In this document: positions 1 through 64,000 of the stretch, piece after piece
Numbering within the stretch: position 1 is the stretch's first letter
Layout of the letters: the number at the start of each line of letters is the position of its first letter
NCBI GenBank assembly: GCA_022841375.1
Contig: JALHRQ010000003.1
Location: 40,692-104,691, forward strand
Direction: 5' to 3'
Origin: Burkholderiales bacterium
Lineage (GTDB): Bacteria > Pseudomonadota > Gammaproteobacteria > Burkholderiales > SG8-41
Length of the DNA: 64,000 bases
Notes under the pieces: generated by a model
Seen by the model: only the letters and a program-made list of their open reading frames with translations
Told to the model about the DNA's origin: nothing
Databases searched by the model: none
Made by a program: the position numbers and the translations under genes

Positions 1-1164
1 GACGCGCGTCGCCCATGCACCGCCTTTTTCGTCATGGCCCATCTCGACCACTTTCAGTTTCAGCGCCAGCGCGCGTACTTTGGCATCGTTCAGCGCGATT
101 TCCGAAAACGCCAGCGGATCGTTGACGTCGTAATACAGCGCGATCGCCGCACAGAAGGGAACGCTGTATTGCGCACCGGCAACATCACGCGGCTCGCGGA
201 TGTCGTGGTGCGACAGCACTTTGTGACGGGCATGAATGGTCAATGCAACCACGTCGTCGCCGCTGAATTTATGTTCGGCGCGCAGTTCCTGCAGGGACTG
301 AACCGGTGTATGTGCGGTGATGTGGCAGGCGTAACGTTTCAGGCAGGCGTAAACGATATCGAAGTGGGTGCCGAGGTCCTTGGTGAACTGCGTGGCGTCG
401 CCATCGCGGCAATAGGATTCGAGATAACCGTATTGGCCCTCAAGCACACTGTCCGGGCCTTCGTAACCGTCGCGTGCCAACAGCGCCGCAACCACGCCGG
501 CTTCCGCGGCACGGCCCATGTGCAGGCGTTTGACCATCGCGCCGTTGCCGGCCTTGGCGAAAGCGAGCAGGCCGCCGCCGAGCGAACCGGCGATGCCCAG
601 CGCCTGTGTCAGTTGCGCGGCATTGAGCCCGAGCAGTTTGCCGGCGACGATGGCGGAGCCGAAAGGGCCATTGACGCCAGGCGCATGAAAGCCCAGTGAT
701 TCCGTGCTTTGTTTTGCTGCGAGGCCGATGCGGAACATTACTTCGGCACCGGCGATGAAGGCGGTCAGCACATCCTTGCCGCTGGCGCCTTGCGCTTCGC
801 CCGCAGCGAGTGCGGCGGGCAGCAGGATCGCGCCGGGATGTACACCGGCGCTGGGTTTGCGCAGACCGTCGAGTTCAAAGGCATGCGAACACACGCCGTT
901 GGCCAGCGCGGCTGCCGGCGGTGCGACCTTGAGGTCGGTGCCGATGACACGGCTGGAACCATTGCCGCCGCAGTTGCGGGCGTGCCCGGCAACAATTTTG
1001 CTCCACGGCAGGCGCGAACCGAACAGCGCCGCGCCGGTGGTGTCGATGATGCACTGGCGGGCGCGTTCGCGCGCCGCCGCCGGGATCTGCTCGTAACGCA
1101 GCCCGGCGGCGAATTCCGCCAGTGTGCGGGCTGCAGTTTGAGCGTTCTTCGGAGCGGCGCCCAT
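1..1164 (-). CDS. MmgE/PrpD family protein, paralogue 1 (C-terminus lies beyond the window edge)
   Basis: Own minus-strand translation from ATG at 1164: MGAAPKNAQTAARTLAEFAAGLRYEQIPAAARERARQCIIDTTGAALFGSRLPW... The frame stays open to position 1. It is absent from the ORF track because it runs off the window. Same architecture as the next PrpD-like ORFs. Confidence 0.85.
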   Translation of the reverse strand, partial: MGAAPKNAQTAARTLAEFAAGLRYEQIPAAARERARQCIIDTTGAALFGSRLPWSKIVAGHARNCGGNGSSRVIGTDLKVAPPAAALANGVCSHAFELDGLRKPSAGVHPGAILLPAALAAGEAQGASGKDVLTAFIAGAEVMFRIGLAAKQSTESLGFHAPGVNGPFGSAIVAGKLLGLNAAQLTQALGIAGSLGGGLLAFAKAGNGAMVKRLHMGRAAEAGVVAALLARDGYEGPDSVLEGQYGYLESYCRDGDATQFTKDLGTHFDIVYACLKRYACHITAHTPVQSLQELRAEHKFSGDDVVALTIHARHKVLSHHDIREPRDVAGAQYSVPFCAAIALYYDVNDPLAFSEIALNDAKVRALALKLKVVEMGHDEKGGAWATRV

Positions 1165-1172
1165 TGCTGCGG

Positions 1173-2570
1173 TTATGCCGACAGCAGTTTCGACAGCACG
1201 GTGGCGTCAGGCAGCTTCTCGATGCCCATCACCGCGTCGCGCAGCTGCTCGACCTGTGCCTTCGGCAGCGCCTTGACCGCCAGCTTTTCGAATTTCGCGA
1301 TGATGTCAGCGTCGCTGGCGAAACGAAATTCACTGCCGCGCGCGGATTCGACGGTGCGTTTCATCACCGTGCCGTCGTTCAAGTGCAGTTCGACATGTAC
1401 CTTGTGGCGCATTTTCGCGCCCAGCGCGGTGATCGCCGGATCATGAAGGACCTCGACTTTTTGCGACTGCGCGATGCGCGCCGGATCGGCAACCATCGCT
1501 TCGGTGAACTGGTCGACAAAGACGTCTTTTTCGAGCAGCCAGGTGCCGATGCAGTACGGCAGGTTCAGCTGAGCCGAGGTCAGACCCTGCGGCTTGTACG
1601 GCCAGCCGACGTGATGCACCGTGACTTCCGAGCCGTACACGACAACTTTTTTCACGTCGTTGGCGGTGAAGGGGCGTTCGGCATCCATCTCGCGCAGCGC
1701 GTCGAGTGTGGTGTGGTTGCTGCCGACGCAGGCGTAGAACTTCAGCGCGATGCCCATGGTCTGCCAGACTTCACCGAAACCGGCGGTGAGTTCCTTCAGG
1801 TTGAACTTGTCGGTCGACTGCGACATCGTCGTGCAGAAGCCGCCGTACGGGTTCTCCAGCACGTCGACGATCCCAGTGAAGCCGCCTTCGGCAAACAGCG
1901 CGCCGTAGAGGCCGGATTGCGACGAGCGGCCGGCATGCATGCGTTTGACCATCGCGCCGAACTGCGCGGCCATCAGACCTGCGGCCTGGGTGCCGGCAAT
2001 ACCCAGCGCATGCACGGTTTTGTCGACATCCAGTTTCATGCCGCGCGCAGCGCCTGCGGCGGCGGAAAACACGCCCAGCGTGGCGCCCGAGTGCCAGCCC
2101 GAAGCGATATGCGCCGGGCCCATGCACAGGCCGACACGCGGTCCGATTTCGTAACCGGCGACGGAAGCGGTGAGGAATTCCTTGCCGCTCATGCCCGGTT
2201 TGATTTCAGTGACCGCGATCAGTGCCGGCAGCACCACGGCGCCGACATGCAGCACGCCCGCGCGATGCACGTCGTCGAGTTCGAAGCCCTGCACCTGGGT
2301 GCCGTTGACCAGCGCGGCATGCGGTGCGGAGAGTTTTTTGCTGGTGCCCCACACACTGCACTGGCGGGTGCTGTCAACGCTGCCCAGCTTGTCCTGCAGG
2401 ATGCGGGTCCACTCGAGATCCGCGCCGTAGAGCGCGCAGCCCAGCGAATCGAGCATCAGCAGCTTGTTGCGATGACGCACTTCCTCCGGGATCTGGTCGT
2501 AGTTCAGACCGGAAACGAAGGTGGCGATGTCGCGGGTGTAGGGATGGGGTTGCGTCGATTGCTGGGCCAT
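1173..2570 (-). CDS. MmgE/PrpD family protein, paralogue 2
   Basis: Track ORF 1173..2591. Typical PrpD N-terminus (FVSGLNYDQIPEEVRHRNKLLMLDSLGCALYG). I prefer ATG at 2570 (MAQQSTQ) over the TTG at 2591. Confidence 0.85.
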   Translation of the reverse strand: MAQQSTQPHPYTRDIATFVSGLNYDQIPEEVRHRNKLLMLDSLGCALYGADLEWTRILQDKLGSVDSTRQCSVWGTSKKLSAPHAALVNGTQVQGFELDDVHRAGVLHVGAVVLPALIAVTEIKPGMSGKEFLTASVAGYEIGPRVGLCMGPAHIASGWHSGATLGVFSAAAGAARGMKLDVDKTVHALGIAGTQAAGLMAAQFGAMVKRMHAGRSSQSGLYGALFAEGGFTGIVDVLENPYGGFCTTMSQSTDKFNLKELTAGFGEVWQTMGIALKFYACVGSNHTTLDALREMDAERPFTANDVKKVVVYGSEVTVHHVGWPYKPQGLTSAQLNLPYCIGTWLLEKDVFVDQFTEAMVADPARIAQSQKVEVLHDPAITALGAKMRHKVHVELHLNDGTVMKRTVESARGSEFRFASDADIIAKFEKLAVKALPKAQVEQLRDAVMGIEKLPDATVLSKLLSA

Positions 2571-2617
2571 GGGGGGGGATTCCTGTAACAAGTCTATAAA
2601 AGCGGTCTATAAAAATA

Positions 2618-2641
2618 TCAATAAAAACAAATACTTATAAT
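2618..2641 (+). repeat. AT-only motif copy 1 (TCAATAAAAACAAATACTTATAAT)
   Basis: Sits in a 64-bp almost pure A/T spacer between PrpD paralogues 3 and 2. The spacer also carries the direct repeat GTCTATAAAA twice (2592-2601 and 2605-2614). Confidence 0.75.
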
Positions 2642-2655
2642 TTATATCAAAGGGC

Positions 2656-4068
2656 TTATTTGGGCAGCGTGACCGCGGTGCCGATGAGTGCGGCCAGTTC
2701 ATTGATGTCAGCGAGTGACTCGCAACGCTCGACAGTGGTGATGATGCGTTGGGCGTCAGCATTGTTCATGCACGGCGCGACGACATTGCGGAACTTGTGT
2801 ACGACTTCATCCGGCGTCAGCGGATTCTCCGGGCTACCGCGGCGGTGCAGTGCGAGTTTCTCATGCACTTTACCTGAGCGAGTAGTGATCTTCACGCGTG
2901 AAGCATGGCGGAACGGTGCGCCCATTTTTTCAATCTCGGGATCAACGTGAGCAGTGATGCGTGAAATGAAATCGAGGATCTGCGGATCGGCGAGACGCGC
3001 TTCGCGGAACTGTTCGGTGAAGGCCGCGCCGTCGAGTGCAATGACCGCCATGCCGTAATACAGATTCATCTGCGCGGCAGTGACACCCTGCGCTTTGTAT
3101 TCCCAGGCACAGTGCACATGCGTCATCGGCGACAGGCCGGTTTCAACCTTTGCGATGTCAGCGGCCTTTAGGTCGTGTTCCTGCATCAGTTCCGACAACG
3201 CATCCAGCGCGCTGTGGATGCTGGTGACGCTGGCGTGCGGCTTGTAGCCGACGTTGAGCGTTTCCCATGTTTTGCCAAGACCATCAGTCAAACGCGACGG
3301 GTTTGGCTTGTCGGAGTAGGTGGACAGATAGCCGCCATACGGCGCTTCAAGCGCATCGAGAATGCCGGTGAAATCCCGTGACGCCAGTTGCGCGGCATAA
3401 ACACCGCTTTGCGCGGCACGACCGCTGTGGAAGCGTTTGACCATCGCGCCCTCCTGCGCCGCCATCAGGCCGCCGGCCTGCGAGCCCGCCATGCCCAATG
3501 CGTGCTGAAACTGCGTGGCATTGAGATTCAGCATGCGCGCCGCTGTTGCTGCAGCAACAAAAGTGCCCGACGTGCCCTGCGGATGGAAGCCGCGGAAAAA
3601 CAGGCTCATCGTTGCCGCATTGCCGACGCGGTGGCCGATTTCGTAACCCGCAACCATCGCGGTCAGCAGGTCTTTGCCGGAAACCTTGCTGCCTTTGGCT
3701 TCAGCCAGATTCAGTGCGACGGGTGTCGCGATGGAACCCGCGTGGACGATGGATTCCTTGTGAATGTCATCCAGTTCAAAAGCGTGGCCTGACGTTCCAT
3801 TGACCAGTGCCGCGAGTGCGGGCGAAGACTTGCGACCCAGACCGATCAGTGTGGCAACCGGCTTTGCGCCTTCGGCATCGGCGAGTTCTGCGACCTTGCG
3901 CGTCCACGGCAGTGTCGCGCCAAACAGGCAGCAACCGAGACTGTCGAGCAGCGACAGTTTGATGCGCGCGACGGCCTCGGCTGGAATGTCCTCGTAACGC
4001 AAGGCCGCGCCGAAGCTGGCGAGATCGCGCGTGGCGTCGGCAAGCAGCGGCGGTTTGTTTGAGGACAT
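2656..4068 (-). CDS. MmgE/PrpD family protein, paralogue 3
   Basis: 470-aa ORF: LASFGAALRYEDIPAEAVARIKLSLLDSLGCCLFG..., full-length PrpD-like. Confidence 0.88.
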   Translation of the reverse strand: MSSNKPPLLADATRDLASFGAALRYEDIPAEAVARIKLSLLDSLGCCLFGATLPWTRKVAELADAEGAKPVATLIGLGRKSSPALAALVNGTSGHAFELDDIHKESIVHAGSIATPVALNLAEAKGSKVSGKDLLTAMVAGYEIGHRVGNAATMSLFFRGFHPQGTSGTFVAAATAARMLNLNATQFQHALGMAGSQAGGLMAAQEGAMVKRFHSGRAAQSGVYAAQLASRDFTGILDALEAPYGGYLSTYSDKPNPSRLTDGLGKTWETLNVGYKPHASVTSIHSALDALSELMQEHDLKAADIAKVETGLSPMTHVHCAWEYKAQGVTAAQMNLYYGMAVIALDGAAFTEQFREARLADPQILDFISRITAHVDPEIEKMGAPFRHASRVKITTRSGKVHEKLALHRRGSPENPLTPDEVVHKFRNVVAPCMNNADAQRIITTVERCESLADINELAALIGTAVTLPK

Positions 4069-4082
4069 GGCTGATTGCGTCC

Positions 4083-5567
4083 TTATCCCTGTGTGGCGGC
4101 TTTGCCCGCAGAGGTGCCCGCGAGCTTGCCGAATACCGCACCGGATACCAGACCAGTGCCGCTCGGGTAGTTGAAGTAGAACAGGCCGCCGACCATTTCA
4201 CCAGCGCAATACAAACCGGGGATCGGCAACTGGTTCGAATCGACGACCTGGCCGGAGTCTTTGTCGACGCGCAGGCCGCCGAAGGTGAAGGTGATGCCGC
4301 AGGTGGTGGCGTAGGCATCGTAGGGCGGGGCGTCGAGCGCCTGTGCCCAGTTCGATTTCGGCGGCTCGATGCCGACGGTGCCCTTGCCATCCTTGACCAC
4401 GTGATTGAACGGCACATCCTTTTGCACCGCGGCGTTGTACTCGTGCACGGTTTTGAGGAAAGCCTCGGGGTTGACGCCTTCCAGCTTGGTCGCCAGTTCT
4501 TCCAGCGTGTTGGCGCTGACCTTGGTCATGTATTTGATGCGGTATTCCGAACGCAGCAGCTTGGTGACTTTGGAGTCGAACACCTGCCACGCAAACTGGC
4601 CCGGCTGCTTGAGTACTTCACCACCATATTTGGCGTAGGTGAAGGAATGGAAATCGTAGCCTTCGTCGACAAAACGTTTGCCTTCGGCGTTGATCAGCAG
4701 GCCGAAGATGTAGCTGTGTTTCTGGAACTGGTCGCCGACATTGACGTCGCCGAATTCCGGCGCGTAGCGGTCCCAGCCGGTGGCGTGGCAGCCCGACCAG
4801 TTGCCGTAGGGCGCGGCACCGATGTCGAGTGCCATTTTCAGGCCGTCGCCGACGTTGAAGCGCGAACCGCGCACTTTCGCCAGTTCCCAGCCCGGACCGA
4901 GGTAGCGCGCGCGCATTTCGGGGTTGGCTTCGAAGCCGCCGCAGGCCAGCACCACGGCCTTGGCTTTCATCTCGAAGGACTTGCCCTTCTGCCGCACCTG
5001 CACGCCGCTGACCGTGGCGCCGTCGTAGAGCAGCTTGATCGCGCGGGTTTCGAAATGCACCGGGATGCCGGCTTTTTTGACGGCTTTGTCGAGGTACTGC
5101 ACCAGGCCGGCGCCGCCGCCGTGGGCTTCGATCGGCATATTGCCGAAGAATTTGCGTTTGCCGTCGACCACTGCCGACTGGCGTCCCCAGTTCGGCACGA
5201 ACTTCACGCCCTTTTCGCGCAGCCAGATCATCGTCGGAAGGCTCTCGTTGACCAGATACTCCGACAGGTCGGGATCGGTGCGGTAGGCGGTGAGCTGGTG
5301 GATCTTGTCGAGGAATTCCTCGCGGGTGTTGGTGCCGAAGTCGGTCTCGGCGATTTCCTGTTCGGTGATATCGGTGATTTTCAGCAGGTCTTCCACGGTT
5401 TCGTAGGCGAAGCGCATCACGCCGCCGGCAAAGCGGCTGTTGCCGCCGCCTTCATCTTCCGATGCGGCTTCAAGAATGGCGACGCGTGCGCCCTGGTCAT
5501 GGGCCGACAGCGCGGCGCACATGGCGGCGTTGCCTTTGCCGACGACGATTACATCATATTCCGACAT
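4083..5567 (-). CDS. FAD-binding dehydrogenase, tricarballylate dehydrogenase (TcuA)-like
   Basis: MSEYDVIVVGKGNAAMCAALSAHDQGARVAILEAASEDEGGGNSRFAGG, a Rossmann FAD motif in the fumarate-reductase/TcuA family style. Start set at ATG 5567 rather than the longest ORF start (5609). Confidence 0.75.
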   Translation of the reverse strand: MSEYDVIVVGKGNAAMCAALSAHDQGARVAILEAASEDEGGGNSRFAGGVMRFAYETVEDLLKITDITEQEIAETDFGTNTREEFLDKIHQLTAYRTDPDLSEYLVNESLPTMIWLREKGVKFVPNWGRQSAVVDGKRKFFGNMPIEAHGGGAGLVQYLDKAVKKAGIPVHFETRAIKLLYDGATVSGVQVRQKGKSFEMKAKAVVLACGGFEANPEMRARYLGPGWELAKVRGSRFNVGDGLKMALDIGAAPYGNWSGCHATGWDRYAPEFGDVNVGDQFQKHSYIFGLLINAEGKRFVDEGYDFHSFTYAKYGGEVLKQPGQFAWQVFDSKVTKLLRSEYRIKYMTKVSANTLEELATKLEGVNPEAFLKTVHEYNAAVQKDVPFNHVVKDGKGTVGIEPPKSNWAQALDAPPYDAYATTCGITFTFGGLRVDKDSGQVVDSNQLPIPGLYCAGEMVGGLFYFNYPSGTGLVSGAVFGKLAGTSAGKAATQG

Positions 5568-5725
5568 TTTCAGAGGCCTTTCAGTGTGCATGTTTGGGAC
5601 AGCCCACAATTATCCTTTCCTCACACTCTTGAGTAAAATGAGATTATTGCAACAATTGTTCGCAGTTTTGCATCAATAAGACGCATTAATAAACCAAGGC
5701 CGTTCGCCCTGAGCCCGCCGTTTCT

Positions 5726-5768
5726 CCCTCTCCCCATGCACTCATGGGGAGAGGGCGGGGGAGAGGGG
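5726..5768. repeat. REP-like palindrome (CCCTCTCCCCATG / CATGGGGAGAGGG) plus a third GGGGAGAGGGG copy
   Basis: Perfect 13-bp inverted repeat, 5726-5738 pairing with 5743-5755, 4-nt loop, followed by GGGGAGAGGGG. Lies in the divergent tcuA-like/lysR intergenic region. Confidence 0.7.
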
Positions 5769-5791
5769 CAACCCAAACTCATCTGCCCACC

Positions 5792-6730
5792 ATGAACATC
5801 GACACCCACGGCCTGCAGGCGTTTGCCCGCATTGCGGAACTCGGCAGCTTCCACCAGGCGGCGGAAGCCCTGCATCTGTCGCAGTCGGCGCTGTCGCGGC
5901 GCATCAGCAAACTGGAGGAGGAACTCGGCGTGCGTCTGCTCGACCGCACCACGCGCAAAGTGCGCCTGACCGCGGTCGGCCGCGACTTTCTGCCGCAGGC
6001 GCGGCGACTGATTGAGGAACTGGAAAATTCACTGGCCGGCCTGCGCGATATGGCCAAACGCGGCGCGGGCCAGGTGACGGTGGCCTGTGTGCCGACCGCG
6101 GCGATGCACATGCTGCCGCCGGTGATCCGCGATTACAGCGCCAAACATCCCGACAACCGCATCCGCATCCTGGATGTGCATGCCAACGAAGTGCTGCAGG
6201 CGGTGCTCGGCGGCGAAGCCGAGTTCGGGCTGACGCTCTCCGGCGCCGATACGCCGGAACTGGAAACCGAGGCCCTGTTCGAAGACCCCTTCGTGCTGGC
6301 CTGTCATCGCGACCATGCGCTGGCGAAAAAGAAAACGGTGAAATGGGCCGACCTGGAACAGCAGCGGGTCATCACTGTCGGGCGAATGAGCGGTAATCGC
6401 GCGCTGCTTGACTTCGGCTTGCCAGGCAACCTGCCGCAGCAGCGCTGGACTTATGAAGTGCAGCACTCGTTCTGGACCGGGCTGGGCATGGTTGAGGCGG
6501 GCATCGGTGTGATTGCGGTGCCAGCGCTGGCGCTGTCGGGGCGGCGCAATCCGCAACTGGTCAGCCGGCCGCTGGTGGAGCCGCGACTGACGCGCACGGT
6601 GGCGGTGATCCGGCGCCGCGGCGTGACGCTGTCGCCGGCGACGCAGGAGTTTCTGATGATGCTGAAAAAGCGTTGGGGGCAGTCGAAGCGGGAGGCGCGT
6701 CTGCGCAGTCAAGCGCAGCGAGCCCCATGA
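5792..6730 (+). CDS. LysR family transcriptional regulator
   Basis: MNIDTHGLQAFARIAELGSFHQAAEALHLSQSALSRRISKLEEELGVRLLDRTTRKV, an HTH_1 domain followed by a LysR substrate domain. Divergent from the catabolic genes. Confidence 0.9.
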   Translation: MNIDTHGLQAFARIAELGSFHQAAEALHLSQSALSRRISKLEEELGVRLLDRTTRKVRLTAVGRDFLPQARRLIEELENSLAGLRDMAKRGAGQVTVACVPTAAMHMLPPVIRDYSAKHPDNRIRILDVHANEVLQAVLGGEAEFGLTLSGADTPELETEALFEDPFVLACHRDHALAKKKTVKWADLEQQRVITVGRMSGNRALLDFGLPGNLPQQRWTYEVQHSFWTGLGMVEAGIGVIAVPALALSGRRNPQLVSRPLVEPRLTRTVAVIRRRGVTLSPATQEFLMMLKKRWGQSKREARLRSQAQRAP

Positions 6731-6840
6731 TTCCCGGCAGCTTGCCGGTTGTGGCAACGGCTGTTAGTCTCAAATGCAAGAATCAAAACCGCAAAAACAT
6801 TGTTGATTCAGTCCAATTGTCGGTACGAGGAGGGAGTGGA

Positions 6841-7833
6841 ATGACGGCATCAAGGGTTTCCAAAAAAGTAATTTCCCAAGTTCTGTTTGCAGGCGCGTTC
6901 ATCGCGGTATCGCACAGTGCTGTTGCACAGCAACCCGCTTATCCCGCAAAACCGATCCGCCTGATTGCCTCTCAGTCACCTGGCGGCGGCATTGATACGG
7001 TGGCGCGCATCGTGGCGACTCGGCTGGGTGATGCCATCGGACAGAACGTGATGGTCGACAACCGCGCCGGTGCCAACGGTTCGCTCGCCGGTGAACTGAC
7101 CGCAAAATCACCACCTGACGGTTATACGATGATGATCGGCGCGGTGGGGAACCTTGCGGTCAATGGCTTTTTCTCCAAGAACATGACCTATGATCCCCTG
7201 AAGGATCTGGCGCCGGTGACGCCTGCGGTGACCAGCGGCAACATTCTGGTGGTGCATCCTTCGGTACCGGCCAAATCGTTGAAGGAATTCCTGGCGCTTG
7301 CACGATCACGTCCGGCTGAACTGGCCTACGGTTCATCCGGCGTTGGTGGTTCCGGACATCTGGCGACGGGTTTGCTGCAGTCGATGGCCAAGATTAAGCT
7401 GCTGCATGTGCCATACAAGGGCAATGGCCCGGCAATCGTCAATCTGATGTCCGGCGAAGTGCAGATGGCTTTTGCGTCTCCGGCCAGCGTGGCTGCCAAT
7501 ATCCAGGCCGGCCGGTTGCGCGCGCTTGCGGTGGGGACCGGCACCCGCTCGAAGCAGTTTCCGCAGGTGCCGACCATTGCTGAAGCGGGTGTGGCGGGTT
7601 ATGAATCCAAAAGCTGGTACGGCTTTGTCGTTGCGGCGAAAACCCCGCCCGCGATCATTGCGCGGCTGAACAAGGAAATCGTGCAGGTCATCAATCGGCC
7701 CGAGGTCGTGGAATTGATGCTGACCCAAGGCGAAGCCTGGACCAGCAGTCCCGAAGCGTTTGCGGCCTTCATCAAGGTCGAACATGACAAGTGGGGGCGC
7801 GTGATCCGGGAGCAGGGCATCACTGCAAACTGA
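6841..7833 (+). CDS. Bug family tripartite tricarboxylate transporter substrate-binding protein (TctC-like)
   Basis: Signal peptide then YPAKPIRLIASQSPGGGIDTVARIVA...; GGAGGGAGTGGA precedes ATG 6841; C-terminal ...KWGRVIREQGITAN is typical of Bug proteins. Confidence 0.88.
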   Translation: MTASRVSKKVISQVLFAGAFIAVSHSAVAQQPAYPAKPIRLIASQSPGGGIDTVARIVATRLGDAIGQNVMVDNRAGANGSLAGELTAKSPPDGYTMMIGAVGNLAVNGFFSKNMTYDPLKDLAPVTPAVTSGNILVVHPSVPAKSLKEFLALARSRPAELAYGSSGVGGSGHLATGLLQSMAKIKLLHVPYKGNGPAIVNLMSGEVQMAFASPASVAANIQAGRLRALAVGTGTRSKQFPQVPTIAEAGVAGYESKSWYGFVVAAKTPPAIIARLNKEIVQVINRPEVVELMLTQGEAWTSSPEAFAAFIKVEHDKWGRVIREQGITAN

Positions 7834-7877
7834 GCGGTGAAGTGCGTGCCGATAAAACCGAATCAGGACATTCAGGC

Positions 7878-8735
7878 ATGTTGATCGTCGATTCGCAGGC
7901 GCATATCTGGGCGGCGAATACGCCGGAGCGTCCCTGGACGTTGAATGCCAAGCCGCATCTGCCGCAACCCTTCGGCGAGAAAGAACTGCTGCAGGAGATG
8001 AAAGCGGCCGGTGTTGACCGCGTGGTGATCGTGCCGCCGAGTCTTGATCGCACGCGTAATGACCTGGCGCTGGATGCAGCACAGTCGCATCCCGATTGTT
8101 TTGCGGTGATGGGCAAGATCAATCCGGCCTTGCCGGAGTCGCGAGGCATGATGGCAACTTGGCGCCGGCAAACGGGCATGCTCGGCCTTCGGTTCAATTT
8201 CAAAAAAAACATGGACCGGTTATCGAATCCGGAATATATGGCCTGGGTATGGGAAGAGGCCGAAGCGGCGGGTATCCCGCTTTACGTTGGCGTGGACCAT
8301 CCGGCAGTCAGGCTGGTTGATGCCGTGGCCGAGCGACATCCGCGACTACGCATCATCCTCGACCACATGGCTCTCGCCAGCGGCGCCAAGGATGATGAAG
8401 CTTTTCGTGATCTGGATATGCTGCTCGCCATTGCAAAGCGTCCGAACGTTGCAGTGAAGGTCAGTGCACTGCCCGGATATTCAACCGCACCCTATCCTTA
8501 CAGCAACCTGCATGGTTATGTGAAACGCGCGTATGACGCTTTCGGACCCCGACGATTGTTCTGGGGCAGCGACCTGACGCGGTTGAAATGCACTTACCGC
8601 CAGTGTGTGACCGTGTTTACCGAAGAAATGCCCTGGCTCACGGCCGATGATCTGGAACTGATCATGGGGCGTGCGCTGTGCGAATGGTTAGACTGGCCGG
8701 TCGAAGTGCAGTCCCGATCGGCGTCTGCCGCGTAG
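7878..8735 (+). CDS. Amidohydrolase-2 family protein (lactonase/decarboxylase-type metal hydrolase)
   Basis: MLIVDSQAHIW..., ...ILDHMA..., ...FWGSDLTR motifs typical of the COG3618/amidohydrolase_2 family. Confidence 0.75.
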   Translation: MLIVDSQAHIWAANTPERPWTLNAKPHLPQPFGEKELLQEMKAAGVDRVVIVPPSLDRTRNDLALDAAQSHPDCFAVMGKINPALPESRGMMATWRRQTGMLGLRFNFKKNMDRLSNPEYMAWVWEEAEAAGIPLYVGVDHPAVRLVDAVAERHPRLRIILDHMALASGAKDDEAFRDLDMLLAIAKRPNVAVKVSALPGYSTAPYPYSNLHGYVKRAYDAFGPRRLFWGSDLTRLKCTYRQCVTVFTEEMPWLTADDLELIMGRALCEWLDWPVEVQSRSASAA

Positions 8736-9527
8736 TTACACGCGTGCGCGCAGCGAACTGCCGGCGTCGATGGTGACCACGGTGCCGCTGATGTAGGAAG
8801 CGCGTGGCGACGCGAGGAAAGTCACCAGGTCCGAAACTTCCGCCGGGCGTCCCGCGCGGCCGAAGGGCAGTGAAGCGATGACCTTGGCTTGCAGTTCGGG
8901 CCAGCGTGATTCATCGCCGAATTGCTGCAAGGCTTGTTCCTTGAAGTGCCCGATCTGGCGTTCGGTTTCGATGCGTCCCGGATTCACGCCGACCACGCGG
9001 ATGCCGTGATCGACGCTTTCTGAGCCCAGCGCGCGGGTGAAGGCCATCAGTCCGGCATTGCCGGTGGTTCCGGTGATGTAGTTGGCGCGGTGGCGTTCGC
9101 CGGCGACGCCGATGATGTTGACGATGACGCCGGATTTGCGCTCGCGCATGCTCTTGTAGAGTTCTCGCGTCAGGTTGATGAAGCCGAACACCTTCAGGTC
9201 CCAGGCCTTGCGCCAGCGCTCATCGGTGATGTCCAGCAGATCGCCGCCGGGGATCGCGCCGGCGTTGTTGACCAGTATGTCGACGTCGGCGCAGGTTTTG
9301 CCGAGGGCCACGACATTTTCCGTCGTGCTCAGATCGACCGCATGGATGAAGACCTCGGTCTTGTACTGTTTCCGGATGGCTTCAGCCGCCGATTTCAGCG
9401 CGGATTCGTTGCGTGCGGCGAGATGGATAATCGCCCCTTCCGACGCGAAACCCTGCGCGCAGGCCAGGCCGAGTCCTTTGGAGGCGCCGGTAATCAAGAC
9501 TCTTTTGCCGCGAAGTTCCAGATCCAA
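8736..9527 (-). CDS. SDR family oxidoreductase
   Basis: LRGKRVLITGASKGLGLACAQGFASEGA (TGxxxGxG). The track ORF (to 10064) is over-extended. TTG at 9527 is preceded by AGGGGAAAC and gives a 263-aa SDR. Confidence 0.85.
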   Translation of the reverse strand: MDLELRGKRVLITGASKGLGLACAQGFASEGAIIHLAARNESALKSAAEAIRKQYKTEVFIHAVDLSTTENVVALGKTCADVDILVNNAGAIPGGDLLDITDERWRKAWDLKVFGFINLTRELYKSMRERKSGVIVNIIGVAGERHRANYITGTTGNAGLMAFTRALGSESVDHGIRVVGVNPGRIETERQIGHFKEQALQQFGDESRWPELQAKVIASLPFGRAGRPAEVSDLVTFLASPRASYISGTVVTIDAGSSLRARV

Positions 9528-9574
9528 GCTGTTTCCCCTGAGTGATTCGTTGTCGTGGCTGCGTAAATTAAGCG

Positions 9575-10960
9575 TTAAGCGGCAACCCGCTGCGGCCCGC
9601 CTTTGCCGGCAGCCAGTGCCGCGATTTCGCGAACGTCTTTCGCGTTCTCGAAATCCTGGATGGCCGCATAAAGCCGCGCCACGTTGTCGGTTGACAGTGC
9701 GCGCGCCGCGCAGTTGTCGAACTTGTCTTTGAGGCGGTCGGCGGGCAGCGGCTTGTCGACGCTGCGGCCCAGCGCCTGATCGGTTTTGGTACTGACGACA
9801 CGACCGTCGGTCAGCGTGACTTTCACTTCGGCGCCGAAGTGGTTGTCGGCAGGGAACTGTTCCGTGGTGTAGATGGAGGCGTGGATTTTCGGCAGCATGG
9901 CGCGAGTCGCCGGATCCTTCCAGTTGTCGCCTTCGAAATGTTCGAGCTTGACGGTGCGGTCTTTCAGCGCACGCGCCAGCGTGTATTGCACGCTGAACTT
10001 GGCGTCGAGGGAGGACTGCGGATCGGGACGGTTGGTGTGTTCGAGGCGGCGCGCGTGGGTCCATGATTCGATGCGCGCGACCTGTTCGGGTTTCAGGTTG
10101 TGTTTCTCGACGAGTTCGAGCATGCAGTCAATGGCCGGGTGGGTGCTGCCACAGCAGGGGTAGGACTTGATGGCGATACCGGGGCGGGTGATGTCCAGCG
10201 GCTTGGCCCAGGCGGGGATGGCTTTGGTGGCGTCGTAGTTGCCGGCGCCGTTGAAGACTTCGAAATAACCCTGCTTGTGTTCGAACGCGGTTGCGCCGGC
10301 AGTGAAGCCGTCGCGCGCGAGCAGCGCAGCGAACAGACCGCTGCGCGCGCAATGGCCGACATGCAGCGGCTTGGTCATGGTGCCGAAATTCGATTTGACG
10401 CCGGCGGCGAGCGATGCGGCGATTGACAGTGCAGTGGCGGTTTTTTCAACGGACAGTTTAAGCAGGTGCGCGCAGGCCGCGGCGCTGCCGAACACGCCGA
10501 TGGTCGTCGTCGGATGCCAGCCTTTGGTGTATTGGTAAAAATTCACCACCATCGACAGTTTGCATTCGGCTTCAAAGCCGGCGACGTAGGCCGCGATGAA
10601 ATCCTTGCCGGTGGCGCCGGTTTCATCGGCGAGCGCGAACAGCGCCGGCAGGATGGGCACCGAAGGATGACCGCCCAGCGTGTTGTTGCAGTCATCGAAG
10701 TCGAGTGCATGTGATGCGGTGCCGTTGACCAGCGCAGCGTCGAGCGCGCCGATGCGCCGTGCATGACCGAACACCAGCGACGGACCGCTGCTGGAGCCGG
10801 AAACGCCGAGCACAATGCGCGTTGCATCTTCTGCGGCGCCGGCAATCGTCACGCCGACGGTGTCGAGGATGCCGACTTTCGCCCAGTGCACGGCATCCGC
10901 CGGCAGGGTGCCGTACTGTAAGCCAATGATTTTATTTGATAATTCTGTGGCGAATGACAT
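9575..10960 (-). CDS. MmgE/PrpD family protein, paralogue 4
   Basis: 461-aa ORF: LQYGTLPADAVHWAKVGILDTVGVTIAGA..., full-length PrpD-like. Confidence 0.88.
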   Translation of the reverse strand: MSFATELSNKIIGLQYGTLPADAVHWAKVGILDTVGVTIAGAAEDATRIVLGVSGSSSGPSLVFGHARRIGALDAALVNGTASHALDFDDCNNTLGGHPSVPILPALFALADETGATGKDFIAAYVAGFEAECKLSMVVNFYQYTKGWHPTTTIGVFGSAAACAHLLKLSVEKTATALSIAASLAAGVKSNFGTMTKPLHVGHCARSGLFAALLARDGFTAGATAFEHKQGYFEVFNGAGNYDATKAIPAWAKPLDITRPGIAIKSYPCCGSTHPAIDCMLELVEKHNLKPEQVARIESWTHARRLEHTNRPDPQSSLDAKFSVQYTLARALKDRTVKLEHFEGDNWKDPATRAMLPKIHASIYTTEQFPADNHFGAEVKVTLTDGRVVSTKTDQALGRSVDKPLPADRLKDKFDNCAARALSTDNVARLYAAIQDFENAKDVREIAALAAGKGGPQRVAA

Positions 10961-11016
10961 GGTCGAACTCCCCGGCTATTACGCGCCGGCAGGTGCGCGC
11001 CGACGGACTGGATGAG

Positions 11017-11111
11017 TGGCGGAAGAGAGTGGGAGTCGAACCCACACAGGACCGCTCGCGGCCCCTACCGGGTTTGAAGTCCGGCCGCCCCACCGGGAGC
11101 GATTCCCTTCC
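11017..11111 (-). tRNA. selC: tRNA-Sec (UCA anticodon)
   Basis: Minus strand reads GGAAGGGAATCGCTCCCGGTGGGGCGGCCGGACTTCAAACCCGGTAGGGGCCGCGAGCGGTCCTGTGTGGGTTCGACTCCCACTCTCTTCCGCCA. It has an 8-bp acceptor stem, CU-UCA-AA anticodon loop, long extra arm, GGTTCGACTCC T-arm and encoded CCA, closely like E. coli selC. Confidence 0.95.
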
Positions 11112-11185
11112 GTTGTTACTGCGTGGCCGTCATTGTAAGGCGGCGCGATGCCGGCGAGAAATGCAGTTCCAGACTGTGGTGAAGC

Positions 11186-11734
11186 TCAAGGTCTGCGCGC
11201 GGCGCTGAGCACGACCGGTGTAATTTCTACGGTGCTGTCACCGTTGGTCATCCAGGTTGTGCCGTCCTGGATCGTGCATTGCAACTGCATCGTGCGTTCT
11301 GCGAGCTTTGCCAGCGCCTGAGTGGACTCGGCCGGCAAATCAATCACCGTGAGGTTGTCGGGCCGCGCCATTGCGTCGCTGTTGTCCTGCCACCATTTCG
11401 CAGCGCCGCGGCCATAAGTGTAGAGCTTCACCTGCGTCGCACGGCCGCAGGCCTTGCGTACGGATTTTTCATCGGGCAGGCCGATGTCGATCCACAGTTC
11501 AATGATGCCGGTGAGATCCTTGCGCTGCAGCGCAGGATCATCTTCGTTGCTCAGCCCTTTGCCGAATTCCAGCGCTTCATCGGCATTTAATGCGAATGCC
11601 AGCAACCGCACCATCATGCGTTCGTCGGTTTCGGAAGGATGGCGCGCCAGCACCAGCGCATGGGTCGCGTAATAGCCGCGGTCCATGTCGGAAATCGTCA
11701 GGTCCACCTTGAAGATGGTGGCGGTCAGCGCCAT
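11186..11734 (-). CDS. yaeQ: YaeQ family protein
   Basis: MALTATIFKVDLTISDMDRGYYATHALVLARHPSETDERMMVRLLAFAL is the characteristic YaeQ N-terminus. Start lies 4 nt after the upstream stop. Confidence 0.85.
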   Translation of the reverse strand: MALTATIFKVDLTISDMDRGYYATHALVLARHPSETDERMMVRLLAFALNADEALEFGKGLSNEDDPALQRKDLTGIIELWIDIGLPDEKSVRKACGRATQVKLYTYGRGAAKWWQDNSDAMARPDNLTVIDLPAESTQALAKLAERTMQLQCTIQDGTTWMTNGDSTVEITPVVLSAARRP

Positions 11735-11738
11735 GCGG

Positions 11739-12647
11739 TTATTTCAGACGCGCCGCTACTGCATCGGCAGCGCGATTCGCATCTGCAATCGCGTCATCAA
11801 GACTGCCGCCGCAGCCGCTGCGTACGGCACCGACGGCCCAGACGCCAGGCAGTGCGGTTTCGAGTGCGTCGCCGGTAACAAGGCGACCTTGGTCATCGCG
11901 TTTGACGGCATCCGGCACGAAAGCGGTGTTGGGTTCGAGGCCGATGTAGGTGAAAACGCCGGCGACGGCAATCTCTTCGCTGCCCGCTGCGGTTTTGACG
12001 CGGATTTTCTCGACCATCTGCCCGCCGAGGATGGCCTCGACCGTAGTGCCGAAACGTTTTTCGATCTTGTCGTTGCCTTTGACCTGGTCGATGAAACGCT
12101 GCTGCGCGCGGAACGCCATGCCGCGATGGATCAGCAGCACCTTGCCGCAATAGTGCGTCAGCACATTCGCTTCCTGCAGCGCGGAGTCACCGCCGCCGAT
12201 CACGGCCACGGTTTCATTCTGGAACATCGGGCCGTCGCAGTCGGCGCATTTCGACACGCCGCGGCCTTCGAATTCGGCTTCGCCGGGAACGTTCAGCGTT
12301 TTCAGTTTGGCGCCGCTGGCAATGATCACCTGGCGCGCGCGGTAGCTGCCGCTTTCGGTGGTCACGGTATAGCCGCCATCGGCGGTGGCCAGCGCGGTGA
12401 CCGGTTCCTGGATGCTGGTGACGCCGGCCTCGGCGTTGGCGCCGGTCAGTTCGGCGGCAAACGCCGCACCGCCGGCTTCGCCGCCGGGCGGCGCGGGGTC
12501 GAGTTCATTCACATTGAGCACGAGACCGCCGAAGATCTGCTGCTCGAAGGTGGCAGCGCTGAGGCCTTTTTTGGCGAGCGCACCGGCAGCGGTGAGTCCG
12601 GCGATACCTTCGCCGATGATGATGACGTCAAATGCGGAAGTGGTCAT
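11739..12647 (-). CDS. Thioredoxin-disulfide reductase-like FAD/NAD(P)H oxidoreductase (low-Mr TrxR architecture)
   Basis: DVIIIGEGIAGLTAAG (FAD), redox motif SKCADCDG (cf. CATCDG in TrxB), VAVIGGGDSALQEANVL...HRG (NAD(P)H). Lies 21 nt downstream of selB. Confidence 0.8.
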   Translation of the reverse strand: MTTSAFDVIIIGEGIAGLTAAGALAKKGLSAATFEQQIFGGLVLNVNELDPAPPGGEAGGAAFAAELTGANAEAGVTSIQEPVTALATADGGYTVTTESGSYRARQVIIASGAKLKTLNVPGEAEFEGRGVSKCADCDGPMFQNETVAVIGGGDSALQEANVLTHYCGKVLLIHRGMAFRAQQRFIDQVKGNDKIEKRFGTTVEAILGGQMVEKIRVKTAAGSEEIAVAGVFTYIGLEPNTAFVPDAVKRDDQGRLVTGDALETALPGVWAVGAVRSGCGGSLDDAIADANRAADAVAARLK

Positions 12648-12668
12648 GGCGTTCTCTCAGTTCAGTGA

Positions 12669-14690
12669 TCAGTAACGTTTGTTGCGGAAAGGGGGGCGTT
12701 GCTGTGGTTTTCCGGCGGCGGGTTTCTGCGCCTGTGGTTTGGCCACTGTGCCCGGTGGAGGCGGCGGCGCCGATTCGGCGGCACCGAGTATCGGCACAAA
12801 GTCCTTGCGAATCTTGCGCGCGTCGCCGATGCGTTGCGTCACAGTGATGCCATCCAGCGCTTCGAGAATTTCAATTGCCAGCGTGCGGCCGATGCCAACG
12901 GCGTCACGGTACTGCGCAGCGGTGAATTGGCCTTCGGGCTGTTTTGCTGCGACGGCCTGCGCGGTTGCTGCGAGCACCGCCATCGTCGGTTTCAGATAAA
13001 AACGTTCGGCACCGACCCGGTACAGATTGCCGGCCTTCATCTGCCGGTAGAGGAAATCCTTGAGGATCGCGTCCTTCAGTTTCAGCAGCGGCGCCAGTTC
13101 CTTCAGCGGCGGCGGATTGAATCCTGCCGAGAGCAGAGCCGGTTGTACGGTTTCCCACAGTTTGACGTCGGCGCTGTTGGCCGTAGTGTCATGGCCGGGC
13201 TTGCGCACCAGTGAGCTGTGCACTTCGATCTGCCGCTGATCCGCGAGCAGGCGCAGCAGGTGGCCGAAGGCGTCGGCATCGAGTTCCGGTGCCAGCGTCG
13301 CGTGCAGTGTTTCGATTTCCATGCCCGGCGCCTGCGGCTGCGCCTGGTGAAACGCGGCGACCTGTTTGACCGCCGCCTGATGCAGCGCGGCGAGTCGCGG
13401 TTGGGTGATGGCGATGCGGCGGTCCTTGCCCAGAGGTGAAAGACCGGCCTTGGTGTATGCGGCCGTGGCGATTTCAGGCAGCAGGTTGAAGATGGCTTCG
13501 AAGTGCGCCAGATCAACCGGACGTTTGCTATCGGCGGCGAGGGCGGCCAGTGCAGTGACGTGATCTGCCGATTCAAGCGCGGTGAGTGTGGCATCACGGG
13601 TCTTGCTGCGTCGTGAAGCCGGCGGCAAGGGGTCGATGATGACGCCGCCGCCGATTGTGCGTGTCGATGACTGGTCGCGCAGGATGAAGCGGTCGCCATG
13701 CAACGCCGCAATCGGTTCGTCGAGCACCAGCTGGCCGATGCCGCCCTGGCCTGGATTCAATGCTTCGCCGCGTTTCAGCGAGACCCGCGCGGTGACATCG
13801 GCGGTGGCGAGATGCAGGTGCACCGGCGTCCAATGTTTCAGCGGCTTGCCTTCGCCGGGCAGTACGTTCAGACGTACGTCGATGCGCTGTGTCGGGCGGT
13901 GGATGGCTTCGGCCATGACCCAGTCGCCGCGCCGAACCGATTCAACATCGGCGCCGGTCAGGTTCAGTGCGCAGCGTTCACCGGCGCGCGCTTCAGCAGC
14001 GGCTTTGCCGTGGATCTGGATGCCGCGCACGCGTACTTCGCGGCCTGCAGGGGAGATCACCAGCTTGTCGCCGCTGCGCACGGTGCCGTTGAACACGGTG
14101 CCGGTGACCACGGTGCCGCTGCCGGCAATGCTGAAGGCGCGGTCAATGGCGTAACGCAGATGCTGCCCGGCGGCGCTGCGCTGGCCTTTGGCCGCGGCTT
14201 CGCGCAGCAGCAGGGTTTTCAGTTCGGTCATGCCGGCACCGCTGATGGCGGACACCGGCAGTATCGGCACTTCGGCAAGCAGCGTCGGTGCGAGCAGGGC
14301 CTGCACCTGGTTGCGCACCTGTTCGATGCGTTCGGCGTCGACGCGATCGACCTTGGTGATCACCGCGGCGCCGCGACCGATGCGCAGCAGATCCAGGATC
14401 TGCAGATGTTCGATAGTCTGTGGCATCACGCCGTCGTCGGCGGCGACGATCAGCATTGCAAAGTCGATGCCGGATACGCCGGCGAGCATGTTGCGGATGA
14501 AACGCTCATGGCCCGGTACATCGACAAAACCGATCAGTCCGCCTTCGGCCAGCGGCAGGTAGGCAAAACCGAGATCGATCGAGATGCCGCGGGCTTTTTC
14601 CTCGGGCAGACGGTCGGTGTCGGTGCCGGTCAGCGTTTTGACCAGCAAAGTCTTGCCGTGATCGATGTGGCCTGCGGTAGCGACGATCAT
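12669..14690 (-). CDS. selB: Selenocysteine-specific translation elongation factor SelB
   Basis: [44 protein letters not shown]..., a GTPase followed by winged-helix domains. 673 aa, with an extra Pro/Lys/Gln-rich tail. Confidence 0.93.
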
Positions 14691-14705
14691 AAAGTCAAAG
14701 GCATT

Positions 14706-14815
14706 GAGCCACAGAAGACACAGAGTTCACAGAGAGAATAATCAAAAGCCATTCGATGCTCTCGTGATAACTGTTCTCAGGGTTTCTCTGCGCTCTCTGT
14801 GTCCTCTGTGGCTAA
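14706..14815. repeat. Imperfect ~30-bp inverted repeat (REP-like) filling the selA-selB spacer
   Basis: Left arm GAGCCACAGAAGACACAGAGTTCACAGAGAGAA (14706-14738); right arm TTTCTCTGCGCTCTCTGTGTCCTCTGTGGCTAA (14783-14815). The 19-nt core AGCCACAGA(A/G)GACACAGAG is complementary with one mismatch. Confidence 0.7.
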
Positions 14816-16218
14816 GGTTTTTTGATCTTGAGATTTGCAAGTTGCGTTACAAACTCGTCTTCATGATCGAGGCAGCGCAGGTCAAGCATCAGCGCACCGT
14901 CCTTGATATGGCCGATCACCGGCGAGGGCAGTGCGCGGAGCGCTGCGGCGAGTTTGTTGAGGTTGCCTTTTTTTCCGGCGGGCATGATGGCCAGGCCGCT
15001 GCTGGGCAGCGCATCCACCGGCAGCGCGCCGCTGCCGATCTGGCTTTTGCAGGCGGCGATTTCAACGGTCCAGTCTTCACCCAGTGCTGCGGCGACCGCA
15101 GGCAGCACGCGTGCTGCCTGCGCGGCAATGTCGTCGGCATTACGGGTCAGCAAACGCAGCGCCGGCAGTTCTTCGTGCAGGCGTTCCGGGTGCAGGTACA
15201 GGCGCAGCACGGCATCCAGCGCGGTCAGCGTCAGCTTGTCGAGGCGCAGCGCGCGTTTCATCGGATTTTTGGCGATGCGCGCCATCAGATCCTTGCGGCC
15301 GACCAGCAGGCCTGCCTGCGGGCCGCCAAGCAGTTTGTCGCCACTGAAGGTCACCACATCGGCGCCGTCGGCGAGTGTCTCTCGCGGCGTCGGTTCATGC
15401 GGCAAGCCGTAGTCCTCGAGATTGATCAGCGTGCCGCTGCCGAGGTCGACGATGAAGGGCAGGTTGTGTGCGTGCGCAAGTTTCGCCAATTCACTTTCAG
15501 GCACCGTTGCGGTGAAGCCCTGCACCACGTAATTGCTGGTGTGCACTTTCATGATCGCCGCGGTGCGCGGCGTGATCGCTTCGGCAAAATCTTTGAGGTG
15601 CGTGCGGTTGGTAGTGCCGACCTCGACCAGTTTGACGCCGGCGCGCGACATGATGTCGGGAATGCGGAACGCGCCGCCGATTTCGATCAGTTCGCCGCGC
15701 GATACCAGCACTTCACGCTTCAACGCCAGCGTATTCAGCGCGAGGTAGACTGCGGCGGCGTTGTTGTTGACGGCGACGGCTTTCTCGCCGCCCGTCAGTT
15801 CGGCGAGCCAGCGTTCGACATGGCTGTCGCGTTCGCCGCGGGCGCCGGTCGCAAGATCAAATTCCAGATTGACCGGACGGGTCATCGCCGCCATCACGGC
15901 TTCGGCAGCGCTTTGCGGCATCACCGCGCGGCCGAGATTGGTGTGCAACACGGTGCCGGTGAGATTAAATACCGGTTTCAGCGAGGGTGCGGCGGATCGC
16001 TCCAGCGCAACAGCGCAGGCCTGCAGGAAACGGATTTCATCAAAGGCGCCGGCTTCAGGCTCGGCCAGACGAGCACGCTCAGCGTCCAGTGCGCAGCGCA
16101 GGAATTCGGTTACGCGCGTGCGGCCATACGCGGCAATGAGGACCGCGACTGCCTCGCTGCCGAGCAGGCGATCAACCGAGGGCAACGCGCGACGCGCGGC
16201 TGCAGCGGGATTCACCAT
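14812..16218 (-). CDS. selA: L-seryl-tRNA(Sec) selenium transferase SelA
   Basis: 468 aa: LPSVDRLL...NLTGTVLHTNLGRA...FSGDKLLGGPQAG, typical SelA. Confidence 0.93.
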   Translation of the reverse strand: MVNPAAAARRALPSVDRLLGSEAVAVLIAAYGRTRVTEFLRCALDAERARLAEPEAGAFDEIRFLQACAVALERSAAPSLKPVFNLTGTVLHTNLGRAVMPQSAAEAVMAAMTRPVNLEFDLATGARGERDSHVERWLAELTGGEKAVAVNNNAAAVYLALNTLALKREVLVSRGELIEIGGAFRIPDIMSRAGVKLVEVGTTNRTHLKDFAEAITPRTAAIMKVHTSNYVVQGFTATVPESELAKLAHAHNLPFIVDLGSGTLINLEDYGLPHEPTPRETLADGADVVTFSGDKLLGGPQAGLLVGRKDLMARIAKNPMKRALRLDKLTLTALDAVLRLYLHPERLHEELPALRLLTRNADDIAAQAARVLPAVAAALGEDWTVEIAACKSQIGSGALPVDALPSSGLAIMPAGKKGNLNKLAAALRALPSPVIGHIKDGALMLDLRCLDHEDEFVTQLANLKIKKP

Positions 16219-16361
16219 CGGGATGCGGAGATGCGGCAGGTCATGCGGATTGCCAGTGTGGAAAGCGGAGGGCGCAGTTTAGCGTAACTCGCAGGGTGCG
16301 TGCTATTCTGGCCGCGGCTCGCAAGCGCGGGCGCAAAACAGCCGGATTCCGGGGAGAAAAC

Positions 16362-17330
16362 ATGAACATGCGCGTAATGATGGGGGTGCTGTTGCTGGCT
16401 GCAGGTGTTGCACAGGCGGCAGATGCGCCGTATCCGACCAAGCCGATACGATTTATTTGTCCCTATGCCCCGGGCGGGGCTGGCGATATTTTTACGCGCA
16501 CCATAGGCCAGAAACTGAGTGAGGCGCTGGGTCAGGCCGTGGTGGTGGACAACCGCGGCGGCGCCAATGGCGGTATCGGTACCGAACTGGTGGCGCGTGC
16601 GCCGGCCGACGGATACACGCTGCTGATGGGCAATGCCGGGCCGATGACCGTCAATCCGAATCTGTATCTCAAAATGGGTTATGACCCGGTCAAGGATTTT
16701 GCGCCGATCACCCAGGGCACCTCATACATGTACGTGCTGGTGGTGCCGCCCGCAGCGCCGGTGAAGGCGCTGCCGGATTTCATCAAGCTGTTGCAGTCAA
16801 AGCCGGGGCAGATGACCTACGGCTCGACCGGCATCGGCGGCGGCAATCACCTGTCGGGCGAACTGTTCAGCCTGATGACCAACACCAAGTCGATTCATGT
16901 GCCGTACACCGGGAGCTCGCTGGCACTGGCGGCGTTGCTCGGCGGACAGATCAGTTACATGTTCGATACCGTGATTACCGCGGTGCCGCAGTTGCGCGGC
17001 GGCAAACTGCGCGCGATTGGCGTCACCGGCGGCAAACGCGCTTCGGCTTTGCCCGACGTGCCTACACTCAACGAACTGGGTCTGAAGGGATTTCAACTGA
17101 CGCAGTGGCAGGCGGTGGTTGCGCCGGCAGGCACGCCGAAACCGGTGATCGACCGCCTGAACCGTGAAGTGGTGAAAGCGCTGAAAATGCCGGATGTCAT
17201 TGACCGGCTGGCGACACAGGGCGGCAACGATCTCGTCGGCAACACGCCGGAAGAGTTTGCGCAGGTGATCAAAAGCGATCTCGCGCTCTACGCCAAAATC
17301 ATCAAGGCTGCGGGGATCAAGCCGCAGTAG
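16362..17330 (+). CDS. Bug family tripartite tricarboxylate transporter substrate-binding protein
   Basis: MNMRVMMGVLLLAAGVAQA signal peptide, YPTKPIRFICPYAPGGAGDIFTR, C-terminal YAKIIKAAGIKPQ; GGGGAGAAAAC precedes the ATG. Confidence 0.88.
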   Translation: MNMRVMMGVLLLAAGVAQAADAPYPTKPIRFICPYAPGGAGDIFTRTIGQKLSEALGQAVVVDNRGGANGGIGTELVARAPADGYTLLMGNAGPMTVNPNLYLKMGYDPVKDFAPITQGTSYMYVLVVPPAAPVKALPDFIKLLQSKPGQMTYGSTGIGGGNHLSGELFSLMTNTKSIHVPYTGSSLALAALLGGQISYMFDTVITAVPQLRGGKLRAIGVTGGKRASALPDVPTLNELGLKGFQLTQWQAVVAPAGTPKPVIDRLNREVVKALKMPDVIDRLATQGGNDLVGNTPEEFAQVIKSDLALYAKIIKAAGIKPQ

Positions 17331-17349
17331 CGGTGATGTCTGGAAAATT

Positions 17350-17382
17350 AAAAACGCCGGCATCATCGATGCCGGTGTTTTA
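17350..17382. terminator. Bidirectional intrinsic terminator between convergent genes
   Basis: AAAAA-CGCCGGCATC-ATC-GATGCCGGTG-TTTT: a GC-rich stem flanked by an A-run and a T-run. Confidence 0.7.
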
Positions 17383-17406
17383 ATGTAACTTATTGATTTT
17401 AAATAA

Positions 17407-18177
17407 CTATTCCCATAGCCGTTCGGGCAGCGGCAAACCGGCCAGCTGTTCGGGCGTCAGCGGCTGATCCGGCGTGATGCCGATGTTTTCCAGTACGGCG
17501 GCGAGCTGGCGTGCATGCTGCGCGCTGTGCCAGGTTGAACGCTCGTAAAGCATATAAATGGGCTGCATGCCGAAGAAGGTCTTGATCTTCTGCTCGCAGG
17601 ATTTGTCTTCGAGCTTGTTCCACCAGTTTTCCAGCCGTGCAATCACGGTGTCGCCGTAACGCGCGATTTCCTCGCCGGTCATGAAGGTGCCGTCTTTCGG
17701 CGGCACGTTGGCCAACTGCACTGCATATTCGACGCCGCCCTCTACGGACTCCAGGTAGGCCTCGCCGATGCGGAAGATGTGGTGGCACATCAAGCGGATC
17801 GAGCGGTCGCGGTTGGGAATGACGCGTTCCAGGAGTTTTGCGTCGGGTAACTGGCGCATCAAACGTTGTGCGGCGCGCAGCACCATGATCCAGCGCTTGA
17901 TCAGTTCGTCCGGGGGCAGCGGCTTGTGCCCGGTGCCCTGAAGGCCGACAAACTCGGCGACATCTTCCAGGTTTTGTCCAAAGACAAACTGTTCGCCCTT
18001 GGCGACAACAGGGACATTGCGCACACCGAACTTAAGCAGGCGTTCGCGTCCCGCCGGATCGTTCAGAACGTCGATGGCGATGAAATCAATTTTTTTACGC
18101 GAAAGAAACTCTTTCGCCCGGAGACAACTGCTTCAGCCCGGTTGGGTAAACAGAATGAACTGTTCGTCGGCGCCCAT
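17407..18177 (-). CDS. Candidate selenoprotein: glutaredoxin/NrdH-like domain (U-S-S-C motif, Sec at codon 15, TGA 18133-18135) fused to a DinB/YfiT-like domain
   Basis: Same frame as track ORF 17407..18024, open upstream to the TGA. ATG at 18177 has AAGAGG 7 nt upstream. Product: MGADEQFILFTQPG-U-SSCLRAKEFLSRKKIDFIAIDVLNDPAGRERLLKFGVRNVPVVAKGEQFVFGQNL..., then ...HHIFRIGE...ERSTWHSAQHARQL. A hairpin follows the TGA, and selABC are adjacent. Confidence 0.7.
18099..18117 (-). promoter_or_regulatory. Candidate bacterial SECIS hairpin
   Basis: mRNA GCGAAAG-AGUUU-CUUUCGC: 7-bp perfect stem (8 bp with a 3-nt loop), G/U in the apical loop. The stem starts 15 nt 3' of the UGA. Confidence 0.5.
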
Positions 18178-18303
18178 GTGTGACCTCTTTGCAGGCGGTT
18201 GAATGGAGGGGCAAGACTAACGTTCGACGGCATTGGGCGTCAAGGATCGCAGTGCTATAATCCGCGCGCTTTTTATCCTGCATTTTTCAATAAAAAAATC
18301 CAT

Positions 18304-18909
18304 ATGATGAAGTTGATCGGGACTGTCACCAGTCCCTACACCCGAAAGGTGCGCGTAGTTCTTGGTGAGAAGCGCATGGAATGCGAGTTCATCACGGACA
18401 CACCGAACACGCCGGACAGCGCGGTGACCCGTTATAACCCGCTGGGAAAAATCCCGGTGCTGGTGCTCGATGACGAGAATACGATTTTTGACTCACGGGT
18501 AATTGTCGAGCATCTGGACAATGCGAGTCCCGGCAACCGGTTGATACCCGAGGAAAAACGCCCGCGCATCCAGGTGCGGCGCTGGGAGGCGCTGGCCGAC
18601 GGATGCACGGATGCCGCGATTGCCCTGGTCAACGAAAAACGCAAACCCGCGGAGCAGCAATCATCGGAGTGGATCATCCGGCAACAGGGCAAGGTCGATC
18701 GTTCGCTGCAGGCGATGGCGGACGAACTCGCGGCCAAACCGTGGTGCGCGGGTGATTTTTTCACGCTCGCCGATATTGCGGTCGGCTGTTGCCTGGGCTG
18801 GCTGGAATTGCGCGTGCCCGATCTGCCATGGCGGCGTAATCACCCGAATCTGGCGCGGCTTGCCGACAAACTGGCACAACGCCCGTCCTTCAAAGACTCG
18901 GCGCCCTGA
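18304..18909 (+). CDS. Glutathione S-transferase, YibF-like
   Basis: MMKLIGTVTSPYTRKVRVVLGEKRMECEFI...YNPLGKIPVLVLDDENTIFDSRVIVEHLD... aligns by eye along its whole length with E. coli YibF. Confidence 0.85.
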   Translation: MMKLIGTVTSPYTRKVRVVLGEKRMECEFITDTPNTPDSAVTRYNPLGKIPVLVLDDENTIFDSRVIVEHLDNASPGNRLIPEEKRPRIQVRRWEALADGCTDAAIALVNEKRKPAEQQSSEWIIRQQGKVDRSLQAMADELAAKPWCAGDFFTLADIAVGCCLGWLELRVPDLPWRRNHPNLARLADKLAQRPSFKDSAP

Positions 18910-20061
18910 TCAACGGTTGCCGGCGATGGCGTCCGGCGGACATTCGTCGTCGAACGACAGCGCAGGTGGCGCAGGGCGTGCAGTTTCAATGATGCCGCCG
19001 CCGATGCAGACGCGGCTCTCGTAAATCACCACCGACTGTCCGGGCGTCACCGCCCACTGATTTTCGGCGAAATCGACGATGCAACGCCCGTTTGAGGCCT
19101 CTTCCATCGAACACGCGGCATCGCGCTGGCGGTAGCGTGTCTTCGCGCTGTAAACCCATTGTGTATGCGGCGGTTCGCCGCTGATCCAGTTGACATTGAC
19201 CGCGGTGAGCTGGTCGGCCAGCAGCAACGGGTGGTCGTGCCCCTGCACCACGATCAGCCGGTTGTTGGTCATGTCCTTTTGTGAGACATACCAGGCGTCT
19301 CCGTCGCCGTCGCGGGTGCCACCGATGCCCAGTCCCTGACGCTGGCCCAGCGTGTAGAACGTCAGTCCCATGTGGCGGCCGACCTGGCGGCCTTCCGGGG
19401 TGACAATGTCGCCCGGATTGGCCGGCAAATAGCGGTTGAGAAATTCGCGGAACGGCCGCTCGCCGATGAAGCAGATTCCGGTCGAATCCTTTTTGTCGTG
19501 ATTGGGCAGGCCTTCCCGGCGCGCGATTTCGCGCACGTCGCGCTTGTAGAGGCCGCCCAGCGGAAACCAGGTTTTGGCGAGCTGCTGCTGGTTAAGGCGG
19601 TAGAGAAAATAACTCTGATCCTTGGTGCCGTCCTCCGCCTTCAGCAACTGGTGGAGACCGTCGACCTCGCGCACCTCGGCGTAATGTCCCGTGGCGATGC
19701 GGTCGGCGCCGAGATTCATTGCATGGTCAAGGAAGGCCTTGAATTTGATTTCGGCATTGCACAGCACGTCGGGGTTGGGCGTGCGTCCGGCCTGGTACTC
19801 GCTGAGGAATTCGCTGAACACGCGATCCTTGTATTCAGCGCTGAAGTTGACGGCCTCGATGTCGATGCCGATGCGATCGGCAACAGCAACGGCGTCAATC
19901 AGGTCCTGGCGCGAAGTGCAGTGCTCGTCGGTGTCGTCATCTTCCCAATTCTTCATGAACAGGCCGATCACTTCATGCCCCTGCTGCTTGAGCAGCAGCG
20001 CGGCGACCGAGGAATCCACGCCCCCCGAAAGACCAATGACAATTTTCTGTTTGCGCGCCAT
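18910..20061 (-). CDS. mnmA: tRNA 2-thiouridine(34) synthase MnmA
   Basis: [38 protein letters not shown]... PP-loop; full length. Confidence 0.95.
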
Positions 20062-20070
20062 GACCAGGCT

Positions 20071-20532
20071 TTAGTTGTGGTGATGCAGAATGTGCAGCGG
20101 GTGGCGCCGCCCGCCGAGGTAATCATCCACGCATTGCATCAGCAACGGGCTGCGGTGCCGTTCGACACAGGCGCGGATTTCGGCCACCGGCATCCACAGC
20201 GCGCGCAGGATCCCGGTATCCAGCGCGCGGCCGGGATGAGGCTCCGACAGCGTCCCGGTAAAGGCGAAACGCAGGTAGGTCACGCCGTTGCCTGACTGCC
20301 GGTAATGGTAGATGCCGAGCAGGGCTTCGGGTTTGAAATCACAGGCGGATTCTTCCAGGGTTTCGCGCACCACGGCCTCGATCAGCGATTCACCTGCTTC
20401 AAGATGACCGGCTGGCTGGTTGTAGCGAATGCCGTCGTCGGTCTGTTCCTCGACCAGCAGAAAAGCGCCATTGCGCTCAACAACGGCGGCAACGGTGACA
20501 TTGGGTTTCCACTGGGTTGATTGATCACTCAT
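20071..20532 (-). CDS. NUDIX hydrolase
   Basis: NUDIX box GHLEAGESLIEAVVRETLEESA; upstream of mnmA. Confidence 0.88.
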   Translation of the reverse strand: MSDQSTQWKPNVTVAAVVERNGAFLLVEEQTDDGIRYNQPAGHLEAGESLIEAVVRETLEESACDFKPEALLGIYHYRQSGNGVTYLRFAFTGTLSEPHPGRALDTGILRALWMPVAEIRACVERHRSPLLMQCVDDYLGGRRHPLHILHHHN

Positions 20533-20564
20533 CCCGCTATTTTATCGTCTGGCGCCGGCGCTGG

Positions 20565-20598
20565 AAAAAGAAGAGGCAGGGCGTAAGCCCTGCCTCTT
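20565..20598 (-). terminator. Intrinsic terminator after small ORF 20622-20771
   Basis: GAGGCAGGGC-GTAA-GCCCTGCCTC (20573-20596), followed by TTCTTTTT on the minus strand. Confidence 0.8.
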
Positions 20599-20621
20599 CA
20601 AAAGCGCGAAAAGTTATTGTT

Positions 20622-20771
20622 TTATTTTTTCGCTTTGCAATCTTTATGGTCTTTGTTTTTTGCGTCTTTGCAGTCCGTTTTTGCGGCTTCTTTCTTTTCG
20701 GCTGCGAACACCGGGGCAACGGACACGGTGGCAAACATTGCGGCAAATGCAATTGCGAGCAGTTGTTTCAT
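20622..20771 (-). CDS. Small secreted Lys-rich protein (49 aa), not on the ORF track
   Basis: Own translation: MKQLLAIAFAAMFATVSVAPVFA/AEKKEAAKTDCKDAKNKDHKDCKAKK. GGGAGGAACC precedes the ATG; a signal peptide and its own terminator are present. Confidence 0.75.
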   Translation of the reverse strand: MKQLLAIAFAAMFATVSVAPVFAAEKKEAAKTDCKDAKNKDHKDCKAKK

Positions 20772-20919
20772 GGTTCCTCCCTTGGATGGTTTGACTAAAC
20801 CGGCCGGTGAACGGCCGGCAGCTCTAGGTGAGCGGCGTCACCTTAGCGCATGCCCTCATAAATGACAACTGGCCGGTTGGACGCGCAAAAACGGGGTAAA
20901 TAAGCCCAAAAAGGGCGAA

Positions 20920-20949
20920 AAAAAGGCAGGGCCTCAGCCCTGCCTTTTT
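20920..20949 (-). terminator. Intrinsic terminator after small ORF 20964-21128
   Basis: AAAAA-GGCAGGGC-CTCA-GCCCTGCC-TTTTT; same stem core as the terminator at 20573-20596. Confidence 0.8.
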
Positions 20950-20963
20950 GAAGCGAAAGACGA

Positions 20964-21128
20964 TTATTTCTTTTCGTCTTTTTTGGCTTCAGCTTTCGGC
21001 GCGTCTTTTTTGGCTTCAGCTTTTTTCTCGGTCTTTTTCTCTTCTTTTTTCGCTTCAGCAGCGAACGCCGGAGCAACGGCAACAGTAGCGAACACAGCGG
21101 CGATGATGGCAGCAAACAGTTTGTTCAT
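20964..21128 (-). CDS. Small secreted Lys/Glu-rich protein (54 aa), paralogue of 20622-20771, not on the ORF track
   Basis: Own translation: MNKLFAAIIAAVFATVAVAPAFA/AEAKKEEKKTEKKAEAKKDAPKAEAKKDEKK. GAGGAAATC precedes the ATG. Track ORF 20843..21115 is a shadow frame. Confidence 0.75.
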   Translation of the reverse strand: MNKLFAAIIAAVFATVAVAPAFAAEAKKEEKKTEKKAEAKKDAPKAEAKKDEKK

Positions 21129-21335
21129 GATTTCCTCATTGAATGGTTGATCAACCAGGTCTTTTTGACCCCTGACCGAAAACCGGTCACTGCCAATAAC
21201 GCCTATTCAATGGGTTGGTTGACAGCTTGGTGTAAGTTTCAGAATACGGACTATTAATGAATTTTCAGCACCAGAATTGTGCCGGCATGGAATGAATAAT
21301 TGACCAATGATTAAACGGCGTTTGCGTTAAATCGA

Positions 21336-21947
21336 CTATGGCAAAGGTTCTATTGGAGCCTCGCGCCATTGTCCGCAGTGCAGATTTTCCAGCGACCAGG
21401 ATCCAATGGCATGACGGATCAGGCGCAAAGTCGGGTAACCCGCCGCCGCTGTCATCCGCCTGACCTGGCGGTTGCGGCCTTCACGCAGCACGAGTTTCAG
21501 CCAGCTCGTCGGGATATGCCGCCGTATGCGGACTGGCGGGGTGCGCGGCCATAACCAGTCGGGCGGTGCACAAAGGCTGGCTTCGGCCGGCCGCGCCCGG
21601 TAATCCGGGAGTTGTATGCCGGCTCTTAGCGGTGCCAGGGCCGCTTCGTCGGGGACACCTTCGACCTCGACAAAATAAGTCTTGGGCAGTTTGTGGCGGG
21701 GATCGGTGATGCGGTGCTGCAGAGCGCCGTCATCGGTCAGGATCACCAGCCCTTCGCTGTCCGTGTCCAGACGACCGGCCGGATAGACGCCGGCGACTGG
21801 CACAAAATCTTTCAGCGTCGGATGACCACCCGAGGGGCTGAATTGGCAGATCACGCCGTAAGGCTTGTTGAGCAGCAGAAGTTTCGACACCGGCTGATTG
21901 TACGAAGAAAGGCCATCGCGGGTGCGATGGCCTGAGCGGTGCGGCAA
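21336..21947 (-). CDS. rluE: 23S rRNA pseudouridine synthase RluE-like
   Basis: LLLNKPYGVICQF...GVYPAGRLDTDSEGLVILTDDGAL...SWLKLVLREGRNRQVRRMTAAAGYPTLRLIR matches E. coli RluE. Confidence 0.88.
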   Translation of the reverse strand: MPHRSGHRTRDGLSSYNQPVSKLLLLNKPYGVICQFSPSGGHPTLKDFVPVAGVYPAGRLDTDSEGLVILTDDGALQHRITDPRHKLPKTYFVEVEGVPDEAALAPLRAGIQLPDYRARPAEASLCAPPDWLWPRTPPVRIRRHIPTSWLKLVLREGRNRQVRRMTAAAGYPTLRLIRHAIGSWSLENLHCGQWREAPIEPLP

Positions 21948-21960
21948 GCCCGGTGGGGTA

Positions 21961-23589
21961 TCAGGCGGTGGCGCGTGTTTCCAGTTCCCGGGTCAGCAAC
22001 TCATAACCCGGCAACGTCAGGAACTCGACGTAGTGGTCGCTGGTGGTGATGTCGTCAAAAAGCTTTGCCGCTTCTTCGTAACGGCCGGCTGTCCAGGCGG
22101 GTTCGCCCAGTTCACGGCGTACCCGTGCGAGTTCTTCGGGCAGCATTTTCCGGAACATGTCCTTGGTGACTTTACGGCCGTCATCCAGAACGCCCTTCGG
22201 ACTGCGCATCCATTGCCAGATCTGCGAGCGCGAAATTTCGGCGGTGGCCGCATCTTCCATCAGGTTGTAGACCGGGACGCAGCCGTTGCCCGCGAGCCAG
22301 GCGCCAATGTACTGGATGCCGACGCTGATGTTGTTGCGCAGGCCGGCTTCGGTTATTGGCGCTTCCGGTTTGAAATCCAGCAGATCTTTTGCGGTGACCT
22401 GCACGTCCGGTCGCTGGCGTGAAACCTGATTGGCAGTCGGCATGTGTTTGTCAAAAATTTCCCTGGCGATGCCGACCAGCCCCGGATGTGCGACCCAGGT
22501 GCCGTCACAACCGTCGGTGGCTTCACGCTCCTTGTCGGCGCGTACTTTGGCCACGGCGGCTTCGTTGGCAACGGGATCGTTCTTGATCGGAATCTGTGCC
22601 GCCATGCCGCCCATCGCAAAGGCCTTGCGGCGGTGGCAGGTCTTGACCAGCAGCAACGCATAGGCTCGCATGAACGGTGCGGTCATCGTCACCTGGCTGC
22701 GGTCGGCCAGACAGAAGTTCTTGTTGGAACGGAATTTCTTGATGCAGCTGAAAATGTAATCCCAGCGGCCGATGTTCAGCCCGACGCAATGGTCACGCAA
22801 TTCGTAAAGTATTTCGTCCATTTCGAAGGCTGCGAGCACGGTTTCGATCAGCACCGTGACTTTGATCGTACCCAGCGGCAGTCCCAGTTCTCGTTGTGCC
22901 ATCACGAAAATGTCGTTCCACAGCCGGGCTTCCAGGTGGCTTTCCATTTTCGGCAGATAGAAGTAAGGGCCGGTATTGCGCGCGAGGGATTCTTTCGCGT
23001 TATGAAATACGTAGAGGGCAAAGTCGAAAATCGCAGCGGAGACCGGTGCGCCGTCGACATGCATGTAATGTTCCATCAGATGCCAGCCGCGTGGCCGCAC
23101 CAGCAGCGTCGCCGTGCGCGGGTTAAGCTGGTATTGCTTGCCATCGGGGCTCTGGTAGTTGATCGATCGCCGCATGGCGTCGCGCAGGTTGATCTGACCC
23201 TCGATCATGTTGCTCCAGGTCGGCGCGTTGGAGTCCTCGAAATCGGCCATGAACACATTGGCGCCGCAGTTCAGCGCATTGATCACCATCTTGCGATCGG
23301 TGGGGCCGGTGATTTCAACGCGGCGATTTTGCAGGTCAGCGGGAACGGCGCCGACAGTCCAGTCACTCTCGCGAACGTTGCGTGTTTCCGGAAGAAAATC
23401 CGGCAACTGGCCGGCATCGAATTCGGCCTGGCGCTTTACGCGTTGCGCCATCAGTTCGCGTCGACGACCTTCAAACTTGCGTGCCAGTTTGGCGACGAAG
23501 GCAATAGCCTGCGGCGTCAGGATTTGATCGTAGGAGGCCGGAGACACGCCGAGTATGGCGATGCCTTCGGGCAAGGGCGTTGAGGTCAT
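21961..23589 (-). CDS. aceB: Malate synthase A
   Basis: 542 aa: ...VEITGPTDRKMVINALN...FMADFEDS...GRWDYIFS...MEDAATAEISRSQIWQW... is collinear with E. coli AceB. Confidence 0.95.
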   Translation of the reverse strand: MTSTPLPEGIAILGVSPASYDQILTPQAIAFVAKLARKFEGRRRELMAQRVKRQAEFDAGQLPDFLPETRNVRESDWTVGAVPADLQNRRVEITGPTDRKMVINALNCGANVFMADFEDSNAPTWSNMIEGQINLRDAMRRSINYQSPDGKQYQLNPRTATLLVRPRGWHLMEHYMHVDGAPVSAAIFDFALYVFHNAKESLARNTGPYFYLPKMESHLEARLWNDIFVMAQRELGLPLGTIKVTVLIETVLAAFEMDEILYELRDHCVGLNIGRWDYIFSCIKKFRSNKNFCLADRSQVTMTAPFMRAYALLLVKTCHRRKAFAMGGMAAQIPIKNDPVANEAAVAKVRADKEREATDGCDGTWVAHPGLVGIAREIFDKHMPTANQVSRQRPDVQVTAKDLLDFKPEAPITEAGLRNNISVGIQYIGAWLAGNGCVPVYNLMEDAATAEISRSQIWQWMRSPKGVLDDGRKVTKDMFRKMLPEELARVRRELGEPAWTAGRYEEAAKLFDDITTSDHYVEFLTLPGYELLTRELETRATA

Positions 23590-23842
23590 GGCGGTCTCCT
23601 GAGAAACGTCGGCGGAATTTCACTATACAAAAATTCGTATCATACTGAATGCTGCACTGCATTATACCGATAATACATTGAAGTCCAATTAAAGTTGAAG
23701 GTTAAAAATTTCCCTCTGCAATTGCACGTATTTGTAGCAATAGTCATTTTTCTGCAATGCAATATAAATCAAAGACATAGAGATATAAAGTGGCAAAGCG
23801 GTTGAAAGCCATTGACCCCTCCCGCTGGGCACGGGGCAAAGA

Positions 23843-23870
23843 AAAACGCCCGCAATTGCGGGCGTTTTTT
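23843..23870 (-). terminator. Intrinsic terminator after the 458-aa orphan gene
   Basis: AAAAACGCCCGC-AATT-GCGGGCGTTTTT. Confidence 0.85.
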
Positions 23871-23908
23871 CAGATCATCGCTGACCGCCGGGTCAGCGAA
23901 GTCACCGG

Positions 23909-25285
23909 TTACTTGGTGCCCCAGGGCTTGATGGCAGCTTTGAGCTGGTTGTAACCGTCGATGTAGCGCGGGCGTTTGCTGCTGTAGATCTTGTCGAACG
24001 TAGCCAATTGATCGTCCAGCCACTTGGCCAGTTCGGTGTTACCCGGATTGGCGGCTTTGTAGGCTTCGTTGATCAGCACGAAGTGAATGCGCGGATCGTA
24101 CGGATCCTTGGTGCCGCCAACGGTTTCGTCGCCGTTGAGCAGGCGCTGCAGCATCGCATCGGCGGAGCCAAGGGTCTGCTCGAAAATTGGCGCGCCCTCC
24201 ATGCGGTACATCACGCTGGTCATGTCCTTGCCGTTGGTCATGGTGAAGCCCATGTCCTTCCACACGTCGCCCATCTTCTTGCCGGTTTTGGCGTAGTCGA
24301 GAATGATCTGGCCCCACTTGCGCAGCACGTCCGGTGCGTCGGCCATCAGGTCGGTCAGGCGGTCACCGTCAAGGTCGGTCGAGTAGATGATGCATTCGCG
24401 CTGTTCGATCATGTCGTGCAGCATCAGACCGAAGTTGGTGTCGGAGATGTGCTCGTAGATGTCGCCGCCCCAGTTTTCCATGCCCGCCTTGAAGTCTTTC
24501 GGCAGCAGCGCGACGATGGCGTGAACGTTATCCTTGTGTTCTTCGTAGGCGTCAACCGCGTATTGGCGCTTCAGCTGGAATTTGGTGCCCTGGATCATCC
24601 AGCGGAACAAACCGGCGTTTACTGCGTCTTCTTTCGCCTGGGTCGGCTTGGTGGCGACGCGGCCGATGCAGCCTCGGTCATTGACCAGCTTCAGGAACAG
24701 CCGTGCGGCATAGGCCATGCGCACGCCGGGGGTGTTCATTTCGGAATGGATGTTGCCGGTGGCTTTTTCAACGACGAATTTCTTGTTGTCCTGCGAGTAG
24801 GGCAGGCCGGGCATGAAACGCACGTTGGTGATTGAGCCGTAGGGGCGGACGTTGCAGTAGACGCCGGCTGCAGTGCGCAGCGGGGCATTGGCTGACTTGC
24901 CGGCGACAACCACTTTCTTGCCACCGTCATTGACCATGAAGTCGCCCGCGGTCGACCATTTCAGGCAGGTGAAATCCATCTTGCCGAACCACTCCAGCGA
25001 CTTGAGCTTCGTATCGTGGCGGAACTGGGCCATCATCGGTACGCCGAGGAAGGGCAGGCCAAGTACGTCGAGTGCCATGATGGTGCCGTTGAGCGCGAAG
25101 GTGTCGGTGAGCGCATGTGCTACCGGATTGACGCCGCCGGTGAAGTTACCGCCTTCCCAGATGGTGGCGTCGCTGATGCCGCGCGGCTGGGTTTTGGAGC
25201 GCTTGAATACGCCGTCCAGATATTTGAAAAGATCACCGCTTGCTTCTTCCTGCGCGATTTTCAGCAGGTCCAGTTTTCCGCTCAT
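23909..25285 (-). CDS. Conserved-looking hypothetical protein, 458 aa, family not recognised
   Basis: Clean long ORF (MSGKLDLLKIAQEEASGDLFKYLDGVFKRS...). GGAGAATTAAGAA precedes the ATG; it has its own terminator, no signal peptide and no motif I can name. Confidence 0.8.
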   Translation of the reverse strand: MSGKLDLLKIAQEEASGDLFKYLDGVFKRSKTQPRGISDATIWEGGNFTGGVNPVAHALTDTFALNGTIMALDVLGLPFLGVPMMAQFRHDTKLKSLEWFGKMDFTCLKWSTAGDFMVNDGGKKVVVAGKSANAPLRTAAGVYCNVRPYGSITNVRFMPGLPYSQDNKKFVVEKATGNIHSEMNTPGVRMAYAARLFLKLVNDRGCIGRVATKPTQAKEDAVNAGLFRWMIQGTKFQLKRQYAVDAYEEHKDNVHAIVALLPKDFKAGMENWGGDIYEHISDTNFGLMLHDMIEQRECIIYSTDLDGDRLTDLMADAPDVLRKWGQIILDYAKTGKKMGDVWKDMGFTMTNGKDMTSVMYRMEGAPIFEQTLGSADAMLQRLLNGDETVGGTKDPYDPRIHFVLINEAYKAANPGNTELAKWLDDQLATFDKIYSSKRPRYIDGYNQLKAAIKPWGTK

Positions 25286-25484
25286 TTCTTAATTCTCCGT
25301 TCGAATTGGGTCGTTCAAGTGATCGGCGGGTAGTCGCGATCAAAGGGGTGCTCCGGAGGCAAGGTTCTCTCCGAAGCGGTGACCACCGTGCCTGTGACAG
25401 ATTGCCTGCTGGTCAGGGGGCGGATTATCTCATTATTTCCCGCGCCCGGCATGGTTTGCCGCTGTTATGAGTCGGCAAAAGGGC

Positions 25485-25516
25485 AGAAAAAAGCCCGCAG
25501 GCGAAGCTGCGGGCTT
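25485..25516 (-). terminator. Intrinsic terminator after cspA
   Basis: AAGCCCGCAG-GCGAAG-CTGCGGGCTT with a T-run on the minus strand. A second hairpin sits at 25530-25556 (GCAGCGGGC...GCCCGCTGC). Confidence 0.8.
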
Positions 25517-25568
25517 TGTCTCTTGCAGGGCAGCGGGCAGGACTGCGGCCCGCTGCTAAGTCACAGCT

Positions 25569-25772
25569 TCAGGCTGCTTGGATGTTAGAGGCTTGCTTAC
25601 CCTTGGGACCCTGGGTGACTTCGAATGACACCTTCTGGCCTTCTTTGAGTGTCTTGAAGCCATTCATCTGGATCGCCGAGAAGTGGGCGAAAAGATCTTC
25701 GCTTCCGTCGTCGGGAGTGATGAACCCGTAGCCTTTGGAGTCATTGAACCATTTCACAGTGCCAGTTGCCAT
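25569..25772 (-). CDS. cspA: Cold-shock protein CspA family
   Basis: [34 protein letters not shown]..., 67 aa. Start at the internal Met of the track ORF. Confidence 0.95.
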
Positions 25773-26055
25773 ATGCCTGCCTTGATATAAAAAGCGGATG
25801 GGCTCCGCGATTTGTTCGAGTTCCAAGGGATAGCACCGGCCAAACTGGTCTTGCGCTGAATCCTGAACCCCAACACCCGACTGCTTTCTAGGGTATTTGC
25901 AGACGAAAGTCAAGTGTGGGCAAAAACTGCGGGAAACCCCGTCGCAAGTCCGGATTTATCGTTCTTTTCGCCACTTGAAAAATTCCCAATTCCAGACACA
26001 ATAGGTCAGGAGATTCATTTGAAATTGAACCGCGTAACCCCCACTTACATCAGGC

Positions 26056-26364
26056 ATGGCGAACCGGCAGCGTGAAGACACCGTCCTTGAGGCGAAGCGC
26101 AGCAAAACCAAGCCTCCACCGATGTTCAAGGTGCTGCTGCTCAATGACGACTACACCCCGATGGATTTCGTGGTCGCCGTGCTGCAGAGGTTCTTCGGCT
26201 TGAGCCGGGAACGCGCAACCCAGGTCATGCTCAAGGTGCATCGCGACGGCATGGGGGTCTGCGGCGTATTTCCCCGGGATGTTGCGGCGACCAAAGTCGA
26301 GCAGGTAAAGTCGTACGCCAAGCAGCACCTACACCCGTTACAGTGTGTAATGGAAGAAAATTGA
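26056..26364 (+). CDS. clpS: ATP-dependent Clp protease adaptor ClpS
   Basis: [27 protein letters not shown]... Confidence 0.95.
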
Positions 26365-26388
26365 TTAACAGGCCATGATCGGAAAACA

Positions 26389-28647
26389 ATGATCGCCCAG
26401 GAACTTGAAGTCAGTTTGCATATGGCCTTTATGGAGGCACGCCAGAAACGCCACGAATTCATCACCGTGGAGCATCTGCTGCTGGCTCTCCTTGACAACC
26501 CGTCTGCATCCGAGGTGTTGCGCGCCTGTGCTGCCAATGTCGATGAACTGCGCAAGCTGCTGGCGGACTTTGTCACCGAACACACCCCGATTCTTGCGGG
26601 TGAAGAGGTCGACACCCAGCCGACACTCGGCTTCCAGAGGGTGATTCAGCGCGCGATTCTGCACGTGCAGTCGTCGGGCAAAAAAGAGGTCACCGGTGCC
26701 AACGTGCTGGTGGCGATCTTCGGCGAAAAGGACTCCCACGCGGTTTATTTCCTGCATCAGAAGGGCGTGACCCGTCTTGATGTCGTGAATTTCATTTCGC
26801 ACGGCATCAGCAAGGTGCCGCAGGCGCAGCAGCCCAAGCCGGAGGGCGAAGCTGCCGAGGCCGAACAGGAAACCCAGTCGGGCGGGGCGCTGGAGTCGTA
26901 CACCCAGAACCTGAACGCGGCGGCGACCGCCGGAAAGATTGATCCGTTAATTGGACGCGATCACGAGCTCGAACGCGTGATTCAGATCCTTTGCCGCCGG
27001 CGCAAGAACAACCCGCTGCTGGTCGGTGAGGCCGGTGTCGGCAAGACCGCGATTGCTGAAGGACTGGCGCGGCGCGTGTTCGAAGGTGACGTTCCGGACA
27101 TCCTGAAAAAAGCCACGGTGTATGCGCTGGACATGGGCGCGCTCCTGGCCGGTACCAAGTACCGCGGTGATTTTGAACAGCGGCTGAAGGCGGTGCTCAA
27201 GCAGTTGAACGAAAATCCGCACGCGATCCTGTTCATCGATGAAATTCATACGCTGATTGGTGCTGGTGCCGCATCGGGCGGCACGCTGGACGCCTCGAAT
27301 CTGCTAAAGCCGGCGTTGTCGAGCGGCCAGCTCAAATGCATCGGCGCGACCACCTACAATGAATACCGCGGCGTGTTCGAGAAAGACCACGCACTGTCGC
27401 GCCGATTCCAGAAGATCGACGTCAATGAGCCTTCAGTAGCCGAAACGATTGCGATTTTGAAGGGGCTGAAGTCACGCTTCGAAGAGCATCACGGCGTCAA
27501 ATACCAGCCGGCGGCACTGAGTGCCGCGGCGGAGCTGTCGGCGCGCTTCATCAACGACCGTCATCTGCCGGACAAGGCCATCGACGTCATTGACGAAGCA
27601 GGCGCGGCGCAGAAAATTCTGCCCAAGTCGAAGCAGAAACGCGTCATCGGCAAGCACGAGATCGAAGAGATCATCGCCAAAATCACGCGCATCCCGGCGC
27701 AGACCGTATCGGTCGACGACCGCAACGCGCTAAAGACGCTCGACCGCGACCTGAAGGCCGTGGTGTTCGGCCAGGACAAGGCGATCGAGGCGCTGACGGC
27801 GGCTATCCGCATGGCGCGCAGCGGACTGGGCAATCCGGTCAAGCCGATCGGCAGCTTCCTGTTCAGCGGTCCCACCGGTGTCGGCAAAACCGAGGTCGCG
27901 CGCCAGCTCGCCTATGTGATGGGCGTGGAATTGCTGCGCTTCGACATGTCGGAATACATGGAGCGCCATGCCGTATCGCGGCTGATCGGTGCGCCGCCCG
28001 GCTACATCGGGTTTGACCAGGGCGGATTGCTTACTGAAGCCGTCACCAAGAATCCGTACTCGGTGCTGCTGCTCGACGAGATCGAAAAGGCACATCCGGA
28101 CATTTTCAACATTCTGCTGCAGGTTATGGATCACGGCACACTGACCGATAACAACGGTCGCAAGGCGGACTTCCGCAACGTGGTGATCATCATGACCACC
28201 AACGCCGGCGCCGCTGAGTTGTCGAAGACGTCGATGGGCTTCACCGCGTCCAAACATTCAGGCGATGAGATGGGTGAGATCAAGCGCTTGTTCACGCCGG
28301 AGTTCCGCAACCGTCTCGACGGCATCATATCGTTCCAGTCGCTGGATCGTGCAGTCATCCTGCGCGTGGTCGACAAGTTCCTGATGCAGCTCGAAGAGCA
28401 GCTGCACGAGAAGAAGGTGGACATCAGCTTTACGCCGGCGTTGCGCGAACATCTGGCGGAAAAAGGTTTTGATCCGCAGATGGGAGCGCGACCGATGTCG
28501 CGTCTGATTCAGGACACCATTCGCAGCGCGCTGGCCGACGAATTGTTGTTCGGTCGCCTGGCCAACGGCGGCAAGGTTACCGTCGACATCGATGCTGCGG
28601 GCAAGGTGCGCCTGGAATTCACCGAGGAACCTGCCAGCGTCGTTTGA
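26389..28647 (+). CDS. clpA: ATP-dependent Clp protease ATP-binding subunit ClpA
   Basis: 752 aa with two AAA+ modules ([15 protein letters not shown]; [17 protein letters not shown]). Confidence 0.95.
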
Positions 28648-28777
28648 AGGTCGGCTCATCGCACCACAGTGTCATGATTGTTTGCGGGCACTGTCGTGCT
28701 TTGTCCTGGAACTGAACTATATTAAAAAAGTCTGGAGTTATGGACTGCTGTGGTTCTTATGCGAGATGGAGGAGTTT

Positions 28778-29119
28778 ATGCATAGAGCGATGATCCTGCT
28801 GGCCCTGCTGGCGGCCGGCAATGCCTGGGGGCAGTATGCTCCCGCAGCAGATCCGAATTACGCGCGCAACCTGGCCTCCACCTGTTTCACCTGCCATGGC
28901 ACCGAAGGGCGCAGCGTAGACGGCGTGCCTCCAAGCCTCGCCGGCCAGAACCGCGATTACCTGCTCAAGCAGCTTCTGGAATTCCGCGACGGCAAACGTC
29001 CCGCGACCATCATGCACCAGCATGCCAAGGGCTACACCGACCAACAACTTGCGCTGATTGCAGGGTATTTCGCAGCCGTAACTCCCGGTCGAGCAGCAGC
29101 TGCGCCGGCCGTGCGCTAG
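28778..29119 (+). CDS. fccA: Monohaem c-type cytochrome, flavocytochrome c sulfide dehydrogenase small subunit-like
   Basis: Signal peptide and a single CFTCHG haem motif. GGAGGAG precedes ATG 28778. Immediately upstream of fccB. Confidence 0.75.
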   Translation: MHRAMILLALLAAGNAWGQYAPAADPNYARNLASTCFTCHGTEGRSVDGVPPSLAGQNRDYLLKQLLEFRDGKRPATIMHQHAKGYTDQQLALIAGYFAAVTPGRAAAAPAVR

Positions 29120-29127
29120 GAGACACC

Positions 29128-30399
29128 ATGACAATTTCCAGACGCGAATTCATGAAATGGGCTTCGGCGGGTGCCGGAATGGCAACGCTGGCCGGTTGCG
29201 TAACGGGAGGCAGCGGCAGTGCCGGACGCGTGGTGGTAGTGGGTGGCGGTTATGGCGGCGCTACGGCGGCTAAATTCGTCAAGATGTGGGCGCCGGATAT
29301 CGATGTCACGCTGATCGAAACCAACGATTATTTCGTGTCATGCCCGATCAGCAATCTGGTACTCGGCGGCAATGCGCGAATGAACCAGATCACATTCAGT
29401 TATGACGGGCTGCGCAACCGCGGCATCCGCGTGCTGAAGGATAACGCCATCGCGATGGACGGCGTCAACAAACAGGTCACGCTGGCCAGCGGCGGCTCCG
29501 TGCCCTATGACCGGGTCATCGTGTCGCCGGGCGTCGATTTCATGTACGAACAGATTCCCGGCCTGAATACCGCGGACGCGCAGAGCCGCATCCTGCATGC
29601 GTGGAAGGCCGGACCGCAGACCGTGGCTTTGCGTAAGCAACTCGAATCGATGCGCGACGGCGGCATCTATGCGCTGCAGATCCCGATGGCGCCGTACCGC
29701 TGCCCGCCGGGACCGTATGAACGCGTGTGCCAGGTCGCCGACTACCTCAAGAAATCCAAGCCGAAATCGAAGATCCTGGTGCTGGATGCAAATCCCGATC
29801 TGGTATCGAAAAAGGGATTGTTCCTTGCCGCCTGGAATGACATGTACAAGGGCATGATCGAATACCGGCCAAACAGTGAAATCGCCGATGTCGACGTCAA
29901 GGGCATGACCGTCAAGCTGCAGTTCGAAGACGTCAAGGCCGATGTCATCAACGTCGTGCCGGCGCAGCGCGCCGCCGATTTTGCCGTCAGGAGCGGGCTG
30001 ATCACCGCCAACAACCGCTGGTGCGGTGTTGACTGGACGACCTGCGAATCAACCGCGGTGAAAGGCGTGCATGTACTCGGCGATGCCACGCTGTCGGCAA
30101 CGGCGATGCCGAAATCCGGCAGCATGGCCAATCAGCACGCCAAGATCTGTGCAGCCGCCGTGGTGGCGTTGATCAAGGGCCAGCCGGTGAACACCGACAC
30201 CATGATGATGAACACCTGTTACAGCTTTGTCAGCGGCGACAGTGCGATGCATGTGGCCTCGGTGCATCGTTACGATCCCGCGCAGAAGACGCTGGTGCCG
30301 GTCAAGGGCAGCGGCGGCGTTTCAAGCGAAGCGAGCACGGCCGAAGGCGCTTATGCCTGGGGCTGGGCACGCAACATCTGGGCTGAAGCACTGGCCTGA
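29128..30399 (+). CDS. fccB: Flavocytochrome c sulfide dehydrogenase flavoprotein subunit
   Basis: Tat signal MTISRREFMKWASAGAGMATLAGC, VVVVGGGYGGATAAK FAD motif, FCSD-type C-terminus. Confidence 0.88.
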   Translation: MTISRREFMKWASAGAGMATLAGCVTGGSGSAGRVVVVGGGYGGATAAKFVKMWAPDIDVTLIETNDYFVSCPISNLVLGGNARMNQITFSYDGLRNRGIRVLKDNAIAMDGVNKQVTLASGGSVPYDRVIVSPGVDFMYEQIPGLNTADAQSRILHAWKAGPQTVALRKQLESMRDGGIYALQIPMAPYRCPPGPYERVCQVADYLKKSKPKSKILVLDANPDLVSKKGLFLAAWNDMYKGMIEYRPNSEIADVDVKGMTVKLQFEDVKADVINVVPAQRAADFAVRSGLITANNRWCGVDWTTCESTAVKGVHVLGDATLSATAMPKSGSMANQHAKICAAAVVALIKGQPVNTDTMMMNTCYSFVSGDSAMHVASVHRYDPAQKTLVPVKGSGGVSSEASTAEGAYAWGWARNIWAEALA

Positions 30400-30421
30400 T
30401 CTTCGATCCCTGCGACGAAAC

Positions 30422-30449
30422 AAAAAAGGGGCGCCAGGCGCCCCTTTTT
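30422..30449 (+). terminator. Intrinsic terminator after fccB
   Basis: AAAAAA-GGGGCGC-CAG-GCGCCCC-TTTTT. Confidence 0.8.
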
Positions 30450-30499
30450 GCATGTTGCCATGTGCACCTTTTTGGCATTGCAGCCATGCCCCTTTTTCT

Positions 30500-30877
30500 T
30501 CATATCCGCTTGCGTACCGGTGGTATGAACAGCCAGGTCAGCGCGACTGCGGCTGCAAATACAACGTAGGCTGCGGTGAACATCCACGACGGCAGATCAT
30601 AGAAGAGCAACGCATGCAGCCAGCGCGCGATAAAACCTTTGTCGGCATTGTGACCGCGCAGCGCGTCTTCCAGAATTGTCAACGGACACCAGATTCCGGC
30701 CAGCGCCTCGGCGCTGACGATCAGGATTGCGGCAAGATGGATGGCGCGAAATTCGAAATGACGCACCCAGCGCCAGCCCGCAGCAGCGCCGGTCCATACC
30801 AGTGGCAGACTGGCCACCACGAACAACACAAAAAAGAAATGCGCGAGAAGAACCAGATCTGCAAGCAGCAGATTCAA
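30500..30877 (-). CDS. DUF2784-like small membrane protein
   Basis: 125 aa with 3-4 hydrophobic helices (MNLLLADLVLLAHFFFVLFVVASLPLVW...). Confidence 0.65.
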   Translation of the reverse strand: MNLLLADLVLLAHFFFVLFVVASLPLVWTGAAAGWRWVRHFEFRAIHLAAILIVSAEALAGIWCPLTILEDALRGHNADKGFIARWLHALLFYDLPSWMFTAAYVVFAAAVALTWLFIPPVRKRI

Positions 30878-30899
30878 TGTCGTTTTCCGCGCTTGATGC

Positions 30900-31748
30900 T
30901 CAAGCGCCGGTGGCTACAGGCCGGCGGCGGTCGCTGACCCATTCACTCCAGGAACCCGGATACAGTCGTGAGCCCTTGAGTCCGGCAACTTCCATCGCCA
31001 GCAGATTATGGCAGGCCGTCACGCCGGATCCGCACTGGTGGATTACCGATTCAGGGCCGTGGCCGTTCAGCATGCCGGCGAATTCCTGTTTCAGTGCGGC
31101 TGCGGGTTTGAAGCGGCCGTCCTCACCGAGATTGAGTTTGAAAAAACGGTTGATCGCGCCCGGGATGTGTCCGGCGACCGGATCCAGCGTTTCGTTTTCA
31201 CCGCGATAACGGTCCGGCGCGCGTGCGTCGACGACCTGCTCCTTGCGGGCTTGCAGATTGGCCGTGACCAGTGCGCTGTCGACGGCGAGTTGTGATTGCA
31301 CACGGCCGCTGTAAGTCGCCGGTTCGATGGCCGGTTGCGCGACGGTGAACGGCAATCCGGCACGTTGCCATGCGCCCCAGCCGCCGTCGAGCACGGCGAC
31401 GCGGTCGTGGCCCACCCAGCGCAGCATCCACCACATGCGTGAGGCAAAAGCGCCGCCGCTGTCGTCATACGCAACAACCTGCTTGGTATTGTCGATGCCC
31501 AGCGCGCCCAGACGCAGGGAGAACGTTGCCGGATGCGGCAGCGGATGACGGCCGGTCAATCCGGTCTTCGGGCCTGACAGATCGGAATCGATATGCAGAA
31601 ACCGCGCGCCCGGAACATGCCCGCTGCGGTACGCGCGATAACCGGCGCTGTAGTCGGCGAGATCATGCCGGCAGTCGCAGATGATCCACTCCGGATCGTT
31701 CAGATGCGCTGCGGTTTCTTCAGCACTGACGAGCGTCTTGTGGGCCAT
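30900..31748 (-). CDS. sseA: Sulfurtransferase (tandem rhodanese, SseA/3-mercaptopyruvate-type)
   Basis: Two rhodanese domains; active-site loop HQCGSGVTACHN. Confidence 0.88.
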   Translation of the reverse strand: MAHKTLVSAEETAAHLNDPEWIICDCRHDLADYSAGYRAYRSGHVPGARFLHIDSDLSGPKTGLTGRHPLPHPATFSLRLGALGIDNTKQVVAYDDSGGAFASRMWWMLRWVGHDRVAVLDGGWGAWQRAGLPFTVAQPAIEPATYSGRVQSQLAVDSALVTANLQARKEQVVDARAPDRYRGENETLDPVAGHIPGAINRFFKLNLGEDGRFKPAAALKQEFAGMLNGHGPESVIHQCGSGVTACHNLLAMEVAGLKGSRLYPGSWSEWVSDRRRPVATGA

Positions 31749-31814
31749 TGCGGCAATCCGGTGGTGAGCGGGAGCGGCAAAGGTAGCAAACGCCGACCGA
31801 AAATCAAGCGCCGG

Positions 31815-31845
31815 AAAAAATCACGGCAGCCGTCAGCTGCCGTGA
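31815..31845 (-). terminator. Intrinsic terminator after the Rieske oxygenase gene
   Basis: TCACGGCAGC-CGTCA-GCTGCCGTGA with a T-run on the minus strand. Confidence 0.8.
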
Positions 31846-31849
31846 TTAT

Positions 31850-31868
31850 ATTATAAGTATTTGTTTTT
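31850..31868 (-). repeat. AT-only motif copy 2 (AAAAACAAATACTTATAAT on the minus strand)
   Basis: 19/19 identical to copy 1 at 2623-2641; lies 10 nt past the Rieske gene stop. Confidence 0.75.
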
Positions 31869-31877
31869 AAAGGATAA

Positions 31878-32987
31878 TTATTTTATGAGTTGAGGCTCGA
31901 CTTCACGCCGCAGGAACTCGTGGAAATGCACCATGCCGTCTTCCAGCGGCGTCTGGTAGGGCCCGACTTCGCTGCGGCCCTGCTGCCACAGCGCACGGCG
32001 GCCTTCGGTCATGCGCGCGATGATTTCAGCGTCCTCAACCGCGGTCTCGCGGTAGGCCGCCTGTTCTGCTTCGACGAATTCGCGTTCGAACAGCGCGATG
32101 TCTTCGGGGTAATAAAACTCGACGACGTTGCTGCACGCTTCGGGGCCGCGCGGCACCACGGTGCTGACCACCAGCACGTGCGGATACCACTCGACCATGA
32201 TGTTCGGAAAGTATGTCAGCCAGATCGCACCGTGCGCCGGCGCTTTGCCTTTGCCATAACGCAGCACCTGATCGTGCCAGCGCTGGTAGACGGCGCTGCC
32301 GGGGCGCGCGAGCTGGTTGGCGATGCCGCAGGTCTGCACGCTGTACCAGTCTCCGAACTCCCATCGGAGGTCGTTGACGTTGACGAAGTGGCCGAGTCCC
32401 GGATGGAACGGTTCGACGTGGTAGTCCTCGAGATAAACCTCGATGAAGGTTTTCCAGTTGCAGGCGTATTCATCGATCTCGACGCGGTCGAGCATGAAGC
32501 CGGAAAAGTCGAGATTCTTCATCACCCCGAGTTTCGCCAGATCGTGCGCGATGTCGCGGCGGCCGGCGAACAGCAGGCCGTTCCAGTTGGTCAGCGGCGT
32601 ACGCGCGAGGTCGAGGCAGGGGTTGTCTTTGAAATGCGGTGCACCGAGCAGTTTGCCGTCGAGGCCGTAGGTCCAGCGGTGCAACGGGCAGATGATGTTT
32701 TGCGTATTGCCGCGATCTTTGAGGATGATCGCCTGACGGTGGCGGCAGATGTTGGAGATCAGGCCGACGTCGCTGGCGTTGCGCACCAGCGCCTGCGCGT
32801 TGTCGAGCCAGGCCAGCGCGTGATAGTCGCCGGCGTTCGGCACCATCAGTTCGTGGCCGACATAGCCGGGACCATTGTCGAACAGCAGGCGTTTTTCGAC
32901 CGCATGGATATGCGGATCGAAATACCACTGTACAGGAAGTTGTGTGGAGGTCTTGCCGAAGGCGGTAACGCTGGAGAGATCAGACAT
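31878..32987 (-). CDS. Rieske (2Fe-2S) aromatic ring-hydroxylating oxygenase alpha subunit-like
   Basis: CRHRQAIILKDRGNTQNIICPLHRWTY Rieske motif; EDYHVEPFHPG mononuclear-iron region. Confidence 0.85.
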   Translation of the reverse strand: MSDLSSVTAFGKTSTQLPVQWYFDPHIHAVEKRLLFDNGPGYVGHELMVPNAGDYHALAWLDNAQALVRNASDVGLISNICRHRQAIILKDRGNTQNIICPLHRWTYGLDGKLLGAPHFKDNPCLDLARTPLTNWNGLLFAGRRDIAHDLAKLGVMKNLDFSGFMLDRVEIDEYACNWKTFIEVYLEDYHVEPFHPGLGHFVNVNDLRWEFGDWYSVQTCGIANQLARPGSAVYQRWHDQVLRYGKGKAPAHGAIWLTYFPNIMVEWYPHVLVVSTVVPRGPEACSNVVEFYYPEDIALFEREFVEAEQAAYRETAVEDAEIIARMTEGRRALWQQGRSEVGPYQTPLEDGMVHFHEFLRREVEPQLIK

Positions 32988-33144
32988 GCAGCAGGCGGAA
33001 AAGTTACGGATTAGTCGGCCTTCGTCGGCGATTCAAGGGCCTGATTCTAAAAGTTTTTTGGCGCTGTTTCTGGAGCAACGAAGCGGCGGCAAAAATGAGG
33101 GGCTATTCTTTCCCAGCCCCCCCCAAAAGGCAACAACAATTTCC

Positions 33145-33930
33145 TCAGGGTCTTGCGGCCGGGTCCGCAGGACGTAATGTAAGGTTATGTTTATTAAATG
33201 AAATACCACCGAAATGCGCGGTTGCGAAAGTCCCGGTGTTATCCGTGTCGGTGGCCACTGCAATGGCCCTGACTGTTGGCGCCTCCTCGCCGAAAGCCGC
33301 GCGGAAATCGCGCGCGATGTTGCGTTCGACATCAACCCATTGTTTTACGCGCGCACTGCCGGACTCGACAACGATCACTTTCACACGGCCGGTATAAGCG
33401 CTGGACGCAATGGTTCCCGCCGGCGCCTTGCCGTCCCACACGTAACACAGCGTAGCCGCCGGCAGCTGCGAATCGAATAGGACCCGTGCCAGCCGCAACT
33501 TGTTACGTTCATAAAACGGCAGTTTCTCCAGCGGGTAATCGAACATGACATAGAGGCGCGCAGGAAAATCATCCCCGGCCTTGCTGCGCAGGTCGGCGGC
33601 CTCTATGAGATTGCTGATGTTCCACCGCCAGCGCAGCCACGGCAGATCACCGGGATCGACACGCAAGGACCGCGACAGGCCCGAGGCGCCCGATTGCGAT
33701 TCCGCGCGCAGCACGGTGATGCCGTTGTCATCGACCAGGCTGTAGCGCGTGTGCCCCTTGATGTTTGCAGCGGCCAGCGGCGTCCATCCCGCAGGCAGGG
33801 AGGTGCCGGGTCGTGCCGCAGAGAACGCGCCCGCAAGCAGCTGGTCCTCGACCGCCCACGCTGCCGCAGCGAACAGCAGTGTGCCCATCGCCAATACCGC
33901 CCATGCCTGGTCAGTCCGTCGACGGCGCAT
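33145..33930 (-). CDS. DUF3047 domain-containing secreted protein
   Basis: Signal peptide, then ...YSLVDDNGITVLRAESQSGASGL...LRWRWNISN...ARLYVMFDY..., as recalled for DUF3047. Confidence 0.75.
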   Translation of the reverse strand: MRRRRTDQAWAVLAMGTLLFAAAAWAVEDQLLAGAFSAARPGTSLPAGWTPLAAANIKGHTRYSLVDDNGITVLRAESQSGASGLSRSLRVDPGDLPWLRWRWNISNLIEAADLRSKAGDDFPARLYVMFDYPLEKLPFYERNKLRLARVLFDSQLPAATLCYVWDGKAPAGTIASSAYTGRVKVIVVESGSARVKQWVDVERNIARDFRAAFGEEAPTVRAIAVATDTDNTGTFATAHFGGISFNKHNLTLRPADPAARP

Positions 33931-34558
33931 CGTTGAGCAACCCGGATTGCTGCAGGCGTTGCCAGTCTTGCGGACGATCGACGTCCCACAAATATTCGAG
34001 TTCCTGCCAGCGGAGCCCGCATGATCGCAGCTGTTCGCGCGTCTGCTGCATCACGCGTTCGCTGCCCCAGTCGATGCCGGAGAACAGGCGCGGCTCGTGG
34101 CGCGACAGGCCGATCAACGTGTAACCGCCGTCTTCCGCCGGGATGAATACACCGTCATTGCCGTTGCGCAACGCCGCAGCCGCTTGATGCAGGTGTTTCA
34201 CGCTCAGCGCCGGGCAGTCGGTGCCGATGAGCAGGACTTTGGGCGTGTCACGCAGCGCCTGCTCAAAGGCATGCGCCAGGCGGAGGCCGAGATCGGCGCC
34301 CTGTTGCGCATGCAGCGTCGCGCGGTGTAATTGTGAAGCCTTGATCAGTGCGGGGTGTGCGGTGTCGGGCGCACACCACAGTTGCAGATGAGCGGGGAAG
34401 GCCGCACGCGCCGTTGCCAGCGCATGATGCAGCAACCGGTTCTGCAGCGCGGCGGCGCGTTCTGAGCCGAGCAGCGGAATCAGCCGAGTTTTCGCCGCGC
34501 CGGGTACCGGTGCTTTGGCGAACACCAATATCGCCAGCTCAGGGTTTGTGCCGGACAT
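33911..34558 (-). CDS. DUF2064/TIGR04282-type transferase (rSAM/selenodomain-associated transferase 1; annotated elsewhere as an arsenosugar-biosynthesis glycosyltransferase)
   Basis: LAILVFAKAPVPGAAKTRLIPLLG...FIPAEDGGYTLIGL...IDWGSERV. Start at ATG 34558. Confidence 0.75.
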   Translation of the reverse strand: MSGTNPELAILVFAKAPVPGAAKTRLIPLLGSERAAALQNRLLHHALATARAAFPAHLQLWCAPDTAHPALIKASQLHRATLHAQQGADLGLRLAHAFEQALRDTPKVLLIGTDCPALSVKHLHQAAAALRNGNDGVFIPAEDGGYTLIGLSRHEPRLFSGIDWGSERVMQQTREQLRSCGLRWQELEYLWDVDRPQDWQRLQQSGLLNDAPSTD

Positions 34559-35225
34559 ATTGCTGCGCAAGCTGGTTGGGGTCTGCGCCGAAAAAATAGG
34601 CGAGCCGCAATCGCCACATCAGCAGCATCGTTCGCCATACACCGTGTTTTTCCCAGCGCCGGCCCGAGGTCGTCAGCCGGTGGGCGATGCGCAGTGGTGG
34701 ACTGTAACGCTTTAACTGCCGCGTCAGCGCGATGTCTTCCATCAGCGCAATTTCCGGAAAATGGCCAGCCGCTTCGAACAGCGAGCGGGTCAGGAACAAA
34801 CCCTGGTCGCCGGTGGCGATGCCGGTCAGCCGCGAACGCCAGTTCATCAGCTGTGCGATCACGCGAAGCATCGGGTGCGTGCCGGCAATCGACACATCGA
34901 AACGTCCCCAGCTGCGCCGGCTGCGGGAGAGCCCATCGACGATCAGGCCGTCGGCACCCTCCGGCAGGCGCGAATCCGCATGCAGAAAGCAGAAAATTTC
35001 ACCCTGCGCTGCCGCGGCGCCGGCATTCATCTGTCGCGCGCGGCCCCGCGGCGCGGTCAGCACTTGATCAGCGCGCTCGCGGGCAAGTTTTGCGGTGTCG
35101 TCGCTGCTGCCACCGTCGGCGACGATGATTTCGACGCCGCGCCGGCGCAGCGGCTGCAGACTGTCGAGCGTGGCCGCAATGTGTTCCGCTTCGTTAAGCG
35201 CGGGAATGATGATGGACAGTGACAA
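34539..35225 (-). CDS. Family-2 glycosyltransferase, TIGR04283-type (rSAM/selenodomain-associated transferase 2)
   Basis: MSLSIIIPALNEAEHIAATLDSLQPL...IIVADGGSSDDT...FLHADS. Confidence 0.78.
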   Translation of the reverse strand: MSLSIIIPALNEAEHIAATLDSLQPLRRRGVEIIVADGGSSDDTAKLARERADQVLTAPRGRARQMNAGAAAAQGEIFCFLHADSRLPEGADGLIVDGLSRSRRSWGRFDVSIAGTHPMLRVIAQLMNWRSRLTGIATGDQGLFLTRSLFEAAGHFPEIALMEDIALTRQLKRYSPPLRIAHRLTTSGRRWEKHGVWRTMLLMWRLRLAYFFGADPNQLAQQYVRHKP

Positions 35226-35273
35226 ATCGGAACCGGGTGATGGAGCCAGGGAAGCGGAAAAAGGAAGCGAAAG

Positions 35274-36104
35274 CTATTTCTTAACGTCGTTCAGCGTCCA
35301 ATCATAATCCAGATGCCGGATCGCGGCCTTGCGCTCGGCAATGGCCTGCTGCTGGGCCGGTGCGTCGGCGAGCAAGGCTGCGTATTTTGCAAAAAACTGC
35401 TCGCGCGACTGTATCGGCGTGCTTTTGCCGTCAAAGCCGCGGTAGCCGCTGGTCCAGTCGGTGCTGAACCATTTGAAGATTTCAGAAACTTCCAGCGCAT
35501 TGTCCTGTGCGCTGTAGCGGTTTCGGCTGCGGTCGGACAGAAAACGCTTCGTTTGCTCTTCCAGTTGCGCCTCGAGACGCAAGGTGACATAGGGTTCCTC
35601 GCGCAACATCGGGCAGCCGACAGAGGCGCAGTTCACCGCGAAATGCACCCGCGGATCATCGTAGGTGCCGGGCTTGCGCAGGGTTTCATGCTCGATCATG
35701 TCGAGCGAGAATTCGCGGCCGAGCAGTGTGAAGAATTTGTCCTTGAACGGGTTGCCGAAGACTTTTCCGAAATCCCAGATCGATTTGATGTTCGGATAGC
35801 GGGTGAGGATTTTTTCGACGGTATACGCGTTGTAGGCGTTGATCAGGAACGCCATTTGCTGGGGTTTGCTCCAGGCGTTGAATTCGGCCTGGGTCACTTT
35901 GGAGAGTGTGCCAAGGTAGGCTTTGAGTTCGTTGCGGTCCTGGGCGAAGCCGGCATAGCGCACTTGCGAGGATTTGCTGTTGTCGATGAGCAAGACATGT
36001 TTTTTCAGCAACGTGGCCCACGGTTTGTGATCGTGGTCAAAGGATTGGGCGGTGGCGGTCAGCGGGATGGCTGCTAACAGCAGGGCAAGTAAGAGTTTTT
36101 TCAT
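35274..36104 (-). CDS. DUF547 domain-containing secreted protein
   Basis: Signal peptide MKKLLLALLLAAIPLTATA; ...AFLINAYNAYTVEKIL...HFAVNCASVGCP... is typical of DUF547. Confidence 0.8.
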   Translation of the reverse strand: MKKLLLALLLAAIPLTATAQSFDHDHKPWATLLKKHVLLIDNSKSSQVRYAGFAQDRNELKAYLGTLSKVTQAEFNAWSKPQQMAFLINAYNAYTVEKILTRYPNIKSIWDFGKVFGNPFKDKFFTLLGREFSLDMIEHETLRKPGTYDDPRVHFAVNCASVGCPMLREEPYVTLRLEAQLEEQTKRFLSDRSRNRYSAQDNALEVSEIFKWFSTDWTSGYRGFDGKSTPIQSREQFFAKYAALLADAPAQQQAIAERKAAIRHLDYDWTLNDVKK

Positions 36105-36324
36105 GAGATCAATTAAACAGCGTGGAGTGTGAGGTTTTTGTGGTCATGGCAAGTGCGGTGCTCGAGGTCGCCTGGCGGCTAGTTACCTGCTCTTGCTACG
36201 CCCAGTGAAAGTAATCAAAGAGAAGGAAAACCTCCTCGCCGCCCTTCGGGTTCCCTGCGCTGCTTGGCGGCTCACAGCAGGGAACTTCACAACCGTTGGT
36301 CGAGTTAAGTTTTGCGGTTAAGAG

Positions 36325-38457
36325 TCAACCTCGTCGCCAGGCATGAAACTTATCCACCCACTCCAGTAACCCTTTAGGCGCGTGATTGCGTTTCCAGTTC
36401 CCGGCAACGTATTTATTGGCTTCTGAGAGTGTCGGGTAAATGTGGATGGTGCCGAGGATCTTGTTGAGGCCGATGCCGTGTTTCATCGCGCTGACGAATT
36501 CGGTAATCAGCTCCCCGGCGTGTTCGCCGGCGATGGTAGCGCCTAGGACTTTGTCTTTGCCGGGTACGGTCAGCACCTTGACCAGGCCATGCGCACTGCC
36601 GTCGGCGATGGCGCGGTCGAGATCGTCGATGCCGTAGGTGGTGATCTCGTACGGGATATTCTTTTCTTTCGCCTCGGTTTCATTGAGGCCGACGCGCGCC
36701 ACTTCGGGGTCGGTGAAAGTGGCCCACGGGATCACCGAAAAGTCAGCGCGGAATTTTTTGTAGCCGCCGAACAGGCCGTTGACCGCGGCATACCAGGCGG
36801 TGTGCGCTGCCGTATGCGTGAACTGGTAAGGCCCGGCGACATCGCCGCAGGCGAGGATATTGGGGTATTTGGTCTGCATGAAATCGTTGACTTCAACCGT
36901 GCGCGCCTTTGTTACTGGAATGTGGAGTTCTTCCAGGCCGTAGCCGGTGGTATTGGCGACGCGGCCAACGGCACAGAGCAGGGTGTCAAACACGATGCGC
37001 ACGCTGTCACCGTTGTGTTCGCAATACAGCACCTTCTCGCCATTCTCGGTCGCGAAACGCTGGGCCTTGTGGTTCACCAGGACGTTGATGCCTTCGCTGC
37101 GGAATTTCTGCTGAACCAGATCGGATATTTCCGGATCCTCGCGCACCATGATCCGCGGCAGCATTTCCACCTGAGTCACCTGCGCACCCAGGCGGGCGAA
37201 ACATTGCGTAAGTTCGCAGCCGATCGGGCCGCCGCCGAGCACCACCAGGCGTTTCGGCAACTGGCGCTGATCCCAAAGAGTATCGGAGGTCAGATAACCC
37301 GTTTCTTCGATACCGGGAATCGGTGGTACGAACGGGCGGGCACCGGCGGCGATGATGATGCCGCGCGTGGTCAGTGTCTGCTTGCCGGTGGCGGTGGTGA
37401 TTTCAACTGCCCACGGGGATACGATTTTTGCTTCACCGGTCAGGCATTCGACGCCGAGTTTGGTGTAACGCTCGATCGAATCATGCGGCTCGATTTCGCG
37501 AACCACCCGCTGCACGCGATCCATCACGTCGGAAAAATCGAAATCGACGGTTGCGCTTTTGAAGCCATAGTCACTCGCGTGTTTCATCGTCGCCAGCAGT
37601 TTGGCCGACTTGATCAGCGCTTTTGACGGCACGCAACCGGTGTTCAGACAGTCGCCGCCCATTTTGTGTTTTTCGACCAGCGTCACTTTGGCTTTCACGG
37701 CCGCTGCGATGTAAGCGGAAACCAGACCGGCGGAGCCGCCGCCAATGACCACCAGGTTGCGGTCGAAGGTGGCGGGGCGGGTCCAGCCGGCGTAGACCTT
37801 GCGCGCCTTCAGCGCATCAAGAGTTCTTTTGGCCAGCAGCGGGAATATGCCGAGCAAGGCAAATGCGATCAGCAGACCCGCCGAGATTTTGAATGCGCCG
37901 AGTTGTGTGCCGGCATAAACATAGACCAGGGTGCCCGCAAACATGCCCAGCTGACTGACCCAGTAGTAGGTCCAGGTACGGATGGCCGTAAGGCCCATTA
38001 CAAGATTAATCACGAAAAACGGGAAAGCGGGCACCAGGCGCAGTGCGAACAGATAGAACGCCCCTTCGCGCGCAATGCCTTCATTGATCGGACGCAAGCG
38101 GTCGCCGAAACGTTGTTGCACCCAGTCGCGCAGCAGAAAGCGCGAGGCGAGGAAGGCCAGCGTGGCGCCCATCGTCGACGCAAACGACACGATTACCGTG
38201 CCCAACAGCAGACCGAACAATGCGCCGGCAATGAGGGTCATGATCGCCGCGCCGGGCAGCGACAGTCCGGTCACGGCGACGTAAGCGCCGAAAAACAGCA
38301 GCGCGGTGCGCAAGGGGTGGGCCTGGACCTGGGCCTCGATGGCGGCGCGCTGCGACTGGAAATAATCCAGTGATACGTATTGCTTCAGGTCAAAGATAAA
38401 AAATGCAGTGATGGCTGCTGCGATCACTGCAAGCACCAGTAGTTTGCTTTTGCTCAA
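36325..38457 (-). CDS. Fusion of a TVP38/TMEM64 (DedA-like) membrane domain with a class-I pyridine nucleotide-disulfide oxidoreductase (mercuric reductase/dihydrolipoamide dehydrogenase-like)
   Basis: The N-terminal ~230 aa are polytopic, then LVVIGGGSAGLVSAYIAA...GGDCLNTGCVPSK redox disulfide. TTG start with GGAGAA 5 nt upstream; 4-nt overlap with the upstream stop. Confidence 0.85.
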   Translation of the reverse strand: MSKSKLLVLAVIAAAITAFFIFDLKQYVSLDYFQSQRAAIEAQVQAHPLRTALLFFGAYVAVTGLSLPGAAIMTLIAGALFGLLLGTVIVSFASTMGATLAFLASRFLLRDWVQQRFGDRLRPINEGIAREGAFYLFALRLVPAFPFFVINLVMGLTAIRTWTYYWVSQLGMFAGTLVYVYAGTQLGAFKISAGLLIAFALLGIFPLLAKRTLDALKARKVYAGWTRPATFDRNLVVIGGGSAGLVSAYIAAAVKAKVTLVEKHKMGGDCLNTGCVPSKALIKSAKLLATMKHASDYGFKSATVDFDFSDVMDRVQRVVREIEPHDSIERYTKLGVECLTGEAKIVSPWAVEITTATGKQTLTTRGIIIAAGARPFVPPIPGIEETGYLTSDTLWDQRQLPKRLVVLGGGPIGCELTQCFARLGAQVTQVEMLPRIMVREDPEISDLVQQKFRSEGINVLVNHKAQRFATENGEKVLYCEHNGDSVRIVFDTLLCAVGRVANTTGYGLEELHIPVTKARTVEVNDFMQTKYPNILACGDVAGPYQFTHTAAHTAWYAAVNGLFGGYKKFRADFSVIPWATFTDPEVARVGLNETEAKEKNIPYEITTYGIDDLDRAIADGSAHGLVKVLTVPGKDKVLGATIAGEHAGELITEFVSAMKHGIGLNKILGTIHIYPTLSEANKYVAGNWKRNHAPKGLLEWVDKFHAWRRG

Positions 38458-39446
38458 GATCGTTCTCCGGCTGCGCGTACCTGCTGCAGCAGCGTGTGGC
38501 TGATGCGGATGCCCCGACCCATTGCGCGGTTGAGGCCGTAACGCGGCCCGTTGGCAATGCGTTTGCCATAAGACAGTTCAGCCGCGCTGCCTGCGGGCCA
38601 TTGGTCCGCAAATTCGTTTTGCCACGCGACGGGATCGTAGTGCACCGCCAACGCGTCAATAAACACGCCGTCGATGGTCGTGCCATAGAGCGCTGCCGGC
38701 GTGGTTGCGGCACAGGTGGAAATGCGGGTGATCACGCCGAAGGACGTACCGGCGAAGTTGGGCATGCCCGCGGCGCCGTTGTTGAACAGTGCCGCGGTGC
38801 CGATCGCGGTATCCAGCGTCAATGCAAGCGGCAGGCAGGTATGGCTGCATGAGATGATGCGTGCGTTTGCAGCTGCGAGGTGCGCCACGACCCGCTCGTG
38901 GCCGGTGGCATCGCGAAGTGCGGATTCGTCATAAGTCCATCCGGCCAGCGATTCGCAGTCGCCGTGAACGATGGCGATACGCAAACCGCCGACGGTTACC
39001 GACAGCGTCATCGGCAGTGCCGCTAGGCGTTCGCGCAATTCGGGAAATTTCCGCGCCGTTTCGCGCAGCCGTGCCGCGATGGCGTTGGAGCGTTCAACTT
39101 CAGCGTCGCTGACACTGTCTGGGTAGCCGCAACCGCAGCCGGACGCATCGTCATCATTGGCCAGTTCGGTTTCGACGTTGCCGCGTATTGCACGATGGCC
39201 GAGCACCGCCTCATTGATGGCCGTAAAACCGGCGGCGTCAATATTGAACCAGTTGAAATCGCCATTAAATACTTGTGTCACCGGCCCTGGCTCGGCGGCG
39301 GCCAGTTCACGTAACGCGCGCAATGCGGGTTGGTTGCCGTAAAGCCCGCCGATGACATACAGCGTGTCAGCGCTGAAATCCGCTGCGCGGTTCAGCGATT
39401 TCGCGGCATAACGGTAGTGCAGCGGGCAGTTGCGACCGGGATTCAT
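38454..39446 (-). CDS. Hypothetical protein, degenerate metallophosphoesterase-like
   Basis: ...VFNGDFNWFN...IRGNVE...IVHGD...SCSHTC... resemble calcineurin-like motifs II-V, but no DxH motif I is seen. ATG 39446 overlaps the upstream stop (ATGA). Confidence 0.55.
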   Translation of the reverse strand: MNPGRNCPLHYRYAAKSLNRAADFSADTLYVIGGLYGNQPALRALRELAAAEPGPVTQVFNGDFNWFNIDAAGFTAINEAVLGHRAIRGNVETELANDDDASGCGCGYPDSVSDAEVERSNAIAARLRETARKFPELRERLAALPMTLSVTVGGLRIAIVHGDCESLAGWTYDESALRDATGHERVVAHLAAANARIISCSHTCLPLALTLDTAIGTAALFNNGAAGMPNFAGTSFGVITRISTCAATTPAALYGTTIDGVFIDALAVHYDPVAWQNEFADQWPAGSAAELSYGKRIANGPRYGLNRAMGRGIRISHTLLQQVRAAGERS

Positions 39447-40828
39447 CGTGGGCTGCGCAGTTTCTGCCACGCGATGGGCAGCAGGAATCCGGCGATGCAC
39501 AGGCCGAGCCCGTAAAAATTGACCCCTAGCAGCAGTGCGTATTTGCCGTCGCCGATGGCCCACGACGGCGGGATCATGCTGGCCGCCAACAGCACGCCGA
39601 GGATTACCCCCGGCCAGAACGCCAAATGGAAGCTCCACGGTGAGTGTTTGACCAGCGGTGCAAGCAGAAATACCGGCGCCAGACCCATCACCATCGTGCC
39701 GCTGACGGTGGTGGCTTTGAGAATGTCAGTGCCGGCAATCATCGGGATGTTGCCGAGCAGCGCGAATACGATCATCGTCCACATGCCCACAACCATCGCC
39801 CGCGGTCCCGGTTTGTGGCCGGCGAGCATCGGCACTTCCTGACCGATGGATTTGGCGACGGAAGCAAATGTCGAGTCCAGCGTTGAACCTGCAGCCATGA
39901 TCATCACTACGGTCATCAGCAGGTAGGGCAATGTGCCGAAAGCCAATGCCACTGCGCCGGGCATGTTGTCACCCGAGGGCAGGCCTTCCAGCTTTGCGTG
40001 TACGCCGACCAGGCTGAACGCAAAAATGCATATGAAACCGAGCACACCGGCGATGATCATCGCGCGCAGCATGGTTTTTTCACGGGTGATGAAGCCGCGG
40101 TCGGTGAGTACCGGATCATGGAAGGGGTAGGACAGCACTTGCAGCAAAGCGACCAGAATCAGGTCTACGCCGGCATTCATGCGGAAGTCGCCGACGGAAA
40201 GCAGCGTGCCCAGACCGTGATGCGGCAACACGAGGAACAGCACGGCACCGAGGGCGACGATAAACAGGATGGTCTGGATGACGTCAGTGACGATGGAACT
40301 GCGCAGGCCGCCTTTGAGGGCATAAATCAGCGTAGCCGCGGTGAACAGCAGGGCTGCGGTGATGAAGGTCCATTCTCCAGCCTGGCCGTAATAGGCGCCG
40401 ACCACGGCGGTATTGCTCCACACTTCGTTATAAAGCCGGATCAGGATTGCGAGCGTGAATGCGAGCGCAGCGAGCCTGCCGTAACGCGTGATCAGAAACG
40501 GCACCAGTCCGGTGGCGCCATGGCGCGTGCGCAGCCAGTAGATCACGATGCCGGCGACCGGAATCGACAGCCAGTAGGTTGCATAGGCCAGACCGCCGAC
40601 CACGCCCCAGGCGGCGCCGAGATTGGCCGCGTTGGTCACCGACTTGGCGAAAATCCAGCTGATGAAAATGCTGCACATCAGCGCCCACTCGGTGGCCGGA
40701 CGCCCCGCATCGTCGCTGCCGGTGAAAAAGCTGGCGGCAGTGCGCGAGCGCGGCGTGATCGCATACATCGCGCCGCCATAAAGCAGCAGGAAGCCCCAGA
40801 AATAGATGGCGAAAGCCGGTTCGATCAT
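39443..40828 (-). CDS. Sodium:solute symporter (SSS) family-like transporter
   Basis: About 12 predicted TM helices; ...FFTGSDDAGRPATEWALMCSIFISWIFAKSVTNAANLG... The start is uncertain (ATG 40828 preferred; 40915 would overlap arsS by about 70 nt). Confidence 0.65.
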   Translation of the reverse strand: MIEPAFAIYFWGFLLLYGGAMYAITPRSRTAASFFTGSDDAGRPATEWALMCSIFISWIFAKSVTNAANLGAAWGVVGGLAYATYWLSIPVAGIVIYWLRTRHGATGLVPFLITRYGRLAALAFTLAILIRLYNEVWSNTAVVGAYYGQAGEWTFITAALLFTAATLIYALKGGLRSSIVTDVIQTILFIVALGAVLFLVLPHHGLGTLLSVGDFRMNAGVDLILVALLQVLSYPFHDPVLTDRGFITREKTMLRAMIIAGVLGFICIFAFSLVGVHAKLEGLPSGDNMPGAVALAFGTLPYLLMTVVMIMAAGSTLDSTFASVAKSIGQEVPMLAGHKPGPRAMVVGMWTMIVFALLGNIPMIAGTDILKATTVSGTMVMGLAPVFLLAPLVKHSPWSFHLAFWPGVILGVLLAASMIPPSWAIGDGKYALLLGVNFYGLGLCIAGFLLPIAWQKLRSPR

Positions 40829-40844
40829 TGTCGGGTGGTCGAGT

Positions 40845-41810
40845 TCAGTCCGCCAGCGCGCCGCCGCAGCTCGAACCCTGCCCGGCGGTGCAGCCGTAAC
40901 AGTGGTCCTTGACAACGATCGGATTGCGCTCGAGGTTGGCGCCGATCAGCTCGCGCAGGTGGGTGCAAGTGCGGCCTTTCCACGCCAGCGGCAGTTCCAG
41001 CATCTGGTTGAAATCGCAGTCGTAGACATAACCCTGCCAGTCCACCGACAGCAGCGTCCGGCACATCACGGTGTCGAGATTTTCGGGTCGGTAGGCCGCT
41101 TTCAGCAGTTTCATGTACGGATCAAACTGTCCCTTGGAGACCAGCGTACTGCCGAAACGCTGGATCGGCATGTTCGCCAATGCATATAGATCGTTGAATA
41201 CAATGCCGTAGCCATCGAGCAGTCGTTGCTGGTACTCGCGCTGCAGGTTCTGCTGGTCCGGGGGCAATACAGGCCCCTGCGGGTTATAGACCAGGTTCAG
41301 CTTCAGTGGTGAACCGGGTTGCGCATAACCGAGGCTGTTGAGTTTCTGCAGCGCACGGATGCTGGTATCGAACACGCCCTTGCCGCGCTGCCGGTCAACG
41401 TTATCTTCAAGGTAGCAGGGCAGGGAAGCGGTGACTTCAACCTGTTGGTCAGCGAGGAACTGCGCCAAGTCCTCATGGCCCGGCTCGAACAGTATGGTCA
41501 GATTGCAACGATCAATGACCCGAACACCCAGTCCGCGCGCCGATTTGACGAGCATGCGGAAGTGCGGGTTGAGTTCCGGTGCGCCACCGGTGACGTCCAG
41601 CATACGGATGCCCATGGCTTTCAGGCAGGCGATGACTTCGAAAATGGTCTCGCGCGACATCAGTTCGGTGCGCGTCGGCCCTGCGTTGACGTGGCAGTGC
41701 AGGCAGCTCTGGTTGCACCGATAGCCCAGATTGACCTGCAGGGTTTCCACCGCCTTGCGACGGATGGCCGGGAAATCGCCGTTTTCCAGCAACGGCAGCG
41801 TGGCATGCAT
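40845..41810 (-). CDS. arsS: Radical SAM/Cys-rich domain protein, ArsS/TIGR04167-type (Cys form)
   Basis: GYRCNQSCLHCHVNAGP (CX3CX2C); C-terminal ...WQGYVYDCDFNQML...HCYGCTAGQGSSCGGALAD, the motif in which some homologues carry Sec (recalled). Confidence 0.82.
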   Translation of the reverse strand: MHATLPLLENGDFPAIRRKAVETLQVNLGYRCNQSCLHCHVNAGPTRTELMSRETIFEVIACLKAMGIRMLDVTGGAPELNPHFRMLVKSARGLGVRVIDRCNLTILFEPGHEDLAQFLADQQVEVTASLPCYLEDNVDRQRGKGVFDTSIRALQKLNSLGYAQPGSPLKLNLVYNPQGPVLPPDQQNLQREYQQRLLDGYGIVFNDLYALANMPIQRFGSTLVSKGQFDPYMKLLKAAYRPENLDTVMCRTLLSVDWQGYVYDCDFNQMLELPLAWKGRTCTHLRELIGANLERNPIVVKDHCYGCTAGQGSSCGGALAD

Positions 41811-41996
41811 CAGTGAATGCTCCGTATAACGCGGGTTATTCCGTGCCCATCGGTCGTGCCCGGGGGGCGATTCCTTACGCTGTTCATTGTACGCAATCGA
41901 CAGTTTATTCCGCCGGGGATTATCCAGGCTTGCGCGTTGACCGCAACCCTCTGATTGCGCTACATTTCCTGACCTTTCCCCGGGTCACGTACCCTC

Positions 41997-42236
41997 ATGT
42001 CCAAAACTACAAAAACCGCAACTGCCACGCCCACTTTCGAGACGGCTCTCGCCGAGCTTGAGAAAATTGTTGAAGCCATGGAAGAAGGCCAGATGCCGCT
42101 GGAGCAATCGCTTGCCGCTTACAAGCGCGGCGCTGAATTGCTCAAGTTCTGTCAGGCGCAACTCCATGATGCCCAGCAACAAGTGAAGATTCTGGAAAAT
42201 GGCGTGCTGAAGAATTTCGGCGCCGCCGAGCAGTAG
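41997..42236 (+). CDS. xseB: Exodeoxyribonuclease VII small subunit
   Basis: FETALAELEKIVEAMEEGQMPLEQSLAAYKRGAELLKFCQ. Confidence 0.93.
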   Translation: MSKTTKTATATPTFETALAELEKIVEAMEEGQMPLEQSLAAYKRGAELLKFCQAQLHDAQQQVKILENGVLKNFGAAEQ

Positions 42237-42246
42237 CTTTTTCATT

Positions 42247-43143
42247 GTGAACGCAACCGATTTCCAGGCCTGGGCCGCCGCCGGGCAAGCCCGCACGGAA
42301 GCTTTTCTGCAGCGCGCGCTGCCGCAGACGGACATTGCGCCGCAACGGCTGCATGCGGCGATGCGTTACGCGGTGCTCGGCGCCGGTAAACGGGTCAGGC
42401 CACTCCTGGCCTATGCCGCGGGGGAACTGTCGCATGCTGATCCCGAACGCGTAACGGTGGCCGGCGCCGCTGTTGAAATCATCCACGCCTATTCGCTGGT
42501 ACACGACGATCTGCCCTGTATGGACGACGATGTTCTGCGTCGCGGCAAGCCGACCTGTCATGTCGAGTTTGATGAGGCGACGGCGCTGCTGGTTGGCGAC
42601 GCTTTGCAAAGTCTTGCGTTCCAACTGCTCGGCGAATACCGCCTGGCCCCCGACGCTGCGGCGCAGCTCGAAATGATCAAATTGCTCGGCATGGCTTCGG
42701 GCTCGCGCGGCATGGCCGGCGGGCAGGCGATCGATCTCGCTGCCGTGGGCAAAACACTGACTGTGCCGGAGCTGGAGTTCATGCATATCCACAAAACCGG
42801 TGCGCTGATTCGCGCGGCAGCCGTGCTCGGTGCGCGCTGCGGCACCGGGCTCAGCGAAGCGGAGTTTGCCCGCGTCGACGCTTACGCCAAGGCCGTGGGT
42901 CTGGCCTTCCAGGTCGTCGACGACGTGCTCGATGCCGAAGCGCCGACCGCAACGTTGGGCAAAACCGCCGGCAAGGACGCCGAGCAGGGCAAGCCTACCT
43001 ACGTCAGCGCCATGGGTATCGCCCAGGCCAAAGCGCTGGCTTCGCAGTTGCGCGAAGAAGCCCTCGCGGCCATCGCCCCGTTCGGTGTTCGCGGTGCGCG
43101 ACTGGCGCAACTCGCGGATTTCATCGTCCTGCGCCAGTTCTGA
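42247..43143 (+). CDS. ispA: (2E,6E)-farnesyl diphosphate synthase
   Basis: GKRVRPLL, SLVHDDLPCMDDDVLRRGKP, FQVVDDVLD motifs; GTG start. Confidence 0.93.
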   Translation: MNATDFQAWAAAGQARTEAFLQRALPQTDIAPQRLHAAMRYAVLGAGKRVRPLLAYAAGELSHADPERVTVAGAAVEIIHAYSLVHDDLPCMDDDVLRRGKPTCHVEFDEATALLVGDALQSLAFQLLGEYRLAPDAAAQLEMIKLLGMASGSRGMAGGQAIDLAAVGKTLTVPELEFMHIHKTGALIRAAAVLGARCGTGLSEAEFARVDAYAKAVGLAFQVVDDVLDAEAPTATLGKTAGKDAEQGKPTYVSAMGIAQAKALASQLREEALAAIAPFGVRGARLAQLADFIVLRQF

Positions 43144-43155
43144 GACAATGACGGA

Positions 43156-45078
43156 ATGAGCGGGACACTGACCATTGACGGTACGGGCGACCGGGACCGT
43201 CCGCAGTACGAGTTGCTGAAATCCATCACCTCGCCGGCAGAACTGCGTTTGCTGGAGCGCAGTCAGCTGACGCGTCTGGCCGAAGAGTTGCGTACCTATC
43301 TCGTCGAGTCGGTCAGCCAGACCGGCGGCCACCTGTCGTCGAATCTCGGCACCGTCGAATTAACCATTGCCTTGCATTACGTGTTCGAAACGCCGCACGA
43401 CCGGCTGGTGTGGGATGTCGGTCACCAGACCTATGGCCACAAGATCCTCACCGGCCGTCGCGAGAACATGAAAAGCCTGCGCATGTGGAAAGGGTTGTCC
43501 GGTTTTCCGCAGCGCGATGAATCCGAATATGACACTTTCGGCACCGCGCATTCGAGCACGTCGATCAGTGCTGCGCTGGGCATGGCTGTTGCGGCCCAAC
43601 TCAAGGGCGAACCGCGCCGTGCGGTCGCCATCATCGGCGACGGCGCGATGACCGCGGGCATGGCGTTCGAGGCGATGAACAACGCCGGCGACATGGATGT
43701 CGACCTGCTGGTGATCCTCAACGACAACGACATGTCGATTTCGCCGCCGGTGGGTGCGCTGAACAAATATCTGGCGAAACTGATGTCGGGGCGTTTTTAC
43801 GCCACAGCCAAGGATCTCGGCACCAAGGTGCTGGGTGACCTCGCACGCCGGGCGGAAGAACACGTCAAGGGCATGGTTACGCCGGGCACGATGTTCGAGG
43901 AATTCGGTTTCAACTACATCGGGCCGATTGACGGGCACGATCTTGATTCGCTGATCCCGACGCTGCATAACATCAAGCGCCTGAAGGGTCCGCAGTTCCT
44001 GCACGTGGTGACGCGCAAGGGCCAGGGCTACAAGCTGGCTGAAGTGGATCCCATTCTCTACCACGGCGTTTCTAAATTCGACCACAAGGCCGGCATTTCT
44101 ACAGGAAATGCGGGTGGTAAATCCGCCAGCAAACCAACGTACACGCAGGTGTTCGGCGAATGGCTGTGCGAGATGGCCGAGCGCGATCCGCGGCTGGTGG
44201 CGATCACGCCGGCGATGCGCGAAGGATCGGGCATGGTGAAGTTCGCCGCGCAGTATCCCAAGCGTTATTTCGACGTCGGCATTGCCGAGCAGCATGCGGT
44301 GACCTTTGCCGCCGGCATTGCGTGCGAAGGTTACAAACCGGTGGTGGCGATTTATTCGACGTTCCTGCAGCGCGGTTACGACCAGCTGATCCACGACGTG
44401 CAGATCCAGAATCTGCCGGTGATATTCGCGCTCGACCGCGGTGGCCTGGTCGGCGCCGACGGCGCCACTCACAACGGCAGTTTCGATCTGAGTTATCTGC
44501 GCTGTCTGCCCAACATGACAGTGATGACCCCGGCCGACGAAAACGAATGCCGGCAGATGTTGTACACGGCTTTCCAGATGAGCAGCCCGGTGGCGGTGCG
44601 TTATCCCCGCGGCAGCGGTCCGGGTGTCGCCATTGAACGCGAGATGACTGCGTTGCCTGTTGGTCGCGGTGTGGTGCGGCGGCGCGGCGCGGGCAAGGTG
44701 GCGATCCTCACCTTTGGTTCGATGCTGGCACCGGCGTTGGCGATTGCCGACGAGTTCGATGCGACGGTCGCCAACATGCGTTTCGTCAAACCGCTGGACG
44801 TCGAACTGGTGCGCGAACTGGCGCAGTCGCACGACCTGCTGGTGACGGTCGAAGAAAACGTGATCATGGGCGGCGCGGGCAGCGCCGTACTCGAAGCACT
44901 GGAGCAGCAGGGCTGCACGGTGCCGGTGCTGCAACTGGGATTGCCCGATCGGTTTATCGACCAGGGTGATCCGGCGGTGCAGCTGGCCAGTGTCGGCCTG
45001 GATGCCGAAGGCATTGCATTGTCGGTCCGCCGGCGGCTTGAAACCGAAGCCACGCGCAACACAATCAAGCGGGTCTGA
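43156..45078 (+). CDS. dxs: 1-deoxy-D-xylulose-5-phosphate synthase
   Basis: 640 aa: ...[25 protein letters not shown]...[18 protein letters not shown]... Confidence 0.95.
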
Positions 45079-45695
45079 TGATGCGCAAGGAAAACGCGAT
45101 GGACGGCTACGCCAAGATCGACCAGTACAATCCAAAAGCCATTCGCAGCATCGCGAAAAAATACACCGACATTTTGCGTGAAATCGGTGAAGACCCGGCG
45201 CGCGAAGGACTGCAGAAAACGCCGGAGCGTGTGGCCAAGGCGCTGCAATACCTGACCCACGGCTACGATCTTGATCCCGCCGGAATCCTGCGCTCGGCGA
45301 TGTTCACCGAGGAATACCAGCAGATGGTGATCGTGCGCGACATCGAGGTGTATTCGCTGTGCGAACACCACATGCTTCCCTTTTTCGGCAAAGCACACGT
45401 CGCCTACATTCCCAAGGGCCGCATCGTCGGTCTGTCGAAACTGCCGCGCGTGGTGGATGCATATGCGCGCCGCCTGCAGGTGCAGGAGCGGCTGACGGTG
45501 CAGATCCGCGACTGCATTCAGGAGACGCTGGAACCCGCCGGCGTCGCCGTGGTGATCGAAGCGCAGCACATGTGCATGATCATGCGCGGCATCCAGAAGC
45601 AGCATTCGGTGGCGACGACTTCCGCGTTTACGGGTGAATTCAACAAGGACGTGACGCGTTCCGAGTTTCTGCGGCTGATTGCCGCAAAAGCATGA
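45078..45695 (+). CDS. folE: GTP cyclohydrolase I (FolE type 1)
   Basis: ...[14 protein letters not shown]...[22 protein letters not shown]... The exact start is uncertain (ATGs at 45078, 45081 and 45099). Confidence 0.92.
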
Positions 45696-45703
45696 AAAAA
45701 AAC

Positions 45704-45723
45704 TCAATAAAAACAAATAGTTA
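45704..45723 (+). repeat. AT-only motif copy 3 (TCAATAAAAACAAATAGTTA)
   Basis: 19/20 identical to copy 1 (2618-2637). Lies 8 nt after the folE stop and 15 nt before the ribBA ATG. Confidence 0.7.
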
Positions 45724-45738
45724 CGTATCGTCCCGGGT

Positions 45739-46989
45739 ATGAGTAGCCAGGACAGGGGCGGCGACTATCTGGTCGAGCAGATCCTGCCGGCGGTGCGCCG
45801 CGGCGACCTGCTGATTCTTGTCGACAGTGAAGACCGCGAAAATGAAGGCGACCTCTACATCGCCGCCGAACGCGCCACACCGGATGCGATCAACTTCATG
45901 GCGACCGAAGGCCGCGGCCTGGTGTCGCTGGCGCTGACCGAAGACCGGCTGCGCACATTGGGCCTGTCATTGATTACCGATGATCGCGGCAACCAGACCA
46001 AATTCGGTACCGCGTTTGCAACCCCCATTGATGCCCGCGAAGGCGTGGGCTCGGGTATGTCGGCGCACGACCGTGCGCGCACCATTGCCGTGGCCATTGC
46101 CGACAATGCCAGCGCTTCGGATCTGATCCGCCCGGGCCGTTTACAGACGCTGCGCGCGGTCGACGGCGGCGTGATTGCGCGCCGCGGCCATACCGAAGCG
46201 GCAGTGGACCTCGCGCGGCTGGCCGGATTGAAGCCCGCCGGCGTGATCTGCGAAATCATGAAGGCCGACGGCACCATGGCGCGGCTTCCCGACCTTGAAG
46301 CGTTTGCGCAAAAGCACAATATCCGCATCGTCAGGATCAGCGACCTTGTCGCCTACCGTGAAAACGAGCGCGAAATCCGCCGCAAGGCGGAAACAGTGCT
46401 GCCGACCAGCAAGGCCGGCACGTTCCGCATGATCGTCTACGCCGACAACCTGGAGACCAATCTGTTTGTCGCGTTGGTGAAGGGCGACATCAAACCCGAT
46501 GAACCGGTGCTGGTGCGCCTGCATTCACAGTGCCTGACCGGCGACGTGTTCGGTTCCGAGCGCTGCGACTGCGGTGAACAACTCGAAACCGCTTTGCACA
46601 AGATCGAGGAGGCGGGGCGTGGCGTACTGGTCTACATGTTCGACGAAGGCCGCGGCATCGGCTTGCTCAACAAGATCCGCGCCTACGCGCTGCAGGACCA
46701 GGGCCACGACACCGTCGAGGCCAACCACGAGCTGGGTTTTGCCGCCGACATGCGCGATTACCGAGCCGGTGCGCAGATTCTGTCCGATCTCGGCGCGCAC
46801 CAGGTGCGGCTGATGACCAACAATCCCGACAAGGTTGCGGCGCTCGCCGATTACGGCCTGACGGTGGTGGAGCGTGTGGCGGTGGAAGTGCCGCCGCGGG
46901 ATGCCAATCGCAAGTATCTCGATACCAAGCGCAGCAAGTTCGGGCACTTGCTGGCGATGGCGGGTGGGGAGCGGGAAACTAAGAAGTAG
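45739..46989 (+). CDS. ribBA: Bifunctional 3,4-dihydroxy-2-butanone-4-phosphate synthase / GTP cyclohydrolase II
   Basis: ...DSEDRENEGDL... (RibB) and ...RLHSQCLTGDVFGSERCDCGEQL... (RibA). Confidence 0.95.
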   Translation: MSSQDRGGDYLVEQILPAVRRGDLLILVDSEDRENEGDLYIAAERATPDAINFMATEGRGLVSLALTEDRLRTLGLSLITDDRGNQTKFGTAFATPIDAREGVGSGMSAHDRARTIAVAIADNASASDLIRPGRLQTLRAVDGGVIARRGHTEAAVDLARLAGLKPAGVICEIMKADGTMARLPDLEAFAQKHNIRIVRISDLVAYRENEREIRRKAETVLPTSKAGTFRMIVYADNLETNLFVALVKGDIKPDEPVLVRLHSQCLTGDVFGSERCDCGEQLETALHKIEEAGRGVLVYMFDEGRGIGLLNKIRAYALQDQGHDTVEANHELGFAADMRDYRAGAQILSDLGAHQVRLMTNNPDKVAALADYGLTVVERVAVEVPPRDANRKYLDTKRSKFGHLLAMAGGERETKK

Positions 46990-47040
46990 TCCGTCCTGAC
47001 CAATGGCGCTTTATGTGTTGGAAGTATTCGGGCCCGGAAC

Positions 47041-47826
47041 TTAACGGCCAAACAATCCGCGCAATTTCTGCACGGTATCTGCGGCTTCTTTCAGGGTGTC
47101 AGTGGTTGAAGGGGCAGGCCCCGGGAGCGCAGTACCCGTGTTATCGGATGCCGGTGTGGCAGCGGCGGGAGCAGCGCCAGGGACGGCGGGTGCAGATGCC
47201 GTAGCGGTGGCCGACGTCGCGATCAGTGGCGTAGGCCCGGTTTTTTTCATGGCGGCGGACGCTGCTACGCTAGGCAGAGGTTTTCCTACAAGTGCCGCCA
47301 GCCGGTCGCGTTCGATTGCCGCAGCCAGTGACCCACGCAATTGCTCGATCTGTTCTCGTACCCCGTATGAGGCGGCATCGACTTTCCATTCCACGTTGTT
47401 TACTTTCAGTCCGGCGCTGAGTGTCGGGCTGGGGCTGCCGTAGGCACCCGAATAGTTGCCTGCAGGGGCGGCGAAATTTTTTACGTTCATTGCGAAATTC
47501 ACGGTCACCACCGTGTCCGCGGAATGCTTTTTGGGATCGGGCCAGATAAATTTTCGGCTGACGCGCACGGTGAAATCGCCCTGCTTTTTTTCACCTTTGC
47601 AGACGTTGAACTGATCAGGGTTTGTGTCTGCATCGCTGGCGCGCAAACCCTCGGCGCTGGGTGCGGAAGGCAGCAAGGTTTTCAGCGCGGCATTGGCTCG
47701 CAGCATGAAATCACGCTCCGGGGCGCTCAGCGGAACCGTGTCCACGCAATCCGCGTGGACACCCCGGGCATGAAAAAACAGAGCGGCGAGGACTAATGGG
47801 AAAAGCGTGGTTTTTGTGGATGACAT
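47041..47826 (-). CDS. Hypothetical secreted protein with an Ala/Pro/Thr-rich C-terminal region
   Basis: Signal peptide MSSTKTTLFPLVLAALFFHARGVHA/DC...; low-complexity ...TSATATASAPAVPGAAPAAATPASDNTG...; no family recognised. Confidence 0.65.
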   Translation of the reverse strand: MSSTKTTLFPLVLAALFFHARGVHADCVDTVPLSAPERDFMLRANAALKTLLPSAPSAEGLRASDADTNPDQFNVCKGEKKQGDFTVRVSRKFIWPDPKKHSADTVVTVNFAMNVKNFAAPAGNYSGAYGSPSPTLSAGLKVNNVEWKVDAASYGVREQIEQLRGSLAAAIERDRLAALVGKPLPSVAASAAMKKTGPTPLIATSATATASAPAVPGAAPAAATPASDNTGTALPGPAPSTTDTLKEAADTVQKLRGLFGR

Positions 47827-47934
47827 GATGTTGTTCCCGCAGTCAGTGGTGTTGGTGGTAGGAGTCCTGGATTCAAGTTCTGGTAGGGAATCCCGATTTC
47901 CTGCGAAACTGTTGAGAAGTTTAATTGATGTTTT

Positions 47935-48627
47935 TTAAAACCGTTTCACCAGCGTCATGCTCTGCCCCTCGCGTCTCATGTCGGTGCGGCTGAGGAAAGT
48001 CATGCCGAGCAGTGCGACATTGAGGCCATTGCCTTCGAGCACCACGGCCTCGACACTATGCAGCGTGATGCCGCCGACGGTGACCGTGTCCAGCGTGATT
48101 CGGTAAGCGGTGGCGCGGCCGTTGGCGGTTTCGGTATATCCGCGCTGGCCGTTAAGGTAGTTGATGCCGAGGCGGCGGGCGTCTGCACTGGGGATCGCGA
48201 TCGCGGTGGCGCCGGTGTCGACCAGGAACTGCACGGTGCCGCCATTGATCTGGCCCAGCGTCATGTAGTGACCGCGGGCGTCGGGCGTCAGCGTGACTGA
48301 ACCGGAACCGCTGCCGCCCACGGTGCTGCCGCCGGAAAAGCGACCGCTGGAACCCGGGATCAATGTCTGCCGCTTGCCCTGGAACTCGATCACCGCGCTG
48401 CTGCTGTCGGCGCTGATCAGGCGGATGCCTTCCGGCGTGCTCTGGCCCACCGAAACGGTGCGTGGCGCACCGCCGTTGATCACCAGTACCGCCTTGCCGG
48501 TGAACAACGCCGCCACGCTGATGTCATTGGCATGCGCCATGCTTGCAATCAGCAGCAGTGCTGCGATCCACAACGCATTAAGATGATGGGAATACCTTGC
48601 TGGAGAGTTCATGAAGCCGATCGCCAT
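47935..48627 (-). CDS. Retropepsin-like (clan AA, TIGR02281-type) aspartic protease
   Basis: N-terminal TM segment and FLVDTGATAIAIPSADARRLGI (D-T-G). The start is 48627 or 48612. Confidence 0.8.
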   Translation of the reverse strand: MAIGFMNSPARYSHHLNALWIAALLLIASMAHANDISVAALFTGKAVLVINGGAPRTVSVGQSTPEGIRLISADSSSAVIEFQGKRQTLIPGSSGRFSGGSTVGGSGSGSVTLTPDARGHYMTLGQINGGTVQFLVDTGATAIAIPSADARRLGINYLNGQRGYTETANGRATAYRITLDTVTVGGITLHSVEAVVLEGNGLNVALLGMTFLSRTDMRREGQSMTLVKRF

Positions 48628-49324
48628 ATTTCGCCATACCCCGACTGAAGGTCCGGCCTATTTTGCCACGTACCTGGAGCGCAGGAAGCTGCCGTACCAG
48701 ATCGTCAAAATTGACGCGGGTGATGCGGTGCCGGCCGATGCGTCGGCTTACGCCGGCCTGTGTTTCATGGGCGGGCCGATGAGTGTCAACGATGACCTGC
48801 CGTGGATCGCGCCCGTATGCAACCTGATCCGCGATGCGGTGGCGCGGGATGTGCCGGTGCTGGGGCATTGTCTGGGCGGGCAGCTGATCGCCAAGGCGCT
48901 GGGCGCGTCAGTGAGCCGTAACCCGGTCAAGGAAATCGGCTGGGGCGCGGTGCAGGTGCTGGATGATCCCGAGGCGCGAAGCTGGCTGGGCGACGATCTG
49001 CGCGAGTTCCTGTCCTTCCACTGGCATGGCGAGACGTTTGCGATACCCGAAGGCGCGACGCGGCTGCTGGAAAGCCCGTGGTGCGGTAACCAGGCCTATG
49101 CGCTGGGTAAACATTTCGGCATGCAGTGCCATGTCGAAATGACGCCGGAACTGATCCGCACCTGGTGCCGCGACTGGGAAAAAGAAGTGGAGGCGCTTGC
49201 CGGACGGGTGGCGTCGGTGCAGACGCCGGCGGAAATGGAGTCCGGCATTGACGACAAGGTGCGCGCGTTGAACGCGGTGGCGGACCGGATTTATGACCGG
49301 TGGGTGGAGGGGCTGGCTGTCTAG
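48611..49324 (+). CDS. Class-I glutamine amidotransferase-like protein
   Basis: ...VPVLGHCLGGQLIAKALG... nucleophile elbow; ...FHWHGETF... Confidence 0.82.
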   Translation: MKPIAIFRHTPTEGPAYFATYLERRKLPYQIVKIDAGDAVPADASAYAGLCFMGGPMSVNDDLPWIAPVCNLIRDAVARDVPVLGHCLGGQLIAKALGASVSRNPVKEIGWGAVQVLDDPEARSWLGDDLREFLSFHWHGETFAIPEGATRLLESPWCGNQAYALGKHFGMQCHVEMTPELIRTWCRDWEKEVEALAGRVASVQTPAEMESGIDDKVRALNAVADRIYDRWVEGLAV

Positions 49325-49348
49325 GCCCAGCGGGTAACGCTTGCCGGG

Positions 49349-50395
49349 TTAACCAGTCCAGGGCGACCCGGTGAGCAGCCGCCACGCATTGCCATAGGCG
49401 ACCAGTTGCCGGGCGGGTTCGCTCAACGCATCGAGAATCAACTGGCGCTGGCGATTGATCTGATTCGGGTACTGATCGGCCACGGGTGGACGGTAATCGC
49501 TGGCCGACATGAAGCGCTGGGGATGCATCTCGATCAGTTTTTTCCAGCCGGCATCCAGCTGCCCGTTCGTGAACAGGGTTGAATGGCGAGCGCCCGATGG
49601 CTGGTAAATCGCGTCCGGCGGCGGCACGGCCAGATCAAAGTGGAGTCCGGGAAAACGTTCGATCAGCCCGCGAACATAGTCCGTGTTATAACGCTTTGCT
49701 CGATCGGGGTAGCGAATCATCGCGAGGTGGCACCAGATCACTTTCGCATTCGGATGGCGTTCCAGCACCGATTCAAGCGGTGCCAGCAGGCGGTCCTCGA
49801 TTTCGTAGTGGATCTGGAACGCGACATTGAATTCCGCGCTGAGCGCGAACAAGGCATGCCCTGCAGGCCCGGTAATGTCTATGGTGATATCGCGATCGTT
49901 GCGGCCGGCGCTGACCTGTTCGGGTGAGGGGTAGTGCCTGAATTCATGTTCGCCCATGAAGAAATACTCTCCGCTTTCCAGGTCTTTCCGGGTGACGGCC
50001 AGGAAGGCGGCGGGGTCGCGCCACCAGCGCGGAAATTCGCCGCTGCTGGTGGTCGGGATGAAGTGCTCCGGATGCTGACGGTGCAGATTGAGCGAGGGCG
50101 CGCCGTTCGGTGCATTGGCGGGAGCGAATGCGATTTGGGCGACGTTCAGTTCATCCATGACTTCGATCATTTGCCGGACATTGGTTGCTCCCTCAACGTA
50201 GGTGGCCTGCAAGTCGATGATCGGCAGCCGGTTTTTTGCCAGGATGGCGCGCAGCCGCCGCTGCCAGGCAGTGATCGCTTCCGTGCGGGCCGCCGTGCCT
50301 TTGGCCTGGGCGTGGGCCACGCCCGGCGTGAACAGTGCAGGCAGCGTGCAGGCGAGACTGGTCGCACCCAGGAGAAATCTGCGGCGGTCATTCAT
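49349..50395 (-). CDS. Amidohydrolase family protein with a Tat-type signal
   Basis: MNDRRRFLLGATSLACTLPALFTPGVAHA; ...VIWCHLAM... metal-hydrolase-like motifs. Confidence 0.7.
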   Translation of the reverse strand: MNDRRRFLLGATSLACTLPALFTPGVAHAQAKGTAARTEAITAWQRRLRAILAKNRLPIIDLQATYVEGATNVRQMIEVMDELNVAQIAFAPANAPNGAPSLNLHRQHPEHFIPTTSSGEFPRWWRDPAAFLAVTRKDLESGEYFFMGEHEFRHYPSPEQVSAGRNDRDITIDITGPAGHALFALSAEFNVAFQIHYEIEDRLLAPLESVLERHPNAKVIWCHLAMIRYPDRAKRYNTDYVRGLIERFPGLHFDLAVPPPDAIYQPSGARHSTLFTNGQLDAGWKKLIEMHPQRFMSASDYRPPVADQYPNQINRQRQLILDALSEPARQLVAYGNAWRLLTGSPWTG

Positions 50396-50461
50396 GTTTC
50401 AAGTCCTGAACTGGTGTTGAAGCGTAAACCCGAACATAACAGCGGGGTGTGGATGGGGCGC

Positions 50462-51817
50462 TTATGCCGGCAGCAGCGTCCACGCCGCGCCCACCAGCGC
50501 GCAGGCACCGATCACCGGCATGATGCCGATCTTGTAACGCCACAGCGCGAGGAACGCAGCGATGCCGATCACCGCCGACGGCCAGTCGAAGCGGCCTGTC
50601 ATGCCCTCCGGCCACAACACGTGGTAGGCGAAAAACACTGCGAGATTGAGGATGACACCGACCACCGCCGCGGTGATGCCGGTCAGCGGCGCGGTGAAAT
50701 GCAGTTCGCCATGCGTGGTTTCGACCAGCGGGCCGCCGAGCAGGATGAAAATGAAACTCGGCAGGAAAGTGAAGTAGGTGACCACCGTGGCGGCGAGTGC
50801 GGCAGCGGCGAGCACATGATCGGGGCCGAGGAACTGCGTGGTCCAGCCGCCGACGAACGCGACGAAAGCGACGACCATGATCAGCGGGCCCGGTGTGGTT
50901 TCGCCGAGGGCGAGGCCGTCGATCATCTGCAGCGGAGTGACCCACTGGTAGTGTTCGACTGCGGCCTGATAGACGTAGGGCAGTACCGCATAAGCGCCGC
51001 CGAAGGTCAGCAGCGCGGCCTTGGTGAAGAACCAACCCATCTGCGCCAGCGTGCTGTCCCAGCCGAACACCGCGATGATCAGCGCCATGCCGGAGCCCCA
51101 CAGCAGCAGTCCGGCGGCGAGCACCTTGGCGAAATGCGGCCAGCAGAAGCGCGCGTGCTCCGGTGTCGGTGTTTCGTCGTCGATGACCGCCGGGCCGTAA
51201 CTCTTGCCGCCGGCGCCGTGACCGCCGCCGGTGGCGAACAGCTGGGGTGCGACGCGGCCGCCGATCCAGCCAATGATGCCGGCGCCGATGACAATCAGCG
51301 GGAATGGCAGCTTCAGCGCAAACAGGGCCACGAAGGCCGCGGCCGCGATGCCCCACAGCACGCCGTTTTTTAATGCCCGCGAGCCGATGCGGATCGCCGC
51401 GAAGACCACGATCGCGGTGACTGCGGGCTTGATGCCATAGAGGATGCCGGCAATCGCCGGGATGTCGCCGAAGGCGAGATAAATCCACGACAGTGCAATC
51501 AGGATGAACAGCGAGGGCAGCACAAACAGGCCGCCGGCGACAATGCCGCCCCAGGTGCGGTGCATCAGCCAGCCGATGTAGGTGGCGAGCTGCTGCGCTT
51601 CCGGTCCCGGCAGCACCATGCAGTAGTTCAGGGCGTGCAGAAAGCGGCGCTCGGAGATCCAGCGTTTCCGCTCGACCAGTTCCTGATGCATGATTGCGAT
51701 CTGCCCGGCGGGACCGCCGAAGCTGATGAAGCCGAGCTTGAGCCAGAAACGGAAGGCGTCGGCGAACGGAATGGCGGCGGGTGCTTCGGTCGGTACGGCG
51801 GTGTTTTTATCAGTCAT
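50462..51817 (-). CDS. chrA: Chromate ion transporter ChrA
   Basis: Duplicated CHR domains; ...LGFISFGGPAGQIAIMHQELVERKRWISERRFLHALNYCMVLPGPEA... Confidence 0.9.
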   Translation of the reverse strand: MTDKNTAVPTEAPAAIPFADAFRFWLKLGFISFGGPAGQIAIMHQELVERKRWISERRFLHALNYCMVLPGPEAQQLATYIGWLMHRTWGGIVAGGLFVLPSLFILIALSWIYLAFGDIPAIAGILYGIKPAVTAIVVFAAIRIGSRALKNGVLWGIAAAAFVALFALKLPFPLIVIGAGIIGWIGGRVAPQLFATGGGHGAGGKSYGPAVIDDETPTPEHARFCWPHFAKVLAAGLLLWGSGMALIIAVFGWDSTLAQMGWFFTKAALLTFGGAYAVLPYVYQAAVEHYQWVTPLQMIDGLALGETTPGPLIMVVAFVAFVGGWTTQFLGPDHVLAAAALAATVVTYFTFLPSFIFILLGGPLVETTHGELHFTAPLTGITAAVVGVILNLAVFFAYHVLWPEGMTGRFDWPSAVIGIAAFLALWRYKIGIMPVIGACALVGAAWTLLPA

Positions 51818-51834
51818 GGATTTGTTGTTGCCGT

Positions 51835-52644
51835 TCAGCGATCAATCCCGGGGTTCCAAGTGTGGCGCTCATCCTGCCCTTCCTTGCACCACAGGTACAA
51901 AGCATCGTACATCACCATGCCCTGTTGCAACTGCTCGTGGTCATCGGCAATCAGGCGCGATAGGCCCAGTGACAGCGCGACCAGACCCGCTGACTGCGGC
52001 GTGATTTCCAAGTGACCGGTATCGGCGCCGCGTACGATGTCCGCCAGTTGCAGCAGGGCCGGATCGGTCAGGCGGTAGGTCTTGATGAAGGCATCGAAAC
52101 TGCATTCCGGACCGTCATGCGTGAATGCACCGTCCGCAACGTCGTAGGCGATGGCATTGTCCGATGCAGCGCGGGCTTTGACTTCGGCGGTGGGTACGTA
52201 GAGAAACTCGGCGGCGGGGTCGATGAAACGTTTGATCAGCCACGGGCAGGCAATGCGGTCGACCTTCGGGCGCTCGCGGGTGATCCAGCGCGTTGCGGCG
52301 GTGTCCGCCGGCTTGTTCATCAGGGCATGGCCGGCAGCACGGAGGCCTTCCTCGATGCCGTCTTTAACAAAAGTTGCTTTGAAGCCGCGGGCGCACAGCG
52401 CTTTGGCGACGTTTTGGCTGACCTCGTGGCCGTGCACGCAATACACAGCAATGCTCGCTGCAGCCGGCAGTTCGGCGGCCCAGCTGTTCACGGTAGCCGG
52501 ATCGCGGCGCAGCGCACCGTTTGCCATGTCTTTCGCGGACCGGAATGCCGCTTCGCGGCGCACGTCGATCAGCAATGGCGCGTCCGGCCCGTTGCGGACT
52601 TCGATCACTTCTTCAGGGGAAATACTCGGAATGCTCGCATCCAT
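51835..52644 (-). CDS. Rhodanese domain fused to a ChrB C-terminal-like chromate-resistance domain
   Basis: N-terminal LLIDVRREAAF...AVYCVHGHEVS (rhodanese loop), then ...WITRERPKVDRIACPWLIKRFIDPAAEFLYVP... (ChrB-C as recalled). Upstream of chrA. Confidence 0.75.
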   Translation of the reverse strand: MDASIPSISPEEVIEVRNGPDAPLLIDVRREAAFRSAKDMANGALRRDPATVNSWAAELPAAASIAVYCVHGHEVSQNVAKALCARGFKATFVKDGIEEGLRAAGHALMNKPADTAATRWITRERPKVDRIACPWLIKRFIDPAAEFLYVPTAEVKARAASDNAIAYDVADGAFTHDGPECSFDAFIKTYRLTDPALLQLADIVRGADTGHLEITPQSAGLVALSLGLSRLIADDHEQLQQGMVMYDALYLWCKEGQDERHTWNPGIDR

Positions 52645-52786
52645 ACAGTCTCCTTCGCGGTGGCGAAATCACACGAAGGCAGCACTTGGACGCGAGGCGT
52701 CTGGGTGCGGGGAGTCTGCCATCGTCCCCGTTTGAGGCGGTCTGATTCTGCTCGGCAGTACCGGCGCTGTCAACACAGCGCCGCGG

Positions 52787-53278
52787 TCAGTCGCGGAAGT
52801 TCTTGAACTGCAGCGGGAAGTCGGTGATGGATTTGCGGATCAGCGCAATGGCGTCCTGCAACAGATCCTTCTTGGCGCCGGAGACACGCACCACATCGCC
52901 CTGGATGCTGCCCTGGACTTTCATCTTGCTGTCCTTGATCAGCTTGACGATTTTTTTTGCCAGCTCCTGCTCGATACCTTCGCGCACGGTCACCGGCTGT
53001 TTCATTTTGTTGCCGCTGATGGTTTCGCCGTCGCCGATTTTCAGGCAACGGGTGTCGACCCCGCGCTTGGCCAGCTTTGCGGTGAGCACGTCGCGTACTT
53101 GACTCAGCTTGAAGTCATCGTCGGCGAATATGGTGAGCGTCTTTTCCTTGTCGTTCATTTCAACGCGGGCATCGGAGCCCTTGAAATCAAAACGGGTGGA
53201 AACTTCCTTGTTGGTCTGGTCGACCGCGTTGTGTACTTCGACCTGATTGACTTCGGAAACGATGTCGAAAGAGGGCAT
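52787..53278 (-). CDS. yajQ: YajQ family cyclic-di-GMP/nucleotide-binding protein
   Basis: [35 protein letters not shown]... Confidence 0.93.
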
Positions 53279-53345
53279 TGCTTGCTCACTGTTCTTTAGT
53301 CAGATGCGGATTATACGCTTTGGGCTTTGCGCAGCACGCCGGTGT

Positions 53346-53939
53346 TCAGCGTGTGCGTTTGCGCGGAGCGGGCTGGCGGATGGATTGTGAATCGACCGGC
53401 AGGCCTGTTGCGTCGTCAAATTCAGCCGCCGTTTCAACGGCGCGCCGCGCCAGTGTTTCGGCGTTGAGTCCGCGTTCGCCGTAAAGTGCGTGCAGGGCGC
53501 CCATCGCGTAATTGCTGCCGCTGCCGAAGGCGTAGTAACGCGAAAATTCCTGCACCGTGCGGTGCGCGACCACGCCGAAGATGCCGTGGCGGTTGGCGAT
53601 CAGTGCGTCAAAGCGCGTCGATTCCAGCGGCTCATCGTCATGCCCGGTGGCCAACAGCTGGTAGTCGGCTTTCAGCGCGACGTGCAGCGCCTGCCAGGTG
53701 CGGAAGATTTCCAGCGGCGTATCAAAACGCGCGCGCACCTTGGGTCGCGAAAAATAATCGCGAAGTATGGTTTTGAAGGTGGCGTTGCCGGTGAGACCGA
53801 GCCAGGTGTCGCCGACCTGCAGCAGCTTGCCGTGATTGACGACGTAGTCCGCGGTTTCCTTGCCCGAGCCCCACTTGGTCATGGTGTCGGCGGCGATCGC
53901 GATGTCGCGATCCTTGCGCACCACGACGATGGTGGTCAT
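53346..53939 (-). CDS. Stand-alone HslV/proteasome-beta-like Ntn hydrolase (BPH-like)
   Basis: M-TTIVVVRKDRDIAIAAD...: Thr directly after the initiator Met, Asp at mature position 17 as in HslV, Lys near position 37. No hslU or other AAA+ gene is adjacent. Confidence 0.65.
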   Translation of the reverse strand: MTTIVVVRKDRDIAIAADTMTKWGSGKETADYVVNHGKLLQVGDTWLGLTGNATFKTILRDYFSRPKVRARFDTPLEIFRTWQALHVALKADYQLLATGHDDEPLESTRFDALIANRHGIFGVVAHRTVQEFSRYYAFGSGSNYAMGALHALYGERGLNAETLARRAVETAAEFDDATGLPVDSQSIRQPAPRKRTR

Positions 53940-53945
53940 TGCGGC

Positions 53946-54257
53946 TTAACCGAAATGACAGACGTAGTGCAGCGGCTCGCTTTGCTCGATGTCGAAGCTG
54001 GATTTTCCCGGCACATCAAAACTCTCGCCGGCTTTCACGTTTTTCCAGTCGGCGGCGCCGGCCAGCTTGTAGCGGCAACTGCCGGCGATGATTTCCATGC
54101 GTTCCGGATCGCCGGTATTGAAGGTCAGTTTTGAGGGCAGAATCACGCCCACCGATTTTCGGGTGCCGTCGGCGAGGACGACGGTATGGCTGACGCACTT
54201 GCCGTCGAAATAGACATTGGCTTTTTTGACGACGGAAACATTGTCGAACTGGGACAT
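53946..54257 (-). CDS. ppnP: Pyrimidine/purine nucleoside phosphorylase PpnP (DUF1255)
   Basis: [39 protein letters not shown]..., 103 aa from an internal Met of the track ORF. Confidence 0.88.
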
Positions 54258-54300
54258 GCAAAGCTCCGGAAAAGGTTGTTGGCCGTGTGTTGGCGTGCTT

Positions 54301-55533
54301 TTATTTGCGTTTGTTGCGGAGTTTGGCGGCGATGCGCAGCCTGAGCGCATTGAGCTTGATGAAACCGCCGGCGTCGGCCTGGTCGTAAGCGCCCTTGTCG
54401 TCCTCGAAGGTGGAGATCGCCGGATCGAACAGCGAATCGGTCTTGGACGCGCGGCCCACGGTGGTGACCGTGCCCTTGTAGAGCTTGACCTTCACCGTGC
54501 CGTTGACGCATTTCTGTGATTCATCAATCAGTTGCTGCAGCAGCAAACGTTCCGGACTGAACCAGTAGCCGTTGTAGATCAGCCGCGCGTAGCGGGGCAT
54601 CAGGTCGTCTTTCAGCGCCAGCACTTCGCGGTCCATGGTGATCGACTCCATCGCGCGATGCGCCCTCAACATGATCGTGCCCCCGGGCGTTTCGTAGCAG
54701 CCGCGCGACTTCATGCCGACATAGCGGTTTTCGACGAGGTCAAGGCGGCCGATGCCGTGTTTGCCGCCGAGCTGGTTCAGTTTGGTCAGCACCTGTGCCG
54801 CTGACATTTTTTTGCCGTTGATGGCAACGATGTCGCCCTTGGCGTAGCTCAGTTCGACGTATTCGGGTTTGTTCGGTGCTTTTTCCGGCGACACGGTGAT
54901 GCGCCACATCGTATCTTCAGGCTCGAATGACGGGTCTTCGAGAATACCGCCTTCGTACGAGATGTGCAGCAGGTTGGCGTCCATCGAATACGGCGCGCCG
55001 CCCTTGCGTTTTTTGTAGTCGACCGGGATGCCGTGTTTGTCGGCGTAGGCGAGCAGTTTTTCGCGCGACAGCAGATCCCATTCGCGCCACGGCGCGATGA
55101 TTTTGACGTTGGGCATCAGCGCATAGGCGCCGAGCTCAAAACGCACCTGGTCATTGCCCTTGCCGGTGGCGCCGTGCGATACCGCGTCGGCGCCGGTCTT
55201 GCGCGCGATCTCGATCATGCGTTTGGCGATCAGCGGCCGGGCGATCGAGGTGCCGAGCAGGTATTCGCCTTCGTACACCGCGTTGGCGCGGAACATCGGG
55301 AACACGAAGTCGCGCACGAATTCTTCGCGCAGGTCTTCGATGAAGATCTGTTTGACGCCCATCAGCTGCGCTTTTTTGCGCGCCGGCGAGACTTCTTCGC
55401 CCTGGCCGATGTCGGCGGTGAAGGTGATGACTTCGCAGCCATAGACGTCCTGCAGCCATTTGAGAATGACCGAAGTGTCGAGACCGCCGGAGTAAGCTAA
55501 TACTACTTTATTGATTTTATTGGATTTTTTCAT
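54301..55533 (-). CDS. argG: Argininosuccinate synthase
   Basis: [14 protein letters not shown]...; 410 aa. Confidence 0.95.
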
Positions 55534-55551
55534 AATTTTGGAGTTTCGGAA

Positions 55552-56475
55552 TTAAGTGTTCTCGACTTTGCCGAGCAATAAATATTCCATCAGCGCCTTT
55601 TGCGCATGCAGCCGGTTCTCAGCCTCATCCCACACCACGCTGTGCGGGCCGTCGATGACTTCGGCAGTGACTTCTTCGCCGCGGTGCGCGGGCAGGCAGT
55701 GCATGAACAGTGAACTCTTGCCGGCGGCGCGCATCATGTCGGCATCCACGCACCAGTCCTCGAAGTCGCGTTTGCGTTCCTCGTTTTCGGCTTCGAAGCC
55801 CATGCTGGTCCACACATCGGTTGTGACCAGGTCGGCACCGCGCACGGCGTCCATCGGATCTTTGAATTCTTCGTAGTGGTCGGTGCCGTAGAGTCCCGCC
55901 CGTTCGGGTTCGACTTCGTAACCGGGCGGCGTCGACACGTGGACATTGAAGCCCAGCACTTCGGCGGCCTGCAGCCAGGTGTTGCAGACGTTGTTGGAGT
56001 CGCCGATCCACGCCACGGTCTTGCCGCGGATGTCGCCGCAGTGTTCGATGAAAGTGAAAATGTCGGCGAGGATCTGGCAGGGATGATATTCGTTGGTCAG
56101 ACCATTGATTACCGGCACGCGCGAGTGCGCGGCGAAACGATCAAGGATCGTCTGCTCGAAGGTGCGGATCATCACGATGTCGACCATGCGCGTGATCACG
56201 CGCGCGACGTCCTCGATCGGCTCGCCTCTGCTCAACTGGGTCTGGCTGGAGGTGAGGTTGATCACCGTGCCGCCCATCTGCAGCATGCCGGCTTCGAACG
56301 AGACGCGGGTACGCGTCGAGTTTTTTTCAAAGATCATCGCCAGCGTGCGGTCGTGCAGCGGCAGATAAGGCTCGTAGCGTTTGAAGCGGTCCTTGATCCA
56401 GCGCGCACGCTCGAACACGTGATCGTATTCCGCGGCGGTAAAATCCTTGAACTGGAGGTAGTGGCGCAGTTGCAT
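55552..56475 (-). CDS. argF: Ornithine carbamoyltransferase
   Basis: ...FEKNSTRTRVSFE..., ...HCLPAHRGEEV... Confidence 0.95.
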   Translation of the reverse strand: MQLRHYLQFKDFTAAEYDHVFERARWIKDRFKRYEPYLPLHDRTLAMIFEKNSTRTRVSFEAGMLQMGGTVINLTSSQTQLSRGEPIEDVARVITRMVDIVMIRTFEQTILDRFAAHSRVPVINGLTNEYHPCQILADIFTFIEHCGDIRGKTVAWIGDSNNVCNTWLQAAEVLGFNVHVSTPPGYEVEPERAGLYGTDHYEEFKDPMDAVRGADLVTTDVWTSMGFEAENEERKRDFEDWCVDADMMRAAGKSSLFMHCLPAHRGEEVTAEVIDGPHSVVWDEAENRLHAQKALMEYLLLGKVENT

Positions 56476-56504
56476 GGTGTCTCGCGGCGCGGCAGGCCCC
56501 GTGT

Positions 56505-57695
56505 TCAGGCTGCCGCAGAGGCGGTTTTCATCAGGAATGAACGGATCATCGGCGCCAGTTCGCTGGTCAGTTGGTCGGCTTCCGGCGCAGACATCACCAG
56601 CGGCGGCACCAGGCGCACGACGTTGTCGGCGGTGACGTTGATCAGCAGACCGGCTTCAAGCGCGGTTTTCACCAGGTCGCCGCAGGGACGGTCGAGTTCA
56701 ATGCCGATCATCATGCCCTTGCCGCGGATCTCGCGGACGCCTGGCGTTTCGGCCAGCGCACGCTCCAGGCTGGCGCGGATGCGGGCGCCGATATCGGTGG
56801 CGTTCCGGCACAGGTCTTCGGATTCGATGATGTCCAGGGTGGCGAGCGCAGCGGTGCAGGCCAGCGGGTTGCCGCCGAAGGTTGAGCCGTGGCTGCCCGG
56901 TTGGAACAGCGTAGCCGCTTCGCCGCGTGCAACGCAGGCACCGACCGGCACGCCGCCGCCGAGTCCCTTGGCTAGGCTAATCACGTCCGGCATTACGCCG
57001 TAATGCTGGAAAGCGAACATCTTGCCGGTGCGCCCCATTCCGGTCTGCACTTCGTCGAGCATCAGCAGCCAGCCGTGGGCGTCGCAGATTTCACGCAGGC
57101 CCTTCAGGTAATCGTCGCTGCAGACGCTGACGCCGCCTTCACCCTGCACCAGTTCGGCCAGTATGGCGATCACGTTACGGTTGGAATCGGCGACACGGCG
57201 TACGGCCTCAAGATCGTTGAAAGGTACACGTACGAATCCGGTCATCAGCGGCTCGAATCCGGCCTGCACCTTGCGGCTGCCGGTGGCTGACAGTGTTGCC
57301 ATGGTGCGGCCGTGGAAGGATTTTTCGAGCACCACCACCGCGGGATTTTCGACGCCTTTCTTGTGGCCGTAGTAGCGCGCGAGCTTGATCGCGGCCTCGT
57401 TGGCTTCCGCGCCGGAATTGCAGAAAAACACCTTGTCCATGCCGGAGACTCCGGCAATGCGGTCGGCGAGTTTTTCCTGTGCTGCGATCTGGTAAATGTT
57501 AGAGGTGTGGATCAGCTTGCCGATCTGCTCGCGTAGCGCGGCCACCAGCTTCGGATGGCTGTGGCCGACCGCATTGACGGCGACGCCGGCGAGTGCGTCG
57601 AGGTAACGTTTGCCCTGTGTGTCCCACAGCCAGACACCTTCGCCGCGCTCGAAGGCGACGGGCAGGCGACCGTAGGTGTTCATTACGTGTGACAT
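56505..57695 (-). CDS. argD: Acetylornithine aminotransferase
   Basis: MSHVMNTYGRLPVAFERGEGVWLWD...; class-III aminotransferase; GGAGG precedes ATG 57695. Confidence 0.92.
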   Translation of the reverse strand: MSHVMNTYGRLPVAFERGEGVWLWDTQGKRYLDALAGVAVNAVGHSHPKLVAALREQIGKLIHTSNIYQIAAQEKLADRIAGVSGMDKVFFCNSGAEANEAAIKLARYYGHKKGVENPAVVVLEKSFHGRTMATLSATGSRKVQAGFEPLMTGFVRVPFNDLEAVRRVADSNRNVIAILAELVQGEGGVSVCSDDYLKGLREICDAHGWLLMLDEVQTGMGRTGKMFAFQHYGVMPDVISLAKGLGGGVPVGACVARGEAATLFQPGSHGSTFGGNPLACTAALATLDIIESEDLCRNATDIGARIRASLERALAETPGVREIRGKGMMIGIELDRPCGDLVKTALEAGLLINVTADNVVRLVPPLVMSAPEADQLTSELAPMIRSFLMKTASAAA

Positions 57696-57878
57696 GGTCC
57701 GTCGACCTCCACAAAAAAACACGGCGGCCTGTTGCCGCCGGAACAGCTATTTTCGTTCAACAATGATTTGATTTGCAAGCTTAATTTCCCTCTGTTCCGC
57801 GAGGGAAATGGAGGCCCTTCTGTCAGACTTTTTGCCTTCAAAATACACAGGACGCCAGCTTGTTCGACGGCGCGCCCG

Positions 57879-58259
57879 AAATGGTCAATCATTACTGAAA
57901 GCGGCGAAACGTTTCGTCTCAGCGGCTGAGTCGAACGTTTCAGCGGCATGCTTTCGGTATTCAGCGATGACAGCTACATTGCCTATTCGCCCTTCCTCAA
58001 GCCGATCATGGGCGGTGGAGTGCGCTGCCTGGCGATGGACCGGGAACTCGAGCGTCGGGATCCGCCGGCCTATGCATTCCTGCTGCAGTTTGCCCGCGAC
58101 AACCAGCTGAAAATGAGGCCGGTCCGCAAGGCGAGGCGTCCGGAAGATCAGGCGACTGATGCCGGGGTGGTGGAAGAAGGTGCAAAGCCCCATCCGGAAA
58201 ATCAGGGCGTGCGCCCCCGCCACTATCAGCCCGCCTTCAATCGGCAGGCCGAAAACTGA
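57879..58259 (+). pseudogene. DUF3579-like gene, apparently disrupted (no in-frame start near the N-terminus; in-frame TGA at 57927-57929)
   Basis: Frame reads KWSIITESGETFRLSG-TGA-VERFSGMLSVFSDDSYIAYSPFLKPIMGGGVRCLAMDRELERRDPPAYAFLLQFARDNQLKM... This matches the recalled DUF3579 pattern (..FRPSDWAERL..YSPY..GVKCV..FA.DN.L), with the TGA where homologues have Trp. The nearby ATG at 57881 is offset by 1 nt (ATG-G-TCA). Confidence 0.5.
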
Positions 58260-58262
58260 TGA

Positions 58263-58526
58263 TTACGCCATCGCCTTGACGGCGGCTGACAGGCGGCTCT
58301 TGTAACGGGACGCCGTGTTTTTGTGCATGATTTTCTTGTCGGCGATCGAGTCGATCTTGCTTACCGACTGCTGAAAAACGACTCTGGCGGCTGCCTTGTC
58401 GCCGGCGGCGATCGCTTTGCGTACGTCCTTGATGGCAGTACGCAATTCAGAGCGTTGGGCACCATTGTGGGCGCGACGCACGACGGCTTGGCGTGCTGCT
58501 TTTTTGGCTGAAGCGATATTGGCCAT
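58263..58526 (-). CDS. rpsT: 30S ribosomal protein S20
   Basis: [21 protein letters not shown]..., 87 aa. Confidence 0.95.
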
Positions 58527-58631
58527 GTAAACTCCGGATTTCGTTCGGAAAAAGGGCGTAATCATAAAGAAAATCAGCCTTCTCCGCAAGGTACGTGTTA
58601 TCCGCCCCCAGTCTGATCGTTTCCAGGAAAC

Positions 58632-60170
58632 ATGAATTTACTCAATAGCTTAGCTACAGTCAGCAGCATGACGCTGATATCCCGCGTGTTGGGTTTTGTG
58701 CGCGATGCGATCATTGCCCGGGTTTTCGGGGCCGGCCTCGCCACCGACGCTTTTTTTGTCGCCTTCAAGATTCCCAATCTGTTGCGCCGGCTTTTTGCCG
58801 AGGGTGCGTTCTCGCAGGCCTTCGTGCCGATACTCGCCGAATACAAGAACCAGCGCGGCGCTGCTGCAACACGGACGTTGATCGACCATGTGTCCGGTGT
58901 GCTCGGCATCGCGTTGTTGCTGGTCACTGCAGCAGGCGTGCTGGGTGCGCCACTGATCATCGCGATCAGTGCCCCGGGCTTTACGGCTCATCCGGAAAAA
59001 TTTGCGCTGACTGTGGATCTGTTGCGCATCACCTTTCCCTACATCGTATTCATCGCGTTGACCGCGCTGGCGGGCGGGATCCTCAACACCTGGAGCCGTT
59101 TTGCGGTTCCGGCGTTCACACCGGTGCTGCTCAACCTGTCGTTCATCGGCTTCGCATTGCTGGCGGCGCCGTGGTTTGATCCGCCGGTCATGGCCTTGGC
59201 CTGGGCGGTGTTTGTCGGCGGCGCGCTGCAAATTGCCTTTCAGCTGCCGTTCCTGGCGCGCATCGGCATGCTGCCGCGACCGCGACTGAACCTGCGCGAC
59301 GAGGGCGTGCGTCGCGTGCTGCGGCAGATGGGGCCCGCGCTGTTCGGGGTGTCGGTCGGGCAGATCAGCCTGCTGATCAACAATGTTTTTGCATCGTTCC
59401 TGATTTCCGGCAGCGTGACCTGGCTGTATTTTGCTGACCGGCTGATGGAGTTTCCTGCAGGACTGCTCGGCGTCGCGCTGGGCACGGTGTTGCTGCCCAG
59501 TCTTGCGCGCAGCCACGCCGAAAAGACGACTCAGGCGTATTCGGCGCTGCTGGACTGGGGGCTGCGCTTGACCTTGCTGCTCGCGGTGCCTGCGGCTGCC
59601 GCGCTGGCATTGCTCGCGGTGCCGCTGGTGACCACACTGTTTCACTATGGCGCGTTTACCGGGACGGATGTCATCAACACCCGCGATGCGGTGATCGCCT
59701 ATTCCATCGGCTTGGTCGGCCTGATCGCGGTGAAAGTGCTGGCGCCCGGATTTTATGCGCGGCAGGACATCCGCACGCCGGTGAAAATCGCGGTGATTTC
59801 GCTGGTGGTGACGCAGTTGCTGAATCTCGTGCTGGTGTGGGAGTTACGCCATGCCGGACTGGCGCTGTCGATCAGCATCGGCGCCTGCCTCAATGCCGGC
59901 CTGTTGTTGCGCGGCCTGCGCCGGCATGGGATTTATCAGCCGCAGCCGGGGTGGGGCGGGTTTTTGCTCAAGCTGACGCTGGCGTTGTACGTAATGGGGG
60001 TGGTGTTGTGGGTGCTTTGCGGCGACGTGCAAAGCTGGCTGTCTGCGGGCGCGCTGGAACGTGTTGCACGGCTTGCGTTGCTGGTCGTTGCGGGTATGGC
60101 GGCCTACTTCGGCACCTTATGGTTGTCCGGGTTCCGGCTGCGCGACTTCAATCGCCGCGGCAGCGAATAG
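58632..60170 (+). CDS. murJ: Lipid II flippase MurJ
   Basis: [35 protein letters not shown]...; 512 aa, polytopic. Confidence 0.95.
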
Positions 60171-60182
60171 GAAATTGCCGCA

Positions 60183-61028
60183 TCAGCGCTGCATGATGCG
60201 ACGCGAAACATAGGACAGCAGATCGACCATCGCGACCAGCAGGATCATCGCGATCAGGATCGAACTGGTTTCGTTCATGTGGAAAAGTCCCATATGAAAG
60301 GCCAGCATCTGTCCGAGCCCGCCGCCGCCGACCACGCCGAGCACCGCTGCCGCGCGGATGTTGTTTTCCCAGCGATACAGCGTGTACGACAACAGTTGCG
60401 GCAGCACCTGTACGAAAGTGGCGTAGACAAAAACCCGGGTTGGCGCTACGCCGCGCACGCGCAGTGCAAATGCCGGACCCTGCGGCGCGTTTTCGATGGC
60501 CTCCGCAAACAACCGTCCCAGCACACCCGAGGTGTGCAGCGCCAGCGCCAGTGTGCCGGCGAAGGGCCCCAGCCCCGCCGATATGATCAGCAGTGCAGCC
60601 CAAACCAGTTCCGGAATGGCGCGCAATCCGTTGAGCAGCAGTCTCGTCGGTGCGCGCCAGTAGGCGGGATCGCCGGAATGCGAACGGCTTGCCGGGAGCG
60701 CTAGCGCGAGACCCGCAACCGCGGCGAGCAGTGTGCCCAGTGCCGACATCGCGATGGTTTCGAGACTGGCCCCCGCCAGCTTCAGCAGAAAGGCCGGATC
60801 TGTTGAGGGCGTCAGCAGTTCGGCCATGAAACGGCCCATTTTGCGCAGCGCATCGGCGGACAGGAATTTCGCCCATTGCAGATCCAGTGACCAGAAGCTT
60901 GCAATGGTCAGCGCGGCCAGTCCGAGCATGAACCAGCAGGCGGCGCAGCGCGCATCAAAAAGTTTCGGCGGCAGGCGGTAGGTCTCGTTTGCCGCATCCT
61001 TGGACGACTTCGGTGAGAGGTTGCTCAT
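60183..61028 (-). CDS. phnE: Phosphonate ABC transporter permease PhnE
   Basis: 281 aa, polytopic, PhnE-type; same operon as phnC/phnD. Confidence 0.85.
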   Translation of the reverse strand: MSNLSPKSSKDAANETYRLPPKLFDARCAACWFMLGLAALTIASFWSLDLQWAKFLSADALRKMGRFMAELLTPSTDPAFLLKLAGASLETIAMSALGTLLAAVAGLALALPASRSHSGDPAYWRAPTRLLLNGLRAIPELVWAALLIISAGLGPFAGTLALALHTSGVLGRLFAEAIENAPQGPAFALRVRGVAPTRVFVYATFVQVLPQLLSYTLYRWENNIRAAAVLGVVGGGGLGQMLAFHMGLFHMNETSSILIAMILLVAMVDLLSYVSRRIMQR

Positions 61029-61059
61029 GCCGTCGTCTTCATTCCATTGCTCGTATAGC

Positions 61060-61971
61060 TCATGCCAGCATCTTTCTCAGCCACGCGCTGGCCTGGTCAG
61101 CGAGCGCCACCAGCAGCATGAAAGCGATGAGCATGGTCGCAACTTCCGCGCCCAGGAACATTTTCATCGAATTGTCCATCTGCTGCCCGAGGCCGCCGGC
61201 GCCGACAAAGCCGAGTACTGCCGAGGAGCGAATGGCGCATTCCCAGCGATACACCGTATAACTCGTCAGTTCCGGCGCGCTTTGCGGCAGCAGGCCGTAG
61301 AAAAAGGCCTGCAGGCGACCGGCGCCATTGCGCAGCAGCGCATGCGTGGCGTGTGTTTCGTCGCTTTCGAGGATTTCGCCATAAACCTTTCCGAGCATGC
61401 CGCCATAAGTCAGCGCGATGGCGAGCACGCCCGCAGTCGGGCCCAGTCCGACCACGCGCACAAACACCAGTGCCCATACCAGTTCGGGCACGCTGCGCAG
61501 CACGATCAGCAGCCAGCGGATGGCCTGGCGCAGGACAAAGGGCAATGCGTGCATGCGTCCCGACAACGCCGAGATCGAAATCGCACTGGTGGAAATGAAG
61601 GTCAGCGGGATGGCAATGATCAGGGCCAGCACCATGCCGACCGTGGCGATGGCGACGGTGCGCCAGGCCTCGCGCATCACCATCAGCAGGAATTCGGCTT
61701 CTATTTTGGGCGGGAAAAAATCGCCGATGAAGCGTTTCGTGGACTTGATGGTTGCAGGCTCGAACAGTGTCCATGGCTTGAATTCGGTAATAACCAGCGC
61801 CGGGGCGAGCAGCACTGCGGCCGCAAGCAGCCAGAACACGCGCGTGATCCAGGCGGGATCGCGCAGTTGCGGTGGCACGATGGTGGCGGAGACTGGATGG
61901 CTCAAGGGCGTGGTGCGGCTAGCGGCAATACAAAGGGGCCGGGTGCGGATTTTCCGGCGCTTTTTCTTCAC
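61060..61971 (-). CDS. phnE: Phosphonate ABC transporter permease PhnE (second copy)
   Basis: Polytopic PhnE-type. The longest ORF overlaps phnC by 53 nt; a TTG at 61905 (13 nt after the phnC stop) is an alternative start. Confidence 0.8.
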   Translation of the reverse strand: MKKKRRKIRTRPLCIAASRTTPLSHPVSATIVPPQLRDPAWITRVFWLLAAAVLLAPALVITEFKPWTLFEPATIKSTKRFIGDFFPPKIEAEFLLMVMREAWRTVAIATVGMVLALIIAIPLTFISTSAISISALSGRMHALPFVLRQAIRWLLIVLRSVPELVWALVFVRVVGLGPTAGVLAIALTYGGMLGKVYGEILESDETHATHALLRNGAGRLQAFFYGLLPQSAPELTSYTVYRWECAIRSSAVLGFVGAGGLGQQMDNSMKMFLGAEVATMLIAFMLLVALADQASAWLRKMLA

Positions 61972-62749
61972 CCGTCATCGGCGCGCCGAGCAATTCCTCC
62001 TCATGCTGGGCGTAAAGTGCGGCCAGCCGCTCGTGCGTGACTTCCGCGGCCGGCAGGTCAAACTGCAGTGCGCCGTCGCGCAAGCCGATGATTCGCTGAA
62101 AGCGTTTTGCAACATCGACCTGGTGCAGCGAGGTGATCAGCGTTGCGCCCTGTTCGCTCGCCGACTGGGTCAGCGTGTCGATGGCTTGCGCCGCGCGCGA
62201 GGGATCGAGCGACGACAGCGGTTCGTCGACAAGCCACAGCGAGGCGCTGGAAACCAGGGCGCGCGCCAGGCCGACGCGCTGGCGCTCGCCACCCGAGAGC
62301 CGGTCGACGCGCTCCCACAGTTTGCCGGCGAGATCGAATTTTTCCAGTGCGGCCTGCGCTTCCGGGATATGGGTCGGGTAGAACAGCGAACGCAGGCTGG
62401 CGAGAAGCGATTGCTGCGGCAACCGGCCGGCCAATACCGCGGTGATGACCCGTTGCCGGGGCGGCAAAGGCGGCACCTGCGGCCCCAGGAACAATCTGCC
62501 GCGAAGTTTCTGCAATTGCGACACCGGCAGTTTCCACGGGTCGACGCTGTCAAGTTCAAGGTGGCCTGCCGTCGGCTTCAGCGCGCACGCCAGTGCATGA
62601 AGCAATGTGGTCTTGCCGGCCCCGGAGGGGCCGATCACGGCCAATTGTTCGCCGGCTGCAACGGTGAGCGTCAGCGGCTTGAGGGCCGGTATGCTGTCGC
62701 TTGCGGCGGCCGGATGGCGCGCCGCAAGCCCTTCAATGGCAATACGCAT
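61919..62749 (-). CDS. phnC: Phosphonate ABC transporter ATP-binding protein PhnC
   Basis: Walker A GPSGAGKTTLL, signature LSGGERQRVGLARAL, Walker B LWLVDEP. Confidence 0.9.
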   Translation of the reverse strand: MRIAIEGLAARHPAAASDSIPALKPLTLTVAAGEQLAVIGPSGAGKTTLLHALACALKPTAGHLELDSVDPWKLPVSQLQKLRGRLFLGPQVPPLPPRQRVITAVLAGRLPQQSLLASLRSLFYPTHIPEAQAALEKFDLAGKLWERVDRLSGGERQRVGLARALVSSASLWLVDEPLSSLDPSRAAQAIDTLTQSASEQGATLITSLHQVDVAKRFQRIIGLRDGALQFDLPAAEVTHERLAALYAQHEEELLGAPMTGEEKAPENPHPAPLYCR

Positions 62750-62752
62750 GGA

Positions 62753-63658
62753 TTATTTGATCAGACCCGCGCTGCGGCCCGCGCTCTCAAGATCCTTGTA
62801 ATTCTCGGGTTTGGTGGCAATGTATTTGGTCGCGCGGTTCAGGGTCAGGATTTCCTTGCCCTCGGGCGTTGCCATCGACAAGTCAAGCAGTGCTTTGGTG
62901 ATGCGTTCACGCAGGGCAGCAGGCATATCCGCATGTACCGACCAGTTGTAATTGAAATACGGCGGTGTGGTGAAGAACACGTTCACTTTCGTCGTGTCGA
63001 CTTTTTTCTCGTCGACGAATTTGCGCCATACGGTAATGTCGAGCGCAGCGGCATCAACACGGCCACCCACGACAGATGCGATGGTGGCGTCGTGTGCGCC
63101 GGAATAGGCGACACGCTTGAAATCCTTGTCCGGATCGATTTTGGCCTGCAGCAGGAAGCTGCGCGGCATCAGGTGGCCCGAGGTGCTTGATTGCGAGCCA
63201 AAGCTGACCTGCTTGCCCTTCAGATCGGCAAGCGTCTTGATTCCGGAATCCGTCTGAGTGATGAATACGGAGCGGAACTGGGTGTCTTCCTCGCGCTGAG
63301 CGATCGGCACGATTTTTCCGCCGGAACGCAGTTGCGCCTGCACGTGGGTGAAGCCGCCGAACCAGACCAGGTCAACCTGCTTGTTGACCAGTGCTTCGAC
63401 CGCCGCGGGATAGTCATTGACGGGGGTGAATTCGACTTTCACACCGACGGTGCGCTCGAGGTAGCGGGTCAGCGGTCCGAACTTGCGGATCTGCTCGGTT
63501 GCGGCTTCTTCGGGAATTGTGGTGACTTTAAGCGTTTGCTGCGCGAATGCCGGAGCCGATGCGAACAATGCAAAGCTGGCGGCTGCAACAATGCTGCGTA
63601 AGAACGTTGTAATGGCGGGACGTGATTGAGGGGAGGATTGCTGGGAAGCGCGTCTCAT
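62753..63658 (-). CDS. phnD: Phosphate/phosphite/phosphonate ABC transporter substrate-binding protein PhnD
   Basis: Signal peptide, then LKVTTIPEEAATEQIRKFGPLTRYLE...VDLVWFGGFTHV...; start at ATG 63658. Confidence 0.88.
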   Translation of the reverse strand: MRRASQQSSPQSRPAITTFLRSIVAAASFALFASAPAFAQQTLKVTTIPEEAATEQIRKFGPLTRYLERTVGVKVEFTPVNDYPAAVEALVNKQVDLVWFGGFTHVQAQLRSGGKIVPIAQREEDTQFRSVFITQTDSGIKTLADLKGKQVSFGSQSSTSGHLMPRSFLLQAKIDPDKDFKRVAYSGAHDATIASVVGGRVDAAALDITVWRKFVDEKKVDTTKVNVFFTTPPYFNYNWSVHADMPAALRERITKALLDLSMATPEGKEILTLNRATKYIATKPENYKDLESAGRSAGLIK

Positions 63659-63959
63659 GGCTTTTTTTATCCTTTCAGCGGATGGGGTGGGGATTTGCGG
63701 TGCCGGCCTGGGTGGCGTGTAGTTGAGCGGCATATCCGATCACGACGCGGCGGGTGCGGGACGGGCTCAGATCGATCATGGTTTACACCTTGAGAGGGTT
63801 GTTGAATTTGCATCTGCGCCCATAGTCGCAGATGCAACGTTACAAACTACCGCAGCAGCGGCGTAATTGCAAAGATGCATGGCGCTGCTTTGACAGTGCG
63901 GAGACTTACCCGCCCGTCAGGTTATCGCTTGAACGTCAAAGCTTCCGGGTATCGGGCAT

Positions 63960-64000
63960 TTAATCGATCTTGGCGCCCGATGCTTTGACGACTTTTGCCC
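63960..64000 (-). CDS. 3' end of another probable Bug/TctC-family gene (13 codons visible)
   Basis: Minus-strand reading gives ...AKVVKASGAKID-stop, resembling the C-termini of the two Bug proteins in this window (YAKIIKAAGIKPQ; WGRVIREQGITAN). Confidence 0.35.
   Translation of the reverse strand, partial: AKVVKASGAKID

Follow-up and report, generated by a model that had tools for sequence, protein, structure and literature searches.

Several bacterial redox systems pair a thioredoxin reductase (TrxR)-like flavoprotein with a glutaredoxin (Grx)-like partner, as in TrxR-NrdH of Escherichia coli and Cp34-Cp9 of Clostridium pasteurianum (YruB family), and in AhpF the TrxR-like C-terminal half reduces the protein's own N-terminal domain. 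For the genes of selenocysteine (Sec) decoding, a grouping of selA, selB and selC beside the selenoprotein gene fdhA has been described in Alphaproteobacteria, Betaproteobacteria and Pseudomonadales (Zhang et al. 2006, PMC1794560). A third point of comparison is the UGSC family of (seleno)proteins (PF24696, NF041046), which the GOS survey found to be abundant in non-marine aquatic samples (PMC2398784).

Here we consider a window of 64,000 nt (the whole stretch of DNA that was analysed) from an uncultured freshwater bacterium of a Burkholderiales-type (Betaproteobacteria) lineage. As in the clusters of Zhang et al. (PMC1794560), selA, selB and selC share a strand and follow each other in the same order, with a selenoprotein gene beside them and selD elsewhere. 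Unlike in the fdhA-type clusters, the companion is a Grx-DinB fusion (in relatives also a UGSC protein) and not a formate dehydrogenase (FDH), and selB and selC have a TrxR-like gene fixed between them. With TrxR-NrdH, Cp34-Cp9 and AhpF the locus shares a low-Mr TrxR-fold flavoprotein with a CxxC centre and a small Grx-fold partner domain, whereas the partner here has Sec as its first active-site residue and is fused to a DinB/YfiT domain, and the reductase gene sits in the Sec-decoding operon instead of beside that of its presumed substrate, with an interaction that we infer. The UxxC redox motif is shared with the UGSC family, whose genes adjoin the same TrxR-like superclade and, in relatives, the selAB cluster; unlike those relatives, the window has no UGSC gene. 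Finally, a YibF-type glutathione S-transferase (GST) near the selAB genes recalls E. coli K-12, in which yibF adjoins selAB: it has the same orientation as selA and precedes it immediately, at a distance of 97 nt. Here, in contrast, the GST gene diverges from the selenoprotein gene, and about 2 kb separate it from selA.

Results

Layout of the Sec-decoding locus

The features of the locus are collected in Table 1. On the minus strand the order is selA, 121 nt, selB, 21 nt, TrxR-like gene, 4 nt, yaeQ, 74 nt and tRNA-Sec; checked against ORF coordinates and sequence, this order and these four spacers had been given exactly to the base in the original prediction. The tRNA-Sec matched Rfam RF01852 (75.9 bits; gathering score 47), SelA matched PF03841 (531 bits), and SelB contains the GTP_EFTU, SelB beta-barrel and winged-helix 2 and 3 domains. 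Because the arrangement recurs in about 100 related loci, it lies far beyond chance. Neither SelD nor FDH was found in the window when Pfam was run on virtually all called genes above 110 aa (two short ORFs, 53946-54350 and 63191-63601, were left out). Searches by tblastn with SelD and FdhF of E. coli as queries were negative for the window and for all 160 related loci that form our comparison set, so that the lack of linked FDH and selD genes noted earlier holds across all of them.

Table 1. Features of the Sec-decoding locus and its neighbours (window coordinates).
Feature	Position	Strand	Basis
selC, tRNA-Sec, anticodon UCA (TCA)	11017-11111	(-)	ARAGORN
Promoter-like motif TTCTCG-17 nt-TACAAT	11132-11160	(-)	sequence reading
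yaeQ, 182 aa	11186-11734	(-)	PF07152, 254.8 bits
TrxR-like flavoprotein, 302 aa	11739-12647	(-)	Pyr_redox_2, E = 7e-34
selB, Sec-specific elongation factor, 673 aa	12669-14690	(-)	TIGR00475, 421.6 bits (cutoff 242)
107-nt hairpin in selA-selB spacer	14707-14813	(-)	RNA fold
selA, L-seryl-tRNA(Sec) selenium transferase, 468 aa	14812-16218	(-)	TIGR00474, 577.2 bits (cutoff 268)
TctC-family solute receptor	16296-17330	(+)	PF03401, 233 bits
Terminator-like hairpin, 8-bp stem and T run, 32 nt past Grx-DinB stop	17357-17375	(-)	
Grx-DinB selenoprotein gene, 256 aa	17407-18177	(-)	one in-frame TGA at 18135-18133
SECIS hairpin G-CGAAAGA-GUU-UCUUUCG-C	18099-18117	(-)	fold and conservation
YibF-type glutathione S-transferase	18307-18909 (ORF opens 18199)	(+)	NF007682

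The Grx-DinB selenoprotein and its neighbours

The Grx-DinB gene, put forward earlier as a selenoprotein candidate, proved to be real, conserved and tied to the cluster. Its TGA (context QPG-U-SSC) is kept in 55/55 related loci, with protein sequence conserved on both sides, and after replacement of U by C the product matched PF00462 (E = 1e-12) and, above cutoff, PF12867. The 17-nt core of the SECIS hairpin starts 16 nt after the UGA and is identical in the same 55 loci. This invariance includes synonymous sites: codons 22-26 are each represented by one codon in 49/49 sequences, whereas the other conserved residues of codons 8-45, the TGA excepted, use two to six synonymous codons each. Judged by these sequence features, Grx-DinB is a true selenoprotein, apparently one not described before, and it gave no match to the UGSC models.

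The protein consists of an N-terminal glutaredoxin/NrdH-like domain with the motif U15-S-S-C18 and a four-helix-bundle domain of DinB/YfiT type. The best NCBIfam matches of the Sec domain, all below cutoff, were YruB- and NrdH-type redoxins, which depend on TrxR rather than on GSH. For the DinB part, no PDB relative was found at the sequence level, and a Foldseek search with an AF2 model of Grx-DinB matched the DinB/YfiT structures 6iz2 (TMt 0.85), 1rxq, 2nsf, 8f5v and 5wk0. Invariant residues are U15, C18, H84, H132, H133, H217 and H221. The bundle and the invariant H132/H133, H217 and H221 are shared features with the DinB/YfiT thiol S-transferases and isomerases (YfiT/BstA, mycothiol S-transferase and mycothiol-dependent maleylpyruvate isomerase), from which Grx-DinB differs in being fused to a Sec-containing Grx-like domain.

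In 26/55 loci Grx-DinB ends 44-370 nt before selA with nothing in between; the TctC gene found there in the window is an insertion and lies outside the module. More generally, a UxxC selenoprotein gene is located upstream of selA in 50 of the 51 loci that offer 3 kb or more of sequence on that side. In one locus (L034) the cluster is present and the 6.5 kb upstream of it contain no gene for a UxxC selenoprotein, and in two others (L064 and L097) Grx-DinB is not nearby and UGSC genes are present. The terminator-like hairpin behind Grx-DinB is called by its position alone, because such sites occur at chance level in the region. The GST scored 188.6 bits against the YibF-type model NF007682 (cutoff 181) and shares 38% identity with YibF of E. 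coli along the full length (200 aa), with M37 as the homology-supported and probable true start; its gene is divergent from and adjoins Grx-DinB in 35/52 loci. Both the YibF-like assignment and the larger picture of a module of decoding machinery, redox selenoprotein, reductase and GST therefore stand, the latter as a conserved neighbourhood. MnmA and a PrpD-like gene are also widely conserved as neighbours in related loci.

A distinct TrxR-like clade linked to Sec genes

The closest PDB relatives of the TrxR-like protein are low-Mr TrxRs (5uwy, E = 5e-50). Against TIGR01292, the TrxB equivalog model, it scored 223.9 bits, under the cutoff of 343, and it carries AVGAVRSGCGG where canonical TrxR has the AAGD motif. 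It belongs to a distinct clade that is marked by a CADC redox centre (residues 134-137 here) and by GAVRxGxGG as a substitute for the usual GD motif. The substrate-side loop (CADCDGPMF versus CATCDGFF in E. coli) and the C-terminal motif differ as well, and in a neighbour-joining tree the CADC clade joins those with CAWC and CASC centres and is separate from the canonical CATC/CAVC TrxRs. On these motifs and scores we classify the protein as not a canonical TrxB.

The distance from the selB stop to the TrxR-like start is 3-22 nt in 63/75 related loci, a spacing that spans TrxR-like identities from 95% down to 55%, and an independent metagenome sample repeated this pattern of selB linkage at identities as low as about 46%. 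We found 93/97 members of the CADC/GAVR clade no more than 6 kb from selB or tRNA-Sec, versus 1/61 other TrxR-like proteins. These counts lack phylogenetic independence and could be inflated by conserved synteny alone, because every Sec-linked locus belongs to a single broad lineage of related uncultured Betaproteobacteria. Linkage to selB or tRNA-Sec is thus near universal within the CADC clade, and the earlier claim that the TrxR-like gene belongs to the Sec cluster is upheld.

The single lineage, the wide conservation of MnmA and the PrpD-like gene and the complete TrxR-type fold with its CxxC centre would also be expected if the synteny were inherited without functional meaning and the gene encoded a housekeeping thioredoxin reductase or a general redox paralogue. 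We consider this improbable, given that the selB-TrxR-like junction has stayed at 3-22 nt while TctC, UGSC, YaeQ and other ORFs repeatedly invaded the flanking intervals (Grx-DinB to selA, and TrxR-like gene to tRNA-Sec), and that the protein falls below the TrxB cutoff and has no canonical GD motif. In addition, the sister clades have an independent and significant linkage of their own: they adjoin UGSC-family UxxC/CxxC genes, with no selB nearby, in 9/19 cases versus 0/45 for canonical TrxRs. Two of the nine (L137 and L145) are Cys forms. In L116 and L119 the order is UGSC-X-TrxR-like with gaps of at most 13 nt, and in L094 UGSC(Sec), GST and TrxR-like genes follow on one strand. This last locus has a second TrxR-like copy that adjoins selB and has an internal TAG, the copy beside UGSC and GST being intact. 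The linkage alone does not make the TrxR-like protein the reductase of UGSC proteins.

yaeQ, selC and the selA-selB junction

The original prediction counted yaeQ as a module member, and here the comparative data disagree. The gene occurs in a single TrxR-like subclade, and among the loci it is restricted to L001-L035 and L088; it is missing in 45/80 genome loci, in which tRNA-Sec lies directly 3' of the TrxR-like gene, and apart from L088 none was found in the more distant Sec-linked metagenome loci. Among the 34 yaeQ-bearing loci, it directly follows the TrxR-like gene in 11 and is about 580-930 nt away in 23, with an opposite-strand ORF of 194-216 aa in the gap of the loci inspected (L010, L015 and L032); in many loci a TctC gene lies between YaeQ and tRNA-Sec. 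Since an opposite-strand gene usually intervenes between the TrxR-like gene and yaeQ, we read the latter as a passenger that is probably co-transcribed with the cluster in the window only. A functional TrxR-like/YaeQ pair, translationally coupled with selB and serving Sec decoding, would agree with the 4-nt spacing and with the lack of a convincing terminator between the two genes in the window, but is contradicted by this distribution and appears scarcely credible to us. Outside the window, that spacing was seen only in L002-L007, which are six of the seven closest relatives (9 nt in L001). Of the two short spacers from which coupling was proposed, the one between selB and the TrxR-like gene is conserved and the one before yaeQ is not.

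A similar qualification applies to the one-strand operon from selA to selC, of which the gene order was correct and co-transcription of selC need not hold. The promoter-like motif lies 20 nt upstream of tRNA-Sec, and a TTACAAT or TACAAT box after TTTCnCG is found in this position in most of 84 tRNA-Sec loci, with varying flanks. A consensus promoter scan gave no call at the motif, because its -35 box matches 3/6 positions. With a conserved promoter-like motif of its own, selC need not belong to the mRNA.

The 121-nt spacer between selA and selB is a junction-specific palindromic element inserted between these genes. The hairpin that it forms (-56.6 kcal/mol, z = -6.6; 0/200 shuffles fold as well) occurs once in the window, has arms built from CACAGAG-type repeats of roughly 9 nt and includes the TAG stop of selA. 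Homologous or analogous hairpins are found at the selA-selB junction in about 20 related loci, with clade-specific arm sequences in which complementarity is kept. The window's closest relatives have no such hairpin, and their selA and selB genes overlap by 4 nt.

Discussion

The explanation that we favour, at about an even level of confidence, is that the island encodes UxxC selenoproteins and that the embedded TrxR-like flavoprotein recycles them. The ancestral core was probably Grx-DinB(Sec), selA, selB and the TrxR-like gene, followed by tRNA-Sec. In the proposed mechanism, selA, selB, the TrxR-like gene and, where present, yaeQ would form a single transcript and selC would be transcribed from its own promoter. 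Electrons would pass from NAD(P)H via FAD to the CADC disulfide and from there to the selenenylsulfide that U15 and C18 form in the NrdH/YruB-like domain, which implies that the TrxR-like flavoprotein reduces Grx-DinB, a step deduced from gene context and domain type. The reduced Sec domain would then serve the presumed His-triad metal site of the DinB/YfiT-like domain of thiol-transferase type, and in related genomes the flavoprotein may likewise reduce the UxxC centre of UGSC-family selenoproteins. Features that stand against recycling are that the TrxR-like gene appears co-transcribed with selB while the selenoprotein gene has its own promoter region and terminator-like hairpin, and that L034, L064 and L097 do without a nearby Grx-DinB.

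The main rival explanation places the TrxR-like protein in Sec biosynthesis, where it would reduce selenite, selenodiglutathione or protein-bound selenotrisulfides to selenide for SelD, and where the YibF-type GST may form or handle glutathione-selenium adducts. Such a role would explain why the gene is positioned in the selAB operon, 3-22 nt from selB, and not beside the selenoprotein gene, and it is consistent with retention of the gene in the three loci just named and with the presence of a YibF orthologue here and next to selAB in E. coli. Moreover, the thioredoxin system reportedly reduces selenite and TrxA reportedly matters for E. coli selenoprotein synthesis (PMC8538045). We nevertheless hold selenide supply to be rather unlikely. 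The selenide consumer, selD, is in 0/160 loci and not in the window; the sister clades are linked to UGSC proteins, Cys forms among them, in the absence of Sec-machinery genes; and in L094 it is the selB-side copy that is interrupted and the UGSC/GST-side copy that is intact. Most Sec-using bacteria also do without such a gene, and none was reported in surveys of selenium-linked neighbours (PMC5322559) or in the study of Sec-trait evolution (PMC1794560).

Returning to recycling of UxxC selenoproteins, a cluster that holds both Grx-DinB and the TrxR-like protein suggests a dedicated enzyme-and-recycler pair. With the recycler encoded within the selAB operon, the amount made would be tied to the capacity of the cell for selenoprotein synthesis.

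Gene order and spacing of the Sec-decoding cluster

The original prediction had placed selA, selB, a thioredoxin reductase (TrxR)-like gene, yaeQ and selC in one minus-strand operon, and ARAGORN, Rfam, profile searches and the ORF coordinates all agreed with this gene order and with the positions. The gene between selB and yaeQ encodes a 302-aa flavoprotein, here called TrxRl, and direct reading of the sequence confirmed the spacer lengths (121, 21, 4 and 74 nt). In SelB, EF-Tu-like domains are followed by C-terminal winged helices, with PF25461, PF09106 and PF09107 all found. The Rfam scan of the region returned tRNA-Sec as its sole match, and a terminator search among selA, selB, the TrxRl gene and yaeQ gave no convincing candidate. 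We infer that selA, selB and the TrxRl gene, perhaps with yaeQ, are carried on one mRNA. A promoter-like sequence (TTCTCG-17-TACAAT) precedes tRNA-Sec, and a TTtCnCG-17-TACAAT motif recurs about 20-45 nt 5' of tRNA-Sec in most of 84 loci. This conservation points to a putative promoter from which selC would be transcribed independently.

Neither a SelD nor a molybdopterin formate dehydrogenase (FDH) was found in the window, as had been predicted, by a Pfam survey that took in essentially all called genes >110 aa or by tblastn with E. coli SelD and FdhF. SelD was also missing from the related loci described below (0/160).

Features of the Sec-decoding cluster and of other genes in the window
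Feature	Position	Strand	Evidence or description
ORF	34-699	+	sizeable, GC3 coding-like
MmgE/PrpD-family paralogue	1173-2591		
MmgE/PrpD-family paralogue	2656-4068		
TctC receptor	6673-7833		
MmgE/PrpD-family paralogue	9575-10960		
tRNA-Sec (selC), UCA anticodon	11017-11111	-	ARAGORN; Rfam RF01852, 75.9 bits (gathering score 47)
Promoter-like sequence	11160-11132	-	5' of tRNA-Sec
YaeQ	11186-11734	-	PF07152, 254.8 bits, profile positions 1-172 of 173
TrxRl	11739-12647	-	profile searches; pyridine-nucleotide-disulfide oxidoreductase, low-Mr TrxR type
SelB	12669-14690	-	TIGR00475, 421.6 bits (cutoff 242)
selA-selB hairpin	14707-14813	-	107 nt
SelA	14812-16218	-	TIGR00474, 577 bits (cutoff 268)
Grx-DinB	17407-18177	-	selenoprotein, 256 aa
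YibF-type GST	18199-18909	+	ORF, start probably M37 at 18307; NF007682, 188.6 bits (cutoff 181)
MnmA	18910-20061	-	
ORF	23909-25285	-	sizeable, GC3 coding-like
Flavocytochrome-c sulfide dehydrogenase flavoprotein	29128-30399	+	
DUF2784	30500-30877	-	
Double-rhodanese sulfurtransferase	30900-31748	-	
VTT/DedA-oxidoreductase fusion	36325-38457	-	710 aa
ORF	39443-40915	-	sizeable, GC3 coding-like; weak SSF symporter match only
Chromate-resistance unit	50462-52730	-	chrB-b RNA (RF03086, 55.5 bits), then ChrB and ChrA
ChrA	50462-51817	-	
ChrB	51835-52644	-	
ORF	61418-63190	+	sizeable, GC3 coding-like

TrxRl stays with the Sec genes and yaeQ does not

TrxRl has thousands of homologues, the best 120 of which were 77-95% identical and came from uncultured Burkholderiales; the window protein was 95% identical to one in a Burkholderiales MAG from Lake Mendota-type samples. 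A scan with one genome per species gave 80 loci (L001-L080), all from Betaproteobacteria/Burkholderiales MAGs, with TrxRl identities from 95% down to 55%. The evidence is comparative throughout, drawn from MAG contigs of related organisms, and the locus counts are phylogenetically non-independent. Where the contig was long enough, selA-selB stood directly 5' of the TrxRl gene and tRNA-Sec 3' of it, and the selB stop was 3-22 nt from the TrxRl start in 63 of 75 loci. The flanks were far more fluid than this junction, with selA and selB ranging from a 4-nt overlap to a distance of 204 nt, TrxRl and tRNA-Sec from 18 nt to >4 kb, and Grx-DinB and selA from 44 nt to 5 kb.

This comparison of neighbourhoods supported only part of the proposed module. 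The TrxRl and Grx-DinB genes recurred with the Sec genes, whereas among these 80 loci yaeQ was confined to L001-L035 (TrxRl identity at least 70%) and was absent from L036-L080, in which tRNA-Sec typically follows TrxRl after 18-230 nt. Within the YaeQ-bearing clade the TrxRl-yaeQ gap was about 580-930 nt in 23 of 34 loci, and in those inspected (L010, L015 and L032) it held an opposite-strand ORF of 194-216 aa. In many of these loci an opposite-strand TctC gene also lay between yaeQ and tRNA-Sec. The 4-nt junction was restricted to the window and six of its closest relatives (a seventh, L001, has 9 nt). Patchy presence and an interrupted junction thus rule out yaeQ as a module component, and on these comparisons it is a passenger gene. 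That TrxRl and YaeQ form a functional pair we find hardly credible.

TrxRl belongs to a separate class of TrxR paralogues

Against TIGR01292, the TrxB equivalog, TrxRl scored 223.9 bits, under the cutoff of 343.45. GxGxxG, the CADC centre and GGGDSA are retained in its clade, with G12-E-G-I-A-G17 of the N-terminal FAD motif and the redox-active C134-A-D-C137 of the NADPH domain invariant; CADCDGP(M/L)F takes the place of the CATCDGFF of E. coli. The canonical C-terminal FAD motif AAGD(V)...YRQ is replaced throughout by A(V/A)GAVRxGxGG, whereas canonical TrxRs of the same sample retain the GD motif. A neighbour-joining tree grouped the CADC clade with CAWC and CASC clades, apart from the canonical CATC/CAVC enzymes, and among the 1.8 billion cluster representatives searched, identity fell gradually from 62% to the level of ordinary TrxRs, 35-40%.

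With more distant TrxRl representatives as seeds, a metagenome scan provided 80 further loci, which were pooled with the first 80. The CADC/GAVR class (43-100% identity) had selB or tRNA-Sec within 6 kb in 93 of its 97 loci, as against 1 of 61 for all other TrxR-like proteins (Fisher p = 1.6e-37, uncorrected for phylogeny). Two of the four exceptions were on contigs <2 kb, and one was linked to a UGSC gene, a family considered below. That the linkage is mere synteny, or TrxRl a housekeeping enzyme, we regard as quite improbable.

Two records called for separate treatment. Apparent decay of selB in L164 (CP070703.1, a 3.3-Mb MAG record), which would have meant that TrxRl outlives the Sec genes, is really a 100-N scaffold gap at about 9227-9326 and so says nothing on this point; automated analyses of Sec-trait loss could be misled by such a record. 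In L094 the TrxRl copy directly after selB (11532-12437 of that locus, minus strand) has an internal stop (GRDA*SLIV). This stop is TAG and not TGA, so a Sec codon was rejected, and either pseudogene formation or an error in the sequence is the probable cause. An intact second copy is found 5 kb away, together with a UGSC selenoprotein gene and a GST-like gene.

Grx-DinB is the companion selenoprotein

Grx-DinB, in which a Grx-like domain (U15-S-S-C18) is joined to a DinB/YfiT-type domain, had been proposed as the linked selenoprotein, and this was borne out by a single, conserved in-frame TGA (QPG-U-SSC) with a downstream SECIS. The TGA occupied the same codon in 55/55 loci that include the N-terminus, and the protein was conserved on both sides of it (64-96% identity). 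A hairpin, CGAAAGA-GUU-UCUUUCG, begins 16 nt 3' of the UGA, and the 17-mer was identical in all 55 loci. Codons 22-26 (AAA GAG TTT CTT TCG) lacked any variation in 49 sequences, while the other conserved residues of codons 8-45, TGA excepted, used 2-6 synonymous codons each, which points to a constraint at the RNA level, that is, a SECIS. Because the hairpin is wholly invariant, covariation within it is impossible to see.

With U changed to C, Grx-DinB matched PF00462 over residues 8-65 (48.5 bits, cutoff 22.9, E = 1e-12). Its best NCBIfam matches were YruB- and NrdH-type redoxins and "Uxx-star" selenoproteins, every one below cutoff, so that no curated NCBIfam family covers it. The C-terminal domain matched DinB_2 (PF12867) with 29.5-32.9 bits (cutoff 24.8). 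Across 57 full-length alignable sequences U15, C18, H84, H132, H133, H217 and H221 were invariant, and H132/H133, H217 and H221 may form a metal-binding histidine triad. An AF2 model of a truncated homologue, with the Sec site outside the model and pLDDT <60 in the partial Grx part, had pLDDT >85 across most of the DinB domain, which adopts a four-helix-bundle fold. The best Foldseek match of this domain was DR0053 (6iz2; E = 2e-4, TMt 0.85), and others were YfiT (1rxq), mycothiol-dependent maleylpyruvate isomerase and mycothiol/bacillithiol S-transferases.

The best 120 of 3238 Grx-DinB homologues were all gene calls of 192-238 aa that start past the TGA, which indicates that the family is systematically mis-annotated; its database name is everywhere that of a truncated "DinB family protein". 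Among these best 120 of 3238 there was no full-length Cys form. A literature search, with Haft & Tolstoy 2025 (mSystems, "Novel selenoprotein neighborhoods") outside its range, found no paper joining DinB with selenoproteins, and recent selenoproteome reviews do not mention a family of this type. Grx-DinB thus appears to be a candidate for a new, undescribed selenoprotein family.

In 26 of 55 loci just 44-370 nt separate the end of Grx-DinB from selA, with both genes on one strand, and we therefore take the compact form of the island to be Grx-DinB, selA, selB, TrxRl and selC. The opposite-strand TctC gene between Grx-DinB and selA in the window is an insertion. A UxxC selenoprotein gene was present in 50 of the 51 loci with at least 3 kb 5' of selA.

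TrxR-like proteins are also linked to UGSC selenoproteins

The UGSC proteins (PF24696/NF041046-type, with a UxxC or CxxC centre) are a major selenoprotein family. They are very abundant in fresh water (PMC2398784). UGSC-family genes adjoin the Sec cluster in about 20 genome loci, often divergent from selA at the spot where the window has TctC, and they lie beside selA or tRNA-Sec in L040, L045, L047, L050, L056, L059, L060, L064, L066, L069, L070, L071, L085, L094 and L097. The neighbouring proteins combine a PF24696/NF041046-like N-domain with a C-domain of about 350 aa, and the U position is encoded by TGA in 32 genes and by TGC in 2. In the window itself, tblastn with the L094 UGSC protein gave no match, and Grx-DinB matched neither PF24696 nor NF041046.

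UGSC genes were also found beside TrxR-like genes without selB (L103, L106, L116, L119, L121, L137 and L143-L145), and the Cys forms in this group were those of L137 and L145. L116 and L119 share an arrangement in which UGSC is followed by a gene resembling the UGSC C-domain and then by the TrxR-like gene, with gaps of at most 13 nt. Members of the sister clades CAWC, CASC and CAAC, plus the few CADC proteins not linked to Sec genes, were adjacent to UGSC with no selB near in 9 of 19 cases, compared with 0 of 45 canonical TrxRs (p = 3e-6). On this adjacency pattern, the deeper tie of the TrxR-like superclade is to UxxC/CxxC redox proteins, and the CADC branch became fixed within the selAB-selC cluster.

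Recycling of selenoproteins or supply of selenide as proposed roles of TrxRl

As main explanation we propose, with an even degree of belief and doubt, a selenoprotein island whose embedded TrxRl recycles UxxC selenoproteins. Electrons from NAD(P)H would pass over FAD to C134/C137 of TrxRl and on to the U15-C18 selenenylsulfide of the Grx-like domain, which, once reduced, would serve the putative His-triad site of the DinB-type domain; in relatives, TrxRl would pass electrons to UGSC proteins. Precedents are TrxR with NrdH, Cp34 with Cp9 (YruB family), and AhpF.

The main rival holds that TrxRl, perhaps with the YibF-type GST, makes selenide for SelD. The GST beside Grx-DinB is YibF-like, as had been claimed, since it exceeds the NF007682 cutoff and is similar to E. 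coli YibF over its full length (38% identity, 200 aa, E = 1e-47). In E. coli K-12 (L081, NC_000913.3 3758017-3761955) yibF is 97 nt 5' of selA on the same strand. A link of this GST and Sec genes recurs across classes, in E. coli and in the window, and L094 has the order UGSC (Sec form), GST-like gene, TrxRl. Selenide supply fits the operon position of TrxRl, the adjacency of yibF and selAB in E. coli, and the part that the thioredoxin system is reported to play in assimilating selenite (PMC8538045). It is hard to reconcile with the lack of selD in any of the 160 loci and with a UGSC linkage that is independent of the Sec machinery, and we consider selenide supply rather unlikely.

A long hairpin at the selA-selB junction

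The 121-nt selA-selB spacer is not a plain intergenic gap, because it folds as a 107-nt hairpin (-56.6 kcal/mol, z = -6.6) within which the selA TAG stop falls. The closest relatives of the window (L001-L007) have no spacer, selA and selB overlapping in ATGA, and about 20 other loci carry hairpins of 70-204 nt at this junction (L010, L014-L018, L025, L029, L031, L035, L046, L050, L053, L055, L059, L060, L063 and others), so that the element is patchy across relatives. The arms are built from tandem motifs of 7-9 nt, which vary with the clade (CCACAGAGGACACAGAG, ACCGCAGAGGCGCAGAGG or GTGACTCGTGAC), and stay complementary across clades through A-U to G-C double changes. The window holds one copy, and blastn with it against 1.2 Mb of loci gave matches at the selA-selB junction only. 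A SelB-binding SECIS mimic was rejected, since the apical region lacks conservation and bears no resemblance to the Grx-DinB SECIS. The hairpin may act between the cistrons as a stabiliser or decoupler, or else be a mobile palindromic element with site specificity.

Other genes around the island

MnmA synthesises the 2-thiouridine of tRNA, from which 2-selenouridine is made. As the outer neighbour of the island it is conserved in 51 of 55 loci with Grx-DinB, which may be mere synteny. On the tRNA-Sec side, the adjoining PrpD-like gene is conserved in many relatives, and the stretch 1173-10960 also encodes a LysR regulator, an FAD oxidoreductase, an amidohydrolase and an SDR protein. Sulfur-handling genes (29128-31748) lie about 11 kb from the island. 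The 710-aa fusion joins a VTT/DedA-type membrane domain to a class-I pyridine-nucleotide-disulfide oxidoreductase that is MerA/GR-like and has a dimerisation domain; DedA proteins have been linked to selenite uptake. The four ORFs in the table had no Pfam family at E <= 1e-8.

Significance

By the usual rule, formate dehydrogenase is the selenoprotein that accompanies Sec-decoding clusters in Proteobacteria. The lineage of environmental Betaproteobacteria described here, with about 100 loci, breaks this rule, having another selenoprotein and a private TrxR-like reductase. Its cluster is of the known selA-selB-selC type in which a selenoprotein gene is a neighbour (PMC1794560), but differs in that the companion is not FDH, that a specialised TrxR paralogue is embedded, and that the Grx-DinB family is apparently undescribed. 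Somewhat more tentatively than the recycling role itself, we suggest that a distinct TrxR paralogue clade (CAxC centre, GAVRxGxGG tail) is the dedicated electron donor for UxxC selenoproteins including UGSC and Grx-DinB, and that in one Burkholderiales lineage it was built into the selA-selB-selC operon, such that decoding machinery, selenoenzyme and recycler would travel and be expressed as one self-contained, FDH-free island. The question of YibF is reopened as well, given that this GST is next to selAB in E. coli too. The UGSC family gains a candidate redox partner in the TrxR-like superclade, which can be tested.

Follow-up and report, generated by a model that had tools for sequence, protein, structure and literature searches.

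The gene and its neighbourhood

The window, a 64,000-nucleotide stretch of a Burkholderiales genome, carries on its minus strand a gene for a two-domain protein, glutaredoxin-like (Grx) and DinB-like, with a TGA as its fifteenth codon, followed by genes for the synthesis and decoding of selenocysteine (Sec) (Table 1). The ATG at 18177-18175 is followed by 14 sense codons (MGADEQFILFTQPG), the TGA at 18135-18133, 241 further sense codons, and the TAG stop. Around the putatively recoded codon, the window gene reads MGADEQFILFTQPG-TGA-SSCLRAKEFL….

Table 1. Features of the Grx-DinB locus (window coordinates)
Feature	Position	Strand	Remarks
Grx-DinB CDS, complete (predicted selenoprotein)	17407..18177	-	256 residues including predicted Sec15; stop TAG 17409-17407
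Shine-Dalgarno-like AAGAGG	18184..18189	-	6 nt 5' of ATG 18177-18175
In-frame TGA, predicted Sec15, redox motif U-S-S-C	18133..18135	-	comparative evidence: orthologues, Cys homologues, distant representatives
Glutaredoxin/NrdH-like thioredoxin-fold domain	17983..18156	-	residues 8-65; resolving Cys18, cis-Pro56
SECIS-like hairpin CGAAAGA-GUU-UCUUUCG	18100..18116	-	7 bp, GUU loop
DinB/YfiT-type four-helix bundle	17503..17877	-	residues 101-225; putative metal triad H133, H217, H221
Terminator-like hairpin with T tail	17357..17375	-	32 nt 3' of stop codon; consensus match only
selA (selenocysteine synthase)	14812..16218	-	Pfam SelA, E 1.9e-159; downstream of Grx-DinB gene
selB (Sec-specific elongation factor)	12669..14690	-	Pfam GTP_EFTU, Beta-barrel_SelB, SelB-wing_2, SelB-wing_3
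Thioredoxin-reductase-like flavoprotein, CADC redox motif	11739..12647	-	Pfam Pyr_redox_2; directly after selB
tRNA-Sec (selC)	11017..11111	-	ARAGORN; Rfam RF01852, 75.9 bits; cluster end

An earlier reading of the sequence alone had proposed this joined frame of 256 codons, with an ATG and 14 sense codons before the TGA, and we reproduced it on the minus strand. The listed open reading frame (17407..18024) is also present, with 36 open codons between the TGA and its start. That start had been taken for an internal Met; it is a GTG (Val50 of the full protein) and the first in-frame ATG, GTG, or TTG after the TGA. The spacing between AAGAGG and the ATG, given before as 7 nt, also needs correction (6 nt).

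The proposed gene start recurs in related loci. Among 77 orthologous loci, 75 have an ATG 13-15 codons upstream of the TGA, and an RBS-like motif precedes the equivalent ATG in 43. The alignment of the orthologues (80 loci) spans residues 1-256 or 5-256 of the window protein. At the other end, the gene is followed by the terminator-like hairpin, a kind of site whose count in the region is not above that in shuffled sequences. In the window, the Grx-DinB gene appears to be transcribed apart from selA.

The sequence-only reading had placed selA, selB, and tRNA-Sec 1.2-7 kb from the gene, and the coordinates agree. SelB carries the winged-helix domains, which bind SECIS elements. The flavoprotein gene resembles thioredoxin reductase (TrxR) and scores 224 bits against TIGR01292, under the cut-off of 343. 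The gene order is conserved: the Grx-DinB gene is usually directly 5' of selA, selB, the TrxR-like gene, and tRNA-Sec, all on the same strand. At many loci selA comes immediately after the selenoprotein gene and starts ~0.8-1.0 kb past the TGA; the TrxR-like gene sits after selB in most of the loci long enough to show it; and tRNA-Sec was the sole tRNA found, downstream and on the same strand, in 27 of the 41 orthologous loci scanned.

Scanning ~55 window ORFs, we found no Fdh or Grd domain, as expected from the earlier statement that fdh and grd are missing from the window, and no SelD domain. Listing read-through ORFs across the whole window gave 128 candidates in this 60% G+C DNA and was uninformative for further selenoproteins. 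The genomic contexts of four genes with Cys at the Sec position (Cys forms) were heterogeneous. They lend no support to an ancestral Grx-DinB and TrxR module later split by selAB: a TrxB-like neighbour occurred in one of these four contexts and was only 29% identical to the TrxR-like protein of the window.

The glutaredoxin-like domain and its in-frame TGA

The N-terminal part of the joined protein matches Pfam Glutaredoxin (PF00462, E 1e-12; 48.5 bits, cut-off 22.9), and its PDB profile matches include the glutaredoxin 7c10 (3e-16) and NrdH 1h75 (2e-11). For the structure we used the AlphaFold model of a natural Cys homologue, P0134 (pLDDT 93.2, pTM 0.89), whose N-domain retrieved Bacillus cereus BC3987 (3zit) in Foldseek with a target-normalised TM of 0.90. 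C18, G51, and P56 are invariant in the homologue alignment. The Pfam match and the invariant C18 and cis-Pro56 agree with the earlier proposal of a complete glutaredoxin/NrdH fold.

In the P0134 model, beta1 covers residues 7-11 and the CxxC motif residues 15-18, at the N-terminus of a helix spanning residues 16-27. Since beta1 and the catalytic residue lie at the peptide before the TGA and at the TGA itself, any start after the TGA would lose both, and the idea that such a start breaks the fold is borne out by the model.

The orthologue set comprised 81 sequences: 80 GTDB species, all Burkholderiales-type metagenome-assembled genomes (MAGs), plus the window. All 81 loci have TGA at the Sec15 codon, and TAA, TAG, and Cys codons were never seen there. 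The motif common to the orthologues is F[IVT]L[FY][TL]QPG-TGA-SSCL[RK][AT]KEFLS. The eight codons 5' of the TGA show synonymous variation with amino-acid identities of 0.6-1.0, and conservation ends at the ATG. The N-terminal segment is therefore kept as a peptide, a point raised beforehand as a check. As 81/81 loci keep the TGA with coding conservation on both sides, the pattern far exceeds chance expectation.

Had only one sequence shown the in-frame stop, it could be explained as a Cys-form gene with a nonsense mutation, whether a pseudogene or the result of an assembly error. Here, the same TGA recurs across 80 species-level genomes, which derive from many separate assemblies, and purifying selection acts on the sequence before and after it; these comparative data effectively refute that explanation.

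Homologues beyond the orthologue set were searched with exactly the 241 residues after the TGA as query. The Sec position is occupied by Cys in all 29 full-length homologues that were aligned (31-46% identity), and at least 40 complete CSSC, CTSC, or CSAC forms were found among the best 150 cluster representatives. Six distant representatives (32-42% identity) are truncated at the N-terminus, and all six have an in-frame TGA with beta1 encoded upstream. Homologues had been expected to carry either Cys or TGA at the aligned position, and they do (TGA in 81/81 orthologues and 6/6 distant representatives, Cys in 29/29). The TGA also falls where it had been placed, at the first redox position, occupied by Cys in the aligned CSSC and CTSC homologues.

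Another explanation is that the TGA is a true stop that ends a 14-residue leader or regulatory uORF, with the downstream protein initiated separately, at an internal or non-canonical start and perhaps through translational coupling. Gene callers do annotate the downstream part only (205-238 aa), and among ordinary stop codons in the window TGA is the most frequent. However, the called products start at many different places, no start after the TGA is conserved (a shared internal start had been named as grounds for rejecting the selenoprotein), and the next in-frame start in the window is the distant Val50. The product from any of these starts would be without beta1 and the catalytic residue, although a single Grx fold spans the site and homologues have a Cys codon there. 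A leader peptide also leaves unexplained the absence of TAA and TAG from this codon, which is TGA in each of 87 independent sequences. We consider this explanation highly improbable.

The reading we prefer, at a probability of about 0.9, is that 18177..17407 (minus strand) encodes one 256-residue selenoprotein with Sec at UGA codon 15, decoded through SelB and a hairpin in the mRNA.

The hairpin downstream of the TGA

The sequence-only reading had suggested folding the RNA downstream of the TGA. We found a hairpin at the position expected for a bacterial SECIS, starting 16 nt after the UGA and with its loop starting 23 nt after it; in the window it has an extra G18117-C18099 pair. The bacterial pattern (bSECIS) consists of a stem-loop shortly after the UGA, within a published distance range, with a G in the apical loop. 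The window hairpin likewise is a stem-loop just after the UGA with a G in its apical loop. The SECIS of E. coli fdhF has a bulged U, whereas the window hairpin has no bulged U and a loop of 3 nt only.

Conservation at synonymous sites, and not minimum-free-energy z-scores, was taken as support for the SECIS. Codons +6 to +11 (GCG AAA GAG TTT CTT TCG) show zero synonymous variation in 78 sequences, and the remaining 82 sense codons examined in them are all polymorphic. From the codon usage of the window, the probability of this exact codon set is 3e-4. The 17 nt of the hairpin form the sole consensus helix in the alignment. In four Cys-form genes, the hairpin codons vary freely.

The hairpin also persists at larger distances. 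It recurs in L091, L093, and L094 (32-41% protein identity), L092 shows a compensatory change from A-U to G-C, and the double changes in L092 and L089 keep the pairs. Overall, pairing holds in 89.8% of the hairpin cells and drops to 43-69% once the partners are shifted along the sequence. The covariation signal (2 compensated pairs in 7 distinct sequences) is weak, being equalled by 26 of 500 shuffles; the main clade has an invariant hairpin and consequently shows no covariation. The folding energy is unexceptional (z of -0.9 over 81 nt and -2.2 over 54 nt), and Rfam at the gathering threshold gave no bacterial SECIS match here. The hairpin is a predicted SECIS that would recruit SelB.

The hairpin bears on whether the UGA might be read by near-cognate tRNA-Trp or tRNA-Cys, or by low-level suppression, yielding a full-length protein without selenium. 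In bacteria, tRNA-Trp is known to read UGA at a low level, and the present data bear only indirectly on which amino acid is inserted. Against this, the hairpin is frozen at SECIS distance while the Cys forms vary freely, and the gene keeps a conserved same-strand linkage, often directly upstream, to selA, selB, and tRNA-Sec. The site corresponds to the nucleophilic Cys in a CxxC motif, where Sec/Cys exchange classically occurs, and Cys is only one base change away (TGC or TGT), a step that 0 of the 81 orthologues took. Near-cognate reading is very unlikely, if by a hair less so than a leader peptide.

Possible function, novelty, and comparison with known systems

The C-terminal half had been read as a DinB/YfiT four-helix bundle. 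This is in line with the Pfam DinB_2 match (PF12867, E 1.2e-6, 29.5 bits against a cut-off of 24.8), the conserved His triad, and the Foldseek matches of the P0134 C-domain (6iz2 at a target-normalised TM of 0.84, 1rxq, 8f5v, and 2nsf). H217, H221, R213, R223, and Q224 are invariant, and H133 is nearly so.

The biochemical function of the Grx-DinB protein can only be inferred. Translation would start at ATG 18177, with UGA codon 15 read by Sec-tRNA(Sec) brought by SelB, which the hairpin 16 nt after the UGA would recruit. The product would have an NrdH/glutaredoxin-like fold, in which helix 1 opens with a U-S-S-C centre, and a rigidly attached DinB/YfiT-type four-helix bundle whose metal site consists of three His residues. 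Characterised relatives with the DinB/YfiT fold are thiol-dependent S-transferases or isomerases, with a thiol nucleophile at the metal site. In our protein, the Sec15 selenol might attack an electrophilic substrate or a disulfide bound at the DinB metal site. A Sec15-Cys18 selenenylsulfide would then form, and the TrxR-like flavoprotein encoded 3' of selB would return it to the reduced state. That flavoprotein is a candidate reductase of the Grx-like domain. NrdH-type redoxins are glutaredoxin-like, yet they are reduced by thioredoxin reductase, in agreement with the conservation of a TrxR-like gene in the cluster.

A broader, speculative proposal, which we think unlikely as a whole, is that the Sec apparatus is kept mainly for this client and that a protein-borne selenol replaces a free thiol. 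For its first half, in freshwater and groundwater Burkholderiales the client, selA, selB, a dedicated TrxR-like reductase, and tRNA-Sec may form a self-contained, possibly transferable cassette. For the second, the selenol of the fused redoxin may stand in for the low-molecular-weight thiol of DinB-fold transferases and isomerases, a new catalytic solution. Its substrates could be unsaturated organic acids, given a PrpD fusion and PrpD/PrpF/TctC neighbourhoods. In the same vein, the partly self-complementary coding of the conserved K-E-F-L would have been a pre-adaptation to repeated conversion from Cys to Sec.

The family is large: one search matched ~3,200 clusters (90% identity) and another 853 representatives (50% identity), with Cys forms and fragments included in both counts. 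The orthologous loci all come from MAGs, several of them from lake or groundwater samples, with no cultured carrier among them. Most selenoprotein-rich bacteria described so far are anaerobes. Annotation pipelines consistently cut these genes short and label the truncated entries 'DinB family protein' or 'glutaredoxin domain-containing protein', each without the catalytic residue.

We found no existing family name for the predicted Grx-DinB selenoprotein in the literature and databases searched. No NCBIfam model covers the Grx-DinB fusion. Full-text literature searches on selenoproteins with DinB or on glutaredoxin-DinB fusions returned nothing relevant, and no more came from the papers describing the deep-Sep method and the BSepDB database or from a 2015 comparative-genomics study of selenium-metabolism genes. 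The table of 119 prokaryotic selenoprotein families in a 2026 review (PMC13188914) has no DinB entry.

If the prediction is right, the bacterial selenoproteome gains a widespread two-domain family. Its linkage to selA, selB, and tRNA-Sec could explain retention of the Sec trait, provided that these organisms have no other selenoprotein. The natural Sec/Cys pairs and the simple, conserved SECIS hairpin would be useful for studies of SelB recognition and for engineering, and the protein would offer a way into the function of a DinB-fold enzyme in proteobacteria that use glutathione.

Among known selenoproteins, the Sec-containing glutaredoxin (Grx, PF00462, UxxC) is listed as experimentally verified in bacteria, citing Clostridium enzyme work (PMC13188914, Table 1). 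Our protein shares with it the glutaredoxin domain, Sec for the first Cys of CxxC at helix 1, and a SECIS within the CDS just downstream. However, the Sec-containing glutaredoxin is small, single-domain, and glutathione-dependent, whereas the window protein, at 256 residues, includes a DinB domain and represents a family of its own, with its own Cys forms. It also scores far below the NCBIfam glutaredoxin models (GRX_bact 25.6 against 90, YruB 42 against 88.55, glutaredoxin 3 21.3 against 129).

The UXX-star proteins (NF041212, NF041114, NF041211) are likewise glutaredoxin-like selenoproteins and match weakly over the Grx fold (40.3 bits, under the cut-off of 66). Their Sec, according to the name, lies two residues before the C-terminal stop, whereas in the window protein it would be residue 15 of 256.

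NrdH-redoxins and B. cereus BC3987 (1h75, 4hs1, 3zit) are the best sequence and structure matches of the N-domain. Nevertheless, the window protein stays under the cut-off of the NrdH model TIGR02194 (34.2 against 85.75 bits), and differs from NrdH-redoxins by its fusion to a second domain and by the predicted Sec in place of Cys. No ribonucleotide reductase genes were found among the genes identified around the Grx-DinB gene.

Canonical glutathione S-transferases (GSTs) have an analogous order, with the thioredoxin fold at the N-terminus and a helical domain after it, and Foldseek lists many of them at low TM (~0.3) and rmsd of 12-17 Å. Judged from the model, the resemblance is one of analogy and not of homology, as the fold of the helical domain differs.

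Finally, the four-helix bundle and His triad of the C-domain are shared with the DinB/YfiT superfamily, represented by DR0053 (6iz2), B. subtilis YfiT (1rxq), a known bacillithiol S-transferase, the M. tuberculosis mycothiol S-transferase (8f5v), and the mycothiol-dependent maleylpyruvate isomerase (2nsf). Sequence identity to the solved members is 14-20%. The known DinB/YfiT members use a free low-molecular-weight thiol, whereas here a redox domain with a predicted selenol/thiol pair is covalently attached and may replace or recycle that thiol.

Reading frame and conservation of the TGA

We consider Sec-Grx-DinB (18177-17407, minus strand), at a probability of about 0.9, a genuine selenoprotein gene missed by gene callers. 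The sequence-only reading had proposed such a gene, with a glutaredoxin-like domain fused to a DinB-like one, and its description was accurate when we rechecked the frame, the TGA, the domains and the sel genes, apart from two details: the ORF at 17407-18024 begins not at an internal Met but at a GTG (Val50 of the long frame), and the gap between AAGAGG and ATG is 6 nt, not 7. Counting the TGA as a residue gives a protein of 256 aa, in which Pfam recognised Glutaredoxin (residues 8-65, E 1e-12) and DinB_2 (residues 101-225, E 1.2e-6) with scores that exceed the curated thresholds.

Scanning one genome per GTDB species retrieved 172 stretches encoding relatives. We aligned the best 80 across the stop (66-96% identity, all Burkholderiales or Betaproteobacteria-type MAGs). 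With the window counted in, all 81 loci carried TGA at this codon (78 by alignment, the remaining three by hand check), and none had TAA, TAG or a sense codon. The peptide was conserved on both sides, as F[IVT]L[FY][TL]QPG-TGA-SSCL[RK][AT]KEFLS. Over the eight codons leading up to the TGA, amino acids were kept while synonymous sites varied (e.g. six codons for Leu, four for Pro and four for Gly), which is the pattern of a translated sequence. As anticipated for the N-terminal peptide, conservation extended upstream of the TGA as far as the ATG, 13-15 codons away, where it ended in 75/77 loci; beyond it, the frame was unconserved and stops were common. The truncated products of the gene callers (205, 210, 216, 219, 220, 223, 227 and 238 aa) had scattered starts, and thus no alternative start is conserved.

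For distant homologues, we queried a set of 1.84 billion cluster representatives with precisely the 241 residues that follow the TGA (853 matches at E ≤ 1e-3). Many matches had 250-276 aa with an N-terminal extension, and the expected Cys or TGA was found at the aligned position: Cys in 29/29 aligned extended homologues (motif [FY]WQPG-C-[ST]S-C-L[RK]xKEFL), and TGA, with beta1 encoded upstream, in 6/6 truncated representatives whose DNA was fetched (32-42% identity), besides the 81/81 orthologous loci. More than one clade therefore carries the Sec form. Of the 150 top-ranking representatives, at least 40 were complete (CSSC, CTSC or CSAC) and about 90 were N-terminally truncated inside the glutaredoxin domain.

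A SECIS-like hairpin after the TGA

Codons +6 to +11 read GCG AAA GAG TTT CTT TCG in every one of 78 orthologues where the residue is conserved, whereas the 82 further sense codons that we examined near the TGA were all synonymously polymorphic. The set includes codons disfavoured in the genome (CTT, 6% of Leu; TTT, 28% of Phe; GAG, 29% of Glu), and its joint probability from local codon usage is 3e-4. The RNA folding suggested by the sequence-only reading did reveal a conserved structure: the frozen 17 nt form a 7-bp hairpin (CGAAAGA-GUU-UCUUUCG) starting 16 nt after the UGA, the sole helix in the consensus fold of the alignment. The published bacterial SECIS model accommodates both its distance from the UGA and a G near the start of the apical loop.

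An identical hairpin was present in three distant Sec-form loci whose proteins are only 32-41% identical, in one of them amid locally AT-rich sequence. Another (L092) had CGAGGGA-GUU-GCUCUCG, with a compensatory A-U to G-C change, and in L089 the closing C-G was replaced by U-A. Over seven distinct sequences, pairing held in 89.8% of cells vs. 43-69% with partners slid, with double changes at two pairs; this covariation is suggestive but thin support for the helix. In four Cys-form genes taken as a control, the KEFL/KEYL codons all differed (AAG GAA TTC CTT; AAG GAG TTT TTG; AAG GAG TTC CTC; AAA GAG TAT CTT), so the codon freeze is specific to TGA-bearing genes. DNA encoding the K-E-F-L peptide is by its nature partly self-complementary, which may have eased conversion from Cys to Sec.

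In the distant Sec forms L089 and L090, the first hairpin was weakened, and a second, stronger one with a GUG-containing loop lay about 30 nt after the UGA (region TGA plus about 30-50 nt). Its stems were unlike (UCAAUC/GAUUGA vs. UCGGCCC/GGGUCGA), and it may be an alternative SECIS in this subgroup.

Genomic setting

Across the 80 loci, the recurrent order was mnmA, divergent glutathione S-transferase (GST), Sec-Grx-DinB, selA, selB, a TrxR-like gene, yaeQ, tRNA-Sec and a PrpD-family gene, with a single strand from Sec-Grx-DinB onward; yaeQ and the PrpD-family gene were present in many of these loci. In many, selA lay immediately 3' of Sec-Grx-DinB, starting 0.8-1.0 kb after the TGA. In the window, a terminator-like hairpin follows Sec-Grx-DinB. 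The tRNA-Sec was the only tRNA detected, in 27/41 loci scanned. The TrxR-like gene came next after selB in most loci reaching far enough, followed by the YaeQ-family gene in many of those; the selenoprotein literature searched described no role in Sec metabolism for either. The GST, syntenic in most loci and probably starting near residue 37 of the listed ORF, shares an upstream region of about 130 bp with Sec-Grx-DinB. No selD was found among about 55 ORFs scanned in the 64 kb. Three Sec-form orthologous loci (L061, L063, L069) had no usual neighbours and no selA, selB or mnmA within 8 kb; therefore, the gene is not always within the sel cluster.

Elsewhere in the window, ArsS belongs to a family some of whose bacterial members are selenoproteins. 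The copy in this window is the Cys form (C-terminus ...GQGSSCGGALAD-stop); hence Sec is not used by this organism in all the families able to carry it.

Features of the window, by position
Feature	Position	Strand	Remark
MmgE/PrpD paralogue	1173-2591	-	
MmgE/PrpD paralogue	2656-4068	-	
MmgE/PrpD paralogue	9575-10960	-	closes sel cluster; syntenic in many loci
tRNA-Sec	11017-11111	-	same strand as Sec-Grx-DinB
YaeQ-family gene	11186-11734	-	between TrxR-like gene and tRNA-Sec
TrxR-like flavoprotein	11739-12647	-	CADC redox and nucleotide-binding motifs; below TrxB equivalog cut-off
selB	12669-14690	-	same strand as Sec-Grx-DinB
selA	14812-16218	-	same strand as Sec-Grx-DinB
TctC gene	16296-17330	opposite	inserted between Sec-Grx-DinB and selA
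Stop TAG, long frame	17409-17407	-	
In-frame TGA	18135-18133	-	followed by 241 sense codons
Peptide between ATG and TGA		-	MGADEQFILFTQPG; 14 sense codons
Start ATG	18177-18175	-	
AAGAGG	6 nt before ATG	-	Shine-Dalgarno-like
Divergent GST	18199-18909	+	NF007682, 188.6 bits
Flavocytochrome c sulfide dehydrogenase, flavoprotein chain	29128-30399	+	sulfur-oxidation genes (29128-31748), 11-13 kb from selenoprotein cluster
Tandem-rhodanese protein	30900-31748	-	as previous
DUF3047	33145-33930		flanks 710-aa protein
DUF547	35274-36104		flanks 710-aa protein
710-aa protein	36325-38457	-	VTT/DedA membrane domain and MerA/dihydrolipoamide-dehydrogenase-like disulfide oxidoreductase
ArsS radical SAM protein	40845-41810	-	TIGR04167 'arsenosugar biosynthesis radical SAM (seleno)protein', 460 bits
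ChrA transporter	50462-51817	-	chromate resistance unit (50462-52730)
ChrB	51835-52644	-	same unit
chrB-b cis-regulatory RNA	52679-52730	-	same unit; Rfam, 55.5 bits

Fold, possible role and known families

For the Cys homologue P0134, AlphaFold2 run on an alignment of 29 homologues gave a glutaredoxin fold followed by a helical bundle (pLDDT 93.2, pTM 0.89). Residues 7-11 make up beta1, and helix 16-27 has the CxxC (15-18) at its N-terminus; on this model, both beta1 and the nucleophile would thus be missing from a product begun after the TGA. Foldseek matched the N-domain to BC3987 and glutaredoxin structures, and the C-domain to DinB/YfiT proteins: DR0053 (6iz2, target-normalised TM 0.84), YfiT (1rxq), a mycothiol S-transferase (8f5v) and mycothiol-dependent maleylpyruvate isomerase (2nsf). 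No solved protein with both domains was among the matches. A PDB profile search was in agreement and retrieved glutaredoxin 7c10 (3e-16), NrdH 1h75 (2e-11) and DinB 6iz2 (5e-5).

Invariant or nearly invariant residues were C18, G51, P56, H133, E212, R213, W216, H217, Q220, H221, R223, Q224 and a C-terminal GLPxP, which fit a redox dyad together with a predicted metal site formed by a His triad. For the catalytic role, which we propose only by analogy, the selenol/thiol redox centre would serve a DinB active site of the metal-dependent, thiol type, and the TrxR-like flavoprotein might recycle this redox centre. Cys-form genes had heterogeneous neighbourhoods (a TrxB-like gene; TctC and GSTs; or PQQ dehydrogenase). 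One Cys form, P0187 (721 aa, 3373-5538 of its locus L084), is a natural MmgE/PrpD-Grx-DinB fusion with a PrpF gene before it. This fusion and the PrpD-family genes of the window cluster hint at a possible functional link to organic-acid metabolism.

In databases, both forms were named only 'glutaredoxin', 'DinB family protein' or 'hypothetical protein', and NCBI entries of the Sec form were truncated. The fusion is not covered by any NCBIfam model, and the top-scoring ones (YruB, Uxx-star, NrdH) fell well below cut-offs. A Grx-DinB selenoprotein was unmentioned in the deep-Sep method paper, the BSepDB database paper and the 2015 selenium-metabolism comparative-genomics paper, and full-text searches for selenoprotein plus DinB returned nothing relevant, although it may be described elsewhere. 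A 2026 review (PMC13188914) tabulates 119 prokaryotic selenoprotein families and subfamilies, including stand-alone glutaredoxin (UxxC) and several glutaredoxin-like families; the list has no DinB-domain family, and the word DinB appears nowhere in the paper. Sec-Grx-DinB falls within a class already familiar, the thioredoxin-fold UxxC selenoproteins. Its two-domain architecture is unlisted, and the gene is marked by a strikingly conserved minimal SECIS and a tight linkage to the Sec machinery.

Follow-up and report, generated by a model that had tools for sequence, protein, structure and literature searches.

The eight genes described here are a real single operon built around the radical SAM enzyme ArsS, situated in a 64-kb stretch of DNA (the window). 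We favour, with a probability of roughly 0.55, the reading that this operon makes an organoarsenical 5′-deoxyriboside of the arsenosugar type, with ArsM replaced by a transporter and by a degenerate metallophosphoesterase-like (MPE-like) protein. The latter is a new partner of ArsS, belonging to no Pfam or NCBIfam family. The cluster yields testable candidates for the missing steps in bacterial organoarsenic sugar synthesis.

The first-pass annotation had described eight co-directional, tightly packed genes on the minus strand (33145–41810), and all the ORFs were verified at these coordinates (Table 1). Overlaps of 4 nt connect the SSS-like gene with the MPE-like gene, and the latter with the VTT-FAD fusion gene; the GT2, DUF2064 and DUF3047 genes also overlap. 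The hairpin situated 23 nt 3′ of the DUF3047 stop codon contains 9 pairs (6 of them G-C) followed by ATTTTTG. No minus-strand sigma-70 consensus promoter was found upstream of arsS (41811–41994); in other lineages, ECF sigma factors flank the ArsS cluster. The 220-nt gap between the DUF547 and VTT-FAD genes, which has no second copy within the 64-kb window, is shorter in the close relative L001 (93 nt). A Rieske oxygenase gene was rejected as a member of the operon: it is found only in syntenic relatives and is probably a separate transcription unit, since the terminator-like hairpin lies between it and the DUF3047 stop codon. Rhodanese and FCSD genes also neighbour the cluster, the rhodanese and Rieske genes representing lineage-specific synteny behind the terminator. 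The order of the eight genes is identical in close relatives, to which the complete arrangement is confined (L001 and L002), and sub-modules of it were found again in 160 further loci, so that the arrangement is non-random. The co-conservation implied by the first-pass annotation was borne out by a co-occurrence check, in which sub-modules of the eight genes recur together next to ArsS across lineages.

Table 1. Genes and other features of the ArsS operon and its borders (positions in the window).
Feature	Coordinates	Strand	Description and basis
arsS (ArsS)	40845–41810	minus	Radical SAM/DUF3641, Cys form; TIGR04167, PF04055, PF12345
SSS/LeuT-fold-like distant membrane transporter, ~461 aa	39443–40828	minus	Weak SSF and TIGR00813; SGLT1 match
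MPE-like, 330 aa	38454–39446	minus	Cys-rich degenerate metallophosphoesterase fold; fold only
VTT-FAD	36325–38457	minus	Fusion of VTT/DedA (TVP38) and class-I pyridine-nucleotide disulfide oxidoreductase; Pfam
DUF547, secreted (predicted)	35274–36104	minus	PF04784, signal peptide
GT2 glycosyltransferase	34539–35225	minus	TIGR04283
DUF2064	33911–34570	minus	CofC/MobA-like nucleotidyltransferase fold; TIGR04282
DUF3047, secreted (predicted)	33145–33930	minus	PF11249, signal peptide
Upstream intergenic region, ~185 nt	41811–41994	minus	Presumed promoter region; between arsS and divergent xseB-ispA-dxs
Intergenic gap, 220 nt	36105–36324	minus	Two hairpins; possible internal attenuator, terminator or promoter
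Terminator-like hairpin at operon end	33097–33122	minus	9-pair stem and T-run

Judged from its sequence, ArsS is complete and belongs to the one characterised family whose members add the 5′-deoxyadenosyl radical of SAM to trivalent arsenic: in a profile search it scored 460 bits against TIGR04167 (cutoff 300), spanning positions 2–303 of 303. The family converts DMAs(III) to 5′-deoxy-5′-dimethylarsinoyladenosine (PMC13598754). The protein is Cys-rich and contains the domains Radical_SAM (PF04055) and DUF3641 (PF12345), with C32, C36 and C39 as the cysteines of the CxxxCxxC motif. Sec forms of ArsS exist (PMC13188914); the C-terminal GSSC motif here carries Cys, not Sec. In a tree, the ArsS proteins from loci with the MPE-like gene and from those with ArsM interleave (61–71 % identity), and a sequence comparison found no residues that discriminate the two types. 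Fusions of ArsS with ArsM exist in both domain orders.

The MPE-like protein had no sequence match in Pfam, NCBIfam or PDB. The earlier description of it as a degenerate metallophosphoesterase, although without HMM support, is confirmed by the fold: an AF2 model (pLDDT 90.7) matched the metallophosphoesterases 1nnw, 3qfm and 3rqz with Foldseek E-values of about 1e-10. Motif I (DxH) is changed to G34-L-Y36, GNH to GNV and GHTH to SHTC. The protein keeps one metal site and has lost the other, together with the catalytic His of phosphoesterases. Across 90 MPE-like sequences, D63, N90, H161 and H202 are invariant, as are four cysteines (C7, C104, C106 and C204). The MPE-like protein is almost always encoded beside ArsS or fused to it: ArsS lies within 3 kb in 21 of the 23 testable MPE-anchored loci, and P0294, P0324 and L084–L087 are fusions of the two.

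Where they occur, the MPE-like gene and ArsM take the same slot directly after ArsS. Only one of 38 loci with the MPE-like gene has ArsM, compared with 17 of the 63 without it (Fisher p = 0.002, kinship ignored), a pattern that, on inspection of the tree, spans about nine independent lineages, and ArsM was absent from 48 Burkholderia plasmids bearing an MPE-type cluster. Both proteins do co-occur in L090, within one operon, and in L082, where each has a separate ArsS paralogue as its fusion partner, suggesting that they are parallel inputs rather than successive steps. From its position, its fusions and its cysteines, we infer that the MPE-like protein delivers a trivalent arsenical to ArsS.

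No ArsM or TIGR03169 homologue was detected in the 64-kb window at E ≤ 1e-3, and inspection of its large ORFs confirmed that there is no arsM or other ars gene. The first-pass annotation took this absence to leave the element open, a conclusion that did not hold: in 63 of 80 proteobacterial loci, no ArsM lies within 10 kb of ArsS, which makes its absence the usual state. The interleaving of the ArsS tree also runs counter to that conclusion, and arsenic is the best-supported element because the accessory genes adjoin ArsM in relatives and in L090, and because ArsS::ArsM fusions exist. Locus L003, syntenic with the window through a common ribBA-folE-dxs-ispA flank, has the order ArsS-ArsM-VTT/FAD-GT2-DUF2064, with a VTT/FAD protein 75 % identical to the window copy and an ArsM that scored 549 bits against NF038099 (cutoff 400). 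ArsM is also found with VTT/FAD, GT2 and DUF2064, with or without DUF3047 or DUF547, in L010, L049, L053, L064 and L077, and in Cupriavidus KK10 (ArsM-ArsS-FAD-VTT-GT2-DUF2064-MTAP...DUF547); the accessory genes beside ArsM in these relatives show 55–75 % identity. The distant L090 operon comprises DUF2064::APH kinase, VTT, VTT, GT2, ArsS, SSS, MPE-like, a MIP aquaglyceroporin and an AS3MT-like ArsM. The candidate ArsM proteins retain the cysteines of SNCV(I/L)NL and CxxGA, and several of the neighbouring methyltransferases match the AST-type ArsM model best. Versions of the cluster are also found in cultured members of Burkholderia and Cupriavidus.

The published two-enzyme ArsM/ArsS model leaves the transporter, redox and secreted components unexplained, as the first-pass annotation had pointed out, and its family assignments were right overall, except that the SSS transporter is weaker than claimed. 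This protein falls below the thresholds of Pfam SSF (19.4 versus 22.8 bits) and TIGR00813 (33.5 against 184), its best match among solved structures being SGLT1 (E = 1e-5). Copies 49–67 % identical to it adjoin MPE-like and ArsS genes in GTDB loci, and it is present in 20 of 82 MPE-anchored loci, low-GC lineages included (odds ratio 26 for the SSS-MPE association, p = 0.0009). The VTT-FAD fusion combines PF09335 (VTT_dom) with PF07992 (Pyr_redox_2), PF00070 and PF02852 (Pyr_redox_dim), with CLNTGC as its redox centre. Its scores fall under the equivalog cutoffs for MerA, Lpd and GR. Of the 61 ArsS loci whose downstream sequence extends for 6 kb or more, 38 have VTT and FAD, either fused or as adjacent genes, and 12 have DUF547, which accompanies ArsM in L049 and Cupriavidus KK10. 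The DUF547 protein (PF04784, 92 bits) starts with the signal-peptide-like sequence MKKLLLALLLAAIPLTATAQ, and the DUF3047 protein (PF11249, 240 bits; structure model of poor quality) with one ending in AWA. DUF3047 tends to occur together with MPE-like (odds ratio 10, p = 0.0007) and also with VTT-FAD, and in L053 it follows the cluster, directly before ArsM.

GT2 and DUF2064 are near-constant companions of ArsS. GT2 (283 bits against TIGR04283, cutoff 182) occurs in 46 of the 61 loci, where DUF2064 nearly always accompanies it (odds ratio 57, p = 1e-7), and the trio with ArsS is co-localised in 43 of them and here. DUF2064 scored 207 bits against TIGR04282 (cutoff 134), with CofC as second match, and resembles PDB 3cgx (E = 6e-23); in L090 it is fused to an APH-family kinase. 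In SSS loci outside the clade of the window, GT2 and DUF2064 are usually absent, suggesting that the modules may serve separable functions. A gene for MTAP (TIGR01694, 320 bits, above the cutoff of 275) adjoins ArsS in eight GTDB loci and in Burkholderia plasmids; no MTAP homologue was detected in the 64-kb window at E ≤ 1e-3.

In the pathway that we propose, the SSS-like transporter would import an arsenical, which the MPE-like protein would bind on its four invariant thiols beside the retained metal or oxyanion site. The protein would pass a trivalent species on to ArsS, either as a chaperone or by reducing a pentavalent (methyl)arsenical with its thiols, and so fill the role that ArsM has in other loci. 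ArsS would then form a 5′-deoxy-5′-arsenical adenosine, from which an MTA phosphorylase encoded elsewhere in the genome could strip the adenine, leaving a ribose-1-phosphate analogue, unless a kinase route is used. DUF2064 might activate this analogue to a nucleotide sugar and GT2 transfer it to an acceptor, while the VTT/DedA-disulfide reductase and the secreted DUF547 and DUF3047 proteins may act in membrane or periplasmic redox state, translocation or final attachment. The lack of any ars gene in 64 kb and of MTAP in the window counts against the proposal, and the presence of both ArsM and MPE-like in L090 and L082 against the replacement of ArsM.

It is possible, though unlikely, that the cluster belongs to the ordinary arsenosugar pathway, with an unlinked arsM giving DMAs(III) and with the MPE-like, SSS-like, VTT-FAD, DUF547 and DUF3047 proteins in downstream tailoring, export or detoxification. 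Neither ArsM nor MPE-like lies near 46 of 80 ArsS loci, indicating that ArsM is often unlinked, if present at all; the joint L090 operon and the lack of ArsS residues separating the two types fit this reading as well, and the TIGRFAM authors' description of TIGR04283 reportedly names "a phosphoesterase" already as a pathway member. However, a downstream enzyme would be expected equally in ArsM-type loci, where MPE-like is absent, and this one has lost the phosphoesterase catalytic His and a metal site. The depletion of ArsM among MPE-positive loci, the identical position of both genes after ArsS, each being also found fused to it, and the separate fusions in L082 likewise favour replacement of ArsM.

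A minority reading, which goes back to the first-pass annotation and which we consider improbable, holds that MPE-type ArsS adenosylates Se, Te, Sb or S species, yielding a 5′-deoxyribosyl conjugate of a chalcogen or metalloid, and that the arsenosugar label is an over-propagated annotation. A selenium-flavoured hint is that many MPE-type clusters end with TIGR03169, a family that occurs as a fusion with SelD; the ArsS family has selenoprotein members, SSS-family and DedA proteins are linked to tellurite and selenite uptake, and the window combines a lack of ars genes with rhodanese and FCSD neighbours. It also holds the Sec machinery that the first-pass annotation had ascribed to the host (selA, selB and tRNA-Sec), but these are ordinary Sec-decoding genes more than 17 kb from the cluster, and the rhodanese and Rieske genes lie behind the terminator. 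The similarity of the accessory genes to those beside ArsM in relatives, the SSS-MPE-ArsS trio of L090 with its aquaglyceroporin and ArsM, and the interleaving of ArsS types lacking discriminating positions all argue for arsenic. Least probable of all is a chance juxtaposition of two or three independent modules (ArsS-SSS-MPE-like, VTT-FAD-DUF547 and GT2-DUF2064-DUF3047), as could be read from the restriction of the full order to two relatives, the separate variation of the modules, including SSS loci of other lineages mostly without GT2 and DUF2064, and the hairpin-containing gap that divides the cluster. Against it, each module adjoins ArsS in many independent lineages and with both anchor directions, MPE-like, VTT/FAD and DUF3047 are positively associated with one another, and stop and start codons overlap within the cluster, which is closed by one terminator-like hairpin.

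As in the arsM-arsS system of Synechocystis sp. PCC 6803 (Xue et al. 2019, as cited in bioRxiv 10.1101/2022.09.23.509062), ArsS here is of equivalog TIGR04167, with radical SAM and DUF3641 domains, and formation of the C5′-As bond is presumably the same. The same preprint reports that arsS is co-transcribed with arsM in Synechocystis, whereas the window has no adjacent or fused arsM and its host is a non-photosynthetic betaproteobacterium; six further window genes have no described counterpart in the cyanobacterial system. In arsinothricin synthesis (arsQML), the radical SAM enzyme ArsL makes the C-As bond on inorganic trivalent arsenic (bioRxiv 10.1101/2024.02.01.577332) and ArsM methylation comes after, a precedent for ArsS working without prior methylation. 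ArsL and ArsS belong to different radical SAM families, transferring 3-amino-3-carboxypropyl and 5′-deoxyadenosyl, respectively, and the window cluster has no ArsL or ArsQ. The "rSAM/selenodomain-associated" set of TIGRFAM/NCBIfam, since renamed arsenosugar biosynthesis and with computational roles only for its members, is represented here by TIGR04167, TIGR04282 and TIGR04283, all above cutoff; MPE-like, SSS, VTT-FAD, DUF547 and DUF3047 go beyond it, and none of them has a model or name that links it to the set.

In MTA salvage, 5′-substituted 5′-deoxyadenosine is converted to ribose-1-phosphate (MTAP or MtnK), and in AmgK-MurU an anomeric kinase and a nucleotidyltransferase produce an NDP-sugar. 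The MTAP genes flanking ArsS elsewhere and the DUF2064-APH kinase fusion of L090 recall these systems, from which the window cluster differs in having neither MTAP nor kinase and in its putative substrates, which would be arsenical analogues. The arsenate reductases ArsC and Acr2 are phosphatase scaffolds converted to thiol-based handlers of arsenic oxyanions. Their folds (LMW-PTPase and Cdc25/rhodanese, respectively) differ from the calcineurin-like fold of the MPE-like protein and the sequences are unrelated; like them, however, it has retained an oxyanion or metal site, lost catalytic residues and gained invariant cysteines.

Eight consecutive, co-directional ORFs lie on the minus strand at positions 33145–41810, and their coordinates bear out the layout proposed by the first-pass annotation: the radical SAM protein ArsS, an SSS-like membrane protein, a Cys-rich protein with a degenerate metallophosphoesterase fold (MPE-like), a fusion of a VTT/DedA (TVP38) membrane domain with a flavoprotein disulfide reductase (VTT/FAD), a DUF547 protein, a GT2 glycosyltransferase, a DUF2064 protein and a DUF3047 protein. 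The identical eight genes, in identical order, are found in close relatives (Burkholderiales MAGs, ArsS 83–93 % identical). The genes abut or overlap, except for a 220-nt gap between the VTT/FAD and DUF547 genes. This gap contains two hairpins, GTTCCCTGC...GCAGGGAAC and then GAGGAGG...CCTTCTC followed by a T-run; it spans only 93 nt in the relative L001, has no second copy elsewhere in the window, and may represent either an internal attenuator or an insertion. At 23 nt past the stop codon of DUF3047, a terminator-like hairpin of 9 pairs is followed by a T-run; the overall counts of the terminator scan were not above those from shuffled sequences. Since this hairpin follows the last stop codon of the cluster, the adjoining Rieske oxygenase and rhodanese genes are probably separate units; they recur only in the syntenic relatives L002 and L004, and we rejected them as cluster members. 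An Rfam scan identified no RNA family within the cluster, and a promoter scan of the region preceding arsS gave no match to the sigma-70 consensus.

Coordinates in the window, strand and supporting evidence for cluster genes and other features
Feature	Coordinates	Strand	Basis
chrB-b RNA motif	52679–52730	−	55.5 bits (gathering score 36.5)
chrB	51835–52668	−	
chrA	50462–51841	−	
ArsS	40845–41810	−	TIGR04167, 460.3 bits (cutoff 300), model positions 2–303 of 303
MPE-like, 330 aa	38454–39446	−	predicted fold; no sequence family
VTT/DedA–class-I pyridine-nucleotide disulfide oxidoreductase fusion, 710 aa	36325–38457	−	Pfam domains
Gap with hairpins	36105–36324	−	
GT2	34539–35225	−	TIGR04283, 283 bits (cutoff 182)
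DUF2064	33911–34570	−	TIGR04282, 207 bits (cutoff 134)
Rieske/ring-hydroxylating oxygenase alpha subunit	31878–32987	−	
3-mercaptopyruvate sulfurtransferase-like rhodanese	30900–31748	−	
Flavocytochrome-c sulfide dehydrogenase-like	29128–30399	+	
ORF, 459 aa	23909–25288	−	coding signal (GC3 0.80)
selA	14812–16278	−	
selB	12669–14726	−	
Thioredoxin-reductase-like gene	11739–12656	−	
tRNA-Sec	within 11021–16278	−	Rfam, 75.9 bits

The radical SAM motif CxxxCxxC of ArsS is CNQSCLHC (residues 32–39; PF04055, 46.6 bits), and its C-terminal DUF3641 domain (PF12345, 185 bits) contains GSSC, with Cys in place of the Sec of the GxxU site; selenoprotein members of the family have selenocysteine at this position (PMC13188914). 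The flavoprotein domain of the VTT/FAD fusion scored under the equivalog cutoffs for MerA (366/454 bits), Lpd (397/409) and GR (286/480), and keeps a CLNTGC redox centre while its C-terminus (…FHAWRRG) is devoid of the MerA-type Cys pair; by sequence it is a class-I disulfide reductase outside every named equivalog, MerA included. The assignments of DUF547 and DUF3047 hold, and both proteins have signal-peptide-like N-termini; a sequence search for solved structural relatives of either produced none, and the predicted structure of DUF3047 (pLDDT 56.8) was unusable. The 461-aa membrane protein, previously proposed as an SSS-family transporter, does show a distant likeness to this family, including a match to SGLT1 limited to residues 13–207, but it missed the thresholds of both Pfam SSF (19.4 bits vs. 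22.8) and TIGR00813 (33.5 vs. 184), and its sequence is best called SSS-like. That GT2 might be a polyprenyl-phosphate glycosyltransferase acting with a DedA flippase is possible, but was not adopted, its similarities being weak and confined to the N-terminal GT-A region.

The cluster is divergent from xseB-ispA-dxs-folE-ribBA. As the first-pass annotation had stated, the window appears to be devoid of ars genes: no arsR, arsB, acr3, arsC, arsH or arsM was found among its ca. 45 large ORFs, a scan that did not exhaustively cover small ORFs such as arsR, and tblastn with eight ArsM probes detected no match in the 64 kb at E ≤ 1e-3. A homologue of MTA phosphorylase (MTAP) was also absent from the window. 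A complete selenocysteine-decoding set, made up of tRNA-Sec, selB, selA and a thioredoxin-reductase-like gene, is situated 17–30 kb from the cluster, with no link to it found, and the window also contains a chromate resistance pair, chrB and chrA, preceded by a chrB-b RNA motif. The flavocytochrome-c sulfide dehydrogenase-like, rhodanese and Rieske genes (29128–32987), syntenic only in the closest relatives (L002 and L004), suggest a sulfur-oxidising host. The 459-aa ORF has a strong coding signal and did not show any Pfam family at E ≤ 1e-8.

We surveyed 80 species-representative GTDB loci, anchored on a diverse ArsS alignment and all from Proteobacteria (ArsS 61–83 % identical), for the arsenite methyltransferase ArsM and for relatives of all the genes in the window, using heuristic ORF calling. 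ArsM was absent within 10 kb of ArsS in 63/80 loci and linked in the remaining 17, so that the lack of a linked arsM in the window is typical. The accessory genes of the cluster, which had been considered to be unexplained by arsenic, recur together with ArsM. Locus L003 has the ribBA-folE-dxs-ispA flank of the window and the order ArsS-ArsM-VTT/FAD-GT2-DUF2064, with a VTT/FAD fusion 75 % identical to that of the window and an ArsM that scores 549 bits (cutoff 400) with the arsenosugar ArsM model, NF038099; L004, in the same position as the window locus, has ArsS-VTT/FAD-GT2-DUF2064-Rieske-rhodanese. ArsM accompanies VTT/FAD, GT2 and DUF2064 in five further loci (L010, L049, L053, L064 and L077), some of them with DUF3047 or DUF547, and the cultured Cupriavidus sp. 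KK10 (NZ_CP073678.1) contains ArsM-ArsS-FAD-VTT-GT2-DUF2064-MTAP...DUF547. Among the 61 ArsS loci with at least 6 kb downstream, the pair formed by the TIGR04283 GT2 and the TIGR04282 DUF2064, which share an operon with ArsS in the window, was present in 43, and both genes were nearly inseparable, with an odds ratio of 57 that, like all our locus association statistics, ignores phylogenetic kinship.

The methyltransferases of these ArsM-containing loci retain the arsenic-binding cysteine motifs, and when the ArsS family was sampled by its 50 %-identity representatives, fusions of ArsS and methyltransferase were found in both orders. In L090 (ODXQ01001177.1, 63–11934), a low-GC operon from a metagenome, a fusion of DUF2064 with an APH-family kinase is encoded together with two VTT proteins, GT2, DUF6037, an Fe-S/CCG protein, ArsS, a C_GCAxxG_C_C redox protein, SSS-like and MPE-like proteins, a MIP aquaglyceroporin (the classical family of arsenite channels), an AS3MT-like ArsM and a rhodanese. 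In a neighbour-joining tree, the ArsS proteins from loci containing MPE-like (MPE-type) and from those containing ArsM were interleaved, and no residues separated both types (best score 0.5). Taken together, the frequent absence of ArsM from ArsS loci, the accessory genes found with ArsM, the ArsS fusions, operon L090 and the undifferentiated ArsS give arsenic the best support of any element for the window cluster too, and the cluster is less mysterious than initially proposed.

The MPE-like protein did not belong to any Pfam (Metallophos included) or NCBIfam family at E ≤ 1e-3, and its family profile did not match any PDB sequence at E ≤ 10. However, its AlphaFold (AF2) model (pLDDT 90.7, pTM 0.91) is similar to the metallophosphoesterases 1nnw, 3qfm and 3rqz (Foldseek, E 1.6e-10 to 1e-9, target TM 0.70–0.75). 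The earlier designation as a degenerate metallophosphoesterase-like protein therefore stands for the predicted alpha/beta sandwich fold and for the decay of the motifs, but not for membership in a sequence profile. Its motifs are GGLYGN for GDxHGN, NGDFNWFN for GDxxDR, GNVE for GNH(D/E), VHGD, and SHTC for GHTH, and thus the dinuclear-site set (DxH/GDxxDR/GNH(D/E)/H/GHTH) is incomplete. Across 90 sequences, D63, N90, H161 and H202, which ligate one metal site, are invariant, and the other site has consistently lost three of its four ligands, as well as the catalytic histidine. The cysteines C7, C104, C106 and C204 are equally invariant, with C204 at the position of a former metal-binding histidine. 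The retained ligands of one site, the loss of the other and of the catalytic histidine, and the invariant cysteines are direct sequence evidence for a repurposed, thiolate-rich active site beside a retained oxyanion or metal site. By analogy with the phosphatase-derived ArsC and Acr2, this protein may reduce a pentavalent arsenical or, alternatively, bind As(III).

The MPE-like family is large, with 5004 proteins at E ≤ 1e-5 among the candidates tested, and none of the matches listed has a Pfam domain; one MPE-like protein (P0121) is 100 % identical to the window protein. We also examined 80 diverse metagenome loci anchored on MPE-like (39–69 % identical to a fusion-protein query and 34–56 % to the window protein). 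Among the 23 with enough flank, ArsS was within 3 kb in 21 and within 4 kb in 22, and both proteins form a single polypeptide in P0294, P0324 and L084–L087. The SSS-like transporter accompanies MPE-like and ArsS even in distant low-GC lineages. The MPE-like gene, either alone or after the SSS-like gene, occupies the slot directly past ArsS that is held elsewhere by ArsM. In the GTDB set, ArsM was found in none of the 17 MPE-positive loci vs. 17/63 MPE-negative ones; adding the long MPE-anchored contigs, the proportions were 1/38 and 17/63 (Fisher p = 0.002, phylogeny ignored). In the ArsS tree, the MPE type has arisen, or was retained, in about nine distinct lineages. We rejected the idea that MPE-like and ArsM strictly exclude each other, since L082 and L090 have both, and the pattern is one of strong depletion and not a rule. 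In locus L082 (ENA ERZ15610165 NODE_8429, 1645–10067), three ArsS paralogues are neighbours, one fused to ArsM (ArsM::ArsS, 683 aa), one free (323 aa) and one fused to MPE-like (MPE-like::ArsS, 688 aa), which look like parallel inputs; the locus also encodes a CobW-type GTPase, a CMD/AhpD-like protein and another ArsM-like methyltransferase.

MPE-type clusters are carried by 48 Burkholderia plasmids, none with ArsM, and by one Azonexus plasmid. Those of plasmids NZ_CP035902.1 (L164, B. glumae 257sh-1) and NZ_CP013412.1 (L165, B. thailandensis 2002721643) adjoin a Tn3-family transposase and include MTAP, TIGR04282/04283, a TVP38-FAD fusion, ECF sigma and anti-sigma factors, DUF547, CcdA and thioredoxin, an N1pC/P60 hydrolase and a second radical SAM protein. 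MTAP genes scoring above the TIGR01694 cutoff are neighbours of ArsS not only on the Burkholderia plasmids and in Cupriavidus but also in eight of the GTDB loci. A pyridine-nucleotide disulfide oxidoreductase of family TIGR03169 (‘N-terminal-to-SelD’, 437 bits vs. 310), absent from the window, repeatedly ends the clusters after DUF2064 or DUF3047, both in GTDB (L026, L031, L032, L042, L046, L056, L062 and L077) and in metagenome loci (L106, L114, L116, L138, L144, L146, L151, L152 and L158). Domains of the CMD/AhpD-like type also recur with ArsS, as a C-terminal fusion in P0313 (598 aa) or as a neighbouring gene in several loci (e.g., L158 and L082), and are another thiol-redox companion of ArsS that is not in the window cluster.

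The Synechocystis ArsS, the only one for which this reaction is described, adds a 5′-deoxyadenosyl radical to DMAs(III), yielding 5′-deoxy-5′-dimethylarsinoyladenosine (PMC13598754). As a tentative reading, to which we assign a probability of about 0.3, ArsS from clusters of this type would not act on ArsM-made dimethylarsenite. Instead, MPE-like would be a new handler of arsenic, or of other soft metalloids or chalcogens, either a thiol-based reductase or a chaperone on a phosphoesterase scaffold, capturing species imported by the SSS-like protein (e.g., dimethylarsinate, arsenite or antimonite) and presenting them to ArsS; the products would be 5′-deoxyribosyl metalloid conjugates, undescribed in heterotrophic bacteria, that would next be activated and used in glycosyl transfer before reaching the cell envelope. 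In the mechanism that we consider the most likely, the imported substrate is an arsenical: the SSS-like transporter would bring it in and MPE-like would hold or reduce it, passing a trivalent species to ArsS. We infer the functional steps past the ArsS chemistry as follows: MTAP would take adenine off the ArsS product, DUF2064, with a CofC/MobA-like nucleotidyltransferase fold and a kinase fusion in L090, would activate the ribose-1-phosphate analogue, and GT2 would move the activated sugar to an acceptor. The remaining components, namely the VTT/DedA-disulfide reductase and both secreted proteins (DUF547 and DUF3047), are suggestive of a stage that takes place at the membrane or in the periplasm, or that involves redox chemistry.

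An ordinary pathway, with arsM elsewhere in the genome and MPE-like acting downstream, is also possible but doubtful, given that ArsM is depleted in MPE-positive loci, that MPE-like and ArsM share the slot directly after ArsS and that each is fused to ArsS in parallel. The existence of Sec forms of ArsS, and the closing of many MPE-type clusters by TIGR03169, a family otherwise fused to SelD, would fit a substrate other than arsenic, as the first-pass annotation had suggested; this is improbable, however, in view of the linkage with ArsM and an aquaglyceroporin and of the lack of differentiation of ArsS between locus types. Finally, an accidental juxtaposition of modules is very unlikely, because the modules recur whether the loci are anchored on ArsS or on MPE-like.

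Arsenosugars and arsenolipids are the main organic forms of arsenic in marine food webs. To our knowledge, only the first two enzymes of arsenosugar biosynthesis, ArsM and ArsS, are known, and the removal of adenine and the attachment of the aglycone have been open for decades. For these missing steps, this cluster and related ones offer concrete genes to test, from MTAP or an APH-type kinase to DUF2064 and GT2. Additionally, an unnamed, near-obligate partner family of ArsS, apparently an alternative to ArsM, suggests a possible second entry route for arsenic, by salvage of environmental arsenicals or by direct use of unmethylated arsenic. There is also evidence that non-photosynthetic Proteobacteria from soil and freshwater, including plasmids of cultured Burkholderia, carry the pathway, which would widen the sources of complex organoarsenicals; both the downstream steps and the possible second route are directly testable in cultured Burkholderia and Cupriavidus. 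Our results also show the extent, and the limits, of the independent backing for the ‘arsenosugar’ annotation across thousands of genomes. A full-text search did not find any paper on the accessory genes, nor experimental literature on a role of GT2 or DUF2064 in arsenosugar formation. Because these searches gave no paper on them, four aspects appear to be new: MPE-like as a partner family; the finding that it is almost always linked or fused to ArsS and is depleted where ArsM is present; the conservation of SSS-like, MPE-like and ArsS as a trio; and the genomic arguments for a route from MTAP or a kinase through DUF2064 to GT2.

In Synechocystis, arsS and arsM are on one transcript (bioRxiv 10.1101/2022.09.23.509062), and this linkage distinguishes the characterised cyanobacterial system from the window, with no ArsM-like sequence in 64 kb at E ≤ 1e-3. 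A different radical SAM enzyme, ArsL, uses inorganic trivalent arsenic as substrate, before ArsM (bioRxiv 10.1101/2024.02.01.577332). NCBI already applies the name ‘arsenosugar biosynthesis’ to the core formed by ArsS, TIGR04283 and TIGR04282, and the window cluster thus belongs to a known kind.
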